Assembly (NCBI GenBank): GCA_043819795.1
Contig: JBDREN010000096.1
Location: 1 to 64,000 of the forward strand
DNA from: Elusimicrobiota bacterium
GTDB lineage: Bacteria; Elusimicrobiota; Elusimicrobia; UBA1565
DNA length: 64,000 bases
Direction: 5' to 3'
Shown: one piece after another, positions 1 to 64,000 of the stretch
How the letters are laid out: every line of letters starts with the position of its first letter
Position numbering within the stretch: position 1 is the stretch's first letter
Position numbers and translations under genes: made by a program
The notes under the pieces: generated by a model
Told to the model about the DNA's origin: nothing
Databases searched by the model: none
What the model saw: the letters and a program-made list of their open reading frames with translations, nothing else

Positions 1-2
1 TC

Positions 3-134
3 ATCGAAGGCAGCTCCGGCACGCATGCCGCCAAGGTAGAGGCTCTCACCCAGGTCGGGATCCATGTGATCGACAATCTCAGTGAGATCGGAGAGGTCAT
101 CTCCCGGTCCATGGGGACCAAGCTGGCTGCCTAA
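3..134 (+). CDS. sucD: Succinyl-CoA synthetase alpha subunit, C-terminal fragment (gene starts before window)
   Basis: Manual translation IEGSSGTHAAKVEALTQVGIHVIDNLSEIGEVISRSMGTKLAA* resembles the SucD C-terminus (GT..K..AL...GV.V......IG). Not in the ORF track. Confidence 0.7.
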   Translation: MEGSSGTHAAKVEALTQVGIHVIDNLSEIGEVISRSMGTKLAA

Positions 135-204
135 GTCGGGCTGAGTCCGTGCTCTTTGCGGCGGCAAATCATTCCTGGTTCAGCGCGGGTATTGTTTTAC
201 TGAT

Positions 205-324
205 GAGGATGTCGCATAAACGATGAACCGGTACTCAGGGATTGACCGGGAATCTTTTGCGGCTAGCCGCAGTACACACCCCTGAGCGTACCTAAACCCA
301 GCGCGTCGTTTATGGGACATCCTC
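205..324. mobile_element. 120-bp MITE-like inverted-repeat element
   Basis: Terminal IRs GAGGATGTCGCATAAACGA (205-223) and TCGTTTATGGGACATCCTC (306-324), 18/19 complementary. Internal symmetric arms CTCAGGG/CCCTGAG and palindrome TGCGGCTAGCCGCA. Confidence 0.7.
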
Positions 325-328
325 TTTG

Positions 329-644
329 CTAGTGTAGTGTCCCGTAAATAACTGGGCATTTGGAGGCCCGATCCTGAGATGATTTCAAGGCGCGACGAGC
401 GCGCATAGCTTAAGCTATGAAAGCGAGGAGCAACGCCGAAATCGTCCCGGGTCGGGCCTCCCTCTCCTTATGGGATTTCGCAACAATTGCTTGCGAAATC
501 CTGTTACGGTAGGGCAGGTCGCTTTTGGCTTCTGGCGTCGTGGTGGGGGGGAACAAAAAAAAACCGGAGTATCGGTGCTGAACCCAACCCCCCACCCAAC
601 CGCGGCCCCCCAACTGCCCATTTTTTTCCGGGCCACTACACTAG
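329..644. mobile_element. 316-bp MITE-like element with CTAG ends
   Basis: Left end CTAGTGTAGTGTCCCGTAAATAACTGGGCATTTG; reverse complement of right end CTAGTGTAGTGGCCCGGAAAAAAATGGGCAGTTG (34 bp, 5 mismatches). No transposase inside. Confidence 0.7.
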
Positions 645-755
645 AGGCCTACGCCGCCGCGTCAATTCGGCCCATTGGGAGATGGGTCCTATTCCCGGCC
701 CACGCCACCCATTGGACCTAATCGGAATTCACCATGCCGGGGTACAATATCTTCA

Positions 756-2651
756 ATGGCTAACACCCGCATCGCGATCTCAGCGACAGTCTTGAGCGTC
801 GTTCTGGTGACGGGCCCTCTCTGCGGCCAAGCCGCGGCGCAGAATGTCGCGCCGGTCAAGGCGGCGCCCGCCGCGATCTCCGCCTGCGCGCTGCAAGCGG
901 CCGGCGCGGTCCCGGTCGGCCGTACGCTCACGGTTCCGGTGAGACTGGAAGGCGTTCTAGGCACGGTTTCATCTCCGAAGCTTATGCCGACGCTCTCCGG
1001 CGTCGCGCGGGCGGCGATCAAGCCGTTCGGCGCCGCGTCTATGGGGCGAGCTCGCGCCAGGGACTTGAGTCTCGGCCGATCGGCGGTGATGCCAAGAATC
1101 GCTTCACCGGCCCGTGCCGTCGGACTCATTGACGAAGGCTCTGCCGTGGCTTCCCCGGGAGCTAAGACGCTTGCCCGGATGGCTTCCGAGTCCTCCCGCG
1201 ACCACAAGGCCGCCGCCGGCTGGACGGCCCTGCGGAAAACGCTCTCCCACACCGCGCTTCGCTCCGCGGCTAGCGCTGACGGGATCGGAGCAAGGCGTCT
1301 TTTCGACGGAGACTCCGCGAAGAGCCTGGGCGCCTCTTTCGCCGTTCCCGCGACCAAGGGCTGGTCGCCGGTTAGCGGCCGCAAGCTCTCCGCGGTCCCG
1401 GGAGTCTCGTTCGCCGATGGGGTCTCCGAAGAGCATAAGGCCCTGTTCGAGGAGACGCTGCGGCGGCGCAAGGCGTCTTGGTACCGCTCGCTCGCCGATC
1501 TAGGCGTTCGGCTGAACGGCCCGCTGGCTCCGACATTGACCGTGCGCGCCGCCAAGGAGGCCGCCCACGCAGGAGGGGTCGCATTCACGGTAGACTGGGA
1601 GCAAGGCCCCACGCACCTGGGTTCGTTCCAGGCGACAGTCCAAAGAAGGGACGCCAAAGCTCGGCTCCGGCGTCTCCCGCCTCCTCCCGCTCCCGAAGAG
1701 AAGCAGATCACGATGCGATTCAATAAGTCGATCATGGTGGATGTCGGCGGTTTGAACGTGGAGCAGGAAGTCGGAGAAACGCATATCGCCGAATTCCTGG
1801 AGAGCCAGGGTCTGCGTCTGCTGAACAAGAATTGGCAGGGATACTACACGGTCGCCGTTACGGGAGAGGCTTCGGCGGACGCGGTCGCTTGGGGGATTTC
1901 AGGGCGGGGCATCGTGCTCTATGCCACCCCGCTGAAGGCGGATATCCCAAAAGAAGATCAGCTGATCATCACCTTCAAGGAAACCACCGTCATGGGACGA
2001 GGGCCGCGGGTCGCGGTGAGGGTGGAAGACCGGAACGTGGCCGAAGCGCTCCGGACCAACGGTCTTCAGGTCCTGGAGAGCGATCGGGACGGGACATACC
2101 GCGTGGGGGTCAAGCCCGGCGTCTCGGCGGCCGAAACCGCCGCCCGGCTTTCAGCGCAAGGGATCGTGCTTTTCGCAACGCCCGTCCAAGTGGACATCGC
2201 CGAGGATAGGCAGGTCATACTCAAGTTTGAAGAGACGGTCCTCGTGAACGGGATATCCGAGGCATCGGTGTCCGACGACGACGTCGCCGGCGTCTTGCGC
2301 GAGCACGGCCTCACGGTCCTGGCGGATTTCGACGAAAGGACCTACAAGGTGGCGGGGCCGGCGGGCGTATCGGGCATCGACCTGGCAAAAAGGCTTTCCG
2401 CGATCGGGCTAGTCGGCTCAGCCGTGGCCGTGGGTTCCGTGACTCAAGAAGAGATCGACGGGGCCGTGCGCTCGGCGGTCTCTCAGAAGGGGAGACCCTG
2501 GTCCGAGTCGGAGTACTCCGCCGCTTACTACATGACAAAGAGGGGGCTCACCTTGCGCGGCGCCACGCGGGCCCAGCTGGAAGAATATGCCAAGCGCTGC
2601 GACGAGGCGCCCGTCCGAGGCGGGGGCTTCAATCCCTGGTCCGGGGACTGA
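756..2651 (+). CDS. Secreted hypothetical protein with low-complexity leader and three tandem ~85-aa subtilase-prodomain-like repeats
   Basis: Signal peptide from ATG 756 (MANTRIAISATVLSVVLV...AAA). Three repeats begin Q(I/L/V)..xF(N/K/E) and contain L...GL.(L/V)L.....GxY.V and GIVL(Y/F)ATP. No catalytic protease motifs. Confidence 0.7.
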   Translation: MANTRIAISATVLSVVLVTGPLCGQAAAQNVAPVKAAPAAISACALQAAGAVPVGRTLTVPVRLEGVLGTVSSPKLMPTLSGVARAAIKPFGAASMGRARARDLSLGRSAVMPRIASPARAVGLIDEGSAVASPGAKTLARMASESSRDHKAAAGWTALRKTLSHTALRSAASADGIGARRLFDGDSAKSLGASFAVPATKGWSPVSGRKLSAVPGVSFADGVSEEHKALFEETLRRRKASWYRSLADLGVRLNGPLAPTLTVRAAKEAAHAGGVAFTVDWEQGPTHLGSFQATVQRRDAKARLRRLPPPPAPEEKQITMRFNKSIMVDVGGLNVEQEVGETHIAEFLESQGLRLLNKNWQGYYTVAVTGEASADAVAWGISGRGIVLYATPLKADIPKEDQLIITFKETTVMGRGPRVAVRVEDRNVAEALRTNGLQVLESDRDGTYRVGVKPGVSAAETAARLSAQGIVLFATPVQVDIAEDRQVILKFEETVLVNGISEASVSDDDVAGVLREHGLTVLADFDERTYKVAGPAGVSGIDLAKRLSAIGLVGSAVAVGSVTQEEIDGAVRSAVSQKGRPWSESEYSAAYYMTKRGLTLRGATRAQLEEYAKRCDEAPVRGGGFNPWSGD

Positions 2652-2692
2652 GTCGCCCCAAAAGCCCCTGACACCCACCATTCATGCGCGTG

Positions 2693-3106
2693 TCACCGCT
2701 CCTCTGACATGCCCATAGGCCCCTCCGGCGCAATCACCTCCGGGCCCAGGATTTCGCGGAGCTTGTCGAAGAGATCCTTGCAGAGATAGGGTTTTTTCAG
2801 ATAGGCGTCCGCGCCCGCGCTCATGGCCAGAGCGATGTCGGCCGGAAAGGTCTTCGACGAGGTCACTAAAATGCGTATGCCCTTGGTGGACTCTTCGGCC
2901 CGCAGCCGCTCGCAAACCTGCCAGCCGTGCATCTTAGGCATCATTAGGTCGACCAGGACCAGCTCCGGCTTAAGCCGCAAAGCCTTCTCCACGCCAGCCT
3001 TGCCGTCCGGAGCTTGGAAGGCTTCGAAGCCAGCCATTTCGAGATAGTCGGCCGCCAACGCCGCGGTGTGTTCGTCGTCGTCGATGACCAACGCTCTTTT
3101 TCTCAT
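2693..3106 (-). CDS. Single-domain response regulator (receiver, CheY-like)
   Basis: LVIDDD, LVDLMMPKMHG (phospho-Asp), VTS, GADAYLKKP motifs. Confidence 0.92.
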   Translation of the reverse strand: MRKRALVIDDDEHTAALAADYLEMAGFEAFQAPDGKAGVEKALRLKPELVLVDLMMPKMHGWQVCERLRAEESTKGIRILVTSSKTFPADIALAMSAGADAYLKKPYLCKDLFDKLREILGPEVIAPEGPMGMSEER

Positions 3107-3123
3107 ATTGAAGAGCAATAAAT

Positions 3124-3211
3124 CGGTGTCAGGCCATGCTTTATGACTCGTTGGACTTTTCGCGGGTTAAGGCATCCGAGGAGAAAGTTCCAAAAGTCAT
3201 AGCCTGACACC
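3124..3211. repeat. REPIN-like 88-bp inverted-repeat element (GGTGTCAGGC ends)
   Basis: CGGTGTCAGGC...TATGACT at left and AGTCATAGCCTGACACCG at right. Same terminal motif as the IRs flanking the RAYT at 36998-37960. Confidence 0.65.
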
Positions 3212-3217
3212 GTCCCT

Positions 3218-4642
3218 TCACCGCACCCAGAGCGTGCCGTCCCTGCTCCATAAGTGATTCCCCTCGCCGCAGCCGGGGGCGGGGGCATACGTGATCTCAT
3301 GCCCGTACGAGGCGTCGCGGGGATCGGATGTGCTCTTGCAGCGATTAACTGTGGACGCGATGCTCGTGTGGTCCTCTGAGACCGAGGGGCAGCTGCTCCA
3401 TTCGGCGGCGATGTCGTACTTGTAGTGCCGGCCGGCCGGGAGATTTATCACCTGGTAGCCGATCCATAGGTCCGAGAAGATCTTCCCGCTCGCGCCGCAG
3501 TTCAAGCGGACAAGGTCGTCGCCGCCCTCTTTGAGGGCCAGCACGTCGTTGTTGTCCAGTCTCGCGGGGGCCGCCTGGTCCGGCGACGTCAGCGTTCCGA
3601 TGGCCTGCGCGCCCGGCAAGTCGTGGTCGCGCGAGTATCCGCGGATCCGGGCGGCGAGCGTCCAGCCTCCCCCGTCGGTCGTCATGTCGCAGTAGGCGTA
3701 GAAAGCGTCCGCGTCGTCGCCGCCGTTGGGGTCGATCAGGTAGAGCCCGTCCTCGGCCGAGGGAATGACATCGCGAATGACCTTGCAGCTGGGCGCCGCC
3801 GCGGAGCACTCGCCCTCTGTGCAGAAGGACTCGGCGGGGCACGCGAAGCCGCACTCGCCGCAGTTCTGGGGATCGGTTTGGAGCCTCGCGCAGGAACCGT
3901 CGCAATCCACGAGGGGATCCGGATCCCCAGGCGCGCTGTAATCCGAGCACCGGCCGCACCGGGCGCCCTCCAGGGTCTTGATGCAGGCGCCCGGCAATGG
4001 CCCGTCCGGGGAGTCCAGGCTGGGACAGGCGACGCTCTGCCAGGTGACCTCGGCGCCCGCGCAGACTGCCTCGTCGAGGATCGGGTCTTGGCTTCCCTGC
4101 GAGCAGGTGTCCTTGAGGGTGAGCGCCGCGATCTGATTGATGAGGATCGTGGCCGCTCCGGGCGTGGCGGGGTCCAGCCCCCCGTCGCTGTCCATGCAGG
4201 ATAGGCTGATTGACCCGGGATCGCCCGGATCGCCCTTGTCGCCTTTGTCGCCCTTGAGTCCGGCTGGTCCCGGGTCGCCCTTCTCGCCCTGCTGACCGGC
4301 GGAGCCTTGGTCGCCCGTGTCGCCCTTGGGGCCCTGAGGGCCCTGCGGCCCCGCCTCACCCATGGGCCCCGGTTCACCGGGATCGCCCTTGTCGCCTTTG
4401 TCGCCCTTGGGTCCGGCCGGTCCCGGCTCGCCCTTCTCGCCCTGCGGGCCGGTGTCGCCTTTGGGGCCCGGCGTCGATTGTATGTCCTCGATTTGCTCTT
4501 GGAGTTCCCCCATCTGTTCTTCAATCTGGATGAAAGGCTGGCCGTTCGGATTGGTCTTTTCCTTAGGTTCGGCTTGGGTTGTCCCGGCCAGGCCGAAAGT
4601 CAATAGTCCGGTCACGATGACTACGGGGAATCTGGTATTCAT
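3218..4642 (-). CDS. Secreted collagen-like protein with Cys-rich linker and fibrinogen-related C-terminal domain (ficolin-like architecture)
   Basis: Signal peptide, short coiled coil, ~29 Gly-X-Y triplets, [12 protein letters not shown] repeat, then SCK.I......DGLYLIDP......[14 protein letters not shown] (fibrinogen-C N-terminal motif). Confidence 0.85.
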
Positions 4643-4926
4643 CTTGTCTCTCCCTAACGACAATCCCATTCACGCTTTACAGACGACCGCCGGCTTGAAT
4701 CCCGGCCACCCATATGTATAGCTGTAAACCGACTATCTGTCACGGACAAACTGCTGACAGGGATGTAAAAATAACATTTATAAAATAAGCAGCTATTTTT
4801 CGTGTCAGCGAAATCTCCCAGTTGTCGGCGGGTTGATCGCAGGAGGGCGGCGTCCCGGTCGCGCGATGCGGGGCGCAATCAGCGCCGGAGATCCCGGGAG
4901 ACGCGGTCTGGATGCCGAACCAAGGG

Positions 4927-5760
4927 TCAAGCACCGTCGAGTTCCCGGATCTTCGCCGAGAAGCCGGGGGCGTCGCCGTGCTTCCTCGCCCTCTCGGATA
5001 TATTGAAGCGCGAGCGGGCCTCCTCAAGCGGGAGGTCCGTATCGATCATTCCGCGCTTGATGGCGAACTTATCCGAGTAGCCCGGGAACACGATCTGCCA
5101 GCTGTAGGGGACCTTGTCCAACAGGAACTTGTTGATGTGCCGCGCGATATTGATCGAGCAGGAGTTCGTGAGCGTGTTGTAAAACTCGGGCTTCTCGCGC
5201 AGCCTGTTGGCCCGCCGCAGCATATCCACGAGGAGCGTGGTCAGCTGCTCTTTCGTGGCTTTTGCCGGGTACAGGCATACCGCGTTTCCGCGGTAGTTCG
5301 TGCGCAGCCGGATCAGGTCGCGCTCGTCGCCGACCACGTACATGAGCTCGAACCGCCGGAAGAGGCCCTTCAGGGCCGAGAATGTCTCGCCCTTCTCCTT
5401 TCGGATCTCGGCGGATACGGCGAGGTAATCGCCGCCTTCGAACCCGAAGCTGAGGAACGTGTGCGCCGCGCCCTTCCATCCGGAAAAGGGCTCGACGATG
5501 AACCAGAGTGATTCCAGCTCGTCCAAGCGGAAGCTCTTGTCGTAATAGCGCGGCGTGTATTCTCCCGCCGATGCGTAGTCGTTGTCCCGGATGTTGTGGA
5601 CGCTGACCACATCGCCATCGAACTCGATATAGGGGAGCACGGACTGGTCGGCCGACCAATCGCGGTCGTTGGAGGGCTTACTGCTGGACCACCAAGCAGC
5701 GAGAACGGCGACCGCCGCCAGCGCGAAGACGGTGACGGCCCTCCATTTCGTCCATTTCAT
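4927..5760 (-). CDS. DUF4105 / Lnb N-terminal-like periplasmic protein
   Basis: N-terminal anchor, PSNDRDW, AHTFLSFGF, S.E.RKEKGE, FYNTLTNSC family motifs. Confidence 0.85.
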   Translation of the reverse strand: MKWTKWRAVTVFALAAVAVLAAWWSSSKPSNDRDWSADQSVLPYIEFDGDVVSVHNIRDNDYASAGEYTPRYYDKSFRLDELESLWFIVEPFSGWKGAAHTFLSFGFEGGDYLAVSAEIRKEKGETFSALKGLFRRFELMYVVGDERDLIRLRTNYRGNAVCLYPAKATKEQLTTLLVDMLRRANRLREKPEFYNTLTNSCSINIARHINKFLLDKVPYSWQIVFPGYSDKFAIKRGMIDTDLPLEEARSRFNISERARKHGDAPGFSAKIRELDGA

Positions 5761-5793
5761 GCTTGCGCCGAGAGCCTGCCGGGTCGCGGTTTC

Positions 5794-6531
5794 CTACTTG
5801 ATGGCGAGGACCAGAGCCACGCCCTGGGTATACCGCGTGACGGAGTCTACCTCGGCAAGGCCCTCCGGATCCGTTTCGACCCATTCCCGAAGGCCCTCGC
5901 CCCGGAAGAATCGTTCTTCCTGTATCCGGAAGCCTTCGAAGAGCTCCCGAAGGGACTGCCTGTCATAGACGCGCTGGCCCGCGCTCCGCCCCTTCTTCCC
6001 GTAGGGGACCGTCAGCAGGAGCCTGCCGCCGGGCTTGAGCAGGCTGTGGAATTTCTCGACGACGGCGCGGTCGGAGCCTCGAGCCTCCCCTCCGTACGTC
6101 CCCAAGCCGACGTGCTCCACCGCGGAAACGGCCACCACGGCGTCGAAGGAATCCGCCTCGAACTCCAAATCGAAGAAATCCCCGCGCAGAGAGGTGAGGT
6201 TCGGATGGGTGAAGCCGTACTCCCGCAGGTCCGCCCCCGTCACACGGTATCCCATCGCGGCCATATGCAGCGAGAGGGGGCTGTCGGAGCATCCGAAGTC
6301 CAATACCCGGGCTCCGCGCTCCGCGGGGAGGCGGTTTAGAACGAACGGGATCTCCACGATGCGCTCGGTGACCACGGGCTTGAGGAGCCGGTGCTTGAAC
6401 CTCAGCACCGGAAGCTTCCAAACCCACTCCCCCAGCCCGTCGTCCGGAGCGTACTGTATGGGCGAGAGCACCGGCGACAGGTAGCAGGGCCACCGAGCCA
6501 TGGAGAACAGCTTGCGGATGATGCCGAACAT
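5794..6531 (-). CDS. Class I SAM-dependent methyltransferase
   Basis: VLDFGC motif I, FDAVVAVSAVEHVG, LLKPGGRLLLTVPYG. Start 6531 chosen from the TAGAAT -10 element 7 nt upstream. Confidence 0.85.
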   Translation of the reverse strand: MFGIIRKLFSMARWPCYLSPVLSPIQYAPDDGLGEWVWKLPVLRFKHRLLKPVVTERIVEIPFVLNRLPAERGARVLDFGCSDSPLSLHMAAMGYRVTGADLREYGFTHPNLTSLRGDFFDLEFEADSFDAVVAVSAVEHVGLGTYGGEARGSDRAVVEKFHSLLKPGGRLLLTVPYGKKGRSAGQRVYDRQSLRELFEGFRIQEERFFRGEGLREWVETDPEGLAEVDSVTRYTQGVALVLAIK

Positions 6532-6721
6532 CCCGTGTATTCTACCAACTATGCCCTGGAACCGGTTCAAGATACGCCCGTGATCCGGGGCGCAAGATAA
6601 GTCCGTTCGGCCCGTAGCGTGTCGGCTGGCGGGGGAGCGTCAAGGGCCTCGGGGATCTGATCAGGCGCGAATTGCGCGCGTAGGGGAAAAGCGATTTTCC
6701 TTAGAGTTGTATAATCGGGCT

Positions 6722-7114
6722 ATGACTGAAGAAAGGCGCCGTTTCACTCGCATCGAAGCCAAGCTGCTGGCCTATACCGATTCGGGAGAGGACGCCCTCG
6801 GCGTCTACGGACGGGTCCGCGATGTCAGTCTCCAGGGCCTCTTCATCGAGGGCGCGGGCGGGCTCGACCCGGGCGCATCCTGCTTCGTCGAGCTGATGCT
6901 CGGCGAGCCCGAAAACGAGGCCCGGGTCCGGTGTTCCGCCGTGGTGGTCCGCCGCGATGACTCGGGGATCGGGGTCCGGTTCACGCAGATAGACGCGGAA
7001 GGCCTGCCCCATCTGATAAACCTGATCCTCTCGAACGCGGATGTCCCGGACCACATCGCGAAGGAGCTCGACGCTGTCCTCGGATTCGAGGCTCCGCGTT
7101 TCCCCAAGGGCTGA
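6722..7114 (+). CDS. PilZ domain protein (c-di-GMP receptor)
   Basis: ERRRFTR (RxxxR) and DVSLQG (DxSxxG) motifs, GIGVRF. Confidence 0.9.
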   Translation: MTEERRRFTRIEAKLLAYTDSGEDALGVYGRVRDVSLQGLFIEGAGGLDPGASCFVELMLGEPENEARVRCSAVVVRRDDSGIGVRFTQIDAEGLPHLINLILSNADVPDHIAKELDAVLGFEAPRFPKG

Positions 7115-7139
7115 GAGCGCCGGTCCGCTTCCCCCGATC

Positions 7140-7625
7140 ATGCGCAGAAAGGATTTCCTCATGCTGATGCTCGCGAGCCTCCTCGTCCCGAGGCTCGGGC
7201 TGGGATCCGGGAGGGGACGCCGCGGCCATTTCTCGAAGGGACAGGAGCGGACGATCAAGTCCCTCCTCGAGATGATCTGGCCCGGCTGCCTGGAGTACAA
7301 CGCCTACCCCTTCCTGGAAAGATGGCTCGGGAGCCGCGGCTACGAGAAGGCGCTGGACTACTACAAGAAACACGTGGACGCGCTCGTCGCGGACTCCAAG
7401 AAGAGCCACAAGAAGGATTTCGCGGAACTGGACCAAGAGGGCAAGGAATCCCTCCTGGACCGGATATACAAGCGGGACAAGCTCTTCTACTTGCTCACGC
7501 GCCAGGCCGCCCTGATGTCCGTCTTCGGCGATCCGACCCACGGCGTCAACCCCGGCAAGAAAGGGTGGAAGATGATCGACTACTCCCCCGGCTCGCAGCT
7601 GCCCTTCACGCACTTGGAGCGCTGA
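7140..7625 (+). CDS. Gluconate 2-dehydrogenase subunit 3-like (Tat-exported small subunit)
   Basis: Twin-arginine-like MRRKDFL signal, F.EL....K..LL, FGDPTHGVN....GWKMIDY family motif. Directly precedes a GMC gene. Confidence 0.8.
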   Translation: MRRKDFLMLMLASLLVPRLGLGSGRGRRGHFSKGQERTIKSLLEMIWPGCLEYNAYPFLERWLGSRGYEKALDYYKKHVDALVADSKKSHKKDFAELDQEGKESLLDRIYKRDKLFYLLTRQAALMSVFGDPTHGVNPGKKGWKMIDYSPGSQLPFTHLER

Positions 7626-7626
7626 T

Positions 7627-9294
7627 ATGCCGGATTACGACGTCTGCATCATCGGCAGCGGCGCGGGAGGAGGGATCGCCGCCTGGGCGCTGGCCGACGC
7701 CGGCTTGCGCGTGCTCGTCCTCGAGAAGGGGCCCTTCTATACCCGCAAGGACCTCGCGCACGATGAGATCCGCAACAGGAAGTACGACTTCTTCGTGCCC
7801 TATGCGACCGACGAGCCGCATCTCGTCAAAGAAGACGGGGCCAAGGGGTTCAGGAAGTCGAGAGCGTTGTGGGGCGCCTGCTGCGTGGGGGGCGGCGCCA
7901 CGCATATGGCGGGCTTCTTCTACCGGATGTGGCCTCAGGATTTCAAGATGAGGTCGACGTTCGGGAATCCCCGCGGCGCCTCGGTGGCCGACTGGCCGAT
8001 CACCTACGACGACCTGGAGCCGTACTACACGCGGATCGAATACCTCGTGGGAATCTCCGGGGAGGGCGGCCAATATCCCTTCGAGCCGCGCAGGTCCAAG
8101 CCGTACCCGCTGCCGCCGCTCAAGGCCCATCCGCTCGCCGCTCTGGTGGACAAGGCGGCGAAGGGGATGCGCCTCCATCCTTTTTCGACCCCGCGGGCGA
8201 CCCTCTCGATCCCCTACCGGGACCGTCCCTCCTGCATCTACCACGCGGACTGCGGCGCCCTGGGCTGTCCGATAGGCGCCAAATCCGGCCCCCTCAACAG
8301 CGTGCTGCCCGAGGCGCTGCGGACCGGGAGGTGCCGGATCGTCCCGCGGGCCATGGCCTATCGGCTGGAGACCGGCTCCGACGGCGCCGTCAGGAGGGTC
8401 GTCTATTACGACTCCAAGGGAGAGTCGCGCGCCGTCACCGCGCGCTGCTTCGTGGCGGCATGCGGGGCGATCCAGACCGCCCGGCTACTGCTGAACTCGA
8501 AATCGGGGAGGTCCCCCGGCGGGCTCGGCAACGGCGGCGGGCTCGTGGGCAGGAACCTCACCTTCTCGACGTTCGTGATGGTCTTCGCGAGCTATAAGAA
8601 GGAGACGCGGGACGGCATCGACATCGCGTCCAAGGCGCCGTTCCTGCAGCGGTCCCTCCAGGATTATTACATAGTAAAGGACCATGAGGCGCACGGTCTT
8701 CCCTACCCCAAGGGGGGGACCTTCAACTTCACCATGGGCTATCGCGCGCCGGTGCTCCGGGCGGAGCGGTTCCTGAACCGGCCCGACGACGAAGGCGCGC
8801 TCTGGGGGAGCGGCTTGAAGAAGCGGGTCCTGGAGGAGCTGCGGGACCGAGTCGTCGTCAAGCTGGAGGTGTTTCAGGATTTCCTGCCCAGCCCGAAGAC
8901 CTACGTCGACGTGGCCGAGGACGTGAAGGATAAGTGGGGCATCCCCGTAGCCCGCGCGAGGATCTCCCATCATCCCGCGGAGAAGCCGATGTCGGAGTTC
9001 CTCGCGGGAAAGGGGAAGAGCATCCTCGCCAAGACCGATCCCCGGGACCTCTTCGCCCTGTCGCGTCCGGGCACGACCCACCATCTCCAGCACGGCACCT
9101 GCCGTTTCGGGAAGGATCCGGACCGCTCCGTGCTCGATGCGGACTGCCGCGCGCACGAGGCGGGCAATCTCTACGCGGTCGACGGGTCGTTCATGCCCAC
9201 TTCGGGAGGCGTCCCCGCGACGTTCACCATAATGGCGAACTCCCTGCGGGTCAGCGAGAAGATCGTCGCGGCGTTCAAAGACGGCCGGCTCTAG
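7627..9294 (+). CDS. GMC family FAD oxidoreductase (dehydrogenase large subunit)
   Basis: IIGSGAGG FAD motif, VGGGATH, DWPITYDDLEPYY, C...ADC...GC cluster, HLQHGTCRFG, NLYAVDGSFMP. Confidence 0.93.
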   Translation: MPDYDVCIIGSGAGGGIAAWALADAGLRVLVLEKGPFYTRKDLAHDEIRNRKYDFFVPYATDEPHLVKEDGAKGFRKSRALWGACCVGGGATHMAGFFYRMWPQDFKMRSTFGNPRGASVADWPITYDDLEPYYTRIEYLVGISGEGGQYPFEPRRSKPYPLPPLKAHPLAALVDKAAKGMRLHPFSTPRATLSIPYRDRPSCIYHADCGALGCPIGAKSGPLNSVLPEALRTGRCRIVPRAMAYRLETGSDGAVRRVVYYDSKGESRAVTARCFVAACGAIQTARLLLNSKSGRSPGGLGNGGGLVGRNLTFSTFVMVFASYKKETRDGIDIASKAPFLQRSLQDYYIVKDHEAHGLPYPKGGTFNFTMGYRAPVLRAERFLNRPDDEGALWGSGLKKRVLEELRDRVVVKLEVFQDFLPSPKTYVDVAEDVKDKWGIPVARARISHHPAEKPMSEFLAGKGKSILAKTDPRDLFALSRPGTTHHLQHGTCRFGKDPDRSVLDADCRAHEAGNLYAVDGSFMPTSGGVPATFTIMANSLRVSEKIVAAFKDGRL

Positions 9295-9296
9295 CT

Positions 9297-11081
9297 CTAG
9301 TCGTGGCAGACTCGGCAGGAGACGTCCCGGTCCCGGATATAGGGACAGGGTCTTCCCGCCGATTGGAAGCCCTTCCCGTGGCAACGCATGCAGGTGAGCG
9401 TCTTGGAGTGCTTGCGGATTGTCGGGCAGTCGTGGAACTTCTTCGCCCGGTCCATGCCGTGCGGGTGGCATAGAGAGCAGTTGAGCGCCCAATCCACCGG
9501 GCGCTTCCTTGTCTTCTCGAGGGATGATCCGATGAGGGCGACGGCGATCTCCCGGAAGCGCTCGTCGTCCTCGAAGATCGCGTACCGGGGCATGGAGTGG
9601 CCCTGAAAACGCTCGGTCGGATCGACGAGCACGTCCCGCAGGTAATCCAGATCGCGGTAGAGCGCGGAGGAGAGGCTCTTGTTGCGGCCGACAGCGCCGA
9701 TCTTGTGGCAGGCCGGACAGCCGAGCTCCATCACGAGCTCGATCCCGCGGGCTCCCATCTCGGAGCCGCGATGATGCCCCGGGATGTGGCACTTGAAGCA
9801 GGCGGCGTAGCTCAGGAATCCGGAGAGCAGGCGCTGCTCTCCCCAGCCGGCGCCCCGGGGGTGGGCGAGGCCGGGATCGAGAGAGAGGGCCACGCCCCCA
9901 TGGCAGGACGCGCAGCCGTGGGTGTCCGCCGGGTGGGCCGCGTCGATGAACGCGTCCTTGTGCCGCATCCCTTCGTGGCAGCTGAGGCAGCGATCCACGC
10001 GGCCGAACGCCCGGGTCTCGATGATGCCGGCGGGCATCGCTCCGGAGAGGTCCTTTCCCCTTCGTCTCTCGACTCCGGAGGGCGCGTCGAGCCTCCAGTC
10101 CTCTCCCCGCATGCCGCCGACGACCGCCGCTCCGACGACGACGGAGATCAAGAGTCCCGCCGCGAAGAATACGGGCGTCCGCCACGGCTTTTTGCCGAGG
10201 AGGAACGGAGCCAGCAGAAGGATCGTGAGCAGAAGGACCGGGACCGCGAGCAGCGCCGTGGAATGGGAAACGAGCTCCTGGACGCCCAGGAAATACCAGG
10301 GGGCTTTGACCGGATTGGGCGGCTCCGCGAGCCAGGGCCGCGGCCCGGCGTCCGGCGCGAAAAACAGGGCGCCCAGGACGCAGACGAGAAGAACCGCTCC
10401 GGATACGGCGCCGATCTTTCTCGCGTAGGCTTCCAAGCCCAAGCGCGCTTCGCCTCGGCCCGATGAGCTGAGCCCCTTCTTTCTTATCTTCCAGAAATGG
10501 GCCACGAGGAGCAGTAGAACGATCGCGGGGCCGAGCGCGGCGTGCCAGCCGTAGAAGCGGGTGATCGTGGCGGCGTCTATGGCGCCGCCGCCGAATATCA
10601 GGTCGACGAAAACGGGGCCGAGGACGGGGACGGACCGGGCGAGCTCGAGTCCGACCGTCACCGCCCAGTAGGAGGTCTGATCGTAGGGCAGGAGGTAGCC
10701 GGTATAGGCCAGGAGCATGGAGGCGGCGAAGAGGCCGAGCCCGATGAACCAGTTCTGCCGCTCATGAAGACAGGAGGAGTTGTAGAACGCCTTGAGCAGG
10801 TGGATGAAGACGGCGAGGACGAAGACATGCGACGAGAACCGGTGGAGCGAGCGGGTGAAGGCGCCGAGCGGAACCACGGAGTCCATGTTGATGATGGAGT
10901 CGTAGGCGCCCGCCGTCGAAGGTACGTAGAAGAACATGAGCAGCACGCCTGTGAGGCAGAGGATCAGGAATCCGACGAGCGCCGCGATCCCCGTCCACTG
11001 CGTCCTGACGAAGGAGAGGGAGTCCCGGCCGATCGTCTCCGGGAGGAAGTGAAGCAGGAAGTGCCGCCGGGCTTCCATCAT
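9297..11081 (-). CDS. Cytochrome b (b6-like + subunit IV) fused to a heptaheme cytochrome c
   Basis: RSLHRFSSH...FIH, TGYLLPYDQTSYWA, H-x14-H, KAPWYFL (PEWY-equivalent). Seven CxxCH motifs (CLSCH, CASCH, CFKCH, CPACH, CSLCH, CMRCH, CRVCH). ATGA overlap with the Rieske stop codon. Confidence 0.88.
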   Translation of the reverse strand: MMEARRHFLLHFLPETIGRDSLSFVRTQWTGIAALVGFLILCLTGVLLMFFYVPSTAGAYDSIINMDSVVPLGAFTRSLHRFSSHVFVLAVFIHLLKAFYNSSCLHERQNWFIGLGLFAASMLLAYTGYLLPYDQTSYWAVTVGLELARSVPVLGPVFVDLIFGGGAIDAATITRFYGWHAALGPAIVLLLLVAHFWKIRKKGLSSSGRGEARLGLEAYARKIGAVSGAVLLVCVLGALFFAPDAGPRPWLAEPPNPVKAPWYFLGVQELVSHSTALLAVPVLLLTILLLAPFLLGKKPWRTPVFFAAGLLISVVVGAAVVGGMRGEDWRLDAPSGVERRRGKDLSGAMPAGIIETRAFGRVDRCLSCHEGMRHKDAFIDAAHPADTHGCASCHGGVALSLDPGLAHPRGAGWGEQRLLSGFLSYAACFKCHIPGHHRGSEMGARGIELVMELGCPACHKIGAVGRNKSLSSALYRDLDYLRDVLVDPTERFQGHSMPRYAIFEDDERFREIAVALIGSSLEKTRKRPVDWALNCSLCHPHGMDRAKKFHDCPTIRKHSKTLTCMRCHGKGFQSAGRPCPYIRDRDVSCRVCHD

Positions 11082-11527
11082 ATCCGAAACTTCGTTCCCG
11101 GCGGCGTTTCGGCGTCCAGATCGACGGCGTAGCGCCCGTCGGACCGGCGCTCGATCGCGAGCCAGGGCAGGCCCTTGGGCTGAGGCCCGCTCACCCGCGC
11201 TCCCTTCTCGTCGTATACGGCGCCGTGGCAGCGGCAGACGAAGCGCGCGCCCTCCTTGGCCACCGTGCAGCCGAGATGGGTGCAGCGCGCGGATATGCCG
11301 TAGAGGCCCTCCTCGTCGCGGACGACGAAGACGTTCGCCCTCTCCAGCCAGATGTGCTCGCCGACCGCGATGGCGTGCGGGTCCGGGATGTCCGCGAGGC
11401 GCCAGAGCCTTTTCCGCTTCCGGGGCGTCAAGGTCGCCGCGGCGTAGGCGCCCGAGAGGGCGGCGATCCCCCACAGAGTACCGAGAAGCTTTTTGAGGAA
11501 CGACCGGCGGCTGAATTCAGTAGTCAT
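11078..11527 (-). CDS. Rieske 2Fe-2S protein (bc-type complex)
   Basis: Tat motif SRRSFL, CTHLGC and CRCHGAVY, GPQPKGL. Confidence 0.93.
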   Translation of the reverse strand: MTTEFSRRSFLKKLLGTLWGIAALSGAYAAATLTPRKRKRLWRLADIPDPHAIAVGEHIWLERANVFVVRDEEGLYGISARCTHLGCTVAKEGARFVCRCHGAVYDEKGARVSGPQPKGLPWLAIERRSDGRYAVDLDAETPPGTKFRI

Positions 11528-11704
11528 GCCTGGCTCTGATTCGCGCACACTTTTATCATAATTCTTGGTGATATGATAGCTTTTGACGTCCCTTCCGCGG
11601 AATCGCCCATATCCCAATTCGCGATAATCCTCTAGGCGGTCGGTGGCGCCGGGCAATCCAATAAAGCGCGAAGGAGAAGGGGGTTTTTCTCACGGCCCTT
11701 TAAT

Positions 11705-13699
11705 TCAGAAAGACAGATAGGGCAGGAGGCTGGCCCGCTGGTCCGTCCATATCCGGGATGAAGCCGGGGGCGCCGGCAGAGCTTGCCAGCCGGCTTCCTC
11801 CAGTAGGCGCACCGCGGACCGGTCGCGGCTGAGCACGGCCCACCGGCTCGGAGTCAGCCCTTTTTCCGGCGCCGCTTTTTCTGATTTAAGCTCCGTGACC
11901 GCTCCGTAGAAGCCCAACTCCCGCGCCAGGCCGGAGATCAGGGGAGCCAGGTCCAGGTACCGGTTGGAGATGTGCATGGCGATCAGGCCCTCTTCTGTGA
12001 GCCTGCTCCGGTAGAGCTTGAGCGCCTCCCGCGTCAGAAGGTGCACCGGAACAGCGCCGCTGTTGAACGCGTCGAGTACCAGCAGGTCGTAGGCGGCTTC
12101 CCGTCGGTCCGCGAGTCTCATGCGCGCGTCGCCTAGAACCACGCGAATATCCGCGGCGCTATCCGAGAGATAGGTGAAATGACCGCGGGCGATGCGCTCC
12201 ACATCCGGATCGAGCTCATAGAAATCCAGCGTCTGTCCGCGGCGGCAATAAGCCGCGACCGCGCCCGTTCCCAGGCCCACGGCCCCGATTGAACGCCGGC
12301 CTTCTCCCAGCAGCCGGAACACATCGCCCAGGCCGGAGCGCGGGTGGAAGTACGACAGCGGCATGGTTGAGCGTCCGCCTGTGAATTGCATGCCGTGAAG
12401 CGTGTTCCCGTGATAGAGGGCTCTTAAGCCGCCTTTCTCCTCGACGGAGTATACGCCGTAGAAATTGCGCAGGGAATATATTCTTTCCGATGCCCCGTCC
12501 GCGGTCCGGGCCGAGGTTACGATCGCGCCCGCGAACGCCGCCGCCAGCAGCGCGAGCATGGCCGCGGTCCGGCGCTTTCCCCAGTCCCGAACCGCCAGCG
12601 CCGCCACGCAGAGCATGGCGGCGGCCAGCCAGTCCAGAGATACGATCGCCACATGGCGGGCGGCCCAGGGCAGTCCCACGCCGATAATCGCGCTTCCCAG
12701 CCAGCCGCCGATAGCCACCCACACGTAGAAACCCGGCATGGCCCGGCCGCCCGGGGGGCGGGTGTCGGCCAAGGCCCGGTGGCAGATCATCCCGATCATA
12801 AATAAGCCCCCGGCTATGAAAAAGAACTTGCCCAGCACCTTCATGAGCTCTCGCAGGGCCGGTATGAGAAAGAGCGCGAAGCACGTGCCGAGCAAAGTCA
12901 CGAATAGCAGGTTCAAGCGCCCGGGATACCATCGCTTCTTCTTGAAGTTGAGGATGAAGGTGGCCAGGTAGATGCCCAGAGGCAAGATCCAGAGCAGGGG
13001 GATCGCGGCGAAATCGTGCGTGAGCAGATTCGTCGCGGCCAGCATCGCGGCGCAGGGCCCGGCGCTTGCCAAGACCCAGAGCAGCCGGAGCCTCGCGGGA
13101 ATCCGGCCCCGCGGCTCATTGGACAGGTTTCTTTGGCCCGCCGGCAAGCAAAAGAGATGCAGCGCGGCGAATACGATGTAGAGACCCGCCCAGATAGCCA
13201 GCAGGGTCTTAAGCCGGAACAACGGCTCCAGCAGGATGGGGTAGGCGGCCAGCGCCGCGAGCGCGCCGGCGTTGGACGCCGCGAAAAGGTGGTATCCGTC
13301 TCGCCGGTATTCGGCCCGGCGCTCAAGCCAGCTTTGGATGAGCGGAGTGGTGGAAAAGAGCACGAAGAAGGGCAGGCCCGCGCCCATCAGCAGCGCGGCC
13401 AGGAGCCGGAGCGCGGGATCGGATACGGCGGGCAGCCCGTTGATCGAGACCGGTAGGGTCAGGGCCGCTGCAAAGAGGAGCGCTAGCTGCGCTTTAGCCG
13501 ATTGGCTCGCGCTCAGGCGTATCAGGGCGACGCGGACGTAGATATAGCCGGCTACGAGCATGCCCTGAAAAAACATCATTGAGACCGCCCATACGGAAGC
13601 GCTGCCTCCGAAAAGGGGAAGAAGCATCTTGGCCGCCGCGAGCTCAAGGGAGAACGCTAGGAAAGCTCCGAGAAAAACTACGGCCGGATAGATAGCCAC
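11705..13699 (-). CDS. Membrane-fused spermidine synthase-like / SAM-dependent transferase
   Basis: Multi-TM N-terminal half (LLPLFGGSASVW, ASNAGAL). C-terminal RNFYG, HGNTLHG, GLGTG, ELDP, GDAR, LDAFNSGAVPVHLLT, HISNRYLDL. Start uncertain; GTG 13699 chosen. Confidence 0.8.
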   Translation of the reverse strand: MAIYPAVVFLGAFLAFSLELAAAKMLLPLFGGSASVWAVSMMFFQGMLVAGYIYVRVALIRLSASQSAKAQLALLFAAALTLPVSINGLPAVSDPALRLLAALLMGAGLPFFVLFSTTPLIQSWLERRAEYRRDGYHLFAASNAGALAALAAYPILLEPLFRLKTLLAIWAGLYIVFAALHLFCLPAGQRNLSNEPRGRIPARLRLLWVLASAGPCAAMLAATNLLTHDFAAIPLLWILPLGIYLATFILNFKKKRWYPGRLNLLFVTLLGTCFALFLIPALRELMKVLGKFFFIAGGLFMIGMICHRALADTRPPGGRAMPGFYVWVAIGGWLGSAIIGVGLPWAARHVAIVSLDWLAAAMLCVAALAVRDWGKRRTAAMLALLAAAFAGAIVTSARTADGASERIYSLRNFYGVYSVEEKGGLRALYHGNTLHGMQFTGGRSTMPLSYFHPRSGLGDVFRLLGEGRRSIGAVGLGTGAVAAYCRRGQTLDFYELDPDVERIARGHFTYLSDSAADIRVVLGDARMRLADRREAAYDLLVLDAFNSGAVPVHLLTREALKLYRSRLTEEGLIAMHISNRYLDLAPLISGLARELGFYGAVTELKSEKAAPEKGLTPSRWAVLSRDRSAVRLLEEAGWQALPAPPASSRIWTDQRASLLPYLSF

Positions 13700-13820
13700 T
13701 ATCCTGGTAGGATAGTCTCTCTTGAGCTTTTGCGCTAGGGTCGCGCTTCTGTAACGTTTTACGCGGCGCGATTCGGGGTCTGGCGCGAGCCGAGCGAGAC
13801 GGCTATGCTTAATAGAGCCG

Positions 13821-14723
13821 ATGGCCTTCCCTTGCCAGCCACTATCCTGGGTGCTCCTCTGCGCGGCGAGCCTGTTGTTGCCGGCGTCCGCCGCTGAAAA
13901 GAAGCCGGCGTCCGGCGATCTCGCCCGGCCCCGTCTCGACGAGCTGCGGCAGCTCCGGTCGATGCTTGATACCGTGTCGTTCGACCCTCTTGTCATTAGA
14001 CGGTTGCGGAGCCGCTACCCCATCTGGGCGGTGCGGGTGCCGGAGCCCAAAGCGCTGCTCGGATATATCGGGTCCGCTGCCTTATGGATCGACCTCAGTA
14101 AGGACGCCGCGCCCAAGGCGCTTAGCCCGGCCGATGACCTCGACGGCGATGGGACGATAGACGGCCGCGACATCGAGGCCGGACTGCGTCGTAAGATGGG
14201 GGAGGGGAGGGTGTCGATCGCCGGCGCGCAATACGAGCTCGACGAGCTGGTGGATGTCGCCAACCAATATGCGCGGGAGGTTTCGGGCAAGACCGTCAAG
14301 ATGCCGGGCTCGGAGAGGGAACTCATGGAACGGCTCGTCGCTGTGGAAGCGGTGGTGATATCTTCCGCCGCCTACAAGGCCCGGCAGGAAGGCTGTGTCA
14401 TCTTCATCACCAATCGCTCCGAGAAGGGGGAGCTGGAGCATGAGCTGACCCACGCGCTCTACTCATTTGAGCCCGATTTCCGGGACCGGGTCGCCCGGAT
14501 CTGGGAAAGCCTCCCGGAAGCCGAGCGCCGGCGAGTCAGGACGTCTCTGGGCAGGTTCTATGGCCTGAAGCGGCATGAGCTGCTGTTGACCGAGTTCGCC
14601 GCTTTCGGCGTGGCGGGCTTTTCCGAGGATCGATCGAAGGTCCCCCCGATGAGCAGCGGACCGTTGCGCCAGGCCTCTCGTCAGCTCAGGAAGGCGCGGG
14701 CGGCGTTCCTGGGTTCTCACTGA
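13821..14723 (+). CDS. Secreted hypothetical protein, possible zinc metallopeptidase
   Basis: Signal peptide, DLDGDGTIDGRD Ca-binding-like loop, HELTH motif with a downstream Glu (LTEFAAF). Confidence 0.6.
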   Translation: MAFPCQPLSWVLLCAASLLLPASAAEKKPASGDLARPRLDELRQLRSMLDTVSFDPLVIRRLRSRYPIWAVRVPEPKALLGYIGSAALWIDLSKDAAPKALSPADDLDGDGTIDGRDIEAGLRRKMGEGRVSIAGAQYELDELVDVANQYAREVSGKTVKMPGSERELMERLVAVEAVVISSAAYKARQEGCVIFITNRSEKGELEHELTHALYSFEPDFRDRVARIWESLPEAERRRVRTSLGRFYGLKRHELLLTEFAAFGVAGFSEDRSKVPPMSSGPLRQASRQLRKARAAFLGSH

Positions 14724-14797
14724 CGACCGAGCCGCGCGTCCCGACCGTTCATCCCCGACGCCTGGGGAGCCTCTCCGACGTCGAGCCCGACAGGCTC

Positions 14798-16273
14798 CTA
14801 GAGCTCCTTGAGGCGGTGCGATATTTCCGCCATCGAAGAAATCCTCTTGGAGAGGTCCGGATCCAGCATCTGCGTAATGAGCTCGTCCACCTCGCAGGCG
14901 AGCTCCGGCGCCAGCGTGCTGGGCGCGACGTACCGGGCCGCGGCGGTTTTGGACCAACCCCTGGGCCCGAAAGGGAGTTTCCCGGTCACGCATTCGTAGA
15001 TGCTCGCGCCCAAGGAGAATACATCCGTGCCGGGCGAAACGATCCCTTGAACGCCTTCCGGGCACATATAGGGGGGAGTGCCGCAGACCATGTCGGTGCG
15101 GCTCACCGGCAGGTCTTGCGGCTTACGCGGGCCCGGGGCCTTCCGGCCCGGCGCCGGGCCCCGCTCGACCGGCCTAGCGAAGCCGAAGTCCATAACCTTG
15201 ACGTCGCCCTTGTCTCCGACCATGATGTTCGCCGGCTTCAGGTCCCTGTGAATGATCCCCTTTTCGTGTGCGAACGCGAGCGCGTCCGTCACTCGGGCGA
15301 ACACGCCGCGTGTGACCCGCCACGACAGGCGCCCGCGCTCCACGATAAAGTGCTGAAGCGTCTTTCCCGCGACGAACTCGAAGACGAGGAAGATGTCCAT
15401 GTTCCGTCCGGCAAGCTCGATGAAGCGAACGATGTTCGCGTGGCGCAGGTTGGGGAGGGTGCGGGCCTCCTTCAGGTAATACTCGCGCAACAGCGCGGCC
15501 TCCGGGCCGCTCCCCGCGGTCATTTGCTTGACCGCGATCTCGCCGCCCGTGATCTGGTCGCGCCCTCGCCAGACGCGCGCCGTCCCTCCTCGACCGATGA
15601 CTTGCTCGAGCCGGTACCTTCCGGCCAGAAGAGGCTGCTGTTCGGCGTCGGGCTTCTTTATCCGCCTGACCCGTATTTCAGGGCCTTGATCCCGCGCGGC
15701 CCGGCGCCTGCGCAGGAATACGAGGAGGGCGGCGATCAAGAGCGCTGCCAGCGCGACGATCGGCCACAGCCAGCGGTCATGTCCCACCTTGTCCGGCTCG
15801 AGCGCGCCGCTCTTGTAGAGTTCCTTCAGGTGTCTTTCCCACGAGTCCGCTCTCTCGGAGTCATGAAAGACGCCTGTCTGGCCGCGGAATTCAAGCTCTG
15901 CGGCGAGATACCTCCGGCCCGCTTGGATGTGGTCGCGCCCAGCCGCCTGAAGGGCCGTCTTAGTCTGGTGCAGCTCCGCCAGCTTGCCTCTCTTCTTCCT
16001 GCTCCACCAGGTCTTGCCGAGCCTGTCCTCGCTGTCTTCGGCCTGGCGGGAAAGGTACTTTATGGAGGTCTCCACCTCGGCATGCATGGCTTTTGCCGAT
16101 CCGAGACGATCCGCGGCGGCGTCGAGCTCCCGCTCGGCCTTGCGCAGGTCGTCGACGGCCGCCTGCGAGGCCTGCCCCCCGGCCCCGGAATACCGGCACG
16201 AGAAGGCGGGCGCTATCAGCGATAAAAGCAGGCCGGCCCGGAGGCATGCGCCGGCGGTCGGGGCGATTCGCAT
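14798..16273 (-). CDS. Membrane-anchored Ser/Thr protein kinase (Hanks type)
   Basis: GRGGTARV, AVK, HRDLKPAN, DFG, GTPPYMCPE, DVFSLG. N-terminal signal/lipobox-like segment, coiled coil and TM helix. Confidence 0.92.
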   Translation of the reverse strand: MRIAPTAGACLRAGLLLSLIAPAFSCRYSGAGGQASQAAVDDLRKAERELDAAADRLGSAKAMHAEVETSIKYLSRQAEDSEDRLGKTWWSRKKRGKLAELHQTKTALQAAGRDHIQAGRRYLAAELEFRGQTGVFHDSERADSWERHLKELYKSGALEPDKVGHDRWLWPIVALAALLIAALLVFLRRRRAARDQGPEIRVRRIKKPDAEQQPLLAGRYRLEQVIGRGGTARVWRGRDQITGGEIAVKQMTAGSGPEAALLREYYLKEARTLPNLRHANIVRFIELAGRNMDIFLVFEFVAGKTLQHFIVERGRLSWRVTRGVFARVTDALAFAHEKGIIHRDLKPANIMVGDKGDVKVMDFGFARPVERGPAPGRKAPGPRKPQDLPVSRTDMVCGTPPYMCPEGVQGIVSPGTDVFSLGASIYECVTGKLPFGPRGWSKTAAARYVAPSTLAPELACEVDELITQMLDPDLSKRISSMAEISHRLKEL

Positions 16274-16755
16274 GGTGGGTCGAAAAACATGCTACGAAAA
16301 CGCGCGGCATTTCTCCAGTGACTTGACGGCCTTCGATCGGAGGAGGGCGCCCCGGCGCCACGGTCGATTGAGCGTCGCGTCCTTCTGCTTCGCTTGCGTC
16401 CCGCACCGCTTACGGCGAGCATGTGGAGCCGGTCATTGTCGCATCGACGGCTCGCGGGTCGGATCGAACAAGCGGGATCCGAATCGCGTCCGCGTTTCGG
16501 ATGACTGTCCCCGGGTGAGGGTCAGGCGTTTCTTCCGTTGCTGCGGATAGACGCGCGCGCCTATGAACGACGCAGGGAGATCATACGCCCGCCAAGAGGC
16601 GGGTCCGCGTCGGCGTTGGGCATTTCGCCGCAGAGTCGACGCGGCCTGTCTCCAAATGGCTCCGCCTCCCCCAAGGCGGGCCCGCGGCGCCGGAAACGTC
16701 TTACCCGCCGGATGGTGTGGCGGAATCGTTGCTAAATTAATATAGTGCTGGCCTT

Positions 16756-18156
16756 GTGAATATGAATCATCTACCCCCCGAACCTTACAGGATCAAGTCC
16801 GTCGAGCCGGTCAGGATGCTGAGCGTGGCGGAGCGGCGCGTCCGTCTCCGGGAGGCCGGCTACAACACCTTCCTGCTCCGCAGCGAGGACGTGTATATCG
16901 ACCTGCTGACCGACAGCGGCACCAACGCCATGTCCGACCGGCAGTGGGCGGCCTTGATGCGCGGCGACGAAGCCTACGCCGGGAGCCGCAGCTTCGAGCG
17001 CTTCGCGAAGGCCGTGGCGGACGTCTACGGCTATCCCTACGTGGTCCCCACGCACCAGGGGCGGGGCGCGGAGAACATCCTTTCCAAAATATTGATACGC
17101 CCGGGCGACACGATCCCTGGGAACATGTACTTCACGACGACCCGCCTGCATCAGGAGCTGGCCGGCGGGATTTTCGAGGACGTCATCATCGCGGAGGCGC
17201 ACGATCTCTCCGTCGACCATCCCTTCAAGGGGAACGTGGACCTCAAGAAGCTGAAGGCCATCGTGAAGCGCGTGGGCGCCAAGCGCATCCCGTACATCAC
17301 GATCGGCGCGCCCGTCAATATGGCCGGCGGACAGCCGGTGTCGCTCAAGAACATCCGGGCCGTATGCGAATACTGCCGCCCGCTCGGCATCAAGGTCGTC
17401 CTGGACGGGGCCCGGGCCGTTGAGAACGCCTTCTTCATCCAGGAGCGCGAGCGGGGCTACTCGGAGTGGTCCATCGCCCGGATACTTAAAGAGATGTGCC
17501 GCTGGACGGACGCCGCGCTCGTGAGCGCGAAGAAGGACCTCTACGTCAACATCGGCGGCTTTCTAGCCACCCACGACAAGGACCTCTACGAGCAGGCGAT
17601 GAACCTCTGCGTGGTCTACGAGGGGCTGCACACCTACGGCGGGCTGGCCGGGCGCGACCTGGAGGCCATGGCCGTGGGCGCCCGAGAGATGGTCCAGGAC
17701 TCCTGGATCGCCCACCGGATCGCCCAGGTCCGCTACTTCGGGGAGGCCCTGATGTCGCGCGACATCCCCATCCTGCGCCCGATCGGCGGGCACGGGGTCT
17801 TCGTGGACGCGCGCGCTTTCCTGCCTCACCTGAGCCAGGAGGAGCTCCCGGCCCAAGCCCTGGCCGCCTGGATCTACAAAGACTGCGGCGTGCGGGGCAT
17901 GGAGCGCGGCGTGGTCTCCGCCGGCCGGGACAAGAAGGGCGAGAACAGGCATTGCGCCCTCGAGCTGGTCCGCCTCACGCTGCCGCGCCGGGTCTACACG
18001 CAGTCGCACCTCGACCACGCGGCCGACGGCGTCCGGCGTACCTACGAGCGGCGCCATGAGCTGCCGGGGCTGCGCTTCGTGTACGAGCCCAAGTTCCTGC
18101 GTTTCTTCCAGGCCCGTTTCGAGCCCCTGATCGCTCCGGCGCTGCAGAAGCCGTGA
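16756..18156 (+). CDS. tpl: Tyrosine phenol-lyase (PLP beta-eliminating lyase)
   Basis: GYNTFLL, DLLTDSGTNAMS, GDEAYAG, PTHQGRGAE, GNMYFTTTR, SAKKD (PLP Lys), ERGVVSAGR, LRFF. The TTTR, SAGR and LRFF residues are TPL-type rather than TnaA-type. Confidence 0.85.
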   Translation: MNMNHLPPEPYRIKSVEPVRMLSVAERRVRLREAGYNTFLLRSEDVYIDLLTDSGTNAMSDRQWAALMRGDEAYAGSRSFERFAKAVADVYGYPYVVPTHQGRGAENILSKILIRPGDTIPGNMYFTTTRLHQELAGGIFEDVIIAEAHDLSVDHPFKGNVDLKKLKAIVKRVGAKRIPYITIGAPVNMAGGQPVSLKNIRAVCEYCRPLGIKVVLDGARAVENAFFIQERERGYSEWSIARILKEMCRWTDAALVSAKKDLYVNIGGFLATHDKDLYEQAMNLCVVYEGLHTYGGLAGRDLEAMAVGAREMVQDSWIAHRIAQVRYFGEALMSRDIPILRPIGGHGVFVDARAFLPHLSQEELPAQALAAWIYKDCGVRGMERGVVSAGRDKKGENRHCALELVRLTLPRRVYTQSHLDHAADGVRRTYERRHELPGLRFVYEPKFLRFFQARFEPLIAPALQKP

Positions 18157-20102
18157 ACCGGCCCCGGGAGGCGTCCCGGGGCGCGGCGGTCCGGCGCGTT
18201 GTCCTTGTGGGACGGGCCAACGTCGGGAAGTCGGTGCTCTTCCACGCCCTGACCGGGCGTTACGCCACCGTCTCGAACTATCCGGGGACCACCCTGGACC
18301 TGCGCCGGGCCCGCCTCGGGTCCGGCCTCGAGATCGTCGACACCCCGGGCCTGCTCTCCCTGATCACCCGCACCGAGGACGAGGCGGTCGCCCGCGACGT
18401 GCTGCTCGCCGCGGACGTGGACTGCGTCGTCCACGTCGCCAGCGCCCGGGACCTCGCCGGAGCCCTCTCCTTGACGATGGACCTCGCCCGCCTGCGCCTC
18501 CCCATGGTGCTCGTGCTCAACCTCTGGGACGAGGCCCGGGCCAAGGGCATCCGGATCGACGTGAAGGCCCTGTCGCGGCTCCTGGGCGTGCCGGTCGTGC
18601 CCACGGTCGCCGTCCGCGGCAAGGGCATCGGCGCCCTCAAGAGGGCCATCGAACGGGGAGGGAAGGTGCCGGACGGGCCGCCGCTGCCGGCCGAGCTGCG
18701 GCGCGCGGCCGCGGAGCTCGAGCCCGCGTTGCCGGAGGGCAGCCTCCGCTGGGGTCTGGTCGCGCTGACCGGAGGCGACGGGCTGCGCCGCCGCCTGCGC
18801 GAGCTGGACCTTCTGGAGGCCGCGGAGATGGGGGAGGTGGAGCGCCTGCGGCGCCGCTTCTCCCGGAGGCCTTCTTTCCTGTTCCTGGACGCGGCCCGCG
18901 CCTACGCCGAGGAGCTGGCGGCGCAGACGTCGGGTAAAGAGCCCATGGAGGCCGGAAGGCTCGAAAGGGCGCTGGAGGCGCTGGGCCGCTGGTCGCTGAG
19001 GCCCGTATCGGGCGTTCTGATCGCCGCGGCCGTGCTGTGGGGGCTCTACCAGTTCGTGGGCGTCTTCGGGGCCCAGACGGCGGTCGGCTTCCTCGAGGAG
19101 ACGCTCTTCGGGCGCTACCTTAACCCGGGAGTGAGCGCGGCGGTCGCCTGGGCCGTGCCGTGGGCGCCCCTGCGCGACGCGCTGACCGGCCCCTACGGCG
19201 TGTTCACGATGGCGCTGACCTACGCGCTGGCACTGATCCTGCCGATCGTCGCGACCTTCTTCCTGGCGTTCGGCGTGCTGGAGGACTCGGGCTACCTGCC
19301 CCGCTTCTCGGTCGTGACCGACAAGCTCTTCCGCCTGATCGGGCTCAACGGCAAGGCCGTTCTTCCCATGATGCTCGGTCTCGGCTGCGGCACGATGGCC
19401 GTCATGACGACGCGCATCCTCGAGTCGCGCCGCGAGCGTCTCCTCGCCACGCTTCTCCTGGCCCTGACCGTGCCATGCTCGGCCCAGTTCGGCGTCATCC
19501 TGGGCATGGTGGGGGCCTCCACCCCGGCGGTGTTCGGGGTCTGGGCGGGCGTCGTGGGCGCGTCGCTGGTCGTCGTGGGGTGGGCCGCGTCGCGGGTGGT
19601 CCCGGGGGCTCTGGTCCCGTTCGTCATCGAGATCCCGCCGCTGCGCGTGCCCCTGCTGGGCAACGTGCTGCGCAAGGTCGGCTCGCGGCTGAGGTGGTAT
19701 GTCGCCGAGGTGGTCCCCCTTTTCATCCTGGCGACCATGATCCTTTTCCTGCTGGACCTGACCGGCGGGCTGCGGGTGGTCGAGCGGTTCGCCGCGCCCG
19801 TGCTGCAGGGCATGCTGGGGCTCCCGGCCGAGGCCACGGGGGCGTTTCTGACGGGCTTCTTCAGGAGGGACTACGGGGCCGCGGGCCTTTTCCATCTCCA
19901 CCGCGCGGGCATGCTGGAGCCGCGCCAGGTGGCCGTGAGCCTGGTGTGCATCACGCTGTTCATGCCCTGCTTCGCCCAGTGGCTGATCATCATCCGGGAG
20001 CATGGGTGGCGCGCGACGGCCGCCATCACGGCGTTCGTCCTGGCGTACTCGTTGAGCGTCGCGGGCCTGGTCAACTGGGCCTGGAGGGCCGCGGGAGGCT
20101 GA
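18153..20102 (+). CDS. feoB: Ferrous iron transporter B
   Basis: G1 GRANVGKS, G2 SNYPGTT, G3 DTPG, G4 NLWD; LEDSGYLPR, LGLGC, VPCSAQ, EIPP, FMPCFA. Confidence 0.95.
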   Translation: MNRPREASRGAAVRRVVLVGRANVGKSVLFHALTGRYATVSNYPGTTLDLRRARLGSGLEIVDTPGLLSLITRTEDEAVARDVLLAADVDCVVHVASARDLAGALSLTMDLARLRLPMVLVLNLWDEARAKGIRIDVKALSRLLGVPVVPTVAVRGKGIGALKRAIERGGKVPDGPPLPAELRRAAAELEPALPEGSLRWGLVALTGGDGLRRRLRELDLLEAAEMGEVERLRRRFSRRPSFLFLDAARAYAEELAAQTSGKEPMEAGRLERALEALGRWSLRPVSGVLIAAAVLWGLYQFVGVFGAQTAVGFLEETLFGRYLNPGVSAAVAWAVPWAPLRDALTGPYGVFTMALTYALALILPIVATFFLAFGVLEDSGYLPRFSVVTDKLFRLIGLNGKAVLPMMLGLGCGTMAVMTTRILESRRERLLATLLLALTVPCSAQFGVILGMVGASTPAVFGVWAGVVGASLVVVGWAASRVVPGALVPFVIEIPPLRVPLLGNVLRKVGSRLRWYVAEVVPLFILATMILFLLDLTGGLRVVERFAAPVLQGMLGLPAEATGAFLTGFFRRDYGAAGLFHLHRAGMLEPRQVAVSLVCITLFMPCFAQWLIIIREHGWRATAAITAFVLAYSLSVAGLVNWAWRAAGG

Positions 20103-20103
20103 T

Positions 20104-20784
20104 ATGAGCGAAGAACGGAAATTCCCTCTTCCCACCGCCGAGCAGGAGGACCACGAGGAGGCTCTCGGGCTCATCTGGAAGCTGGGGGAGAAGGGCCTGC
20201 GGGCGCGGGCCGACGTGGAGGCGTCGATCTCCGCGGTGGCGCGTCCGGGCGTGCTCTCCGAGCTCGAGCGCACGGGGCTGGTGCGGACGGAGGGGGAGAT
20301 CGTGACGCTCGCCGAGGAAGGCGAACGGCGCGCGCGGTCGGTGATACGCCGCAACCGCCTGGCCGAGCGTCTGCTTTCGGACGTGCTGGACCTGCCGCGG
20401 GAGGCCGTGGAGGCCAGCGCCTGCCGCATGGAGCACGTCCTCAGCCCCGGAGTCTCGGACGCGATCTGCACGCTTTTGGGCCATCCGCGGTTCTGTCCCC
20501 ACGGGCTGCCGATCCCGCGCGGCCGCTGCTGCGAGAGCTCTCTCGAGCACGTCGAGTCCCTGCTTCAGCCGCTCGACCGCCTCGCGGAAGGGGAGCGCGG
20601 CCGCGTCGCCTACCTCATGTTCCCGGAGAGCCCGGAGACCCAGAGGCTGCTTACCATGGGGGTGGTGCCCGGAGCCCGGCTGAAGGTGGAGCAGCGCTCT
20701 CCGGCGTTCGTGGTCAAGGTCGGCGAGAGCACGATCGCGATGGAACATTCGGTGGCCGAGGGGATCTTCGTCCGCACCGTTTAG
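20104..20784 (+). CDS. DtxR/MntR-family metal-dependent regulator with C-terminal FeoA domain
   Basis: RRNRLAERLL.DVL, ACRMEH, CPHGLPIP; FeoA-like QRLLTMGVVPG. Confidence 0.9.
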   Translation: MSEERKFPLPTAEQEDHEEALGLIWKLGEKGLRARADVEASISAVARPGVLSELERTGLVRTEGEIVTLAEEGERRARSVIRRNRLAERLLSDVLDLPREAVEASACRMEHVLSPGVSDAICTLLGHPRFCPHGLPIPRGRCCESSLEHVESLLQPLDRLAEGERGRVAYLMFPESPETQRLLTMGVVPGARLKVEQRSPAFVVKVGESTIAMEHSVAEGIFVRTV

Positions 20785-20800
20785 CCGGCGAAGGACAGCC

Positions 20801-21337
20801 ATGGGAAAGCCGCGCAAGAAAAGCCGCAAGAGGACTACCCTCACGCTGGACGCGGCGGTCTATCACCCGGATTCGGTTCTGCGCGCGGCGCATGTCATGG
20901 CCGGCAAGCTGCGGATACGCATAGGTCCGATGAAATCTGGAGTCTCTCACGTCGTGTTGGAGGCGGTCGAAGCTTCGGGCGCCGTCGCGCTTTCGGCTTT
21001 GGCCGACGATTTTCTGGACGAGGCGGCCGCCCAGGAGCTGCGCCGCCGCGTGGCCGCGGACAACCGGACCGTACGGGAGTACATCATCACGCTGGCGCTT
21101 CTGTCCGCGAGCGGAGAGCGGCCTTTGGCCGCCGAGAAGCCCCCGGCGACGGAGCGCGCCGCCTCGCCGCGGCTGAGCCAAGAGGAGGAGGCTGAGATCG
21201 ACCGCCTCATAGAGGAGGCGGAGCGGGAGATCAAGCAGAGGGCGCCCCGGCTCTCCGGCCGGAAGGCCGCTCGCAAGCCCCGGGAGAAGACTGATGCCGT
21301 CAAGGCTTCGAAGCCTGGTCCGAAAAAAGCTGCCTGA
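20801..21337 (+). CDS. hxsD: His-Xaa-Ser system protein HxsD-like, with charged C-terminal extension
   Basis: LD..VY....V.RAA and F.DE...QELR..VA..NRTVREYII..AL pattern. Directly upstream of the HxsB-like gene. Confidence 0.7.
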   Translation: MGKPRKKSRKRTTLTLDAAVYHPDSVLRAAHVMAGKLRIRIGPMKSGVSHVVLEAVEASGAVALSALADDFLDEAAAQELRRRVAADNRTVREYIITLALLSASGERPLAAEKPPATERAASPRLSQEEEAEIDRLIEEAEREIKQRAPRLSGRKAARKPREKTDAVKASKPGPKKAA

Positions 21338-22805
21338 TTACGTCGGGCCCTGCGCCTTCAGGAAGCTGCCGGGCGGATACCTGCTGACCAACGACTGGGG
21401 CCGCCATCATTGGCTCTCGCCCGGCGAGTTCGAGCGCTATTTCTCCGGCCGGCTGGCGAAGGGCTCCGCGTCGTGGAGGGAGCTCCGCGACAAGGGCTTC
21501 CTGCGGGACCGCCTGGATTTCCCCGCCCTGGCCGGGAGCTACGCCCGGAAGAACGCCTTCCTCTGGAGCGGTCCCAGACTTCACATCGCGGTGCTTACGC
21601 TGCGCTGCAACCATCGCTGCGCCTATTGCCAGGCCAGCGCGGCCGGACCCAAGGGCGCCGGGCGCGACATGACGGAAGACACCGCCCGGCGCGTGACGGA
21701 ATACGTCTTCGAGAGTCCCGCTCAGGAGCTGACCATCGAGTTCCAGGGGGGCGAGCCCCTGATGAACTGGCGTGCCTTGGAGACCATCGTCCGGTACGGG
21801 GGGGAGCTGGCGGCCGCGTCCGGCCGCAAGCTCCGCCTGGCCTTGGTGTCGAACCTCAGCCTGCTCGACGACCGCCGGCTCGAGTTCCTGATGGAGCATA
21901 AGGTCAGCGTCTGCACCTCCCTGGACGGGCCGGCGGCGCTCCACGACAGGAACCGGCCCTATCCCGGGGGCAGCGGCCACGCCGTCGTCGAGCGCTGGCT
22001 GAGGACGATGGCCCGGCGCTACCCGGACCGCGCGGCCGAGCGCCACCCGCGGCCCAACGCCCTGCTCACCGTGACCCGACGCTCGCTTCCCCTGGCCGAG
22101 GAGATCGTCGACGAGTACGCGCGTCTCGGCCTGCCCGGGATCTTCGTGCGCCCGCTCACTCCCATCGGAACGGCGCGCAGGAGCCGGGCGATCATCGGGT
22201 ATTCCACGGCCGAGTTCCTGGAGTTCTACGGGCGCTGCCTGGACCGCGTCCTGGAGCTCAACCGGGCGGGCACGCCCCTGCGCGAGCGGGGCGCGGCCAT
22301 GCTGCTGACGAAGATCCTGAAGGGATGGGACCCCGGGTACACGGATCTTCGCTCGCCCTGCGGGGCGGGGCTCGGCCAGCTCGCCTACAACTACGACGGG
22401 GATATCTATACCTGCGACGAGGGCCGCATGCTCTCGGAGGAGGGCGACCGGCTCTTCCGCCTCGGCAGCGTCTTCGACACGCCCTATGAGCGCGCCCTGC
22501 GCCATCCGACCGTCAAGGCCTGCGCGGTCGCCTCGCACCTCGAGGACCAGCCGGTGTGCTCGGGCTGCGCCTACAAGCCCTTCTGCGGCGTCTGTCCGGT
22601 GTACAACTACGTGACGCAGGACACGATATGGGGCAGGATGCCGACCAGCGAGCGCTGCGCCCTCTACAAGGGCGTCTTCGACCTTATCTTCGAGCGGCTG
22701 CGCGATCCCGGGACGCGCCGGATCTTCGAGGACTGGGCGAGGGGTCCGGCGTCCGGCGGGGCGGACGGCGCCGATGAGAATCATGGCGAGCCCCATGCCG
22801 GATAG
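21294..22805 (+). CDS. hxsB: His-Xaa-Ser system radical SAM/SPASM maturase HxsB-like
   Basis: GYLLTND.G N-terminal domain, GPRLHIAVLTLRCNHRCAYCQAS, IEFQGGEPL, CTSLDGP..LHD.NR, DLRSPCGAGLGQLAYNYDGDIYTCDEGRM, SPASM CSGCAYKPFCGVCPV. Confidence 0.88.
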   Translation: MPSRLRSLVRKKLPDYVGPCAFRKLPGGYLLTNDWGRHHWLSPGEFERYFSGRLAKGSASWRELRDKGFLRDRLDFPALAGSYARKNAFLWSGPRLHIAVLTLRCNHRCAYCQASAAGPKGAGRDMTEDTARRVTEYVFESPAQELTIEFQGGEPLMNWRALETIVRYGGELAAASGRKLRLALVSNLSLLDDRRLEFLMEHKVSVCTSLDGPAALHDRNRPYPGGSGHAVVERWLRTMARRYPDRAAERHPRPNALLTVTRRSLPLAEEIVDEYARLGLPGIFVRPLTPIGTARRSRAIIGYSTAEFLEFYGRCLDRVLELNRAGTPLRERGAAMLLTKILKGWDPGYTDLRSPCGAGLGQLAYNYDGDIYTCDEGRMLSEEGDRLFRLGSVFDTPYERALRHPTVKACAVASHLEDQPVCSGCAYKPFCGVCPVYNYVTQDTIWGRMPTSERCALYKGVFDLIFERLRDPGTRRIFEDWARGPASGGADGADENHGEPHAG

Positions 22806-23994
22806 CAGCCTCGTCCCCGACGACGTCCTCGAGCAGACGCGCTGCCTGGACATCTCCCCGAGCAACGCCTGCAACGCCCGCTGCCTGTTCTGCTCCCAGG
22901 ACGACGGCGACCGGGAGATGGGGCGGCTGGACCCGGCCGCCACGGCCCGCCACATCTACTGGGCTTTCCGGAACGGCTACCGGCGGCTCGGGCTCTCGGG
23001 AGGGGAGCCCACTCTTCTCCCCGAGCTCCCGCGGCTGATACGCTTCGCCCGGAAAGTGGGCTTCCACTCCATCCGGCTGCAGACCAACGGGATCCGTCTG
23101 GCGGACGCCTCCTACGCCCAACGGCTGGTCGAGGCCGGCTTGAGCACGGTCCGCTTCTCGGTGCACGGGCACGAGGCCGGGCTTCATGACGGCCTCGTCG
23201 GGATCCCGGGCGCGTTCAAGAGCGCGCTGAGCGCGATCGGGAACATGCGGCGCCTGCGATGCCGGCTCGGGCTCAACATCGTCCTCAACGCGGACAACCA
23301 CGCGTTCCTGCCGGAGTTCTTCGAGCTGTTCCTGCGCCGCCTCGAGATCACGAATTTCATGGTGATCTATCCACTCTATGACGGGAACATGGGCCGGGAG
23401 GCGGACCGCATGGGCTTCCGGCTCAGCGAGGCGCTCCCGAGCCTCGAGAAGGCCTTCCGCCTCTTCGAGGAAGAGGGCCTCGAGCCGCCTTTGCTGCTCC
23501 ATTTCACCCCGTGCCTGCTGCCGGGCTACGAGTCGCGCATGCTCGGCTGGTACCGCTTCGAGGCGCGCGTCGTGGAGCCGGACGGCCGCGGCAAGGACCT
23601 CGACGAGGCCGTGCGGTCCCGCAAGCTCAGGCCTTCCTCCTGCGAGGGCTGCGCCTACCGGCCCCGCTGCCCGGGGGTGGACCGCGGATATCTCGATCGC
23701 TACGGCGCGGCCGAGTTCCGGCCCCTGGCGCAGCGCGCCCACGCGCGGACGCGGCCCCCGAGCGACGACCCCCGGCGGCGCATCCTGACCGAGAACGAAC
23801 GCTGCGTGCTCGGGATCCTCTCGACGGGGCCGCGTCCGACCGACGACCTGCTCTCGGCCGCCGTGGACACTCCGCTGTGCCAGGACTGCCGGGGCGGGCC
23901 CGCGGTCCTGCAGGCGGCGGAGCGGCTCGCCCGCATGGGCCGGATCCGGCGCTCCTGGAGCGGCGGGAAGTACCTTTGGACGCCCCGGACCTGA
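22795..23994 (+). CDS. Radical SAM protein (HxsC-like) with C-terminal winged-helix-like domain
   Basis: CNARCLFC, SGGEPT, LQTNG, FTPCLL, CEGCAYRPRCPG. C-terminal ~65 aa with LCQDC. Start 22774 or 22795. Confidence 0.85.
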   Translation: MPDSSLVPDDVLEQTRCLDISPSNACNARCLFCSQDDGDREMGRLDPAATARHIYWAFRNGYRRLGLSGGEPTLLPELPRLIRFARKVGFHSIRLQTNGIRLADASYAQRLVEAGLSTVRFSVHGHEAGLHDGLVGIPGAFKSALSAIGNMRRLRCRLGLNIVLNADNHAFLPEFFELFLRRLEITNFMVIYPLYDGNMGREADRMGFRLSEALPSLEKAFRLFEEEGLEPPLLLHFTPCLLPGYESRMLGWYRFEARVVEPDGRGKDLDEAVRSRKLRPSSCEGCAYRPRCPGVDRGYLDRYGAAEFRPLAQRAHARTRPPSDDPRRRILTENERCVLGILSTGPRPTDDLLSAAVDTPLCQDCRGGPAVLQAAERLARMGRIRRSWSGGKYLWTPRT

Positions 23995-24366
23995 CGGCTT
24001 TCACTCCTCCGCCCGCCTGTCGGAACGGTGGCTTTCCCTGCCGTAAAATTATACTGTACGTAAGGTGATGCCGGGGTCAGTCCCCGTCGTCAGGCTGAGG
24101 CGTCAGCCCCCTCTTTCGACTCCATTGTGCGGCTTCCCCCCGAGACCAGGCTTGATGCGGAAAGAACGGCGGACGTTGCGATGAAAAACAGGATATTTTT
24201 TGGTTAGAGACTCGGCCTTGCGGCCATGCTGGACGCGGAATAATTTGCCAAAATAGGCGTTCGGGCCGGCCCGTTCCGGGGGAGGCTCGTTCGTCCGAAG
24301 AACCATCCATGGGAAACAAGAGATCGGCGTACGGCGGGAAGGGTCCGGCCGCCCGGGGAGGCTCGG

Positions 24367-25239
24367 ATGCCTGACGTCCCCGTTTGGCCGGCCTGCGACC
24401 AGGAGTGCCTCTACTGCTCGAACCCGGCGGGCGATTATCGCCGGCGCACGGCCGAGCATTCCTTCCCGGCTCTGGTCCGGCGTCTGGTGCGCTACAGGGC
24501 CGGCGAGGAGAGCTTCGCCAAGTTCAACGACGCGCGGGACAACCTTACCCTCACCGGGGGGGAGCCCACGCTGCATCCGCAGTTCTTGCGTCTGCTCGCC
24601 GCGGCCCGGAAGGGTTTCCCCTACGCCGATCTGAGGCTGTTGACCCACGGCAGGCGCTTCGCGCTGCGGGATTTCGCGCGCCGGACGCTGGACGCGGCGG
24701 GCTCGCCCTGCGAGGTGGCGGTGAACCTCGTCGGCGCGGAGCGCGGGATCGAGGAGGCCGCGGCGGGAGTGGAGAACCTGCTCGGGCTCCGCGGGCCCGG
24801 GCAGCGCGTGGTCATCCGGGTCGTCCTCACCCGCCCCCAGGTCCGGGGCCTGCCCCGCTTGGCGGGGACGCTCTTGCGACGCCTGGCCGGGATCGACCGG
24901 CTGGAGCTGGTCTTTATGGAGATGGAGGGACGGGCCGAGCTGAACATCGGCGTGCTGGGCCTGCGGATGGGCGAGTGCGCGGCCGCGCTCGACTCCATGT
25001 ACGGCGTCCTGCGCCGCTTCCGGGAGTTCCGTCTCTACCACTTCCCCCTCTGCGTGTTGCCGGAGCGGCTCAGGGCCCATGCCTGGAGCACGCTCGACCC
25101 CGCGAAGGTGGTCCACGCATTCGTCTGTAAGGACTGCCGCCTGCGGCCCGGCTGCGTCGGGATCCATAAGTCGTACGCGCGGCGGATGGGCGTCGCGGAG
25201 TTCCGGCCGCCCGCGCCCGCGGAGCTTGTCGCCGCTTAG
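24367..25239 (+). CDS. Radical SAM protein (HxsC-like)
   Basis: CDQECLYCSNP, LTGGEPTLHP, LYHFPLCVL, CKDCRLRPGCVG. Confidence 0.85.
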   Translation: MPDVPVWPACDQECLYCSNPAGDYRRRTAEHSFPALVRRLVRYRAGEESFAKFNDARDNLTLTGGEPTLHPQFLRLLAAARKGFPYADLRLLTHGRRFALRDFARRTLDAAGSPCEVAVNLVGAERGIEEAAAGVENLLGLRGPGQRVVIRVVLTRPQVRGLPRLAGTLLRRLAGIDRLELVFMEMEGRAELNIGVLGLRMGECAAALDSMYGVLRRFREFRLYHFPLCVLPERLRAHAWSTLDPAKVVHAFVCKDCRLRPGCVGIHKSYARRMGVAEFRPPAPAELVAA

Positions 25240-25249
25240 GAGTATTTTC

Positions 25250-26224
25250 GTGCTTGAGAAGACGGACGACCTTTCCTGGTACGCGCGCAAGGCGGACGGC
25301 CTGCGCAGGGGGATCGCCGTCCCGGCCGCCGGTGAGGACGGAGCCCGCGCGGACAGGGTGGCCGCGCTCTTGGACGAGCTCCGGCGCGGGGGCATACGCG
25401 GCTCCGTCGAGGAGCGCACGCTCTATACCCGGCGCCTGCCTGCCGGATGCCGCGGCTGCCTGGCCGGCAAGGGGACCAACCTCTACGTGACCGGGCTGTG
25501 CACGCGGGACTGCTATTTCTGCTTCAACGCCAAGCCGCGCGCCGACGAGATCGTCGCGCACGGGATCCGGATCCGCGAGCCCGAGGAGGCGGGGGAGATC
25601 GTCTCCCGTTTCGGATTGCGCAGCGTGGGGATCAGCGGGGGGGAGCCGCTGCTCTTCCCGGAGCGGGTGATGCGCGTCGTCCGGACGCTGCGCACGTTGC
25701 CCGAGAGGATTTGGATCGACCTCTACACCAACGGCGACCGCGCCGACGACGACGTCCTGCGCGGTCTCCGGGAGGCGGGGCTCGACGCGGTGCGCTTCAA
25801 CCTGGTCGCCAACGGATTCGATACGGGGCCCGTGGAGCGGGCGCTGCGCTATTTCGACGGGACGGCCGTGGAGGTCCCTGTCGTCCCGGACCGGATGCGG
25901 GAGCTCGAGGAGATGGCGCTGGAGCTCGACCGGCTCGGGGTCCCCTATCTCAATATCCACGAGCTCTTCGCCTGCCGGGAGAACGACCTTCGCGTATCCG
26001 GGCGGGGCCACTCGGCGGAGGAGGCCGGACGAGAGTCGGCGCTGTCGTGGAGCCCGGTGACGGAGGGGGAGGAGGCCGCGCTGCGGCTGCTTCTCTTCGC
26101 GCTCAAGAACACGGATCGGCTCTCGGTCTACTACTGCTCCTGCCGCACCCAGGAGACGATCAGCCGCAGGGGCCTGCGCAGAAGGCGCGGGCTCGCCGCG
26201 GGCGCCCGGGAGGTCCTTTCGTGA
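25250..26224 (+). CDS. Radical SAM protein, COG2108-like (uncharacterised)
   Basis: LPAGCRGCLAG preceding YVTGLCTRDCYFC, ISGGEPL, LYTNG, GLDAVRFN, LNIHEL, YYCS. AGGAG RBS before GTG 25250. Confidence 0.82.
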   Translation: MLEKTDDLSWYARKADGLRRGIAVPAAGEDGARADRVAALLDELRRGGIRGSVEERTLYTRRLPAGCRGCLAGKGTNLYVTGLCTRDCYFCFNAKPRADEIVAHGIRIREPEEAGEIVSRFGLRSVGISGGEPLLFPERVMRVVRTLRTLPERIWIDLYTNGDRADDDVLRGLREAGLDAVRFNLVANGFDTGPVERALRYFDGTAVEVPVVPDRMRELEEMALELDRLGVPYLNIHELFACRENDLRVSGRGHSAEEAGRESALSWSPVTEGEEAALRLLLFALKNTDRLSVYYCSCRTQETISRRGLRRRRGLAAGAREVLS

Positions 26225-27153
26225 GGACCTGGGACGCGGTGGTGGCGGGCGGCGGCCCGGCCAGCCTGTCGGCGGGCTTCTACCTTTCGAGGGCCGGGTT
26301 CCGGGTCCTGCTCGTCGAGCGCGACCGTATCGGGGGTAAGCTGGCCAGGCTTCCGATGGTGCGCAACTATCCCGGGTTCCCGGACGGGATCAAGGGAAGC
26401 CTTCTCGCCCGGCGGATGGCGCTGCAGGCCGAGCGTCACGGCCTGAGCGTGGCGCGGGGGGAGGTCTCCGCCATCGAGCCGCGGGGAGAAGGCCTTCGCC
26501 TGCGCTTCGCGCCCGCGCGTGGGCGCGTCGGCGCGTCGGGGGTCTCTTGCCGCGCCGTGATCGTGGCCACGGGATCGGATTTTCTGCCGCTGGGGCTTCC
26601 CGGTGAGGACGCCTTCCGCGGGCGGGGCCTCTTCCACGCCGCGTTCGGGGATGCGGCGCGCTTCGCGGGAAAGACCGTGGGAGTCGTCGGCGGCGGGGAG
26701 GCCGCCGCCCATCAGGCCCTGGCCCTGGCCGAGCACGCGCGCCGGGTCTTCCTGTTCGCGCGCGGCCGCAAGCTCGCCGCGATCGGACCGCTCCGGGAGG
26801 GCGTCCGGCGCCATCCCCGCATCGTGCCGCGATGGGGGACGGTGATAGGCGCCCTGGAGGGAAACGGCTCGCTCTCGGGCGTCTCCTGGGCGCGGACGTG
26901 CCCCGCCTCCGGGAGGGCGAAGGGCCGGTCGCGGACCGAGCCGCTCGACGCTCTTTTCGTGCTGGTGGGCCAGCGCCCGAGCCTGCCCGAAGTCCGGATC
27001 CGGGCAAGTGACCGTCGCCGAAACGGCGTTTTTGTCGCCGGGGACGCCGACGCCGGGAACTTCCGGCAGGCCGCCATCGCGGCGGCCGACGGCCTGGCGC
27101 GCGCGATGGAGTGCGAGCGCTATTTGAAGAACCGCCGGAGGGCCGCTTCATGA
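26221..27153 (+). CDS. Thioredoxin-reductase-like FAD/NAD(P) oxidoreductase lacking the CxxC motif
   Basis: GGGPASLSA, NYPGF, IVATGS, LGLPGE..F.GRG, VVGGG, GVFVAGD. HAAFGD replaces YCATCD. GTG overlaps the upstream TGA. Confidence 0.82.
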   Translation: MRTWDAVVAGGGPASLSAGFYLSRAGFRVLLVERDRIGGKLARLPMVRNYPGFPDGIKGSLLARRMALQAERHGLSVARGEVSAIEPRGEGLRLRFAPARGRVGASGVSCRAVIVATGSDFLPLGLPGEDAFRGRGLFHAAFGDAARFAGKTVGVVGGGEAAAHQALALAEHARRVFLFARGRKLAAIGPLREGVRRHPRIVPRWGTVIGALEGNGSLSGVSWARTCPASGRAKGRSRTEPLDALFVLVGQRPSLPEVRIRASDRRRNGVFVAGDADAGNFRQAAIAAADGLARAMECERYLKNRRRAAS

Positions 27154-28106
27154 TGACCTCGATCCTAGATATCCAACGCGTCCGGGAGGTCCCGGGCATC
27201 GCCACCCTGTACACGGCCTCGCGGGCGACCGACCCCGACCTGTGGTTCGAGTTCCTCGACGCCGTGGACCCGGGAACGCCGCGCGAGCGCAAATGGGTGA
27301 TCATGGTGTCGACGCAGTTCGGATGCGCGGTCGGCTGCCCGATGTGCGACGTGGGGACCATCGGCTACAACGGCAACCTCGCCACCGAGGAGATGCTCAG
27401 CCAGATCCGGTTCGCGCTCTCGGCCCACCCGGAGACCAACCCGGCCGAGGTCCCGAAGCTCAAGGTGCACTTCGCACGCATGGGCGAGCCGAGCCTCAAC
27501 CCGGCGGTGCTCAAGTGCATCGAGCACCTGGGCCGGGCGGCCCGGCTGCCGGGGCTGATGCCGAGCCTCTCCACCGTGGCGCCGCGCTGCGGCGTCGTGC
27601 GGGACTTCTTCTCCGAGCTGAGCGTCCTCAAGGACCGCTATTTCGGCGCCGGGCGCTTCCAGCTGCAGTTCTCGGTGCATTCCACCGACGAGGAGGCCCG
27701 CCGGGCGTTGATCCCCGTGCGCAAGTGGGGCCTGGAGGAGATCGCCGCCTTCGGGGCCCGCTGGTGGCGGCCCGGGGACCGCCGCATCACCCTGAACTTC
27801 GCCCTGGCCGAAGGCATCCCGTGTTCCCCGGACGTCGTCGAGAGGCATTTCTCTCCCGAGCGCTTTCTCCTCAAGTTCACGCCGATCCATCCGACCGAAC
27901 GGGCCGACCGCAACAAGCTGACCCGGGTGTGGTTCGAGACGCCCGAGGGCATCGCGCGCGTGACGGGCGAGCTGGAGCGCCGCGGCTTCAGGACGATCGT
28001 GAATCCCGCCTGGCCGGAAGAGGTCTTCGGGAGCGTCAGCTGCGGACAGCTGGCCGGGAGCGCGCTGCGCGCCGAGCGGGCCAAAGCGAGGGAGGCGGTT
28101 TGCTGA
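27150..28106 (+). CDS. RlmN/Cfr-like radical SAM protein (atypical)
   Basis: VSTQFGCAVGCPMCD, RMGEP, LQFSVH, C-terminal SCGQL. Lacks the N-terminal domain and the resolving Cys of RlmN. Confidence 0.8.
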   Translation: MMTSILDIQRVREVPGIATLYTASRATDPDLWFEFLDAVDPGTPRERKWVIMVSTQFGCAVGCPMCDVGTIGYNGNLATEEMLSQIRFALSAHPETNPAEVPKLKVHFARMGEPSLNPAVLKCIEHLGRAARLPGLMPSLSTVAPRCGVVRDFFSELSVLKDRYFGAGRFQLQFSVHSTDEEARRALIPVRKWGLEEIAAFGARWWRPGDRRITLNFALAEGIPCSPDVVERHFSPERFLLKFTPIHPTERADRNKLTRVWFETPEGIARVTGELERRGFRTIVNPAWPEEVFGSVSCGQLAGSALRAERAKAREAVC

Positions 28107-28756
28107 AGCTTCCCTGCGTGGAGCCCCGGGGCATCCGCGCCGCCTCCCGCGCCTGGGAGCGCGCGGTCCGCCGGTACGCGCGTCCGGGACCGGGGCTGCG
28201 GCGCGAGCGCTCGGCCCTGCTCGTCGTGGACATGCAGAGGTTCTTCCTGGACCCGGGCGGGCCCGCCTATCTTCCGTCCGGGGCCGCCGTGTTGCCGGCG
28301 GTGCGGCGCCTCGTGGACGCCTTCCGCGACGCCGGGCGGCCCGTCGCTTACGGCGTCTACGTCACGGCCCCCGGCGGTCCGATGGCGCGGCGGTGGCGCC
28401 GGCGGTGCCCGCCCCGCAGCCGGTGGGCGGGCCTCGCCGAGGGCCTCGAGGCCGGGCGGGGGGAGAGGCTGTTCGTCAAGTCGGGCTACAGCGCGCTGCG
28501 CGGCACGGGCCTGGGCGCGTGGCTCCGGGTCCGGGGCGTCTCGGACCTCGTCGTCGCCGGCGTCATGACGAATCTCTGCGTGGAGGCGACCGTGCGCGAC
28601 GCCTTCGACGCCGGTCTCAACGTTTTCGTGCCCCTCGACGGCTGCGCCGCCGGGGCGGAGGAGCTGCACGTCGGTTCGCTCCGGACGATGGCCCAGGGCT
28701 TCGCGACTGTCATGCGCAGCGGCGTCATTCTTTCGAAAATAGGGGAACAAACATGA
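28100..28756 (+). CDS. Cysteine hydrolase (isochorismatase/nicotinamidase family)
   Basis: LLVVDMQ, KSGYSA, AGVMTNLCVEATVRDAFD (D-K-C triad). GGAGG RBS before TTG 28100. Confidence 0.88.
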   Translation: MLKLPCVEPRGIRAASRAWERAVRRYARPGPGLRRERSALLVVDMQRFFLDPGGPAYLPSGAAVLPAVRRLVDAFRDAGRPVAYGVYVTAPGGPMARRWRRRCPPRSRWAGLAEGLEAGRGERLFVKSGYSALRGTGLGAWLRVRGVSDLVVAGVMTNLCVEATVRDAFDAGLNVFVPLDGCAAGAEELHVGSLRTMAQGFATVMRSGVILSKIGEQT

Positions 28757-30744
28757 AACGACTGCTTTTGACGTCCGTCTGCCGGCCGCTGGGGCCGGCC
28801 TACGGGGACGGCCAGAGCGTGGGCTACGAGCTTTTGTTCGGCCAGGTGACGCGCGCCCAAGGGCTCTTTAGCCCGCGTGCGAACCACGTGCAGTTCTCGC
28901 TGGAGTACATCGCCCAGAATGTGGACGCGCCGACCACAGTGCTCCAGTATCCATCACGCCGCGAGCTCGTCCGCGAGCTCAAGAAGGGCTACGACTTCAT
29001 CGGGCTTGCCTTCATCCTGGCGACCTTCCACCGCATGAAGGAGGTCGTCGCGCTCGTGCGCAAGCACGCGCCCCGGACCAAGATCATCCTCGGGGGATAC
29101 GGGACGCTCGCGGGCGACGAGGAGCTTAAACCCTACGCCGACCACATCTGCCGCGGCGAGGGGGTCGCCTTCATGAGGGACCTTCTCGGCGAGGCTCCGC
29201 GGCCGATGCCCTACGAGCACCCGATGATCGTCAGCCGGCTCAAGATATTCTCGATACCCGCGGCCAGGACCGGCATGGTGTTCGCGGGGCTGGGCTGCCC
29301 CAACGGCTGCGACTTCTGCGCCACGTCCCATTTCTTCAAGCGCCGGCACATCCGTCTTCTGCCGACGGGGAAGGACATCTACGACGTCCTTTGCCGGTAC
29401 CAGGACACCATGAATGTCGGTTCGTTCACCATCATCGACGAGGATTTCCTGCTCAACAAGAAGCGCGCCATGGAGCTCCGGCGGTCCGTGCTCGAGGGGG
29501 GCAGGACGTTCTCCATCTTCGCGTTCGCGAGCGTGCGGGCCGTCAGCCAGTATACGCCGGAGGAGCTCCTGGAGATGGGTGTCGACGGGCTCTGGATCGG
29601 CTACGAAGGGACCCGCTCGGGCTACGACAAGCAGAAGGGCGTCCGGCCCTCGGACCTCTTCCCGGAGCTGACCCGCAACGGGATCCTGGTGCTGGCTTCG
29701 ATGATCGTCGGGTTCGACTATCAGGACCCCGATGTGATCGCCGACGAGCTGCGCGGGCTGATGCGCCTGAGGCCCGCGTTGTCCCAGTTCCTCATCTACG
29801 GGCCCCCGCTGGGGACGCCGCTCTACGCCCGCATGAAGAAGGAGCGCCGGCTCCGCCCGGATATCTTCGGTGATCGCGAGAAATTTTTCCGGAACTGCAC
29901 CGGATTCACGTCGGCGATAACCCATTCCAAGATGACGTACGCCGAGATCGAGCGGCTCCAGCGGTGGTGCTTCGAGCAGGATACCCGGCGCCTGGGCCCG
30001 TCCATCTACCGAGCCTCGCGCGTGTGGCTCAACGGCTGCGCGCACCTGAGGCGTTCCCCGCGCGCCGCGCTGCGCCGCAAGTCCCTCGCCATGGGCCGCG
30101 AGGTCCGCAGGATCTATCCTTTGTTCCTGGCAGGGCGCCTGCTCGGTCCCAACCGCAGGATCCGGCGGTGGACGGCGGCCTTCGAGCGCCGCGCCCATCG
30201 CGAGCTGGGCGCGCCGGGCCTGCTGGACCGCGCGCTTTCGGTCTTGGCGCTGGGGGCGGCGCTGTGGACGCGGCTGACGCTCTCACTCAACTGGTTCCAG
30301 CACCCCCATATACGGCCCAGCCGCTACCGGTGGGAGCAGCTGCCCGGGACCCTCATGCGGCTTTGGGGGGATATCCGCGAGAGCGGCACGGCCTCGGAGC
30401 TTCGGGTGCTGCTGGACCGGCGCGCGGCGGACGGGCTCTCCTGGATCCTCCTCGAAGGAGCGCTCGACGGCAAGAGCGCGGCGGAGCTCGGTCGCCGCGT
30501 GCGGGAGGCCTTGGAACGCGGGAAGGAGCGTTTTGTGATCAGCCTGGAGAAGCTCCAGTCGATCGACCGGGAGGGGCTGGCCGAGTTCTACCGCGCCTTC
30601 CGGAAATACCGCGATTCGGTCTGCGTGATCCCTCCGGTCTCCCTTCCTTCCGGCGCCCCCGACCTGCGGGGCCTGGCCGAATACTTCGTCTCCGCCGCCC
30701 AGTGGCGTCTGTCGCGGCCGAGGCGCGCGCCGGCCCATGGCTGA
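28753..30744 (+). CDS. Cobalamin-dependent (class B-type) radical SAM protein with C-terminal STAS-like domain
   Basis: B12-binding-like N-terminus (KIILGGYG, GEG), GCPNGCDFC, IIDEDF, IGYE, IVGFD, GTPLY. C-terminal LEGALD....EL...ISLEKLQSIDREG. Confidence 0.85.
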   Translation: MKRLLLTSVCRPLGPAYGDGQSVGYELLFGQVTRAQGLFSPRANHVQFSLEYIAQNVDAPTTVLQYPSRRELVRELKKGYDFIGLAFILATFHRMKEVVALVRKHAPRTKIILGGYGTLAGDEELKPYADHICRGEGVAFMRDLLGEAPRPMPYEHPMIVSRLKIFSIPAARTGMVFAGLGCPNGCDFCATSHFFKRRHIRLLPTGKDIYDVLCRYQDTMNVGSFTIIDEDFLLNKKRAMELRRSVLEGGRTFSIFAFASVRAVSQYTPEELLEMGVDGLWIGYEGTRSGYDKQKGVRPSDLFPELTRNGILVLASMIVGFDYQDPDVIADELRGLMRLRPALSQFLIYGPPLGTPLYARMKKERRLRPDIFGDREKFFRNCTGFTSAITHSKMTYAEIERLQRWCFEQDTRRLGPSIYRASRVWLNGCAHLRRSPRAALRRKSLAMGREVRRIYPLFLAGRLLGPNRRIRRWTAAFERRAHRELGAPGLLDRALSVLALGAALWTRLTLSLNWFQHPHIRPSRYRWEQLPGTLMRLWGDIRESGTASELRVLLDRRAADGLSWILLEGALDGKSAAELGRRVREALERGKERFVISLEKLQSIDREGLAEFYRAFRKYRDSVCVIPPVSLPSGAPDLRGLAEYFVSAAQWRLSRPRRAPAHG

Positions 30745-30779
30745 GCGGGCGCGACGCGCCGGGGCCTGAGGCGGCGGCC

Positions 30780-31655
30780 GTGACGGTCTCCGCCCGCCGG
30801 AAGCGGGTCCTCGTCCTGCAGTCCATGCTGCTGGCCGCCTTCCTGACCGCGCTCAAGCTCTTCGCGGGCTTGGGTTGCCGGTCGCTCGGGGTGCTGGCCA
30901 GCGCCCTGGACTCGGCCATGGACCTATTCTCCTCGGGGGTCAACTACTTCTCGTTGCGGGTCTCCGAGCAGCCGCCGGACAAGGAGCATCCCTACGGCCA
31001 CGGGAAGATGGAGTCGATCGCCGGGGCCGTGCAGGGGGTGGCGATCTCGGCGAGCGGGCTGGCGCTGCTGGTGGAGGCGATCCGCCGGGCGGTCTCGGGG
31101 AGCCACTTGAGCGTCGGCGCCATGAGCCTCGGGGTGATGCTGGTGGCGACGGTCCTGAGCGCCGTGCACGGCCTTCGCCTCAGCCGGGCCGCCGCGAGCG
31201 CGGAGTCGCGGATACTGCGCGCCGAGGGGCTTCATTTCACCATGGACGTCCTGGCCAACCTGGGCGTGCTGGGCGCGTTGATCCTCGTCAAGCTGGGCGC
31301 TACGTCCGCCTGGGACGTGGCGATCTCTCTCGTCGTGGGCGGCTACGTCGTCCGGGAGGCGATTTCCTTGGTAGGACAGTCCGTCCAGGACCTCATGGAC
31401 CGGGGGCTTTCAAAGAAGATGACCGCCGAGATCGAGTCCATCATCCGCGGCCACCACCCCAGCGTGGTCAGCTTCCATGATCTCCGGAGCCGGCGCTCGG
31501 GCGGGCGGTGCTTCATCGACTTCCATGTCGAGATCGCCGGCGTGAAGAGCTTCCAGCAGGCCCACGAGATCACCGAGTCCCTCATCGAGCGCATACAGGC
31601 CAAGGTCCCCAACGCCGACGTCACGGTCCACCCCGACCCCAAGGGCGAGCGCTAA
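30780..31655 (+). CDS. Cation diffusion facilitator (FieF-like) metal exporter
   Basis: SLGVLASALDS..D, PPDKEHPYGHGKME, H..MD, HDLRSRRSG, AH, VTVHPDP. Confidence 0.92.
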   Translation: MTVSARRKRVLVLQSMLLAAFLTALKLFAGLGCRSLGVLASALDSAMDLFSSGVNYFSLRVSEQPPDKEHPYGHGKMESIAGAVQGVAISASGLALLVEAIRRAVSGSHLSVGAMSLGVMLVATVLSAVHGLRLSRAAASAESRILRAEGLHFTMDVLANLGVLGALILVKLGATSAWDVAISLVVGGYVVREAISLVGQSVQDLMDRGLSKKMTAEIESIIRGHHPSVVSFHDLRSRRSGGRCFIDFHVEIAGVKSFQQAHEITESLIERIQAKVPNADVTVHPDPKGER

Positions 31656-31683
31656 AAGAATGGGCGGCGGTTATGAATGATTT

Positions 31684-31737
31684 CCCGTCCCGGGACGGGT
31701 TACTCAATAAGGTGCCAGGCACCGTTCTTTGAGTAAC
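31684..31737. repeat. Intergenic palindromes between convergent genes (REP-like or bidirectional terminator)
   Basis: CCCGTCCCGGGACGGG followed by GTTACTCAA-TAA-GGTGCC-A-GGCACC-GTTCT-TTGAGTAAC. Confidence 0.5.
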
Positions 31738-31784
31738 TTCTCAGCCTGGGGTGGGTTACTCCAGAAAGCGTCGGACGTCGCGAC

Positions 31785-34112
31785 TCAATATCGGGCGTTT
31801 TCCTGCTTCTTGGCCTTGGCGGGTGGGGTGCCGGGGGATTCTCCCCTGCGCTCCGCGCGGCTGAAGAGGAGCCACGGAGAGGCCAGCCTGAGCAGGCCCA
31901 GGACGGTCGTGGCGACGGCGGCGATCAGCAGGCTCGTGGCGATCGGTATGCCGGCCAGCACGGAGCCATAGAGGTAGGTGGCCAGGATCGCGGCGAGGAT
32001 GGTCACCAGCGAGTTGGCCGCGAGGACCTGGTTCATCTGCTTCGAGGTGTAGCGGCTGAGGGTCTTCTGGTGGATGCCGGCCATGACCGTGCCGGAGAAG
32101 GCGACGACGAGGTTCTGCAAGCCCCACAAGAGGAGTATGGCCGGGGGCGACGAGATCATGGTCATGGCCCAGAACGCCGGCACCTGCAGGAAGGCCATGA
32201 TGTAGAACGGGATGGTCAGCGATTCCTCGGTCTTGAACCCGAGCTTCTTGTAGAGCGAGCGCAGGGGGTTCAGGAGCAGCGCCGCTATCGCGCAGCCGAG
32301 GCTCGAGAAGGTCACCAGCATGGCGAAGAAGCCCATCGGGGTGGTGACCAGGCGGCTCATGAGCCAGCCCAGCACCGGAACTCGGAGCAACCCCTCCACG
32401 GCGGCCGGGTTGGCGGCGAGCGTGGTCTCGACGAACTCGGGGAGCACGTTGAAGATGAGGGGGTCGGCGAACAGCGAGGTGATGATGCTTATGGCTAAGA
32501 GCGTCCGGAGGAACCGGTTATTGAAGATCAGCTTGACGCCTTCCACCATCGAGGTCCACAGGCTCTTGAGCGCGCCCCCGATCCCGCGGACTTTGGGCCC
32601 GGCGGCCTCGGCGCGCAGGGCCTCGGCCGACGCGTCGTTGGGCTGGCCGAGCATGCGGATCGTGGCGAAGACGAGGCCCGCCAGCCCCACCGACGCCGCG
32701 TAGATGCCGTAGATGACGGCGCTGCCCGAGCCCATCTTCCCGAAGAGGTCCTTGATGCCGGCGATGCTGCCGGCGATGGCCGGGGCGATGAGGGCGACGA
32801 TGGCGGCGGCGAACGAGCGGATCGAGTTGGCGCGGATGCGCTCGGCCGGGTCCACGCTCTTGTCGCCCATGATCCGGGCGGTCGATCCGGCCATCATGGT
32901 GACGTAGAGGCCCTGGAAAAAGGACTGCGCGGCGATGAGCCCCATCAAAACGAGCAGGGCGGTCTGCGCCGTGAAGAGGCCGGAGGCGAAGAATATGGCC
33001 GGGATCCCGGCGATCACCGCCGCCCGGATCAGCGCCGCCCGGACGAGCCACTTCCTCGGCCCGGCCTTCCCATCCTTAGTGAAGAGCGGTATCGCGGCGT
33101 AGCTGACGGCCTGCGCCACCCAGTGGCTGATGCGGGCCAGGCTGCGGTTGCGGCGGACCAGGGCGTTGAGGGCCTCGGCCGTGGTGTCGCGCAGGCGCCC
33201 GTCCTCGGCGAGATTGTTCTGGGTGAAGGCCTTCATCATGTACGGGAGCGCGACGACGTACATCTGGAAACCGATCATGTACAGCTGCTCGCCCAGGAAG
33301 AGCCGCCAGAATGCCTTGTTCCTCTGCGGGTCCTTGAATATCCGGAGCTTGCCCGCGATCGCGTCCTTGATCCGCCGGATCAGGCCTTTCTTGCCGGGCT
33401 TGGGCGAAGCCTTGCGCGCCTTCCGCTCGGCCTTGGCGGATTTTCCGGGAGGGCCGCGCTCGCTCTGGGGCAGGAGAGCGGGACTCTGGGCCGGATTGAG
33501 CGAAGGAAGAGGGTTGACCGCCGTCGGTTCGACGGGCGCCCCGACGCCCGGCTGGTGGGCGGCCACCGGAAGGGCCCGGGTCTTTTCGCCGGTCAGCCGG
33601 CCGATCTGGGCGTTGGCCGCGGCGCTGGCGCCTTCGGCCGGCAGCTCTCTAAGCGTGGCGCGCTCGGCGGAGACGGCATTGAAGAGGGACTTGAGGCGGC
33701 GTCCGAGCTTCGCCCGGGGCGACTTCTTCTCGCCGGCGGCCGGGGCCTGCCGGGCGCGGGACAGGGCCTCATCGGCGGAGGCGGCGTCGCGGGCGGCCGG
33801 CTGAGAGGAGTCCGGGCGATCGGTCCGTGCCCGGACGGGCGCGGCGGCGGCGGATCGGGTCGGGCTCGCGGCCATCGGAGCGGGCAGAGAAAGATCCGGC
33901 GTCGCCAGGCTCGGGAGACCGGACGAAAGAGGGGTCTTCGGCAAAGACAGCCTCAGGGTGGCGGGAGCGAGCGCGTTCGCGACCGCTCCGGCGGCGACGG
34001 CCGGTGTCGCGGACGTGCGTACGGAGGCGGCCGTGACGGCCGTGCCGGCACGGACGAGCGTGGGCTGGATCGCGAGGCTGAGAGCCAGCAGAGCGGCGAT
34101 GGATTTCGTCAT
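31785..34112 (-). CDS. MFS-like transporter with signal peptide and long low-complexity N-terminal leader
   Basis: ~12 hydrophobic helices in the C-terminal ~500 aa (FWRLFLG..., ERIRANS, EGVKLIFNNRFLRTLL). N-terminal signal peptide and Ala/Pro/Ser-rich region. Confidence 0.75.
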   Translation of the reverse strand: MTKSIAALLALSLAIQPTLVRAGTAVTAASVRTSATPAVAAGAVANALAPATLRLSLPKTPLSSGLPSLATPDLSLPAPMAASPTRSAAAAPVRARTDRPDSSQPAARDAASADEALSRARQAPAAGEKKSPRAKLGRRLKSLFNAVSAERATLRELPAEGASAAANAQIGRLTGEKTRALPVAAHQPGVGAPVEPTAVNPLPSLNPAQSPALLPQSERGPPGKSAKAERKARKASPKPGKKGLIRRIKDAIAGKLRIFKDPQRNKAFWRLFLGEQLYMIGFQMYVVALPYMMKAFTQNNLAEDGRLRDTTAEALNALVRRNRSLARISHWVAQAVSYAAIPLFTKDGKAGPRKWLVRAALIRAAVIAGIPAIFFASGLFTAQTALLVLMGLIAAQSFFQGLYVTMMAGSTARIMGDKSVDPAERIRANSIRSFAAAIVALIAPAIAGSIAGIKDLFGKMGSGSAVIYGIYAASVGLAGLVFATIRMLGQPNDASAEALRAEAAGPKVRGIGGALKSLWTSMVEGVKLIFNNRFLRTLLAISIITSLFADPLIFNVLPEFVETTLAANPAAVEGLLRVPVLGWLMSRLVTTPMGFFAMLVTFSSLGCAIAALLLNPLRSLYKKLGFKTEESLTIPFYIMAFLQVPAFWAMTMISSPPAILLLWGLQNLVVAFSGTVMAGIHQKTLSRYTSKQMNQVLAANSLVTILAAILATYLYGSVLAGIPIATSLLIAAVATTVLGLLRLASPWLLFSRAERRGESPGTPPAKAKKQENARY

Positions 34113-34267
34113 CCAGCGGACCATACTAATGTATACCACGCGAAGCCCGGCCGCGCGACCGCCTTTAGGCCCCGATTTTGAGACTAATAGGCCCAGGGAA
34201 TCCTGGGCCCTCGGTCAGGATACGGCATCCTTCCATGTTCTGTATAATGTTCCGACCGAATTCGCCT

Positions 34268-36001
<1,734 letters not shown>

Positions 36002-36008
36002 CCAAGCC

Positions 36009-36944
36009 ATGCCTTCCGGACTCCCGCGTTCCGAGCGAAGCATCACGGCGCTGGTCGGCGCGGCCGTCTTCGTCCTCGCCGCGGCCGCGTGGTCCGCGCC
36101 GTCCGGGACGGTCCCCAACATCAAGCCGCTGATCTGGGACGATTGCCCCGAATATACCCGCTTCGAGGAGGACCTCGGCGGCAAGCCCGTGCGGGTGCCC
36201 TTGATCTCCCCGCACAAGCTCAAGAAGATGATGAGGGAGGGGGAGCCCGTGTACCTCCTCGACGTGCGCTCGCCGCACGACTTCTCCTACGACCACTTGG
36301 CCGGCGCCCGCAGCGTGCCCGTCGAGGAGATCCTGGCCGTCGAGCTGCCCAAGGACCACTTGCTCGTGCTTTATTGCTCCGTATGCTGCTGCCCCGAGGT
36401 CCCCGTCGCGGCCCGCGTGCTGCTGGAGCGCGGCCACAATAAGCTGGCCGTGCTGAGGGCCGGGCTGGAGGAGACGGGCGAGCTCGTGGTCTGGAAGGCG
36501 GGCAACTCCGCGCTCCAGAAGCCCGACAACTTCATCCAGCTCGGCTGCGGGAAGGCCCGCAACGAGGTCAAGTCCTTGAAGCGCAGGATGGAGCTCAAGG
36601 AGATCCCGGCCATCGAGTTCGAGCTGGGCAGAGCCGTCCTGCGCGAGTACTCCAAGGACACCCTCGACGAGATAGCCGGTATCATGTCGCGGCACGCGAG
36701 CCTGAATATCGAGGTCCACGGGCACACCTGCGACCTGGGCGGGGAAGCGTTCAACCTGGGGCTTTCGCGCAGCAGGGCCCGGTCGGTGAAGACCTATCTC
36801 ATCGAGTCGGGAGTGAAGTCCTCCCGCGTCATCTCCAAGGGGTTCGGCGAGACCCGGCCCATCACGCCCAACGAGACGGAGGAGGACCGCCGGATGAACC
36901 GCAGAGTGGAGTTCTACTGGCTCGAGTCGGAAGAGGGCTTCTGA
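36009..36944 (+). CDS. Secreted rhodanese-domain / OmpA-like peptidoglycan-binding fusion
   Basis: Signal peptide; LLDVRS...F..DHLAGA and VLYC (rhodanese); HGHTC...FNLGLS.SRA.SV..YL, GFGETRP, NRRVEF (OmpA C-terminal domain). Confidence 0.85.
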   Translation: MPSGLPRSERSITALVGAAVFVLAAAAWSAPSGTVPNIKPLIWDDCPEYTRFEEDLGGKPVRVPLISPHKLKKMMREGEPVYLLDVRSPHDFSYDHLAGARSVPVEEILAVELPKDHLLVLYCSVCCCPEVPVAARVLLERGHNKLAVLRAGLEETGELVVWKAGNSALQKPDNFIQLGCGKARNEVKSLKRRMELKEIPAIEFELGRAVLREYSKDTLDEIAGIMSRHASLNIEVHGHTCDLGGEAFNLGLSRSRARSVKTYLIESGVKSSRVISKGFGETRPITPNETEEDRRMNRRVEFYWLESEEGF

Positions 36945-36997
36945 GCAGTACGGGCCCGCCGAGGCCCCCCCGCACCCATCTCTCTAAGAGGCGTTAG

Positions 36998-37960
36998 GGC
37001 GTCAGGCTGCAACTTATGAAACTTATGGTCCGGCGGCGGACGCGGCGAAAGACCCGTCGAGGGGCATCCGCTCGGCTTTTAGGATGGCCGTATGAGATCT
37101 GTTGAGGAACCGCGCGATATCGCTGGGCCGGCAGCCATACCCAAGCGCGTGACTGATGAAGGCGCGGCGAGCCGCGGACACCGCGCGCCGCCGGCTGGGG
37201 CCGCGAAGAGCCGCCACGCCGACCCGCTTGTCCCGGCAGTACCGCTCAGCGAGAGAAAGCAGGGGCGTTTGTCTGAAGGCGGCGCGCCTAAGGAGTCGAT
37301 TATCCGGCGGAGGGGCCGGTGGGGGCGTGGGCTCCTTGGGGGCCGCAACCTGCGCGAGGCCTTCCAGGACGAATCGCCGGTAGCATTCCTGCGCCGCCGC
37401 CGTCTCCGGCGCGAAGATGCCGAGAGGAAGCCCCCAGTCGATCAAGCCGCGCGGGTCCTCGCCGAGATACTCCCGGTGCCCCGACCAGGGCCAATCCGCC
37501 GGGTCTTGGACCATCCCCGCCCGCACGGGATTGAGATGGATGTAGCGCAACAGTTCCAGCAGCCGGGAGTCCCGGGAGCAGGCGACGGATTTGAACCGGC
37601 CTTGAAAGAGATGGCCGATGCGCTTATGCCGGACATTGAACGCATGCACGTAGCTCGTGAGCACGCGCTGCATGGTGTAGGAAAGGGGAGCCGCGCCGAC
37701 CTCCATCAAGAGGTGGATGTGGTTGGACATCAGGTAGTACGCATAGAGCCTGAAGGGGAAGCGCCCTTTGACCGCGGCGATGGTCTCGAGGAGCGATCTC
37801 CGGTCAGCGGCGTCGCGGAAGATCCGCTGCCCGTCGTTTCCGCGGGCCATGACGTGGTGACAGGTGCCGGGGACATCCAGGCGGGGTCGTCTCGCCATAC
37901 CACCAGTACGACCCACCCCGCCCCCAGTTCGACAAGTTTCATAAGTTTCAGCCTGACGCC
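36998..37960. mobile_element. RAYT element bounded by 27-bp inverted repeats
   Basis: GGCGTCAGGCTGCAACTTATGAAACTT (36998-37024) versus AAGTTTCATAAGTTTCAGCCTGACGCC (37934-37960), 26/27 complementary. Confidence 0.8.
37023..37898 (-). CDS. REP-associated tyrosine transposase (Y1 HUH) with C-terminal DnaA-like HTH
   Basis: HHVMARGN, LMSNHIHLL (HUH), GHLFQGRF, YIHLNPVRAG, WPWS; C-terminal R...VS.AR...SDIARFLNRSHT. Confidence 0.92.
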   Translation of the reverse strand: MARRPRLDVPGTCHHVMARGNDGQRIFRDAADRRSLLETIAAVKGRFPFRLYAYYLMSNHIHLLMEVGAAPLSYTMQRVLTSYVHAFNVRHKRIGHLFQGRFKSVACSRDSRLLELLRYIHLNPVRAGMVQDPADWPWSGHREYLGEDPRGLIDWGLPLGIFAPETAAAQECYRRFVLEGLAQVAAPKEPTPPPAPPPDNRLLRRAAFRQTPLLSLAERYCRDKRVGVAALRGPSRRRAVSAARRAFISHALGYGCRPSDIARFLNRSHTAILKAERMPLDGSFAASAAGP

Positions 37961-38168
37961 AAGATCCAAGATGCTGTGACAGTCCCAGGCGGCCAGGAGG
38001 AGCAGGGTGATCTCCTTAATGTGCTCGCGGGATACGGGAATCAAACACGTTTTCATGCTCGGCATGTTGGCGGACGTGCGGGATTATCAGGTGGAATCGG
38101 GATGAATCCGATGCGGCTCGCCTCTGCGGCTGCTGCTGTGTAATCCTCCCGCCCATAAGAGGTAGAAG

Positions 38169-39314
38169 ATGCCGCCCGAACAGGATCGACCGGTGAGCGC
38201 CTTGCCATTGCAGAGGGCCCCCGCGCCCTTGCCGTTGCGCGAGCGCGCCAAGAGATTTTATCAAGAGCATGAGCCCGCCTGCACCGCCGGTTTCTTCATC
38301 GCGGGCTTCTTGTTCGACACGTTAGCTGTCGGCCGCATCGACCGGCTCCACAACATCATCCATCAGGCGATCTACCTCTTGCTCTGCGCGCTGTTCATCA
38401 GCCTGGAGCTCCGGGAGCGCTATGCTGGATTCTCCCCGCCCCGGAGGCTTGCGGGCGCTTGGCGCTATCATAAGGGCGCCACGCATTTTATGCTCGGGAC
38501 TCTCCTCAACATCTACACCCTGTTCTACTTCAAGAGCGCCTCGCTGAGCGTCTCGTTCTTCTTTCTGCTGGTCCTGGCGGGGCTGTTGGTCGTCAACGAG
38601 AGCCATCCATCCGGAAATTCCGGCACGACGATGCGCATGGGGCTATTGAGCCTCTGTCTGGTCTCCTACTTCACCTATCTTGTCCCCATGCTCGTCGGTT
38701 CGATCGGGCCCTGGCCCTTCATCGGCTCCATGGCAGGGGCCGTGGCCGCGGTGGGCCTGCTGATATGGCGGCTCGGCCGGCATCTGCCGGGTGCCCCGAT
38801 CCGCAGGCACGTCCTGATACCGTTCGCCGCCGTTCTGGTCGTCTTCACAGGGCTCTATTTCGCCAAGATCATCCCGCCGGTGCCGTTGTCGATCTCGTCG
38901 ATCGGGATCTATCACGATGTCCGGCGCGAAGGGGACCGGTTCCTGCTCAAGATGACGCGGTCGCGGTGGAAGTTCTGGCAGCACGGCGACCAGACCTTCC
39001 TGGCGCGTCCGGGCGATAATATCTATTGCTTCGTCAGCGTATTCTCGCCTACGCGCTTTCAGGAGCGCCTGGTGATGCGCTGGCTCTTCAAGGATTCTGC
39101 GGAAGGTTGGCGCGAGACCGACATCATCCCTCTTGACGTCGTCGGCGGGCGCGATGAGGGCTTCCGGACCTACGGCGTGAAGAGCCGCTATCAGCCGGGG
39201 CGATGGCGCGTGAGCGTCACGACGTCCGACGGGCGGGAACTGGGCCGCATAGATTCCACCGTAGTCGCGGACGGCTCGAACAAGCCTCGCAAAACGCGAA
39301 GCATCGAGCGCTGA
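38169..39314 (+). CDS. DUF2914-family membrane protein
   Basis: FFIAGFLFD, F..G.LL....LFYFKS, LYFAKIIPPVPLS, VFSP, GGRDEGFR, GRWRVSV.T.DGRELGR. Confidence 0.82.
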   Translation: MPPEQDRPVSALPLQRAPAPLPLRERAKRFYQEHEPACTAGFFIAGFLFDTLAVGRIDRLHNIIHQAIYLLLCALFISLELRERYAGFSPPRRLAGAWRYHKGATHFMLGTLLNIYTLFYFKSASLSVSFFFLLVLAGLLVVNESHPSGNSGTTMRMGLLSLCLVSYFTYLVPMLVGSIGPWPFIGSMAGAVAAVGLLIWRLGRHLPGAPIRRHVLIPFAAVLVVFTGLYFAKIIPPVPLSISSIGIYHDVRREGDRFLLKMTRSRWKFWQHGDQTFLARPGDNIYCFVSVFSPTRFQERLVMRWLFKDSAEGWRETDIIPLDVVGGRDEGFRTYGVKSRYQPGRWRVSVTTSDGRELGRIDSTVVADGSNKPRKTRSIER

Positions 39315-39474
39315 GCGGGGCAGGTTTATTAGTGACCCGCTATAGCTTTGGTCTTCCGGTCCTCTCTTCCAGCGCGAGGCGCATGACTAGGATGGTCGCC
39401 GCGGTCGGACCCTGATCGGACATATCGGGGATGCAAGGTGGACAACGCCGGGATTTCAAGGTTTAATCTACGGG

Positions 39475-40809
39475 TTGAGCGTCCACGCCAAGGATCTGGA
39501 ATACCGCATCGGGGACCGTCCGCCTCTCGCCCGCGCCGTTCTGCTGGCTTTGCAGCACATGATGGCCGCTTTCGGCGGGATCGTGGCCGTGCCCCTCATC
39601 ATCGGCTCCACGGCCCAGGGGGGCGTCCTCGCCTCCGAGACGCCCTACCTCATCTCGTGCTCCCTCTTCTGCGCGGGCCTGGCCACGCTGATTCAGACCC
39701 GCAGGATCTGGCGCGTGGGCTCCGGCCTTCCGATCGTCATGGGGACCAGCTTCACGTTCGTGGGTCCGGGTCTGCAGGCCGCGAACGCCGGGGGTCTGGC
39801 CGCCTATTTCGGCTGCACGCTCGTGGGCTCCGTGGTGGAGGGCGCGTTCGCCTTCCTGGTCCCGCGGCTGCGGAGGGTTTTCCCCCCGATCGTGACGGGC
39901 ACGGTCGTCTGCCTGATCGGACTGTCCTTGATGCCAGTGGCCCTCTTGTGGATCGGAGGGGGGGCCGCGTCCAAGCTCGCGGACCCGCCCGCTTACGGCG
40001 CGCCTCAGAACCTGCTGCTCGGGGGCTCGGTCCTGGCGCTGATCGTGCTGCTCTCCCGCTTCGGGAGGGGGATCCTCTCCACGGGCGCGGTGTTCTTCGG
40101 CATGGCCTGCGGGTACGCGGCGGCGGCGCTTATGGGGGCGGTGGACTTCTCCCCGCTGAGGGAGGGCGCCTGGCTCACTATCCCCATGCCGTTGCGCTAC
40201 GGGATCGCCCTGGACTGGGCCGTCCTGCTGCCCTTCGTGATCGCGTACGTGGTCACCACGATCGAGACCATCGGCGACACGATCGCCGTGATGGACGTCA
40301 GCGGCACGGAGTTCGACGAGGGGCGCCTGCAGGGGTCGGTCCTCGCCGACGCGGTGGGCTCGGCCGTGGCGGGAGTGTTCAACGCCGGGCCGAACACGTC
40401 CTTCTCCCAGAACGTGGGCATCATCCCTCTCACGCGCGTGGCTTCCGTCTACGTGGTCGTGCTGACGGGGATCCTTCTGATCGTCTCGGGGCTGCTCCCC
40501 AAGCTGTCCGTTCTGATCTCGCTGATGCCCGAGCCCGTGCTCGGGGGAGCGGGCGTGGCGATGTTCGGCATGATCGCGGCCTCGGGGATCCGGATCGTCT
40601 CCCGCGAGGAGCTGGGCAGCCGCGAGCTTATGGTGCTGGCCGTGTCATTGGGGGTGGGGATGGTCTCCGCGATCGGCTCGCAGGACTACGTGGACCTTTT
40701 CGGGAGGCTGCCCGAGTCCACGCGCATCTTTTTCTCGTCCGGGATCTGCACCGGCGCCTTGACGGCGGTGGCGCTCAACCTGCTCCTGCGGCCGGCCGGG
40801 CGAGCGTGA
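39475..40809 (+). CDS. NCS2 nucleobase:cation symporter (xanthine/uracil permease)
   Basis: LQH, IVMGTSFTF, ETIGD, TSFSQNVGII.LTRV signature, VLGGA...MFG. Confidence 0.93.
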   Translation: MSVHAKDLEYRIGDRPPLARAVLLALQHMMAAFGGIVAVPLIIGSTAQGGVLASETPYLISCSLFCAGLATLIQTRRIWRVGSGLPIVMGTSFTFVGPGLQAANAGGLAAYFGCTLVGSVVEGAFAFLVPRLRRVFPPIVTGTVVCLIGLSLMPVALLWIGGGAASKLADPPAYGAPQNLLLGGSVLALIVLLSRFGRGILSTGAVFFGMACGYAAAALMGAVDFSPLREGAWLTIPMPLRYGIALDWAVLLPFVIAYVVTTIETIGDTIAVMDVSGTEFDEGRLQGSVLADAVGSAVAGVFNAGPNTSFSQNVGIIPLTRVASVYVVVLTGILLIVSGLLPKLSVLISLMPEPVLGGAGVAMFGMIAASGIRIVSREELGSRELMVLAVSLGVGMVSAIGSQDYVDLFGRLPESTRIFFSSGICTGALTAVALNLLLRPAGRA

Positions 40810-40903
40810 GACCGGCCTCGCGTCCCCGGCGGAACGGGTCCCTCGCGGCGCCGCTCGACAGGTGCTACAATTTGCGGGCCGGACGGCGGTAAAGGGGAGG
40901 ATC

Positions 40904-42676
40904 ATGCAGGCTCTCGGCGCGCTGGACTATGCGATCATCGGCGTCTACGTCCTGATCTCGCTGGCGATCGGGCTGTATTACACGAAGAAAGCCTCCGAAT
41001 CGGTCGAGAACTTCTTCGTCTCGGGCCGGTCGTTGCCTTGGTATCTGATCGGGATATCCATGGCGGCGACGAATTTCTCGATCGACACCCCCCTCTCCAT
41101 CATGGGCCTCGTCGCGGAAGAGGGCATCGCGGGGCTCTGGTTCCACTGGTCCAACGGGATCACGGTCATGATGTCCGCCTTCCTCTTCGCCCGGCTGTGG
41201 CGGCGGGCGCGCGTCATCACCGACGCGGAGGTCGTGGAGCTCAGGTACGGCGGCGGGCCGGCGGCGGGCCTGAGGCTCTTCAAGGGCTTCTACTTCGGCG
41301 TGGTGCTCAATTGCTACATCCTCGGCTGGGTCTTCCTGGCCCTCATCAAGGTCATGAGGGGCGTCACCACGCTCGATGTCCATTGGATCCTGGTCATCTT
41401 CACGGCCATCGTGCTGATCTATACGCTGTGCTCCGGCTTCTACGGCGTGGTAATGACCGACTTCTTCCAGTACTTCATCGCGCTGGGGGGCACCATCGTC
41501 TTCGCCTTCCTGGCCTTGAAGGATGTCGGGGGGGTCTCCGTCCTCATGGAGAAGATCGACTCCATCTACGGCGCGGGCGCGGGGCTCTTGAACTTCGTCC
41601 CGGACGTGGACAGCCCGGGGCAGAGGATGACGTTCCCGGTCTTCCTCGTGTTCATCTTCGTCCAGTGGTGGGCGCACAAGTACGCGGACGGCGGCGGCAA
41701 GCACATCCAGAGGATGTCCGCGGCCAAGGACGAGACGCACGCGACGGCGGGGACGTTCCTGTTCGCGTTTTTGAACTACTCGTTCCAGATCTGGCCGTGG
41801 ATCGTCATCGCATTGTGCGCGATGGTGAGCTTCCACGGCGTCCCGGCGTTTCAGGCCGATCCCGAGATGGGCTATTCCATGATGATGGCCAAGGTCCTCC
41901 CCACGGGGCTTCTCGGCGTGGTCGTGGTGACTCTCATCGGCGCCTTCATGTCCACGATCGACACCCACCTGAACCTCGGCGCGGCCTACATGGTCAACGA
42001 CATGTACCGGCGCTTTATCAAAAAGGACGCCTCCGAGAAGCACTACATCCTGATGTCGCGCCTGGCCATGATCCTCAACCTGGCGATCGCGATCGTGCTG
42101 GCGCTCAACATGAAGTCCATCGCCGACGCCTGGAAGAACATCATCGTCTTCGCGGCGGGCGCGGGCCTCACCTGGATCATCCGCTGGTTCTGGTGGCGCG
42201 CCAACGCCTGGACCGAGTTCTCGGGGATGATCGCCTCCTCCGTGATCGCCTGCTACCTCTTCATCTTTTATCCCGAGATGCCCTACGCCTACAAGCTGCT
42301 GATCGTGGTCCCGGCCTCGGCCGCGGTCTGGCTGAGCGTCACTTTCTTGACGAGGCCGGTGGACGAGAATATCCTCGTCGAGTTCGTGAGGAGGGTCCGG
42401 CCGGGCTCGCCGGGCTGGAATTACATATACAGGAGGCACGGCTTGCGTCCCTCGGGCTTCTTCGGCGAGGCCATGGTCAACTTCGCGCTGGGGCTGGTCT
42501 TCATGTTCTCCTTGAACTTCGGCATCGGGAGCCTGATCTTCAAGGACACGGCCCAGGGCCTGGCCATGGTCGCCGCGGGGATCGTCTGCTTCGTCGTCCT
42601 GATCTTTAGGATCATGAAGGCCGGCGCCGCGGAGGAAGAGTCCGGCCGGGCGGCGCCCTCGGGAGGAATGGGATGA
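40904..42676 (+). CDS. Sodium:solute symporter (SSS) family protein
   Basis: FFVSGRSLPW, SMAATNFSIDTP, QRM.AAKDE, AFMSTIDTHLN, RWFWWRANAW.E. GGGGAGG RBS. Confidence 0.93.
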   Translation: MQALGALDYAIIGVYVLISLAIGLYYTKKASESVENFFVSGRSLPWYLIGISMAATNFSIDTPLSIMGLVAEEGIAGLWFHWSNGITVMMSAFLFARLWRRARVITDAEVVELRYGGGPAAGLRLFKGFYFGVVLNCYILGWVFLALIKVMRGVTTLDVHWILVIFTAIVLIYTLCSGFYGVVMTDFFQYFIALGGTIVFAFLALKDVGGVSVLMEKIDSIYGAGAGLLNFVPDVDSPGQRMTFPVFLVFIFVQWWAHKYADGGGKHIQRMSAAKDETHATAGTFLFAFLNYSFQIWPWIVIALCAMVSFHGVPAFQADPEMGYSMMMAKVLPTGLLGVVVVTLIGAFMSTIDTHLNLGAAYMVNDMYRRFIKKDASEKHYILMSRLAMILNLAIAIVLALNMKSIADAWKNIIVFAAGAGLTWIIRWFWWRANAWTEFSGMIASSVIACYLFIFYPEMPYAYKLLIVVPASAAVWLSVTFLTRPVDENILVEFVRRVRPGSPGWNYIYRRHGLRPSGFFGEAMVNFALGLVFMFSLNFGIGSLIFKDTAQGLAMVAAGIVCFVVLIFRIMKAGAAEEESGRAAPSGGMG

Positions 42677-44079
42677 CCCCACAGGAATACTACGCGAGAG
42701 TCATCGGCAAGCTGAAGAACAGCTTCTGGCACGCCCACTACGTGGTGGCGGCGGGCAGGGAGCTCCTAGCCGACGGCTGGGACCCCGGCTTCCTAGTGGC
42801 GGTCGAGCCCATAGACCGGCTGGAGAAGTTCACCCTCGAGAAGGGGATGCAGGTCCACATGCCGGTGGTCGGGGAGAGGAGCGATTCCGTGCTCATGCCC
42901 ATGGACTTCGAGGTATTCCTCCTGGGCGAGAATCATAAGCTCTATACGGACAAGGAGTCCCAGCGTCATTGGTTCAAGCAAGCCGCGCCCGTATTCAGGT
43001 TCGTCGAGGGATTTTTCAGGGAGAGGGGCGTCCCCTATCTTCTGGACTACACGCCTTCGGGGGCGCATCTTCTGTGGCAGAACCCGGCCTACGAAAGGCC
43101 TTTCGCGGAGATCGAGAAGATCGGCTGCCTGGAGGAGGACCTGGTCCGCGCGTGCCGCCACGTGGACGTGAGCGACATCAAGCGGCGCTGGGGCGTCTCG
43201 CTGGAGGCCGCCAGGGTGTTCAGCGGGCTGGGCAAGCTCGCGGAATACGTGTCGCTGGTCGCCATCGAGGCCTTCAAGGACGGCGATTCCGAGGGAGGGC
43301 TTCCGCTGACGATATCGGACAGCCTCGACCGGTGCGTCAATTTCGACAACTCTTGGTGCGAGGGCTCTCCGTTCATGCGCTCCATACGGAGCCCCTTCAG
43401 CCTCCACAAGAAGAACCACGACAAATACCAGATGTTCCATCATCCGCCGCTGGTGGACGTGATCGGCGCGGTCTACGACGGCAGGAACGCGGTCGAGGAG
43501 CCCGACCTGGACAGGATCGTGGACTGCATGTGGGACCTGGAGAAGGCGGCCGAGCACGCGAGCCGGTTCTCGGGGATCATCCCGGCGGCCGACGACGGCG
43601 TGATCGAGCTCGTGGCCGAATACAAGCGGAGCGCCCTCTTCGAGTTCCACCAGGAGTTCGACAGGACCCGCGACCTGCCCCGGGGCGAGGCCCTCGCGAG
43701 GGCGAGGCGGGACGGCCGGCTCACGGATTTCGCCCGGCAGGTCCTCGACCAGCCGAACCCCATGGCCCTCCAGCCCAAGAACATGATGGGGTTCGCCTAC
43801 GACCTGCTCGTCTACGCGGACTGGAAGCCAAAGCACATCGCCAACGTGCTGCGGGACCTCTACATAGACCCGCGACACGGCTGGACCATAGACTTCTTCA
43901 AGTACCCCGCCGAGGAGAAGGCGAACTTCTGGGCCCGGACCTTCAGCGCCCTCGCGCTCTGGAGGACCGGCGGGTTGAGCGTTTCCGCGGCCGGATCCGC
44001 GGGGAAAGGGCCTGAGGCGGCGGCGGGTCCGCAGCTTCCCCACATATCCCGTCGTGAACGCGGAGCGCTGAGCGGGTAA
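42673..44079 (+). CDS. Hypothetical protein with archaeo-eukaryotic primase (AEP)-like motifs
   Basis: hhhDFE (motif I), YTPSGAHLLW (motif II), VNFD...RSIRSPFSLHKK (motif III). ATGA overlap with the SSS gene. Confidence 0.6.
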   Translation: MTPQEYYARVIGKLKNSFWHAHYVVAAGRELLADGWDPGFLVAVEPIDRLEKFTLEKGMQVHMPVVGERSDSVLMPMDFEVFLLGENHKLYTDKESQRHWFKQAAPVFRFVEGFFRERGVPYLLDYTPSGAHLLWQNPAYERPFAEIEKIGCLEEDLVRACRHVDVSDIKRRWGVSLEAARVFSGLGKLAEYVSLVAIEAFKDGDSEGGLPLTISDSLDRCVNFDNSWCEGSPFMRSIRSPFSLHKKNHDKYQMFHHPPLVDVIGAVYDGRNAVEEPDLDRIVDCMWDLEKAAEHASRFSGIIPAADDGVIELVAEYKRSALFEFHQEFDRTRDLPRGEALARARRDGRLTDFARQVLDQPNPMALQPKNMMGFAYDLLVYADWKPKHIANVLRDLYIDPRHGWTIDFFKYPAEEKANFWARTFSALALWRTGGLSVSAAGSAGKGPEAAAGPQLPHISRRERGALSG

Positions 44080-44235
44080 AAGCCAGGTCCATCGTCCGAG
44101 GCCGCCGTCCCACCGCATCTGGTGCCAGCCCGATTCGGAGCCGTAATAGTAGTCGGTGCGGGTATCGCCCGAGACCGAGGATAGCAGATGCCCCGCCATC
44201 CCGCCGGAGTCGCGAGGCCGCGATGGCTTATGTCT

Positions 44236-44868
44236 TTACCACGAAGGCTCGCACGTGTCGAGATCGGCGCACTGCCAACAACTGTTTCGGACCGTGAGGA
44301 CCGCGCCCTCCGGGCATTCCGGCGGGTACATGACGCAAAGCAGTCCCGTGCCGTCGCCGCACGGGTAGACGCAATGGCCCGCGCACACCGCGCATGTGGG
44401 GCATGCGCACGAGATCATGCAGTCGGTGGCGGCGGTGCAGGTCTCATGGGGGAGGCACTCGCCGTCCGAGGTGCACTCGCCGCATTCCACGGTATCGCAC
44501 GCGTCGCCCGCCCCGTCGCCGTCGCTGTCGGCTTGGTCCGGGTTGGCGATGTCGGGGCAGTTGTCGAAGTCATCGGCCAGGCCGTCGTTGTCCTTGTCGA
44601 TGCAGATGGGAAGCTGGTTGCCGCCGCCCAGCGTCATGAGTCTGTCGAGCACTTTCTGGCACGCCTGCCGGGACCCGCGCGGGTCGGCCCCGTCGCAGTC
44701 CATCGCGTCGCAGTAGGTCCTGCACAGCGCCAGGGACCGGCCGAACAGCCCGAAGTCGTTGCATACGGAGTCGCTCGGAGGGGAGGCTTTCGCGGACGAG
44801 AAAGGCAGGCTCGCCCCTGCAAATAGCGTGCCGACGAGAAAAACGATCGTTACCGGACGTTTCGCCAT
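44236..44868 (-). CDS. Small secreted Cys-rich protein with thrombospondin type-3 repeat
   Basis: Signal peptide, [39 protein letters not shown], Cys-rich tail. Confidence 0.78.
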   Translation of the reverse strand: MAKRPVTIVFLVGTLFAGASLPFSSAKASPPSDSVCNDFGLFGRSLALCRTYCDAMDCDGADPRGSRQACQKVLDRLMTLGGGNQLPICIDKDNDGLADDFDNCPDIANPDQADSDGDGAGDACDTVECGECTSDGECLPHETCTAATDCMISCACPTCAVCAGHCVYPCGDGTGLLCVMYPPECPEGAVLTVRNSCWQCADLDTCEPSW

Positions 44869-44975
44869 GGCCTTCCTCCCGCGGATGAAAGATCCGCTCT
44901 GAGTCAATGGTACTACAACGAACCGAGTCTTTCAAGGCGGACGCGTCGGGAGGTCCGCGGCGACCGGCGGGGACG

Positions 44976-45018
44976 CTAATAGTCGTTGGACTTGCCGCAG
45001 TCCGGACAGATCCAGGTG
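44976..45018 (-). pseudogene. Duplicated 3' end of the Cys-rich small gene (att-like direct repeat)
   Basis: 43-bp copy of 46214-46256 with 4 mismatches. Encodes TWICPDCGKSNDY* versus TWICPDCGKSNNF*. Confidence 0.75.
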
Positions 45019-45021
45019 CTC

Positions 45022-46110
45022 TTACCTGGCGGCGTTCTTCCCGAAGGCCGCCGCCGTCTCGCAGCTGTCCACCACCAACGTGCCCTTGAAGAAACTCCTC
45101 GAGTGGGCGGACTTGAACTCGCCCACGCTGCCGCTCAGGACCACGCTGCCAAGCACGTCGCCCTCGAAAAGCAGGAAATAGCGCCCGACCAAGAAGCAGG
45201 TGCCGAGATCCAAGGCGCCTCCAAGCTTGCGCTCAAGCTCCAGGACGCTTCTGACCTGGGCCCGGGTCATCCCGATCTTGAGCTTGCTCGGGACCTCGCG
45301 GTTGAGGCGGTCGATCTTCGAGTGAATGGCCTCCAGGCGCGACTGGCTCTTCTTCAGTTCCAGGACCTTCTCCTCGTATTCGGTGATGGCGGTGGACTTC
45401 AGGCGGATCTCCTTGTCGAGCTCGGTCAGCTTCGAGCGCTTCTCTTCCTCCTCGGCCTTTATCGCGGCGATCCTCTTGAGCCGGTCCTCCTCGATCTCCT
45501 TGAGGACGCGCTCGCGGTATTCGGCCAGCTCTTTCTCCTTGTCGCGCTCGGATTTGATGATGGAGCGCACCAGATGCGCCAGGCGCTTGGTCTTCTTGAG
45601 GCTGCGCGACGTGCCCCCTAGAGAGGTCCCCGTCTCGATGTCGCGGATCTTCACGTCGATGTCGATCGAGTCGTCCAGATCGGTGACGGTCCCGTAGACG
45701 ATCACGCTCGCCCCGAGCATCTTCCCCATCTTCGTCATGGTGGACTCGTCCATGAGCCCCGCCTTTTGCAGCGTCAGCTCCTCCAGAGAAAGGTCGATCT
45801 TGCTCCTGTCCACGATGGCGAAATCCGTCTTCCGCTTCGCCAGACCGATCTGGAGCTTGTCGGAGAGGTATCGCCCGAAATGGGTGATCCTGCCGTCCAG
45901 ATCGTGAAGGTCCGCGACCAGAACGCGGCTCTTCGAAGGCAGCTGTTTGCTTATGTCGGCGGCTATGCGTTTGATCGCCTTATCGAAGGGGAGCCCTCGA
46001 GCGGCCGCCGGAGCTGGGGCGGCAAGGAGGATCGCCCCCGCCAGGACCCCGGCCGCGGCCAGGACGCGGGGGGGAAGTCCCTTTAATAGCGAACCGGCAT
46101 CCTTGCCCAT
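45022..46110 (-). CDS. FlgO/CsgG-like (TolB-N-type) secreted protein with coiled coil
   Basis: Signal peptide, V.D..DLDG....FGRYLS..L, IVDR.......EE.......DEST..K.GK.LGA..IV.G motif, coiled coil, LKIGMTRAQV. Confidence 0.75.
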   Translation of the reverse strand: MGKDAGSLLKGLPPRVLAAAGVLAGAILLAAPAPAAARGLPFDKAIKRIAADISKQLPSKSRVLVADLHDLDGRITHFGRYLSDKLQIGLAKRKTDFAIVDRSKIDLSLEELTLQKAGLMDESTMTKMGKMLGASVIVYGTVTDLDDSIDIDVKIRDIETGTSLGGTSRSLKKTKRLAHLVRSIIKSERDKEKELAEYRERVLKEIEEDRLKRIAAIKAEEEEKRSKLTELDKEIRLKSTAITEYEEKVLELKKSQSRLEAIHSKIDRLNREVPSKLKIGMTRAQVRSVLELERKLGGALDLGTCFLVGRYFLLFEGDVLGSVVLSGSVGEFKSAHSRSFFKGTLVVDSCETAAAFGKNAAR

Positions 46111-46213
46111 CCTTCCAAGGATACTCCGTGAATTGCCCGAGAGCAAGGGCACGAATTCGGGCGGAGGCGGCCTCCGCCGGCCTCCGCGCGTTATTCGTCG
46201 ACCTTCAATGAGT

Positions 46214-46414
46214 CTAGAAGTTGTTGGACTTGCCGCAGTCCGGGCAGATCCAGGTGATCCCGTTGCAGGTCATGCCCCAGCTGTTCTCGTCCATGCAGGC
46301 CTGGCAGATGGAGAGGCCGCAGGGGCACTTCCAGCAGAAGGAAAAGGTCTTGCGGCAGCAGCAGCACTCGCCGCCGGGGTTTCTCCTCCGTTCGCGCTGC
46401 GTTCGCGGCCCCAT
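46214..46414 (-). CDS. Small Cys-rich (probable Zn-binding) protein
   Basis: 66 aa with CCCC, FCWKCPCG..ICQAC, WGMTCNGITWICPDCG. Co-oriented downstream of the Fe-ADH gene. Confidence 0.75.
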   Translation of the reverse strand: MGPRTQRERRRNPGGECCCCRKTFSFCWKCPCGLSICQACMDENSWGMTCNGITWICPDCGKSNNF

Positions 46415-46444
46415 GGGGTGACGTCTCCGGCCCGCCGCCGCCCC

Positions 46445-47629
46445 TCAGTGGATCCGGCTCATGAGGAGCGCCTTGATCTCGTCGGCGCTCAGCGCGACGG
46501 GGTTGTTCTTGTTGCCGGCCCCGGCGACGATTATGTTCACGTCCGCGGCCTTGACGCCGTAGTCGCTCAAGGGGGGGATCTTGAGCGCGCGGGTCCACTC
46601 CCGGGCCTTTGCTACGAGGGCCGCGAGACACCCGTCCCGGTCAGAGGAGTCCTCTCCGGTCAGCAGGGCGCCCGCCGTCGCGTACTTAAAGAGCCCGGGC
46701 TCGCCCGCGTTTCCTTGGCGCTTCAAGGCGGCGATATTAACCTCGATGGCGGGCCCGGTCAGGGTCCCGCAGATGACGCCGTGGGGGATGTCGAAGAAGC
46801 CCCCGAGCGGCGCGGCGAGCCCGTGCACGATGCCGAGCCCCGCGTTGGCGAGCGCTATGCCGGACATGAGCCCGGCGTACGCCATGGCGGCCCGCACGTC
46901 CACGTCGTCGGCCCCGGTCGTGCAGGAAGGCAGGAGGTTGTCTCTCAGGAGGTCCAGGCCGCTCAGGGCCACCGCGTCGGTCAGGGGATTTGACTTCGTG
47001 GACACGTAGGGTTCGAGCAGCTGGGTGAAAGCGTCCATCCCGCAGGCGGCCGACACGTCCCGCGGGCAGGAGAGCGCCAGCTCCGGGTCGATCAGCGCCA
47101 CGTCCGGGACGAAATTATCGTGCCGGAGAGACTTCTTGAACCCGCCCGTCCCGACCTCGCTCAGGACCGCGTTCTTCGTGGCCTCGCTGCCGGTGCCGCA
47201 GGTCGTGGGCACCGCGATGAACGGGACCTTCGCGCCCGTCGGCGTCTTGGTCCCCACGCCCTCCAGGTAGTCGACGACCGGGCCTTCGTGCCGGAGCATC
47301 GCGGCGACCGCCTTGCCCGCGTCCATGACGCTTCCCCCGCCGATGCCGATGACGACGTCCGGGTCCTTCCCCTTGAAATCCGCGACGACGGCGTCCACCG
47401 ACTCGGGCGATGGCTCGCCCTCGACCGTGACGCGGTAGTGCGCGACGCCCCTGCGCGAGAAGTCCTCTCCGAGGGCGTCCCACCTCCCGGACGCCGTGAA
47501 AGACCGGGCGCCCGTGAGTATCAGGGCCGTCTTGCCGAATCCCTCCGCCATTTGTCCGAGTTCCCGGAGCTTGCCGGGCCCGAAGACGATCTTCGGCGTC
47601 CTGGCGAAGGCGAAGTCCGGGATCACCAC
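46445..47629 (-). CDS. Iron-containing alcohol dehydrogenase
   Basis: GGGSVMDAGKA, AVPTTCGTGSEAT, GMDAFTQ..E, LG.VHG.A, HG. Confidence 0.93.
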   Translation of the reverse strand: MVIPDFAFARTPKIVFGPGKLRELGQMAEGFGKTALILTGARSFTASGRWDALGEDFSRRGVAHYRVTVEGEPSPESVDAVVADFKGKDPDVVIGIGGGSVMDAGKAVAAMLRHEGPVVDYLEGVGTKTPTGAKVPFIAVPTTCGTGSEATKNAVLSEVGTGGFKKSLRHDNFVPDVALIDPELALSCPRDVSAACGMDAFTQLLEPYVSTKSNPLTDAVALSGLDLLRDNLLPSCTTGADDVDVRAAMAYAGLMSGIALANAGLGIVHGLAAPLGGFFDIPHGVICGTLTGPAIEVNIAALKRQGNAGEPGLFKYATAGALLTGEDSSDRDGCLAALVAKAREWTRALKIPPLSDYGVKAADVNIIVAGAGNKNNPVALSADEIKALLMSRIH

Positions 47630-47931
47630 TTAGCCCTCTCCGCGGGGCGGATCACCTTGTGGGGGACGCCTTCCCGGGGCTTGGCCATCCAGTCGGCGAC
47701 CGTCTCCTTCCATTTGAGGTAGTGGGCGGTATTCTTGTGGGCGGCCGCGGCCTTCTCGGACTCGTACGCCTCGTAGAGCGGGAACTTGGCCGGGTCGGCC
47801 GAGCATTGGAGCACGTCGAAGCGCATGTTGCCGGGCTCCTTGACGGCCCCCTCGTGGTTCTCGACGCTCGCTTGGATAAAGCCGTCGACTTGCTCGGGTT
47901 TCACGTAAACGGTCACGGTGGTGACGATCAT
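47623..47931 (-). CDS. Antibiotic biosynthesis monooxygenase-family protein (LsrG-like)
   Basis: V.VKP....F......H....KEPGN.RFDVLQ, YEAY......AAHK.T.HY..W...V..WMA.PR. Confidence 0.88.
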   Translation of the reverse strand: MIVTTVTVYVKPEQVDGFIQASVENHEGAVKEPGNMRFDVLQCSADPAKFPLYEAYESEKAAAAHKNTAHYLKWKETVADWMAKPREGVPHKVIRPAERAKW

Positions 47932-48000
47932 CGGCGCTTGCCTCCTTGTCTTGCGGTCCTGACGCGCGGGCAACGATATTATACGCTGTCTCGGTGGCTT

Positions 48001-48019
48001 CGGTGTCAGCCTGACGCCG
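48001..48019. repeat. Minimal GGYGTCAG palindrome in a divergent promoter region
   Basis: CGGTGTCAG-C-CTGACGCCG, built from the RAYT terminal motif. Confidence 0.45.
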
Positions 48020-48078
48020 TTTTTGCCATAATACCCCGCGGCTTGCCGCCGATACTCCGAAGGAGGCGTCGATACACC

Positions 48079-49326
48079 ATGAACGTGCTCGTTTTGAACT
48101 GCGGATCATCCACCGTCAAATTTCAGATCATCCAGACCGACAAGGACCTCATCGAGGCCGACAAGGACAAGCGGCTGGCCGAAGGCGTCATCGAGCGCAT
48201 CGGCAGCCAGTGCCTGATCACGATCAAGGTCGGGGGGAACCATAAGGAGAAGAAGGCCATGCCCCTGCGGGACCACCGGGAGGCCATCGACTTCATCCTG
48301 CGATGGATCATCTCCCAGGAGTCGAAGATCGAGAGCGTCAACTCCTTGGCGGACATCCACGCGGTGGGCCACCGGGTGGTGCACGGGGGCGAGCGTTTCC
48401 GCATGTCGGCGCGGATCGGCAAAGACGTCCTGGAGGAGATCGAGGAGTGCGTGGAGCTCGCTCCCCTGCACAACCCGGCCAATCTCAAGGGCATCCGCGC
48501 CGCCCAGCAGCTTTTGGGCGAGGGAGTGCCCCAGGTGGCGGTGTTCGACACCTCGTTCCACTCCACCATGCCGGAGACCTCCTACCTCTACGGCATCCCC
48601 TACCAGCTCTACCGGCGCTACAAGATCCGCCGCTACGGCTTCCACGGGACCTCCCACCGCTACGTGGCCTACCGGTACCGGAGGATGCACGGCCTGGAGC
48701 CCAAGCAGGTCAACATCATTACCCTGCACCTGGGCAACGGCGCCTCCGCGTGCGCCATCAAGGCCGGCGCGTCCGTGAACACGTCCATGGGCTTCACGCC
48801 CCTGGAGGGACTCATCATGGGCACCCGCGCGGGCAACATCGACCCCTCCATCATCGAGTTTCTCGTTCATAAGGAGGGGATGAGCCTCAACCAGGTGGAC
48901 ACCTTGCTCAACAAGCAGTCCGGGCTTCTGGGCCTTTCCGGGCTGACCAGCGACATGCGGGAGCTTCTGGCGGAGGAGGCGGAGAACCAGGACCGCAGGT
49001 CGCGCCTGGCTATCGACCTCTTTTGCGCGAGGGTGCAGCTCTACATCGGCGGCTACCTGGCGCAGATGGGCGGGGCGGACGCGGTGATCTTCACCGGCGG
49101 CATCGGCTCCAACTCGGCTCCCGTGCGGGAGAGGATCTGCGCGCCCCTGGGCTGCATCGGGCTCAGCTTGGACAAGGGGAAGAACGGAGCGGCCCTTCCC
49201 GACGAATGCGCCCATATCAGCGCGGATGACTCGCCGCTCAAGGTTTTCGTGATCCCGACCGACGAGGAGCTCCTGATCGCCCGGGACACGGTCCGGGTGG
49301 TCAAGAACATCCCGAGGCGCTGGTAG
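48079..49326 (+). CDS. ackA: Acetate kinase
   Basis: VLNCGSS, GHRVVHGG, APLHNP, FDTSFH, YGFHGTSH, HLGNGAS, MGFTPLEG..MGTR, FTGGIG, PTDEE. AGGAGG RBS. Confidence 0.96.
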   Translation: MNVLVLNCGSSTVKFQIIQTDKDLIEADKDKRLAEGVIERIGSQCLITIKVGGNHKEKKAMPLRDHREAIDFILRWIISQESKIESVNSLADIHAVGHRVVHGGERFRMSARIGKDVLEEIEECVELAPLHNPANLKGIRAAQQLLGEGVPQVAVFDTSFHSTMPETSYLYGIPYQLYRRYKIRRYGFHGTSHRYVAYRYRRMHGLEPKQVNIITLHLGNGASACAIKAGASVNTSMGFTPLEGLIMGTRAGNIDPSIIEFLVHKEGMSLNQVDTLLNKQSGLLGLSGLTSDMRELLAEEAENQDRRSRLAIDLFCARVQLYIGGYLAQMGGADAVIFTGGIGSNSAPVRERICAPLGCIGLSLDKGKNGAALPDECAHISADDSPLKVFVIPTDEELLIARDTVRVVKNIPRRW

Positions 49327-49342
49327 GGGCTCGGGCGGCCCC

Positions 49343-50728
49343 ATGCCGCCTGACGGCTTTCGCGCCAACCTGACCGAAGGGCCGGTGGGTAAGACGCTCG
49401 CCTCCCTGGCCCTGCCCACGGTCTGGGGCATCTTTTCCATCATCGCCTTCAACCTCGCGGACACGTATTTCGTCGGGCAGCTCGGCACCAAAGAACTGGC
49501 GGCCCTCAGCTTCACTTTCCCGGTCGTCATGGCCATGGGGAGCCTGGCCTTAGGCCTGGCGGTGGGGACGTCCTCGCTCGTCGCCAGGGCGATCGGGGAG
49601 GGCGACCGGCTCCGGGTGCGGCGGCTGACCACCAACAGCCTCACGCTCTCGCTGCTCGTCGTCGGCGTCTTCGTGGCCTGCGGGCTGCTCACGATCGATC
49701 CCTTGTTCGCGGCGCTCGGCGCGGGTCCCGAGGTCCGGCCCCTGATCCGGGAGTACATGAGGATCTGGTATCCGGGCATGGTCTTCGTTGTCATCCCCAT
49801 GGTCGGCTGCGGAGCCATACGCGGCGCGGGGGACGCCAAGACACCGAGCCTGATCATGACCGTCGCGGCCGGGGCCAACGTCGTGCTCGACCCCCTGCTC
49901 ATCTTCGGCTTGGCGGGCATGCCGCGTCTGGAGCTCGAGGGCGCGGCCATCGCCACGGTCATATCGAGGGCGTTGACGCTCGCGGCCTCTCTTTGGATCC
50001 TGCACTACCGGGAGCGGATGCTGCTCCTTTCCGCCCAGCGCTGGGGGGACATGCTCCGGTCGTGGAGGGACATCCTGGCGATCGGGCTGCCGGCCGGGGC
50101 GGCGAACATGATCGTGTCGTTTTCCATGGGCGTCATCGTGAGCTTCGTGGCGGGCTTCGGGCCCGAGGCGGTCGCGGGCTTCGGCGTGGCCACCCGGATC
50201 GAGGCGTTCACCATGATCGTCCTGATCGCTTTGGCCTCCAGCGTCGGGCCCTTCGTCGGGCAGAACTGGGGGGCCGGCCGCTTCGACCGGGTCCACTTGG
50301 CGCTCCGGCAGAGCTTCCTTTTCTCCTTGATATGGGGGCTTGTCATGGTCGCGGTCCTCGCCGCGGCGGGCGGGAGGCTCGCCGCCCTCTTCGATCCGGA
50401 CCCGCGCGTCGTCGCGGTCGCCGCCGGCTACCTTTGTATCGTGCCCTTGGGCTATGGGGCCGAGGGAGTCGGGACCATCGGCCGCTCCGCCTTCTTCGGG
50501 CTGGGGATGCCCGGGAAGGCCACGGGTCTGACCGCGGTCCGGATGCTGGTCCTGTATATCCCGATGGCCTGGGCGGCCTCGCGCTGGTTCGGTATCGACG
50601 GGATCTTCGCCGCGGCGGTCGTCACGGCCGCCCTGATCGCCCTGGCTACCTACGCGCTCTGCCGCCGGATCTCCCGGGGGAAGCCGGCCGCCTTCGTCCC
50701 GGAGGAGCGCGGCCAAGCGATGGTCTAG
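49343..50728 (+). CDS. MATE family efflux transporter
   Basis: LTEGPV, LALP, DT.FVGQLG..ELAA, RGAGDAKTP, N.VLDPLLIFG, GAAIAT, GQNWGAG...R. Confidence 0.93.
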   Translation: MPPDGFRANLTEGPVGKTLASLALPTVWGIFSIIAFNLADTYFVGQLGTKELAALSFTFPVVMAMGSLALGLAVGTSSLVARAIGEGDRLRVRRLTTNSLTLSLLVVGVFVACGLLTIDPLFAALGAGPEVRPLIREYMRIWYPGMVFVVIPMVGCGAIRGAGDAKTPSLIMTVAAGANVVLDPLLIFGLAGMPRLELEGAAIATVISRALTLAASLWILHYRERMLLLSAQRWGDMLRSWRDILAIGLPAGAANMIVSFSMGVIVSFVAGFGPEAVAGFGVATRIEAFTMIVLIALASSVGPFVGQNWGAGRFDRVHLALRQSFLFSLIWGLVMVAVLAAAGGRLAALFDPDPRVVAVAAGYLCIVPLGYGAEGVGTIGRSAFFGLGMPGKATGLTAVRMLVLYIPMAWAASRWFGIDGIFAAAVVTAALIALATYALCRRISRGKPAAFVPEERGQAMV

Positions 50729-50927
50729 ACTGGAGTTCCTGAGCTAAATTTTAGAAAAAACCTTTAATAATAATACACTTCGCCGATTCTTGGTTCGCAT
50801 TTATAGTCAGTAACGCTCCGTCGAGAAATCGTATTTTGCGTAGTCACTCCAGTGAAGCCGGTTTTTCATTGATCTGACGATATTCCAAGCATATTTTCAA
50901 AATCGAGCTCAGGAACTCCAGTCTAGA
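50724..50927. mobile_element. 204-bp AT-rich MITE with perfect 22-bp terminal inverted repeats
   Basis: TCTAGACTGGAGTTCCTGAGCT (50724-50745) / AGCTCAGGAACTCCAGTCTAGA (50906-50927). CTAG at both ends; the left CTAG contains the MATE stop codon. Confidence 0.8.
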
Positions 50928-50936
50928 GCACCGCTA

Positions 50937-51040
50937 AGGTGTAACTTGTTAACTGACTACGGGCGCCTATTTTGCGACGGCGTGGACGCCAAGGCAGTTT
51001 CGATCCTCCTACTTAGTTAACAAAGTTAACACCTGACGCC
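50937..51040. repeat. REPIN-like ~100-bp inverted-repeat element
   Basis: AGGTGTAACTTGTTAACT at left; AGTTAACAAAGTTAACACCTGACGCC at right. The right end reads GGCGTCAGG on the minus strand, as in the RAYT IRs. Confidence 0.6.
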
Positions 51041-51789
51041 TATTTTTTCTCGATAGTGGTCGTCGGGGACTCGAATGCGCTATTGAGCATCTCGGGTGGG
51101 ATGTCGGGAGGGTGCGAAAGAGCGCTGGGATTGGGCGACTCGGGGTCCCGGGCGGGCACGCCGATCACGGGGGAATGGTCGATCGGCTCGAACCCGCCGT
51201 CGGGCGCGCCCGGCGGAAGGGCGGGAACCTCCAGGGTCTGGGTCATGATCTTCGTGGCTTCTCCGCTCTTGATGTCCACGCTGCGCAGCTCGTAGAGGAA
51301 GCTTTCCTCGATGGCCGGCTCAGCCTCCGCGTCCTCGGCGTTCTCTTCGCCCTGCGCGCCTTCCGGAGGCGGGGCGGCCGCCGCTTTCTCGCTCGCGGCG
51401 GCTTTCTCCTTCTCGGTCTCCTTGGGCAGCGCGGACTCGACCATGTAGAGCAGCTGTTTTTCGTCCGGCGTCCACGTCAGCCCAATGGCGTTGTCCTTGA
51501 CGAGCGTGCGCGTACTCCCTTTCTTGAGGTCCACAAGGACGATGCCTTTGTCCCGCATCGCGAACGCCAGGTACTTGCCGCCCGGAGAGGGGACGATCGT
51601 CGCGGCCCTTCCGCCGCTGTCGGTCCCCACGCCGATTTCCAGGGGGGTGGTCTTCCCGCTGCGGGCGTCGACGAGGAAATCCTTGCCGTTCGGGAACTGG
51701 ACCAGCGTGTAGCGGGAGGCGGTCGCGGCCGAGGAGGCTAGGCAAGCCGCCAGGAAAGCGGCGGCCACCGGCGAGCTGAGTCGGTTCAT
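51040..51789 (-). CDS. Secreted protein with TolB/WD40-like beta-propeller blades and acidic/Pro-rich tail
   Basis: Signal peptide, PSPGGKYLAF, LTWTPDEKQLLY, VDIKSGEAT. AGGAGA RBS. Confidence 0.7.
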   Translation of the reverse strand: MNRLSSPVAAAFLAACLASSAATASRYTLVQFPNGKDFLVDARSGKTTPLEIGVGTDSGGRAATIVPSPGGKYLAFAMRDKGIVLVDLKKGSTRTLVKDNAIGLTWTPDEKQLLYMVESALPKETEKEKAAASEKAAAAPPPEGAQGEENAEDAEAEPAIEESFLYELRSVDIKSGEATKIMTQTLEVPALPPGAPDGGFEPIDHSPVIGVPARDPESPNPSALSHPPDIPPEMLNSAFESPTTTIEKK

Positions 51790-51822
51790 GGTGTCTCCTG
51801 ACGTGACATCTTGGGATAGGTC

Positions 51823-52869
51823 TTAGCAGCGCGAATCGGAATACGCGTACGCCGTGCAGTCCGTCCAGCCGAAGATCACGGTGTAGCCGTAGCGTTTGCC
51901 CTCGATGTAGCGGCACTTGGGAGGATTGGCGGCCCCCGCCCACCCGCCCGGGGTCGTGCAACTGGGCTCGTTGTTGACGGCGGATCCCCATCGGTCGTAG
52001 ACCGCGTAGCAGGTCCGCGGCACCCAGTTCTTGAGCCTCGGGCTCGAGCAGGTCGGCAGGGGGGCCTGCCCTCCCGGTGGGCCCGGCGGGCCCTGCGGGC
52101 CCCGCGGGCCCGTGGGGCCGAGGGACCCCTGCCCGCATCTGGGTCCCACGTCTCCCGCGGGGCCGTCCGGGCCCTTCGGCCCTTTGCCTCCACGGATGCC
52201 CGGACCGCCCGGAATGGGCGTGAGCGAGACGGCCACTTCCTTGCCGTCCGGTCCCTTGTAGTACAGCCTGCCGTCCGACCTGGCGTAGAGCACCACGTGG
52301 CCGGGGTCCGGCCTGGTCGGCGGCAGCATCTTGCTGAAGAACACCGCCCCTCCGATGTCGATGGAGCCGTCGGCGCCCTTCCGGACGAAGGCGTCCGGCT
52401 CGTCCCCCTGAAAGAGCGATGCGTTGACGCTGTAGGGCAGGGTACCCAGCCGCTTGCGGGGCGAAAGGATGGCGCCCCCGAGCTCGATCTCGAGCCAAGT
52501 GTCCGGCCCGCTGAAGATGGCGGGGCTCCACCCGCTTACGGACCCGAGGCGGACCGAGAAGAGGCCGCTCGTCACATGGACGTTGAACTGTGTCTCCTCC
52601 CACAGCTTCTGTCCGAGAGTCTCGTTGTCGTAGACGCGGAAGGTGAGGTCCCGCAGCCCGCTGAGCGGCTCCCCCGAGGGATCGCTCAGGATGCCCTCGT
52701 AGTTGAGGACGCGGGGAATCTCGGCCTGGGAAGGCGACTCGGAGAGGACGACGATCGCGGCGCCCGCCAACGAACCGCCCGAGAAGAACGCCGGCCACGG
52801 GCCCACGGGAGAAGCCGCGAGGACGGCCGAGAGGCCGAGCCTAAGATGGGTCCCCAGATTCTTCCTCAT
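51823..52869 (-). CDS. Secreted collagen-like protein, paralogue C
   Basis: [12 protein letters not shown]-domain, LWEETQ, LYYK neck, 16 triplets (one Gly->Cys), Cys-rich C-domain with SCTT.GGWAG. Confidence 0.85.
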
Positions 52870-52880
52870 GGCGGAGCGTC

Positions 52881-53891
52881 TCAGCATTTTCCTTCCGAGT
52901 AGCTGTTGGCGGTGCATGTAGTCGTCCGCCAGTGGACCGTGTATCCGTTCCTATAGCCGTCAGTGTATGTGCACGTCGGAGGCACGGCGGTGCCCGCCCA
53001 GCCGGCGTTCGTCGTGCAGCTGGCCAAATGCGCGTGCAATACGGCACTCCCCCACTGGGTGAGGCTCGCCCTGCAGGTGCGCGCTCTCCAATTGACCAAC
53101 TTGTAATTAGACGGCGTACAGGTCTGGGCCGCCGGCGCGGACGCCGTCCCTCCCATGGGCCCCCGGGGTCCCTGGAGTCCCCGGGATCCGGTCAAGCCGA
53201 TATCCCCGTCGTGGCCCTTGGGCCCCGTATCCCCCCTCGGTCCCCTGGCTCCCATATCGCCCGGCGGCCCGGGCAGGCCTTTGGGGCCCTGGGCTCCCGG
53301 CGACGAGATGTCGGCTATCTGGCCCAGATCGTTCTTATAGTAGAGCACTCCGTCGGCCACGTAGAGGACGAGCTTCCCGTAGTCCGGCTTGGCCGGCACG
53401 GCGATCTCGGGAAGGAACAGCCCCCCGGGCTCGAATTCGGCGAGGCCGTCGTCGTTGCGCAGCATGAAGGCGTCGAGCCCGAGCCCGCCGAAGAGCTCCG
53501 AGTTCGCGGCGTACGGGCTCGTGACCAGACGCTTGCGCGGCGACAGGACCGACCCGTCCATCTCGATCTCCAGCCACGCGGTGTCGGCCGCGAACACGGC
53601 CGGGCTCCAACTCGCGACGGCTCCCAGCCGGACCGCGAAGATGCCGTTCGCGACCGGGACGTTCGCCTGGGTCTCCTCCCACAGCTTCTGCCCGAACGCT
53701 TGGGCGTCGTAGATGCGGAAGGTCAGGTCCTTGAGCCCGTTGACCGGCGCGCCGGCCGTCGCGGCCAGCAGGCCCTGATAGTTGATGAGCCGCGGCACCT
53801 CGGCTCGGGCGGTGGACATCAGATAGGCGGAGGCGGCCACGACGAGCAATGGGCCTGCTATCCAAAATCCGGTTCCGCGACGGGTCATCAT
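52881..53891 (-). CDS. Secreted collagen-like protein, paralogue B
   Basis: Signal peptide, EVPRLINYQG.L, LWEETQ, LYYKND.G, 16-17 Gly-X-Y triplets, C-domain SCTTNAGWAG. GAGGAG RBS. Confidence 0.85.
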   Translation of the reverse strand: MMTRRGTGFWIAGPLLVVAASAYLMSTARAEVPRLINYQGLLAATAGAPVNGLKDLTFRIYDAQAFGQKLWEETQANVPVANGIFAVRLGAVASWSPAVFAADTAWLEIEMDGSVLSPRKRLVTSPYAANSELFGGLGLDAFMLRNDDGLAEFEPGGLFLPEIAVPAKPDYGKLVLYVADGVLYYKNDLGQIADISSPGAQGPKGLPGPPGDMGARGPRGDTGPKGHDGDIGLTGSRGLQGPRGPMGGTASAPAAQTCTPSNYKLVNWRARTCRASLTQWGSAVLHAHLASCTTNAGWAGTAVPPTCTYTDGYRNGYTVHWRTTTCTANSYSEGKC

Positions 53892-53916
53892 CGGTCGTTT
53901 CTCCTCACATAAGGCA

Positions 53917-54885
53917 TCAGCGCGCAGCGCAAGTCTTCCAAGACCACTGGACGGTATACGCCGAAATCCTGGTCCCCTCCACGTAGCGGCAGGTCGGGGC
54001 GCCCGCATTCCCGGCCCATCCGCCGCTCGTCGTGCAGCTGGGCTTGAGCGAACGGGCCGCCCCCCACTGGCTGATGCTCGAGGTGCAGGTCGTCGGCCTA
54101 TAGCGCGTTAACTCGCTGGAGTAGCTCTGGCGCGGGGGCGGCGGCGCGAGCGGACCCGGGGCGCCGGGCGGCCCCTGCGGCCCGGGATACCCCGGCGGTC
54201 CGACGTCGCCTCTCGGGCCCGGGGATCCGGTCAAGCCCTGGGCTCCGGCCAGCCCCGCCGGCCCCGTGTCTCCGGGTTCGCCGCGCGCGCCGGCGCGGGC
54301 CTCGGTCGCCAGATCGGTCTCCAGCCCGTCGTCGTTCTTGAAGTACAGCCGCCCGTCCCGGGCGTAGAGCACTCCAAGGCCCGTCGTCGGCGTGTCCGGA
54401 GGCTCCGCCATGTTCTGGAAAACGATCCCGCCCCCCACGTCCACGGAACCGTCGGGTGCCGGACGGTAGAATACGCTGATCTCCTTGCCCCCGATGAGCG
54501 CCGCGTTGGCGGCGTAGGGGACGGCGACCAGCCTCTTGCGCGGCGTGAAGGCCGATCCGCCGATCTCGATCTCCAGAAAAGAGTCGCCGCCGGCGAATAT
54601 CGCCGGGCTCCACCCGTTCGCTGCGCCGAGCCGCACCGAGAAGAGCCCCCGCAGGATCTGGACGTTCTGCTGGGTCTCCTCCCAGAGCTTGTTCCCGAGC
54701 ACCTCGGCGTCGTAGATCCGGAAGGTGATGTCCCGCAACCCCTGGACGGGCGCCCCCGATGCGTCGCTCAGCCTGCCTTGATACGGGATGAGGCTGGGCA
54801 CCTCGGCCCGGGCGGAGCCCAGACCGGCGGGAGCAAGGGCGAGGATGACGCCCAGGCTTGCTTTTCGGGACACGGCTCCAATCAT
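53917..54885 (-). CDS. Secreted collagen-like protein, paralogue A
   Basis: Signal peptide, [26 protein letters not shown], 16 Gly-X-Y triplets, C-domain [10 protein letters not shown]. Confidence 0.85.
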
Positions 54886-55015
54886 CTATATCCTACCGCT
54901 TCGGTGCGCCTGATTTTGATTACGGCACTTCCCGGCCCACGAGAGCGACCGCGCATGCCCTCAGCGTGCCAACCAGGGATAATCGTCTCCTTTCTGGAAA
55001 CCCACCGGGTGGCTA

Positions 55016-55048
55016 ATATTATTTAGCTCCAAATCCTCGGAAAGTCAA
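55016..55048 (-). promoter_or_regulatory. Putative sigma70 promoter for the collagen operon
   Basis: Minus-strand TTGACT (55048-55043) followed by AT-rich AAATAATAT, in an AT-rich intergenic region. Spacing is imperfect. Confidence 0.35.
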
Positions 55049-55207
55049 GGACAAACTCTTGACAAAGGATAAGAAAAAGCGGTTATTCTAAAGCGATAAT
55101 TTTTTTTTGTCAGGTCGGAGGGCCAAAAAAAGGGGCAATGGACAGGGAACGTCCCCCAAAGATATGCTCTCCGGCCCAGGCCTGGAGGTCCGGCTTCTTC
55201 CTCTATA

Positions 55208-58200
55208 TTACCTCACGACCGCGAACTTTCCGGCTTTGCGGACGCTCGCGTCGCCCGATTTCTCCGCCACGATGGTGTAGAGATACACTCCGCTGGGGAT
55301 ATGCCCCTGCCAGGCGTATTCGTACGCGTACTTCGGCCCGCTCCCGTCGTCGATCACGGGCGGCGTGGATTCCATCGTCGTCTGGTGCACCTGCTGGCCC
55401 GCGATGTTGTATATCCGGACCGTCACCTTGTCCGCGATCCCCACCGCCACGTGGATCGTGGGCACCGCACCGCCCACCGCCGGGTTCGGGAACACGTAGA
55501 GGTCGCGCAGGGTGAAGGTCGGGTCCGCGCCTTCGGGCGACAGGGCCGTGGCTGAGGCCGGCGTGGCGTCTCCATCCCCGTCCGCGCCGTACGTATCCGG
55601 AGCCTCATTGGAGAGCACGATCGAGTTCCCGTTCATCCCCATATACCCCGTGAACAGGCGCCCGCCGAACTGCGAGCCGCCGCCGAACGCCATCGTCGCC
55701 GTCGGAGCGTACAGGATCGCCGCCATGCGCCCATTGCTCTTGATGTCGATACCGGCTGCATGGTTGACGAAGATCATCAGGTCACCCGGCCTCTCCGCGC
55801 CGGTGTTCACGTTCGCCGAGTTGATGGAGATGGCCCCTTCCACCAGGATGCCCACCTCCCCCGAGACCCGAAGCTCCGCGCCGCCGCTCAGCTTGATGCC
55901 CTTAAGCAGATAGGTCCCGGCCGGCAGCGTCACGATCTGGCTGAGGACCTCCAGCTCACCCTTCTTGTTGATGTACCCCGCGATCGGGTTGTTCGGGTCC
56001 GTCGCTAGGTTGTGCGCCACCACGTACTCTCTGACGGCCGCGAGGTCGAAGGGCGCCGGATCGAGCGGCAGCTCCCCGCCCGTCTCCGTGATGGCGCCCG
56101 TGATCGTGCTGTTCTCGTTCTTCTCGACCGTCGGAGCCGTGGCGTCCCCGTCCAACATCACGGTCCCGTCGAGCGACACCGGGCCGTTGGAGATCATGTT
56201 GCCCAGGAAGTCCACCGTCCCGCCGAACACCACCTCGCCCGTCTTGCCCACTCCGGCGGTCTGGTTGATGTTCATCACGCCGCCCACGTTGAACTCCACC
56301 GTACGCTCCTCTTCGGTGTTGTTCACCTGGTCCACGCTCCAGTAGGTCACCGTATGCACGCCCTCCGCCAGCGTGAACGGCGTCAGGTACAGGACCTTGG
56401 GCGCTCCGTCGATCCGGTACTGGATCTGCTTGACGCCCGAGGCCACCCCGCCCACGGCCGGGGCCAGCGGGTCCTCCGCCGTCAGGCTCAGCTCCGTCTC
56501 GGTCCCGATGAAGATCTGCCCGAACTGATACCTCACCGGCTCCGCGACGTGCAGCTCCGACACCGGCGGGGTGTGGTCCACGCCGATCGTGATGAACTTG
56601 TGGCCTTCCTGGATCGGGCCGAGCCGGTAGCCTTCCTCGTTGCCCCGCTTGTCCACGCTGAAGTACTCCAACTGGTGCGGCCCCTCCTGCGACAGGTTGA
56701 AGGCCACCACGTCGTGCTCCACGTTCTGGCGGATGAACAGAGCCTCGGGCCCGTCGATCGTCACGTCCCTGTAGAACGTCCACTGCACGTCGAAGACGAC
56801 CCCGCCGTCATCCGGGTCCACCGCGCTCAGCGAGTTCATCGCACCCGCGTCCAGGAACACGTCCACCTCCATCGGAGTGCCCTTCACCGTGCTCGAGCTG
56901 CCCGAGTGCGCGATCTCGGTCGCCGGCGGCTCCACGTCCACCGTCACATCCAGGGAATCGGAGGTGGCCCCGTCGTCGTCGTCGGTGATCGTGGCCTTCA
57001 TGACGAAGTGGCCGTTGTTCTTGTACTGGTGCAGGCGCGAGACCGTGCCGTCCGCGCCCAAGGTCGAGCCCGGCGGGCCGAAGGGCGCCTCGCTGAGCTC
57101 GGGCGCGTACACGGGCTCGATGACGCCGTCTCCCCAATCGATCATGGCCGGACTGTGGGTGTCCAGGGTCCCCTTGTCGTTGAACATGATCGCGTCCGCC
57201 GACACCAGTTGGTCCGGGCCGATGGGCACGCTGGCCTGCTGGCCGTCGGGCAGGCGGACGCTCATGAATCGCGGGGTGATGTGCCCGCCGATGTGGATGT
57301 AGCCGTTGGCGGCCGCGGTGTTGTCGGACCCTGCGTCGACCGTGGGCGCCACGTTGTTCACCGTGATGACCAAAGTGTCGCAGGTCTCGGCCAGATCGTC
57401 GTCCTTCACGCAGGTCGTGACCGTGTAGTCTCCGTTATCGGCGTAGACGTGCTCGCCGGCGATGGTCCCGTTGGCCCCGGCCGTGTTGCCGGGCGGTCCG
57501 AACGGAGCCTCGGCAACCGCGCCGATGTCTATGGCCGTGCCATCGCCCCAGCTGATGGTGGCCGTATGGGTGTCGAGCGTGCCCAGATCATTGAAGGTGG
57601 ACGGCGCCAGGCTGATCGTGACGCCCTCCTCCACCGTCAGGTCGGCGCCCGCGTCGATCGTCGGCGTGACGTTGGTGACCGTCATCGTCAGGGTGTCGTC
57701 TATGGTCGCGCCGTCGTCGTCGGTCACCGTCACCCTCACCGTGTAGGTCCCGTTGTCGGCGTACACGTGGCTGCCGGCGATCGAGCCGTTCGCCCCGGCC
57801 GTGTTGCCGGGCGGTCCGAAGGGCGCCTCGGCAACCGCGCCGATGTCTATGGCCGTGCCATCGCCCCAGCTGATGGTGGCCGTATGGGTGTCGAGCGTGC
57901 CCAGGTCGGCGAACGCGGACAGCGCGAGGCTGACCGCGCCGGCCTGGGCGCAGGTCTGGCCGTGGCGCGGATAGGCGATCTCCCAATTGGCGGCCACGGT
58001 ATCCGACGGTACCGCTCCCAGATTCCCGCCGTAGGACGCCCCGTAGTACACCACGTCGACGGCATCGTGCACGGGCTGAGGCACCGCGGGCTGCAATCCC
58101 GCGTCCGTCTGGGTGTCGGCCACGGTCGAGACGCTGCCCGATCCCGCGGGAGAGGTGAACGTGCACGTCGCGGAATCCCGCCCCCCGCCGAGATGCGTGA

Positions 58201-61200
58201 CCGTTTGGACCACCCTCATCGGCTCGCCCCAGACGCCCGAGAAGGCGGGGCCTCCGATCTTCAAGCCGAGGTTCGGGAACACTCCGGACTGGAGCGCCGG
58301 GACGGCGGCAAACGCCCCGCCCGGAGTCGCCGGACCCGGAGCGCTGAGGTCGGCGGTTATGACCAGGACGCAGTTCCTCAAGTTGAGCGAACCCTGCAAA
58401 GAGCCCTGCGCCGTTCCCGCGAAATGCGTGTCTCCGGAGATTGGCGTCAGGTCCACGCTGTAGGTGACGCTCTCGCCCGGATCCAGCCGACCAGAAGGCA
58501 AGGTCAACGCCTCGGAGGCGAAATCCCCCTGCACCGTGCCTTCCGTGCATCGCCTGGCGTCGATCGCCCCGTTGCCGTCGGTGTCGACTGGGACGCACGC
58601 CGGACTGGTCACCACCCAAGGCGCCGTCACCGGTATGCGGCCGCCGACGACGCACTCTCCCTCATCCACCGTGATGTCCGCGCCCGCGTCGATCGTCGGC
58701 GTGACGTTGATGACCGTCACCGTCAGGGTGTCGTCTATGGTCGCCCCGTCGTCGTCGGTCACCGTCACCGTCACGGTGTAGATCCCGTTGTCCGCGTATA
58801 TGTGGGAGCCCGCGACCGTCCCGCTGACTCCCGCGGGATCCCCGGGGGGGCCGAACGGAGCCTCGCTCACCGCCCCCGTCTCCGTCCCCGTACCGTCGCC
58901 CCAGTTGATGGTCGCCGTGTGCGTGTCGAGCGTGCCGAGGTCGTTGAACGTCGCCGGAGCCAGGCTGACGGTCGTTCCCTCGTTCACCGTCTGGGCCGCG
59001 CCGGCGGCCACCGTCGGCGCCTCGTTGCCGACCGTGACGATCAGCGTGTCGCAGGTCTCGAGGTTCTCGTCGTCCTTGACGCAGACCTCGAGCGTATAGG
59101 TCCCGTCGTCGGCGTAGACGTGGCTGCCCAAGGTGACGGTCCCGTCGAGCCCGGCCACATCGCCCGGCGGCCCGAACGGCGTCTCGATGACGAGGCACGG
59201 GCAACTCCCTCCCGATCCGTCGCCCCAGTCAACGGTGGCGGTGTGGGTGTCCATCGTGCCTTTGTCGTTGAAGAGCGCCGGATCGAGGGTGAGGGTCGCG
59301 CCCTCCTTGATCGTCTGGTCCGCGCCGGCGGCCACCGTCGGCGCCTCGTTGGTGACCGTGACGATCAGCGTGTCGCAGGTCTCGAGGTTCTCGTCGTCCA
59401 TGACGCAGACCTTGACCGTATAGGGCCCGTCGTCCGCGTACACGTGGCTGCCCAAGGTGACGGTCCCGTCGGCTCCGGCCGCGTCGCCCGGCGGGCCGAA
59501 CGGCGCCTCGATCACCAGGCACGGGCAACTCCCTCCCGAGCCGTCGCCCCAGTCGAGGGTGGCGGTGTGGGTGTCCAGCGTGCCTTTGTCGTTGAAGAGC
59601 GCCGGATCGAGGGTGAGGGTCGCGCCCTCGGCGATCGTCTGGTCCGCGCCCGCGGTCACGGTGGGCGCGAAGTTCGCGACGGTGTTGGTCCCGGAATCGC
59701 AGACGGGCGACCCCCCGCTCTCCGTGACGCAGACGGTGACGGGGTAGCTGCCGTCGTCGGCATAGACGTGCTCGCCGGAGACGGTCCCGCCCGCCTGGTT
59801 CACGACCGCCGCCTCGGCCCCCGCCCCTTCGCCCCAATCGATGGTGGCGGTGTGGGTGTCCCCGGGGTTCGGATCCGAGAACGGCACGCTGAGGCTCAGC
59901 AGAGAGCCCTCGTTGCCCGACAGGCCGGTCACCGGGCCCAGCGTGGGCGGCTGGTTGCAGTCCGGGTCCGGCGTCGTCGCGACGTCCCGGCACCAAACCT
60001 CCGCGGGACACGCCCCGTCCGCGTCGCAGTCGCAGTCGTCGCCCGAGCCGTCCGAGTCCGCGTCGGCCTGCCCGGCGTTGGCGACGGTCACGCAGTTGTC
60101 GCAGAGATCTCCCGCTCCATCGCTGTCCCCATCCGCCTGATTGGGGTTAGAGACGGCCGGGCAGTTGTCGCAGGCGTCTCCGATGCCGTCGCCCGGCCCG
60201 CTCGGCCCGAAGGCCTGCATCTCCAGGATCTGGACCCAGGTCCCGTACGAGGCCGTCACCAGGATCCTGAAGTAGCGCATGGGGGTCGGGCTGAACGACG
60301 CGTCGATCTCCCTCGTGCTGACGGGCGTGATCTGCGTCCAGTTGGCCCCGTCCGTGGAGTACTCCAGCACGCCGCTGTGGACATAATCGTCCGGACGGAC
60401 GTACCCTCCCGTCAGGCTCGCTTGGACGATGTAGATGTGGTCGATGGTGTAGTTCTGGCCCAGGTCCACCTGGAAATAATCCCCCGAGTTCTGGCCTGTG
60501 GTGGTCCAATACATTGTCGCCATATCGCCGTCCGTCGCGTAGGCCTCGAGGAAGTTCGAGTAATGCGCCACATTCGACGTGAACGGCTTGCTCAGCGCGA
60601 CATTCACGGGCACGGCGGCGTGCTGGAGCACGAGCCTGGGTCTCAGGGCCGCATCGCTGGAGTCGGAGCTGTGCGCCATGGCTATATGCCAATTATTCGT
60701 ATCCTCCACCACCAGGACCATACCGTGGTTGGCGGTGCCCCCGAGCCATTCGCCGACCAAGCTCGTGACGTTCCAACTGTACCAGCCGGGCTGGGCGCCT
60801 ACGGTCCCGGGAGCGTACTGCGTCACCGCGTCATACGTGGGCTGATTGGCGCCCGTGATGGTCATCTCATCCCATGCGGAGGTGACCTTGTACACGCCGA
60901 CCGGCCTGGTGCCCCATCCGGGTTGAGGGATGTTGTCGATATGGAGCTCGAGCGTCGCCGAGACAAGGTCGCCGGGCGCCAGTTGCGGCAGGTTGAACTC
61001 GATATACGTGCGCCTCTCGAACTGCGCCTGGCCGTTCTTCCTCAGATGGAGCTCCTCACGCGCTCCATTGTTCTGCGTGTCGGACCAGCCGTAGGGCCCC
61101 GTCACGTCCTGGCCGTTCGCGTCGTAGCCGTGGTCGTCATAGATGAACACGAAGGCGTCCTTCCCTTGGGCCGGGCCCGGCTGGAGCACGGTCTGCACGA

Positions 61201-64000
61201 CGCCGCCACCGCCGCCCGAGCCGTCCGTATCGGCCTGATCCGGATTCGCAACGCTCGCGCAGTTGTCGCAGGCGTCCCCTGTCCCGTCGCCGTCCGCATC
61301 CAGCTGACCCACGTTCGCCGTATCAGGGCAATTGTCGCACGCATCGCCTATGCCGTCCGCGTCCGCGTCCTCCTGGCCGGGGTTGGCCGCCGCCGGACAA
61401 TTGTCGCCGCTGTCGCAGACACCGTCGCTGTCCGCGTCAGCGCAGGAGGCGATCGTTATCTCGACCTTGGGCGTCGCGGCATTGCCGCCCGACGGCGAGG
61501 CATATCCCGTGAAGAACAGATCGATCGTCCCGGGCGCGCCGGTGGGGACGACCGTCCATGTCTGCTCGCAACTCTGCCCGGTCTGCATGCTGGCCAGGCA
61601 GGGTACGTCGGCCTTCGTCTGCGGGTTCGGCGATGTCGTGTAGAACGGCGTGTCTCCGGGGTTCGTGCTGATCTGGGACCCGCTTCCTCCGCCGTCTCCG
61701 TTCAGCGTGGCCGCCACGTCGCTGCAGGGGCCCGCGATGCAGTCGACCTTCGTCTTGAACGTGAACGATTGGCTCTGCACGACGCTCAACGGCCCCGTGG
61801 GGGCGACCAGGAAAGCCGACATGTTCTCGCACGCGTCTCCCGTCCCATCGCCGTCCGCGTCCGCCTGGCCCGGGTTAGCCACGGCCGGACAGTTGTCGCA
61901 AGCGTCCCCAATCCCGTCGCTGTCCGCGTCCAGCTGGCCCGCGTTCGCGGCATTGGCGCAGTTGTCGCATGCGTCGCCCAAGCCGTCCGAGTCCGCGTCC
62001 GCCTGACCGGGATTGGCGTCAGCCGGACAGTTGTCCTCGCCGTCGCAGAGACCGTCGCTGTCCGCGTCAAGGCAGGAGGCGATCGTTATCTCGACCTTGG
62101 GCGTCGCGGTATCCCCGCCCGACGTCGAGTCATATGCCGTGAAGAACAGATCGGTCGTCCCGATCGCGCCGGTGGGGACGACCGTCCATGTCTGCTCGCA
62201 GCTGTCTCCGTTCTGCATGTTGGCCAGGCAGGGCAGGTCGGCCTTGGTCTGCGGGTTCGGCGAGGTCGTATAGAAGGGCGTCCCCGCGTTCATGGGCACC
62301 ACGCCCTTGGAGGTGGAAACCACCGTTATCGTGACCGTCCCAGGACCCGAGTTCACCCCACCCGCATTGTCCGGGTTGGCTCCCGAGTTATAGGAGCCGC
62401 CGCCTCCGCCGCTACCCCAAGGGCTGTAGTTGTTTCCTCCACCGCCGCCGTTGTATCCCGCGCCGCCGCCTCCCGCGCCCGTATTGTCGGAACCGCCCCC
62501 GCCTCCACCGAAGCCTCCGTCGGCGCCCGTATAGCCGGAGTCATGAGTGAACAGGCCTCCGACGGCTCCGTTTCTGGGGGCCTGACCTCCCTCGCCTTTG
62601 GGGTTCCTTATGGTCAAGCCGTCTTGCCCGTCCGTCAACCAGCCACCGCCACCGCCGCCTGTGGACAGATTGCCCACATTGTATCCGCCATCTCCGCCAT
62701 TGCCGCCGGTTCCGCCATTGCCCGACCCGGACCCACTACCCATTGTGGGAGTCCCGCTTCCGGAGCCGTCCCCGCCGGAACTGCCTTCAGCCTGTCCGCC
62801 GCCTCCTGCCGCGACAATAAGCGGATGGCTGGCGGAGGCATCCTTATAAACATAGCTAGCCCCTCCCCCTCCCCCGCAATATCCGGACCCCTGGGTTGTC
62901 ACTCCTCCCCGCTGGCCTGGGATGATGTACAGAGTCTCGCCGGCATTCAAATGGAATTCCCCTTTAGCCTTCGCTCCCAGGCCGCCGTTGGCGCCGCCGC
63001 CCTTGGCGCCCAAAGCTTCGATCGTATAGATCCCGTTTGTCGGGGCAGTCCATTGCTGGATCCCGCCGGCCACAGTCACTTGCGCGTCCAGCGTCGTCCC
63101 CGTGTAGGCGGCGTCGCACTGAGCTTGCGCCGGGCCATTCTTCCCAGTCTGCCCGCAATCTGTGAACCCATATTCCGTCGGAGGCGGATCCAGAGTGGCC
63201 GTCACATCGCCGCAAGCGCCCGCGACGCAGTCCACTCTCGTCTTGACCGTGAACGGCTGGCTTTGCAGGACGCTCAACGGCGCCGTGGGGGCGACCAGGA
63301 AAGCCGCCAGATTCTCGCACGCGTCCCCCGTCCCATCGCCGTCCGAGTCCGCCTGGCTCGGGTTGGAGACGCCCGGGCAATTGTCGCAGGGATCCCCCGC
63401 CCCGTCGCCGTCGGCGTCCGCCTGGCCCGGATCGGCGATATCGGGACACGTATCGCAGGCGTCGCCCGCCCCGTCTCCGTCCGCGTCTTCCTGGCCCGGG
63501 TTGGCGACCGTCGGACAGTTATCGCCGACGTCGGCGCACACGTTGTCGCCGTCGGTCTCATCGCAGTAGATGGTTATCTCCACCCTGTCCGTGGCGACGG
63601 CCCCGCTCAGCGTCGCCTCGTAGAAGGTGAAGAACTCGTGCGTTTCTCCCTGCGCGCCGGTCGCGACCACGCTCCATGTCTGGGTGCACGTCGCTTGGCC
63701 CTGCATGTTGCCCAGACAGGGCACGTCGGCCTTGGTCTGCGGGTTTTGCGAGGTCGTATAGAACGGCGTCCCCGCGTTCATGGGCACGACTCCCTTGCCC
63801 GTCCTCGTTATTGTGACCTTTCCATGCCCGCTGTTCGCGCCCGCCAGGTTGTCCTGGTTGATTCCATCATTATAAGAGCCGCCGCCGCCGGAGCCGCCGC
63901 CCGGACAAGACGATGAATTGCTGCCCGCCCCTCCGGAGTATCCCCCGCCGGCGCCGCCTGAACCGGAATACTCCCAGTTGCCGCCGCCGCCGCCAAAGCC
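55208..64000 (-). CDS. Giant secreted multidomain adhesin (>2900 aa, 5' end outside window)
   Basis: Frame stays open from 63787 into a further Gly-rich domain at the window end. Contains TSP3 repeats (DNCP..ANP.Q.D.D.DG.GDAC), Gly-rich ALK/LTK-like domains, a DNRLRE-like domain, an F5/8 discoidin, multiple PKD repeats (DWGDG, H.YADDG), OmpL47-like domains (YWSVD) and a C-terminal YVFPNP...SGVYLY...KFAVVR. Confidence 0.88.

What the first reader, a model, noticed from the sequence alone, without database searches (positions are those of the whole stretch)
16756..31655. Six-radical-SAM supercluster: expanded His-Xaa-Ser-type (Hxs) maturation system bracketed by iron import and export
Seen: 13 co-oriented genes, most of them overlapping or abutting. 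Order: tpl, feoB, dtxR-feoA, hxsD, hxsB, rSAM, a 370-bp gap, rSAM, rSAM (COG2108-like), TrxB-like, rSAM (RlmN-like), Cys hydrolase, B12-rSAM/STAS, CDF. Known: canonical His-Xaa-Ser loci are hxsA (precursor) plus hxsB, hxsC and hxsD. Here the core is extended by three more rSAM classes, a flavin reductase and a hydrolase. It is flanked by Fe(II) uptake with its repressor and by a FieF-like exporter. Inference: a self-contained, iron-regulated radical-SAM pathway (RiPP, protein modification or cofactor biosynthesis) with its own iron supply and electron donor. I do not recognise a described pathway with this composition.
Basis: partly seen in the sequence, partly recalled or inferred. Interest (0 to 1): 0.88.

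Follow-up and report, generated by a model that had tools for sequence, protein, structure and literature searches.

The report
Composite radical-SAM operon, precursor encoded elsewhere
This 13-gene stretch joins half of a peptide-modifying enzyme cluster, whose likely target peptide is encoded elsewhere in the genome, to an unstudied enzyme module built around an unusual relative of the RNA methylase RlmN; the parts were likely gathered by shared low-oxygen regulation rather than forming one iron-controlled pathway.

Summary
The 13 co-oriented genes and six radical-SAM motifs are real; one self-contained, iron-regulated pathway is not supported.

(1) hxsD-hxsB plus two HxsC-like genes have no precursor here. 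The orthologous HxsA4 peptide lies on contig C120, beside an HxsB that has lost all three cluster cysteines and with no hxsC. This looks like a split cluster that likely works in trans.

(2) The TrxB-like, RlmN-like and hydrolase genes form an independent trio. They fuse pairwise, occur without hxs genes in 73 metagenome loci, and lack RlmN's Cys118 and TrxB's CxxC. The B12 and COG2108-like enzymes are regular partners in relatives.

(3) tpl-feoB-dtxR recurs in one relative. The CDF is unlinked in 5 of 5 relatives. The DtxR DNA-binding helix is divergent, and no iron box was found.

In relatives a Crp/FNR-type palindrome heads operons holding tpl, hxsD, the trio and nifH-like genes. This genome has no such box here and no orthologue of that regulator was found. 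The scan noted the trio and giant Hxs clusters before on other DNA; the split and the shared box appear in none of the notes retrieved.

The parts
16762..18156 (+). tyrosine phenol-lyase-type PLP beta-eliminating lyase (tpl)
   Evidence: 587 bits to solved TPL vs 419 to tryptophanase; the DEAYAG, YFTTT, KKD, MERG and RFFxARF stretches align to TPL; 691 vs cut-off 721 for TIGR02618
18153..20102 (+). FeoB Fe(II) transporter
   Evidence: TIGR00437 372 > 316
20104..20784 (+). DtxR-type metal-binding/dimerisation domain fused to FeoA; DNA-recognition helix divergent
   Evidence: PF02742 and PF04023 match, no N-terminal DNA-binding family at E<=0.1; alignment to IdeR/DtxR
20801..21337 (+). HxsD-like accessory protein
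   Evidence: TIGR03976 35.1 < 50; in a 100/99 clade with G010, G001, G015 and the C120 copy
21294..22805 (+). HxsB radical SAM/SPASM maturase, cluster motif intact
   Evidence: TIGR03978 474 > 370; C105/C109/C112 present; groups with G015, G010, G001 (96/87), with the C120 copy as sister
22795..23994 (+). HxsC/HxsC4-like radical SAM enzyme 1
   Evidence: NF038332 115 < 500, TIGR03977 94 < 268; sister to the G010 gene directly upstream of hxsA (FastTree 1.0)
23995..24366 (.). 372-bp non-coding gap where G010 has hxsA plus two more HxsC-like genes; AT-rich tracts, possible internal promoter
   Evidence: no remnant found; no Rfam match in the window
24367..25239 (+). HxsC-like radical SAM enzyme 2
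   Evidence: TIGR03977 122 < 268; groups with G001 and G010 (0.98)
25250..26224 (+). RS4: COG2108-like radical SAM enzyme of unknown substrate, with extra invariant Cys67, Cys70 and Cys296
   Evidence: in 44 of 61 genomes; model pLDDT 89, only generic radical-SAM fold matches
26221..27153 (+). TrxB-fold FAD/NAD(P)H oxidoreductase without the redox CxxC
   Evidence: HAAFGD aligned to TCATCD; no conserved Cys across 73 homologues; fused to the RlmN-like domain in P0140, P0144, P0156
27150..28106 (+). RlmN-fold radical SAM enzyme without the N-terminal domain and without Cys118 (Met52); keeps the Cys355 equivalent (Cys298)
   Evidence: (TM 0.74 to 6fz6)
28103..28756 (+). isochorismatase-family cysteine hydrolase, triad D43-K126-C159
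   Evidence: PF00857; triad conserved in 34 homologues, D43 gapped in 4; fused to the RlmN-like domain in 88 of the 120 top homologues
28753..30744 (+). B12-binding radical SAM enzyme with a weak C-terminal STAS-like match
   Evidence: within 10 kb of RlmN-like in 14 of 17 relatives that hold it
30780..31655 (+). CDF-family cation exporter; likely a local addition
   Evidence: TIGR01297 204 > 82, FieF 203 < 420; never on the module's contig in 5 relatives

Best explanation
The region is a composite operon of at least three separable units, likely left over from a larger low-oxygen gene island, not one pathway. Unit A (hxsD, hxsB, two hxsC-like genes) is half of a split HxsA4-type peptide-maturation cluster. 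Its enzymes likely modify in trans the (Ser-His-Gly)n peptide encoded on contig C120, which keeps the precursor, two B12 radical-SAM genes and an A24-peptidase-like gene but only a cluster-less HxsB. Unit B (TrxB-like, RlmN-like, hydrolase, usually with the B12 and COG2108-like enzymes) is an independent module. Inferred chemistry: SAM methylates Cys298, and the deoxyadenosyl radical turns this into a thiomethylene radical. That radical adds one carbon to a small heteroaromatic substrate rather than to RNA. The flavoprotein supplies NAD(P)H-derived electrons and may drive release in place of the missing Cys118, and the hydrolase cleaves an amide before or after. Unit C (tpl, feoB, dtxR-feoA) is catabolic and iron-uptake cargo of the same island; the CDF is a local neighbour. 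Shown: gene content, orthology, fusions, residues, co-location, the palindrome. Inferred: trans action (about 0.5), small-molecule substrate (about 0.5), oxygen control in relatives (about 0.65).
For: Split: the genes of the G010 cluster have their best G000 hits divided between the window (hxsD, hxsB, C1, C2, RS4, trx, rlmN, cys), C120 (F54, B12-rSAMs, hxsA, 439-aa gene), C4, C32 and C197. The C120 HxsB reads RRNQGSPYQ, with substitutions at all three Cys codons, and fails TIGR03978 (352 < 370). The C120 peptide passes HxsA4 NF038313 (79.8 > 55) and groups with the G010/G001 precursors (93/88). Trio: TrxB-like within 2 genes in 57 of 73 metagenome loci; hydrolase in 37 of 73 (37 of 49 with two or more upstream genes); no hxs, RS4, tpl or feoB hit in them. 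In relatives TrxB-like is directly upstream in 25 of 34, and the hydrolase is fused (length over 490 aa) in 21 and adjacent in 7. Fusions occur in both directions, and other members are fused to a QueT-type transporter and an MTA/SAH nucleosidase. Island: G001 has tpl-feoB-dtxR/feoA in the same order, and G010 has tpl-dtxR/feoA, each upstream on the contig of its hxs cluster together with Moco, Mo-oxidoreductase, alternative complex III and an FNR-like gene. ATGA-N6-TCAT occurs in 13 of 117 upstream regions vs 0.1 in shuffles, about 50-95 nt before tpl, RS4, trx, hxsD and nifH-like genes. It is in 10 of 55 core vs 14 of 521 other upstream regions, and 12 of those 14 head or face operons holding module genes. 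The G001/G010 regulator has Cys16, 19, 28 and 118.
Against: Tight coupling (-4 overlaps from RS4 to the B12 gene and at tpl-feoB) fits co-transcription. RS4 is near hxsB in 10 of 28 and tpl near hxsB in 9 of 19 genomes within 25 kb, far above chance, which a shared pathway would also give; these genomes are kin, not independent. The window has no palindrome (PWM -3.2 before tpl, 1.7 in the gap), and G000's best hits to the regulator are 25-33%, so oxygen control of this copy is unsupported. C32 is a third locus with its own live HxsB and HxsC-like genes, which could serve the C120 peptide instead. The motif and its test come from the same loci. The A24 match is below cut-off (21.5 < 26.5). No substrate is identified for any enzyme. 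G000 is 90% complete and relatives are fragmented, so 'unlinked' can be an assembly effect.
Confidence: 0.65

Rival explanations
1. One expanded Hxs pathway: RS4, the trio and the B12 enzyme are tailoring enzymes (or make a building block) for the HxsA4 peptide, and tpl and feoB supply substrate and iron.
For: Contiguous hxs-RS4-trx-rlmN-cys order in G001 and G010; hxs next to trx-rlmN-B12 in G060 and divergent from trx-rlmN-tpl across one shared box in G049; other Hxs loci of relatives carry 13-14 radical-SAM motifs.
Against: The trio has no hxs gene nearby in 73 of 73 metagenome loci (flanks of 8 kb at most, many contigs short); RlmN-like is within 25 kb of hxsB in 4 of 22 genomes; RS4 stands without these partners in betaproteobacterial loci; G001 and G010 have no match to the B12 gene at E<=1e-120.
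Confidence: 0.15
2. Unit A is a decaying orphan: after losing hxsA and the activator site, the four hxs genes here have no substrate, and the C120 peptide is served by C32 or by nothing.
For: No precursor in cis and no box; a 46-codon hxsD-like remnant on C4 shows turnover of these genes; C32 is complete.
Against: All four frames are intact with their cluster motifs; the window's HxsB has a short branch (0.25) against 0.86 for the dead C120 copy; GC3 of hxsB and both hxsC-like genes (0.90-0.93) equals that of glnS.
Confidence: 0.12
3. A self-contained, iron-regulated operon with its own iron import, export and repressor.
For: feoB and a DtxR-like gene open the operon and a CDF closes it; feoB-feoA directly precedes RS4 in G013 and G007.
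Against: CDF linked in 0 of 5 and FeoB in 3 of 11 relatives; recognition helix divergent; best Fur/DtxR consensus matches 9-11 of 19 upstream of tpl and in the gap (consensus recalled).
Confidence: 0.08

Closest known systems
HXS antiphage system HxsD-HxsB-HxsC-HxsA (TIGR03976-03979; PMC13128918, parts 1-4 of 9 read)
   Same: HxsB passes the family cut-off; hxsD-hxsB-hxsC order; His-Xaa-Ser repeat substrate (on another contig).
   Different: No hxsA in cis; two divergent HxsC-like genes; the candidate substrate is a 118-aa HxsA4 peptide with no peptidoglycan-binding domain found. The paper reports over 99.8% four-gene systems and 99.7% in Pseudomonadota. An antiphage role here is untested.
HxsA4/HxsC4 rare-variant families (NCBIfam NF038313, NF038332)
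   Same: The C120 peptide passes NF038313; the first HxsC-like protein's best model is HxsC4.
   Different: The HxsC4 score is far below cut-off (115 vs 500); no functional study was found.
RlmN/Cfr class A radical SAM methylases (PDB 3rfa, 5hr7, 6fz6, 9p0p)
   Same: Fold (TM 0.74), CxxxCxxC, MGEP, Glu105- and Cys355-equivalents.
   Different: No N-terminal domain; Met, Ile or Thr at Cys118, which RlmN needs for methylation (PMC5130265, passages); invariant Arg in ARMGEP and KW motif; fused to a hydrolase, a flavoprotein or a QueT-type transporter.
Group VI nitrogenase-like/radical SAM loci of Elusimicrobia (bioRxiv 10.1101/765248, passages; PMC13474568, passages)
   Same: In relatives, nifH/DK-like genes abut RS4-rlmN-B12 (L082, G008) or end an hxs cluster (G034), and nifH-like carries the same palindrome.
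   Different: No nitrogenase-like gene was found in G000. The preprint's main text never uses 'His-Xaa'; its supplements were not seen.

Membership tests
Canonical HXS system | HxsB above TIGR03978 cut-off with intact cluster motif | tested here: met
   474 > 370; C105/109/112
Canonical HXS system | HxsC above TIGR03977 cut-off | tested here: not met
   94 and 122 vs 268
Canonical HXS system | HxsD above TIGR03976 cut-off | tested here: not met
   35.1 vs 50, E 1e-8: a homologue below cut-off
Canonical HXS system | hxsA in the same operon | tested here: not met
   none on contig C96
Canonical HXS system | blocks phage DNA entry | not testable with these tools
   PADLOC gave only weak viperin matches; that library predates the HXS paper
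HxsA4-type system (genome-wide) | HxsA4 precursor above NF038313 cut-off | tested here: met
   C120 peptide 79.8 > 55; not in the window
RlmN/Cfr | RlmN fold, CxxxCxxC and methyl-carrying Cys355 | tested here: met
   C298 invariant in 34 + 53 + 61 homologues
RlmN/Cfr | second catalytic Cys118 | tested here: not met
   Met52; Cys in that column in 1 of 148 homologues
RlmN/Cfr | N-terminal domain and family score | tested here: not met
   query 44 aligns to RlmN 110; TIGR00048 55 < 290; G000 has another RlmN-like gene on C122
Thioredoxin reductase TrxB | redox-active CxxC | tested here: not met
Tyrosine phenol-lyase | TPL-type active-site stretches and family score | tested here: inconclusive
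   stretches conserved (roles of Y71, T124, K257, R381, F448 recalled); score 691 just under 721
DtxR/IdeR repressor | DNA-binding winged helix and operator | tested here: inconclusive
   metal-site ACRMEH kept, recognition helix divergent, no N-terminal Pfam match, no box
FieF iron exporter | NF050169 cut-off | tested here: not met
   203 < 420; CDF superfamily met; metal specificity untested
Crp/FNR regulon | xxTGA-N6-TCAxx site upstream in this genome | tested here: not met
   no site in the window; present in relatives

The most novel reading that the evidence does not exclude
The COG2108-like, TrxB-like, RlmN-like, hydrolase and B12 genes encode an undescribed anaerobic pathway. In it an RlmN-type enzyme adds carbon to a small molecule and releases it without the Cys118 that RlmN requires. 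One FNR-like regulator switches it on together with giant His-Xaa-Ser peptide clusters and the unexplained group VI nitrogenase-like genes. That would tie these orphan systems into one low-oxygen programme and point Elusimicrobiota Hxs peptides to a role other than phage defence.
Probability: 0.3. Interest if true: 0.82.

Novelty: new variant of a known kind. Interest (0 to 1): 0.52.

Why it matters
It corrects a tempting 'supercluster' into testable units. The trio is a three-protein system, widespread outside this lineage, whose core enzyme breaks the two-cysteine rule of class A radical methylases and can be assayed in vitro. The split Hxs locus is a natural dissection: it predicts which maturases must act on the HxsA4 peptide and shows that searching single loci can miss working systems. 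The shared palindrome gives a regulatory handle on the giant Hxs clusters and group VI nitrogenase-like genes, and suggests low oxygen as the condition under which to look for their products.

Tried and rejected
- Hidden precursor or remnant in the gap: none, by six-frame reading, tblastn and blastn.
- Structured RNA: no Rfam match in the window.
- Promoter/terminator scan: at chance level (1 vs 0.6 and 12 vs 6.9).
- RlmN-like as a substitute thymidylate synthase (suggested by nrdD-nrdG following it in genus g17 and by phage copies): rejected as a replacement, because ThyX is in 52 of 61 genomes and ThyA in 5 of 61.
- Phage homologues: no consistent partner, and no hit to other window genes in 80 viral loci.
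- RS4 structure: no specific relative (best Z 15.1, viperin, tied with NifB, SuiB and GDGT-MAS).
- My working label 'NrdG-like' for family F23 was wrong; it passes TIGR04038, TatD-associated radical SAM.
- F54 as the leader peptidase: rejected (Cys-rich, at most one hydrophobic segment).
- Sequencing runs: no RNA holder listed; three low-share DNA runs gave only short pieces and none of the listed ones bridges the gap.
- Complex prediction of HxsB with the C120 peptide was not available, so binding is untested.
- Literature: no paper holds RlmN + isochorismatase + radical SAM + thioredoxin reductase, or tyrosine phenol-lyase + FNR + anaerobic + radical SAM. HxsA4/HxsC4 occur in none of the 10 listed of 30 hits. 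COG2108 occurs in none of the 40 listed of 2,101 hits, a search swamped by an unrelated term. The search for a paper on the palindrome gave nothing relevant.
- Rows left out: the G008 TPL-like hit (50% identity) from the window-type TPL set, partial HxsB matches from the 37-genome set, and loci L377-L380 (distant hits) plus 3 loci without a called gene from the metagenome count.


Full report
Observation. The region holds 13 co-oriented genes in the order given, with six CxxxCxxC motifs and a 372-bp gap. The closest named homologues come from Elusimicrobiota, so the genome likely belongs there. HxsB and FeoB pass their NCBIfam cut-offs. HxsD and the two enzymes flanking the gap (both HxsC-like) are homologues below cut-off. 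The RlmN-like, TrxB-like, DtxR-like and FieF-like names all fall below their equivalog cut-offs. A six-frame scan of the genome found His-Xaa-Ser repeat ORFs only on contigs C32 and C120, plus one chance hit.

Unit A, half of a split Hxs cluster. In G010 the order is hxsD, hxsB, F54, radical-SAM and B12 genes, hxsC1, hxsA, two further hxsC, hxsC2, two genes, RS4, trx, rlmN, cys; G001 is similar. The window's gap sits where G010 has hxsA and two hxsC, and no remnant was seen. The window's HxsB, HxsD and both HxsC-like proteins group with these relatives. Most other genes of that cluster have their best G000 hits on C120, with single genes on C4, C32 and C197. C120 keeps an HxsA4 peptide (79.8 > 55) that groups with the G010 and G001 precursors (93/88). 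It also keeps two B12 radical-SAM genes and a weak A24-peptidase match (21.5 < 26.5; lead from earlier scan notes). Its HxsB is the sister of the window's clade but has Arg, Ser and Gln at the three cluster cysteines, and no hxsC lies there. Reciprocal loss after duplication is the simplest reading, and it implies action in trans (inference). The complete C32 locus is the rival source of enzymes. In E. coli, HxsB, HxsC and HxsD are all needed to process HxsA and give a +8 Da change (PMC13128918, parts 1-4 of 9 read). Whether an HxsA4 peptide is antiphage is unknown.

Unit B, an independent module. The RlmN-like protein has the RlmN fold (model pLDDT 93.5; TM 0.74) and keeps the Glu105 and Cys355 equivalents. 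It lacks the N-terminal domain and has Met at Cys118. Across 34 relatives, 53 metagenome and 61 viral homologues Cys298 is invariant, and the Cys118 column holds Cys once. RlmN C118A makes no m2A and traps a covalent RNA complex (PMC5130265, passages). The flavoprotein lacks CxxC, and the hydrolase keeps its triad. The three are bound together. 88 of the 120 best homologues are hydrolase fusions, and three are flavoprotein fusions. In 73 metagenome loci the flavoprotein is within two genes in 57 and the hydrolase within three in 37, with no hxs, RS4, tpl or feoB hit (short flanks). Look-alike clusters are commonest in Thermotogota, Thermoplasmatota and Chloroflexota. Among relatives the B12 enzyme lies within 10 kb of it in 14 of 17 genomes, and RS4 within 12 kb in 14 of 29, against 0.19 by chance. 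Fusions to a QueT-type transporter and an MTA/SAH nucleosidase, together with the missing N-terminal domain, favour a small heteroaromatic substrate. The steps proposed under Best explanation are inference from RlmN chemistry. A role replacing thymidylate synthase was rejected. RS4 has no specific structural relative.

Unit C and the iron claim. tpl is adjacent or near to RS4 in 11 of 21 genomes holding both, and tpl-feoB-dtxR/feoA recurs in G001, so these genes are not random neighbours. But this FeoB clade occurs in 11 relatives and is linked in 3 (other FeoB clades were not counted). The CDF occurs in 5 and is on the module's contig in none. The DtxR-like protein keeps its metal site but not the recognition-helix residues. 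No Fur or DtxR-like box lies upstream or in the gap (recalled consensus).

What ties the units together. In G001 and G010 these genes sit in a long island with Moco genes, a Mo-oxidoreductase, alternative complex III and an FNR-like regulator that has N-terminal cysteines. Elsewhere they neighbour hemerythrin, CBS, PFOR, NrdD and nitrogenase-like genes. A de novo search found ATGA-N6-TCAT in 13 of 117 upstream regions (0.1 expected), placed before tpl, RS4, trx, hxsD, the gene leading to hxsD, and nifH-like genes. A fixed pattern hit 10 of 55 core and 14 of 521 other regions; 12 of the 14 head or face operons with module genes, some being the same site seen from both sides. The spacing is that of Crp/FNR sites (recalled). 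The window lacks the site and G000's best regulator hits are 25-33%. The operon therefore reads as a compacted remnant of that island; its present control is unknown.

Comparison and novelty. Unit A works like an Hxs maturation system but fails canonical membership on HxsC, HxsD and hxsA in cis. Unit B works like RlmN up to the radical step but is not an RlmN. No paper was found on the trio or on HxsA4. The preprint on Elusimicrobia radical-SAM/nitrogenase-like loci does not use 'His-Xaa' in its main text (passages only; its supplements, including the locus figure, were not seen). This scan has already reported the trio (e1-5223927) and giant Hxs clusters with proteases and nitrogenase-like genes (e1-7052423, e1-8139753, e1-7654882) on other DNA; these are unchecked AI notes, not independent support. 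The split cluster, the B12 and RS4 partnership and the shared palindrome were in none of the notes retrieved.

Verdict. Observation confirmed; interpretation partly supported. New variant of a known kind, carrying an uncharacterised module; interest 0.52, and 0.82 if the novel case (probability 0.3) holds.

Noticed in passing
G000 contig C32, about 20400-42900 (L043, L044): A complete third Hxs locus: own (SHG)n precursor, 8 radical-SAM motifs in the 31 genes called, three HxsD-like genes, two cluster-less HxsB-like genes, an aminotransferase class V and a halogenase-like gene; paralogous loci in G001, G010 and G042.
   Followed up: partly
G000 contig C120, about 67000-78000 (L045): hxsD, cluster-less hxsB, Cys-rich F54, two B12 radical-SAM genes, HxsA4, A24-peptidase-like gene, tetrapyrrole-methylase-like gene; no hxsC.
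   Followed up: yes
G000 contig C4 (L141:164-2091; L142:1980-3308, 7886-8023): Two more HxsC-like genes at a contig end, another A24-like gene, and a 46-codon ORF resembling the start of the C120 HxsD.
   Followed up: partly
L147-L148 (G034 C10) and L151-L152, L184 (G005 C9): hxsD-hxsB-hxsA followed by many radical-SAM genes (14 and 13 motifs per fetched region) and nifH/DK-like genes.
   Followed up: partly
L221-L300, L381, L382: Phages carry a distinct branch of the RlmN-like family (Thr at the Cys118 column in 60 of 61; 245 viral loci matched), often among DNA- and nucleotide-metabolism genes and in one record near a tRNA cluster.
   Followed up: partly
P0189, P0202, P0217: QueT-type transporter fused to the RlmN-like domain, in two cases also to a nucleoside phosphorylase/MTA-SAH nucleosidase domain.
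   Followed up: partly
L203-L207 (genus g17): Crp-family gene, trx, rlmN-hydrolase fusion, then anaerobic ribonucleotide reductase nrdD-nrdG, Rrf2 and a cytochrome oxidase operon, co-oriented in five genomes.
   Followed up: partly
L085-L094, L100: RS4 has 65-70% identical relatives in betaproteobacterial genomes, standing without any of the window's other genes.
   Followed up: no
window 55208-64000 (-): A very long ORF (at least 2930 aa) with glycine-rich sequence runs off the window's end.
   Followed up: no
window 11705-16273: Upstream neighbours are a Ser/Thr kinase and a fused membrane/spermidine-synthase-like gene; no link to the module was tested.
   Followed up: no

Follow-up and report, generated by a model that had tools for sequence, protein, structure and literature searches.

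Three adjacent collagen-like genes raise the question of whether a bacterium builds one surface fibre from three different chains, as the original prediction for this locus proposed, or three fibres from one chain each. The genes lie in a window of 64,000 nucleotides (contig JBDREN010000096.1, positions 1 to 64,000) from an Elusimicrobiota genome, a placement that a few named homologues of a housekeeping gene, among mixed names, also make probable, and are encoded on the minus strand: gene A (53917..54885; 322 aa), gene B (52881..53891; 336 aa), and gene C (51823..52869; 348 aa, with a possible alternative start at an upstream ATG at 52917). Gene D (51040..51789, minus strand; 249 aa) follows; its product has a signal-peptide-like leader and matches beta-propellers weakly, and no homologue comparable in length was found. 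The intergenic gaps A-B, B-C, and C-D are 25, 11, and 33 bases, AGGAG precedes B and D, no terminator-like site was found between A, B, C, and D, and gene D is likely co-transcribed with the other three. The sigma-70-like promoter upstream of A (CTGACA-17-TAGAAT, 10/12; 55085..55113, minus strand) is a consensus match only. Further upstream, a giant protein (55208..64000, minus strand) with PKD, TSP3, CBM96, and F5/8 domains ends in a T9SS-type C-terminal sorting domain (TIGR04183, 25.7 bits; cut-off, 23). The reading frame is still open where the contig ends, such that the N-terminus is missing, and no join to another contig was found.

As predicted, the three genes are co-oriented paralogues with a common architecture and the expected motifs. 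The mature chains are 48–52% identical in pairwise comparison, each with a leader, N-domain, neck, Gly-X-Y stalk, short linker, and Cys-containing head. The leaders (residues 1-27 in A and 1-30 in B; long in C) resemble signal peptides, as judged by inspection, and the products are likely secreted fibre proteins displayed at the cell surface. The N-domain, located right after the leader (A, residues 28-133, 54487..54804; B, 31-135, 53487..53801; C, 50-155, 52405..52722; all minus strand), covers 105 residues and is 58–62% identical among the chains, with no gaps. It is MAT-like, with a weak match to NF053851 (Bdello_MAT_N) at 27–29 bits compared to a cut-off of 60 (E 9e-7 to 4e-6, 66–73 of 162 positions; 28.8 bits and E 9e-7 for A). 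The predicted fold is a high-confidence beta-sandwich (pLDDT 82–97 for mature-chain residues 1–90 of B) and in structure comparison it came out as a beta-sandwich of generic type (best Z 7.2, rmsd 3.6, 82 aligned), with no Foldseek match at E 0.001 and no clear solved relative. In several phyla, similar predicted N-domains lead proteins of S74, fibrinogen-like, and YadA-head type, and other phyla with the N-domain include Omnitrophota, Myxococcota, Chloroflexota, and Bacteroidota. The neck (34–48% identical) ends in LY(Y/F)K. The head (residues 255-322 in A, 258-336 in B, and 274-348 in C; 70–80 residues, 50–56% identical) had been described as Cys-rich, which can be specified as four cysteines in A and six each in B and C, the head of A being without the first and last Cys present in B and C. 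The head model is of low confidence (pLDDT 52, best Z 2.7), no usable Atlas match was obtained, and a head profile searched against 1.84 billion representatives recovered, besides the proteins of the window itself, just two repetitive sequences.

The stalks had been predicted to hold 16, 16–17, and 16 triplets with one Gly->Cys, and this was confirmed: 16 uninterrupted Gly-X-Y triplets in A (residues 199-246, 54148..54291), 17 in B (199-249, 53145..53297; the extra triplet lies at the neck end, in phase), and 16 triplet positions in C (221-268, 52066..52209; eight triplets, Cys-Gly-Gln, and seven triplets; all minus strand). The match is tighter than these counts convey, with 61 residues between the neck Lys of LY(Y/F)K and the last Gly in all three chains, identical Gly phase, and a gap-free stalk alignment (1–5 gap columns in neck, linker, and head). 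The stalks of A and B match PF01391 (collagen; 33.9 and 33.8 bits; cut-off, 27.2), while that of C, with 15 Gly-X-Y triplets in phase, falls under the cut-off (19.8 bits) because of its interruption. This apparent Gly->Cys (Cys245, codon TGC, 52135..52137, minus strand), one base away from a Gly codon, is either a substitution or an assembly error; among sequencing runs, no RNA run was listed for the region, and one DNA run spans parts of B and C with no differences, the site itself lying outside its coverage. The X and Y residues have diverged, as had been noted, with only 2–6 of the 16 X positions and 3 of the 16 Y positions identical, and identity at four-fold degenerate sites is 0.42–0.44 compared to 0.39 expected by chance, which is near saturation and indicates that A, B, and C are old duplicates. 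Among 30 pairs of other collagen paralogues from the same genome, none had equal stalks and two were within one triplet; stalks in these families range from 9 to 62 triplets, and two neighbouring collagen genes with 97% identical N-termini differ by three. These pairs form an imperfect null, because their heads differ and their repeats are lower-complexity. The stalk match of A, B, and C exceeds chance. At a collagen rise of 2.9 Å per residue (as given in the text available of PMC5902488), the stalk would be about 14 nm long.

No direct orthologue of the collagen triplet was found in the collections searched: a metagenome scan gave one spurious locus only, genome and viral scans only weak partial N-domain matches, and a full-length search matches to the N-domain or collagen only. 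The expectation that homologous loci always occur as equal triplets was therefore examined in the N-domain family instead. The matches listed for 229 genomes of the phylum include 12 triplets of adjacent genes and 10 such pairs, and no array among them exceeds three genes. From the 17 genomes of the window's family came 86 matches, 13 of which were partial, hit a related domain, and were set aside; the remainder comprise 38 singles, 4 adjacent pairs, and 9 triplets distributed over 8 genomes, with nothing larger. Two sister families (54 genomes; 111 matches) had 4 adjacent pairs and no triplets at E 1e-12 with a narrower profile, and further samples of the phylum added 2 pairs and 3 triplets among the matches listed. 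A confinement of triplets to one family is ruled out by three separate triplets on one contig from a genome of another class (401/403/404, 517/523/517, and 766/761/758 aa), members of which were hidden by the E 1e-12 cut. Flanking sequence was retrieved for only some of the singles, and short contigs are common in the set; a recheck of weak singles and spaced pairs revealed no hidden copies. By rough gene calls, the background of tandem paralogue arrays in the window's genome is 59 pairs, 3 triplets (one of which is A/B/C), and 3 larger arrays, and the triplet excess over this background (6 triplet origins compared to 9 pair origins) has a Fisher p of about 4e-4, although p-values here and below overstate significance, as the genomes are related and fragmentary.

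The expectation held for the triplets themselves, with mature lengths within 4% in 12/12 compared to 3/9 complete pairs (p = 0.0015 by locus, p = 0.0097 by origin), and failed as a rule for the family, in which most loci are singles (38/51) and some are pairs, so that three copies are not required. All 12 triplets have one architecture end to end among their three members, with identities mostly of 40–57% (67–74% in one triplet). In N-domain trees, the triplets fall in six separate clades with differing shafts and heads, and two of these clades contain two and three triplets with unlike shafts and heads, giving an estimate of six to nine triplet origins. The collagen stalk occurs in the window's triplet only, and most triplets have non-collagen shafts; two other triplets have weak C1q or BclA_C head matches under the cut-off. 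Triplication is a habit of the N-domain fibre family and not of collagen; more generally, the phenomenon is a MAT-like fibre in three copies, and the collagen locus is one instance of it.

Several features bear on the retention of the three copies. One triplet type was found in three genomes of a single genus, and in 3/3 of them the genes at positions 1, 2, and 3 group by position into supported orthologous clades, three in all (orthologues 56–72% identical compared to 50–55% for paralogues). For a second type, common to two genera, positions do not separate clearly into orthologous clades. At the same chromosomal site, the window's genome has one gene of 477 aa (C82) where a relative has three of 477–482 aa; such one-versus-three switches at one site were found for three types in all, and a one-versus-two switch was found as well. 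Gene junctions abut or overlap in 14/14 cases from 7 triplets, suggesting coupled, equal expression. Six single-copy fibres of one type are equally conserved in length (443–447 aa, 1–9 gap columns, 53–68% identity), and length alone therefore proves little for beta-type shafts; the argument rests on the collagen stalk and on the copies numbering three.

The pattern is real and well supported, and a heterotrimer is its likely explanation. A probability of roughly 0.6 is assigned to the reading that A, B, and C form a defined ABC fibre, in which the N-domains and necks would direct assembly, the stalks would wind into an in-register triple helix, and the heads would form a composite adhesion tip. 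In favour of the heterotrimer originally proposed are length-matched threes arising at least six times, positional orthology kept in one type, and the lack of fours among the matches listed. Charge counts favour AAA: by the number of Lys/Arg-Asp/Glu pairs in the 27 possible compositions, with the pairing geometry taken from general background, AAA ranks first (6.0), the best ABC register fourth (4.5), and CCC last, and an ABC charge-pair code gave no signal compared to shuffles (p = 0.22–0.68).

The same AAA count suits an arrangement in which the locus encodes three separate homotrimers (AAA, BBB, and CCC), tandem adhesins with differing ligand preferences that may use a common partner or have equal reach, as do the completeness of every chain, which carries all domains, the prevalence of singles, and the length conservation of single-copy fibres; prokaryotic collagen-like proteins (Scl1/Scl2, BclA, Lcl) are also described as homotrimers in the portion available of PMC8968730. 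Such an arrangement is unlikely, as pairs should then outnumber triplets, some fours should occur, stalk lengths should drift, and heads should be swapped, as in dispersed paralogues, yet all 12 triplets are uniform end to end, while MAT tips do swap according to the text available of PMC10769870. A CCC trimer, with the worst charge count, would also bear the Gly->Cys break in all three strands.

Next in likelihood, and likewise improbable, is free mixing of three co-expressed chains (AAA, AAB, ABC, and so on), through which three genes would yield combinatorial tips. Mixing would itself force equal stalks, since a chain out of register would disrupt the trimers of the others, and mixing accounts for the register and length matching, the matched pairs (3/9), and the lack of an ABC charge code; N-domains that are 58–62% identical make cross-assembly plausible, and the available text of PMC7743900 mentions combinations of this kind as possible in Pasteuria collagens. 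The stop at three (12 triplets, 10 pairs, and nothing larger among the matches listed) is left unexplained by mixing. Length-matched pairs and the one-versus-two switch fit either two-plus-one heterotrimers or free mixing. A purely historical match, through recent triplication or gene conversion without selection on number or length or through cassettes expressed one at a time, would agree with each triplet type forming its own clade, as concerted evolution would give, and with the one triplet of 67–74% identity, but is very improbable given near-saturated four-fold sites in the window's triplet, positional orthologues closer than paralogues in one type, genes that abut behind a single promoter-like site, and no recombinase seen among the called genes surrounding the window's triplet.

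For the ABC fibre, a possible sequence of assembly can be outlined. One transcript would yield A, B, and C, with the leaders taking the chains across the inner membrane. The N-domains and necks would trimerise and select one chain of each kind. The three 16-triplet stalks would then wind into the triple helix, with the apparent Gly->Cys of C disturbing one strand in three, and three unlike, disulfide-bonded heads would make one asymmetric tip for some ligand. Finally, a surface partner, exported through a PorV/T9SS-like route, would hold the N-domain trimer.

Candidates for this partner come from gene neighbourhoods. Next to fibre genes of the N-domain family there is usually a gene whose product ends in a T9SS-like C-terminal domain, and often also one for a PorV-family barrel. 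The T9SS-type neighbour typically begins with a 55-residue segment of three pseudo-repeats spaced about 19–20 residues apart, and 16/29 such segments scored better than their own shuffles at p = 0.05. In the window's genome, all five genes with the three-repeat segment adjoin a fibre gene (5/5, one via a two-contig overlap). The three-repeat partner is found beside 8/12 triplets, on which the profile was trained, and none was detected beside the remaining four, these being the three from the other class and the window's, where the giant is without its N-terminus. We infer that one partner chain may bind a fibre trimer, with one repeat per subunit, and the asymmetry of a three-fold partner could let the three chains specialise. 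By description, this resembles the F-ENA-3 trimer of Clostridia, predicted in the available text of PMC12357932 to dock on a domain triad in a single F-Anchor-3 chain; that system has different folds, belongs to a Gram-positive spore, and has a trimer of three copies of one protein. A, B, and C have no T9SS C-terminal sorting domain and are ruled out as T9SS cargo themselves. A Pam pilus was also rejected, the PamT/PamR matches being weak and the text available of PMC13278184 describing a different system.

Among known systems, the MAT fibres of Bdellovibrio bacteriovorus are described in the available text of PMC10769870 as invariably trimeric and surface-located with swappable tips. They have a signal peptide and a conserved, beta-rich N-domain followed by a variable shaft and tip, an order that A, B, and C resemble with a signal-peptide-like leader and a predicted beta-sandwich in the same position. 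The same source concerns trimers of single MAT proteins, and its main text does not use the words heterotrimer, tandem, operon, or collagen. Like the N-domain family here, MAT proteins have many paralogues per genome, some with an S74 chaperone, and an S74-type paralogue is present in the window's genome. The MAT shaft is an intertwined trimeric beta-prism or beta-helix, whereas that of A/B/C is a collagen repeat; the conserved MAT domain is about 130 aa, and the A/B/C match to NF053851 lies far under the cut-off. S74 tips occur in one MAT subfamily, and A, B, and C have no S74 and an orphan tip, as in the non-S74 type. Surface display and glycan binding are further traits of MAT fibres. With a differing shaft, A, B, and C are filed as MAT-like and not as MAT members.

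The original comparison to C1q stands as an analogy, in three tandem genes, a short stalk, and one interrupted chain, and fails at the head: no gC1q domain (PF00386) was matched in A, B, or C up to E 0.1, and homology to C1q is rejected. The kink in the C1q stem is attributed to one-chain interruptions. C1q has three homologous chains from tandem genes that form a heterotrimer (available text of PMC4774423) with a versatile head; its stem is about 26 triplets compared to 16 in A/B/C, and its head about 140 aa (text available of PMC5902488) compared to about 70–80 aa. A/B/C differ further in the large N-terminal beta-sandwich, the lack of homology outside Gly-X-Y, and the lack of any sign of an 18-chain bouquet. 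Scl1/Scl2, BclA, and Lcl share a Gly-X-Y stalk between non-collagen domains. Weak NCBIfam matches cover the stalk only, with Scl whole-protein scores of 20–33 bits compared to cut-offs of 325–400, and with no LPXTG anchor, other N- and C-domains, and a stalk length fixed across three old paralogues, membership in Scl1/Scl2 is ruled out.

The mixed three-chain design was found described for animal collagens; for bacteria, a literature search, with subscription journals mostly outside its reach, turned up no demonstration of a heterotrimeric collagen or fibre. A wider and more tentative proposal, given somewhat less than even odds, is that the phylum repeatedly (at least six times) turned homotrimeric MAT-like fibres into obligate ABC heterotrimers by triplication, that the A/B/C locus encodes a heterotrimeric collagen occurring naturally in a bacterium, with an N-domain of its own that selects the chains, and that a single partner chain of three unlike repeats anchors the trimer as the surface element for MAT-like N-domains. 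The three-repeat neighbour is a candidate for the MAT N-domain anchor that PMC10769870, in the text available, calls unidentified. If true, an ABC collagen from a bacterium, with the domain for choosing its chains built in, would provide a tool for recombinant work. Across several independent lineages, the wider set contains matched one-gene and three-gene forms of one fibre at a shared chromosomal site, so that the change from homomer to heteromer, which gave rise to C1q and the heterotrimeric collagens, can be tested directly in small secreted proteins.

In G071, a genome from another class of the phylum, three distinct triplets of adjacent N-domain fibre genes were found within less than 26 kb (G071:C2:74974-100408; loci L062, L063, L065, and L067). 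Lengths were matched inside each triplet, shafts and heads differed between triplets, and all nine N-domains formed one clade; a weak C1q-domain match occurred in one of the three. In the genome of the window (G000), a fibre-gene pair (G000:C69:20934-24073, locus L055) has a second gene that appears to be frameshifted soon after the N-domain, with the S74-type remainder running on in a different frame. Truncated relatives of the N-domain were also fused to AMIN-like or LysM-like proteins (G000:C83:4872-9422 and C122:12804-13601), and partial N-domain matches of this kind were found in most genomes of the window's family.

Gene D (window 51040-51789), an orphan in the same apparent operon as the collagen genes A, B, and C, has a leader and a partial β-propeller-like region, together with an acidic insert and a tail rich in Pro; its product could act in assembly or anchoring. 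A short way downstream of this gene, an inverted repeat (tctagactggagttcctgagct ... agctcaggaactccagtctaga) borders an AT-rich stretch (window 50730-50930) on both sides. Further secreted collagen-like proteins (window 3218-4669 and ~17 other G000 genes) comprised at least three families, each with its own short N-terminal modules and with highly variable stalks and heads. Elsewhere in the window (20801-28106), a putative gene cluster resembles His-Xaa-Ser radical-SAM genes, as judged by inspection.

The giant PKD/TSP3 surface proteins of G000 (window 55208-64000 and ~17 other genes) form a family, reach up to 6300 aa, and share a near-identical T9SS-like C-terminal domain, and PorV-family barrels are present in the window's lineage, outside the Bacteroidota. 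A T9SS-like C-terminal domain was also frequent in proteins, encoded adjacent to fibre genes, whose mature N-terminus carries a 55-residue, three-fold pseudo-repeat (L037:9161-9340, L042:4384-4563, L055:7201-7395, plus 26 others like them; alignment A7). This segment is a candidate anchor for MAT-like N-domains.
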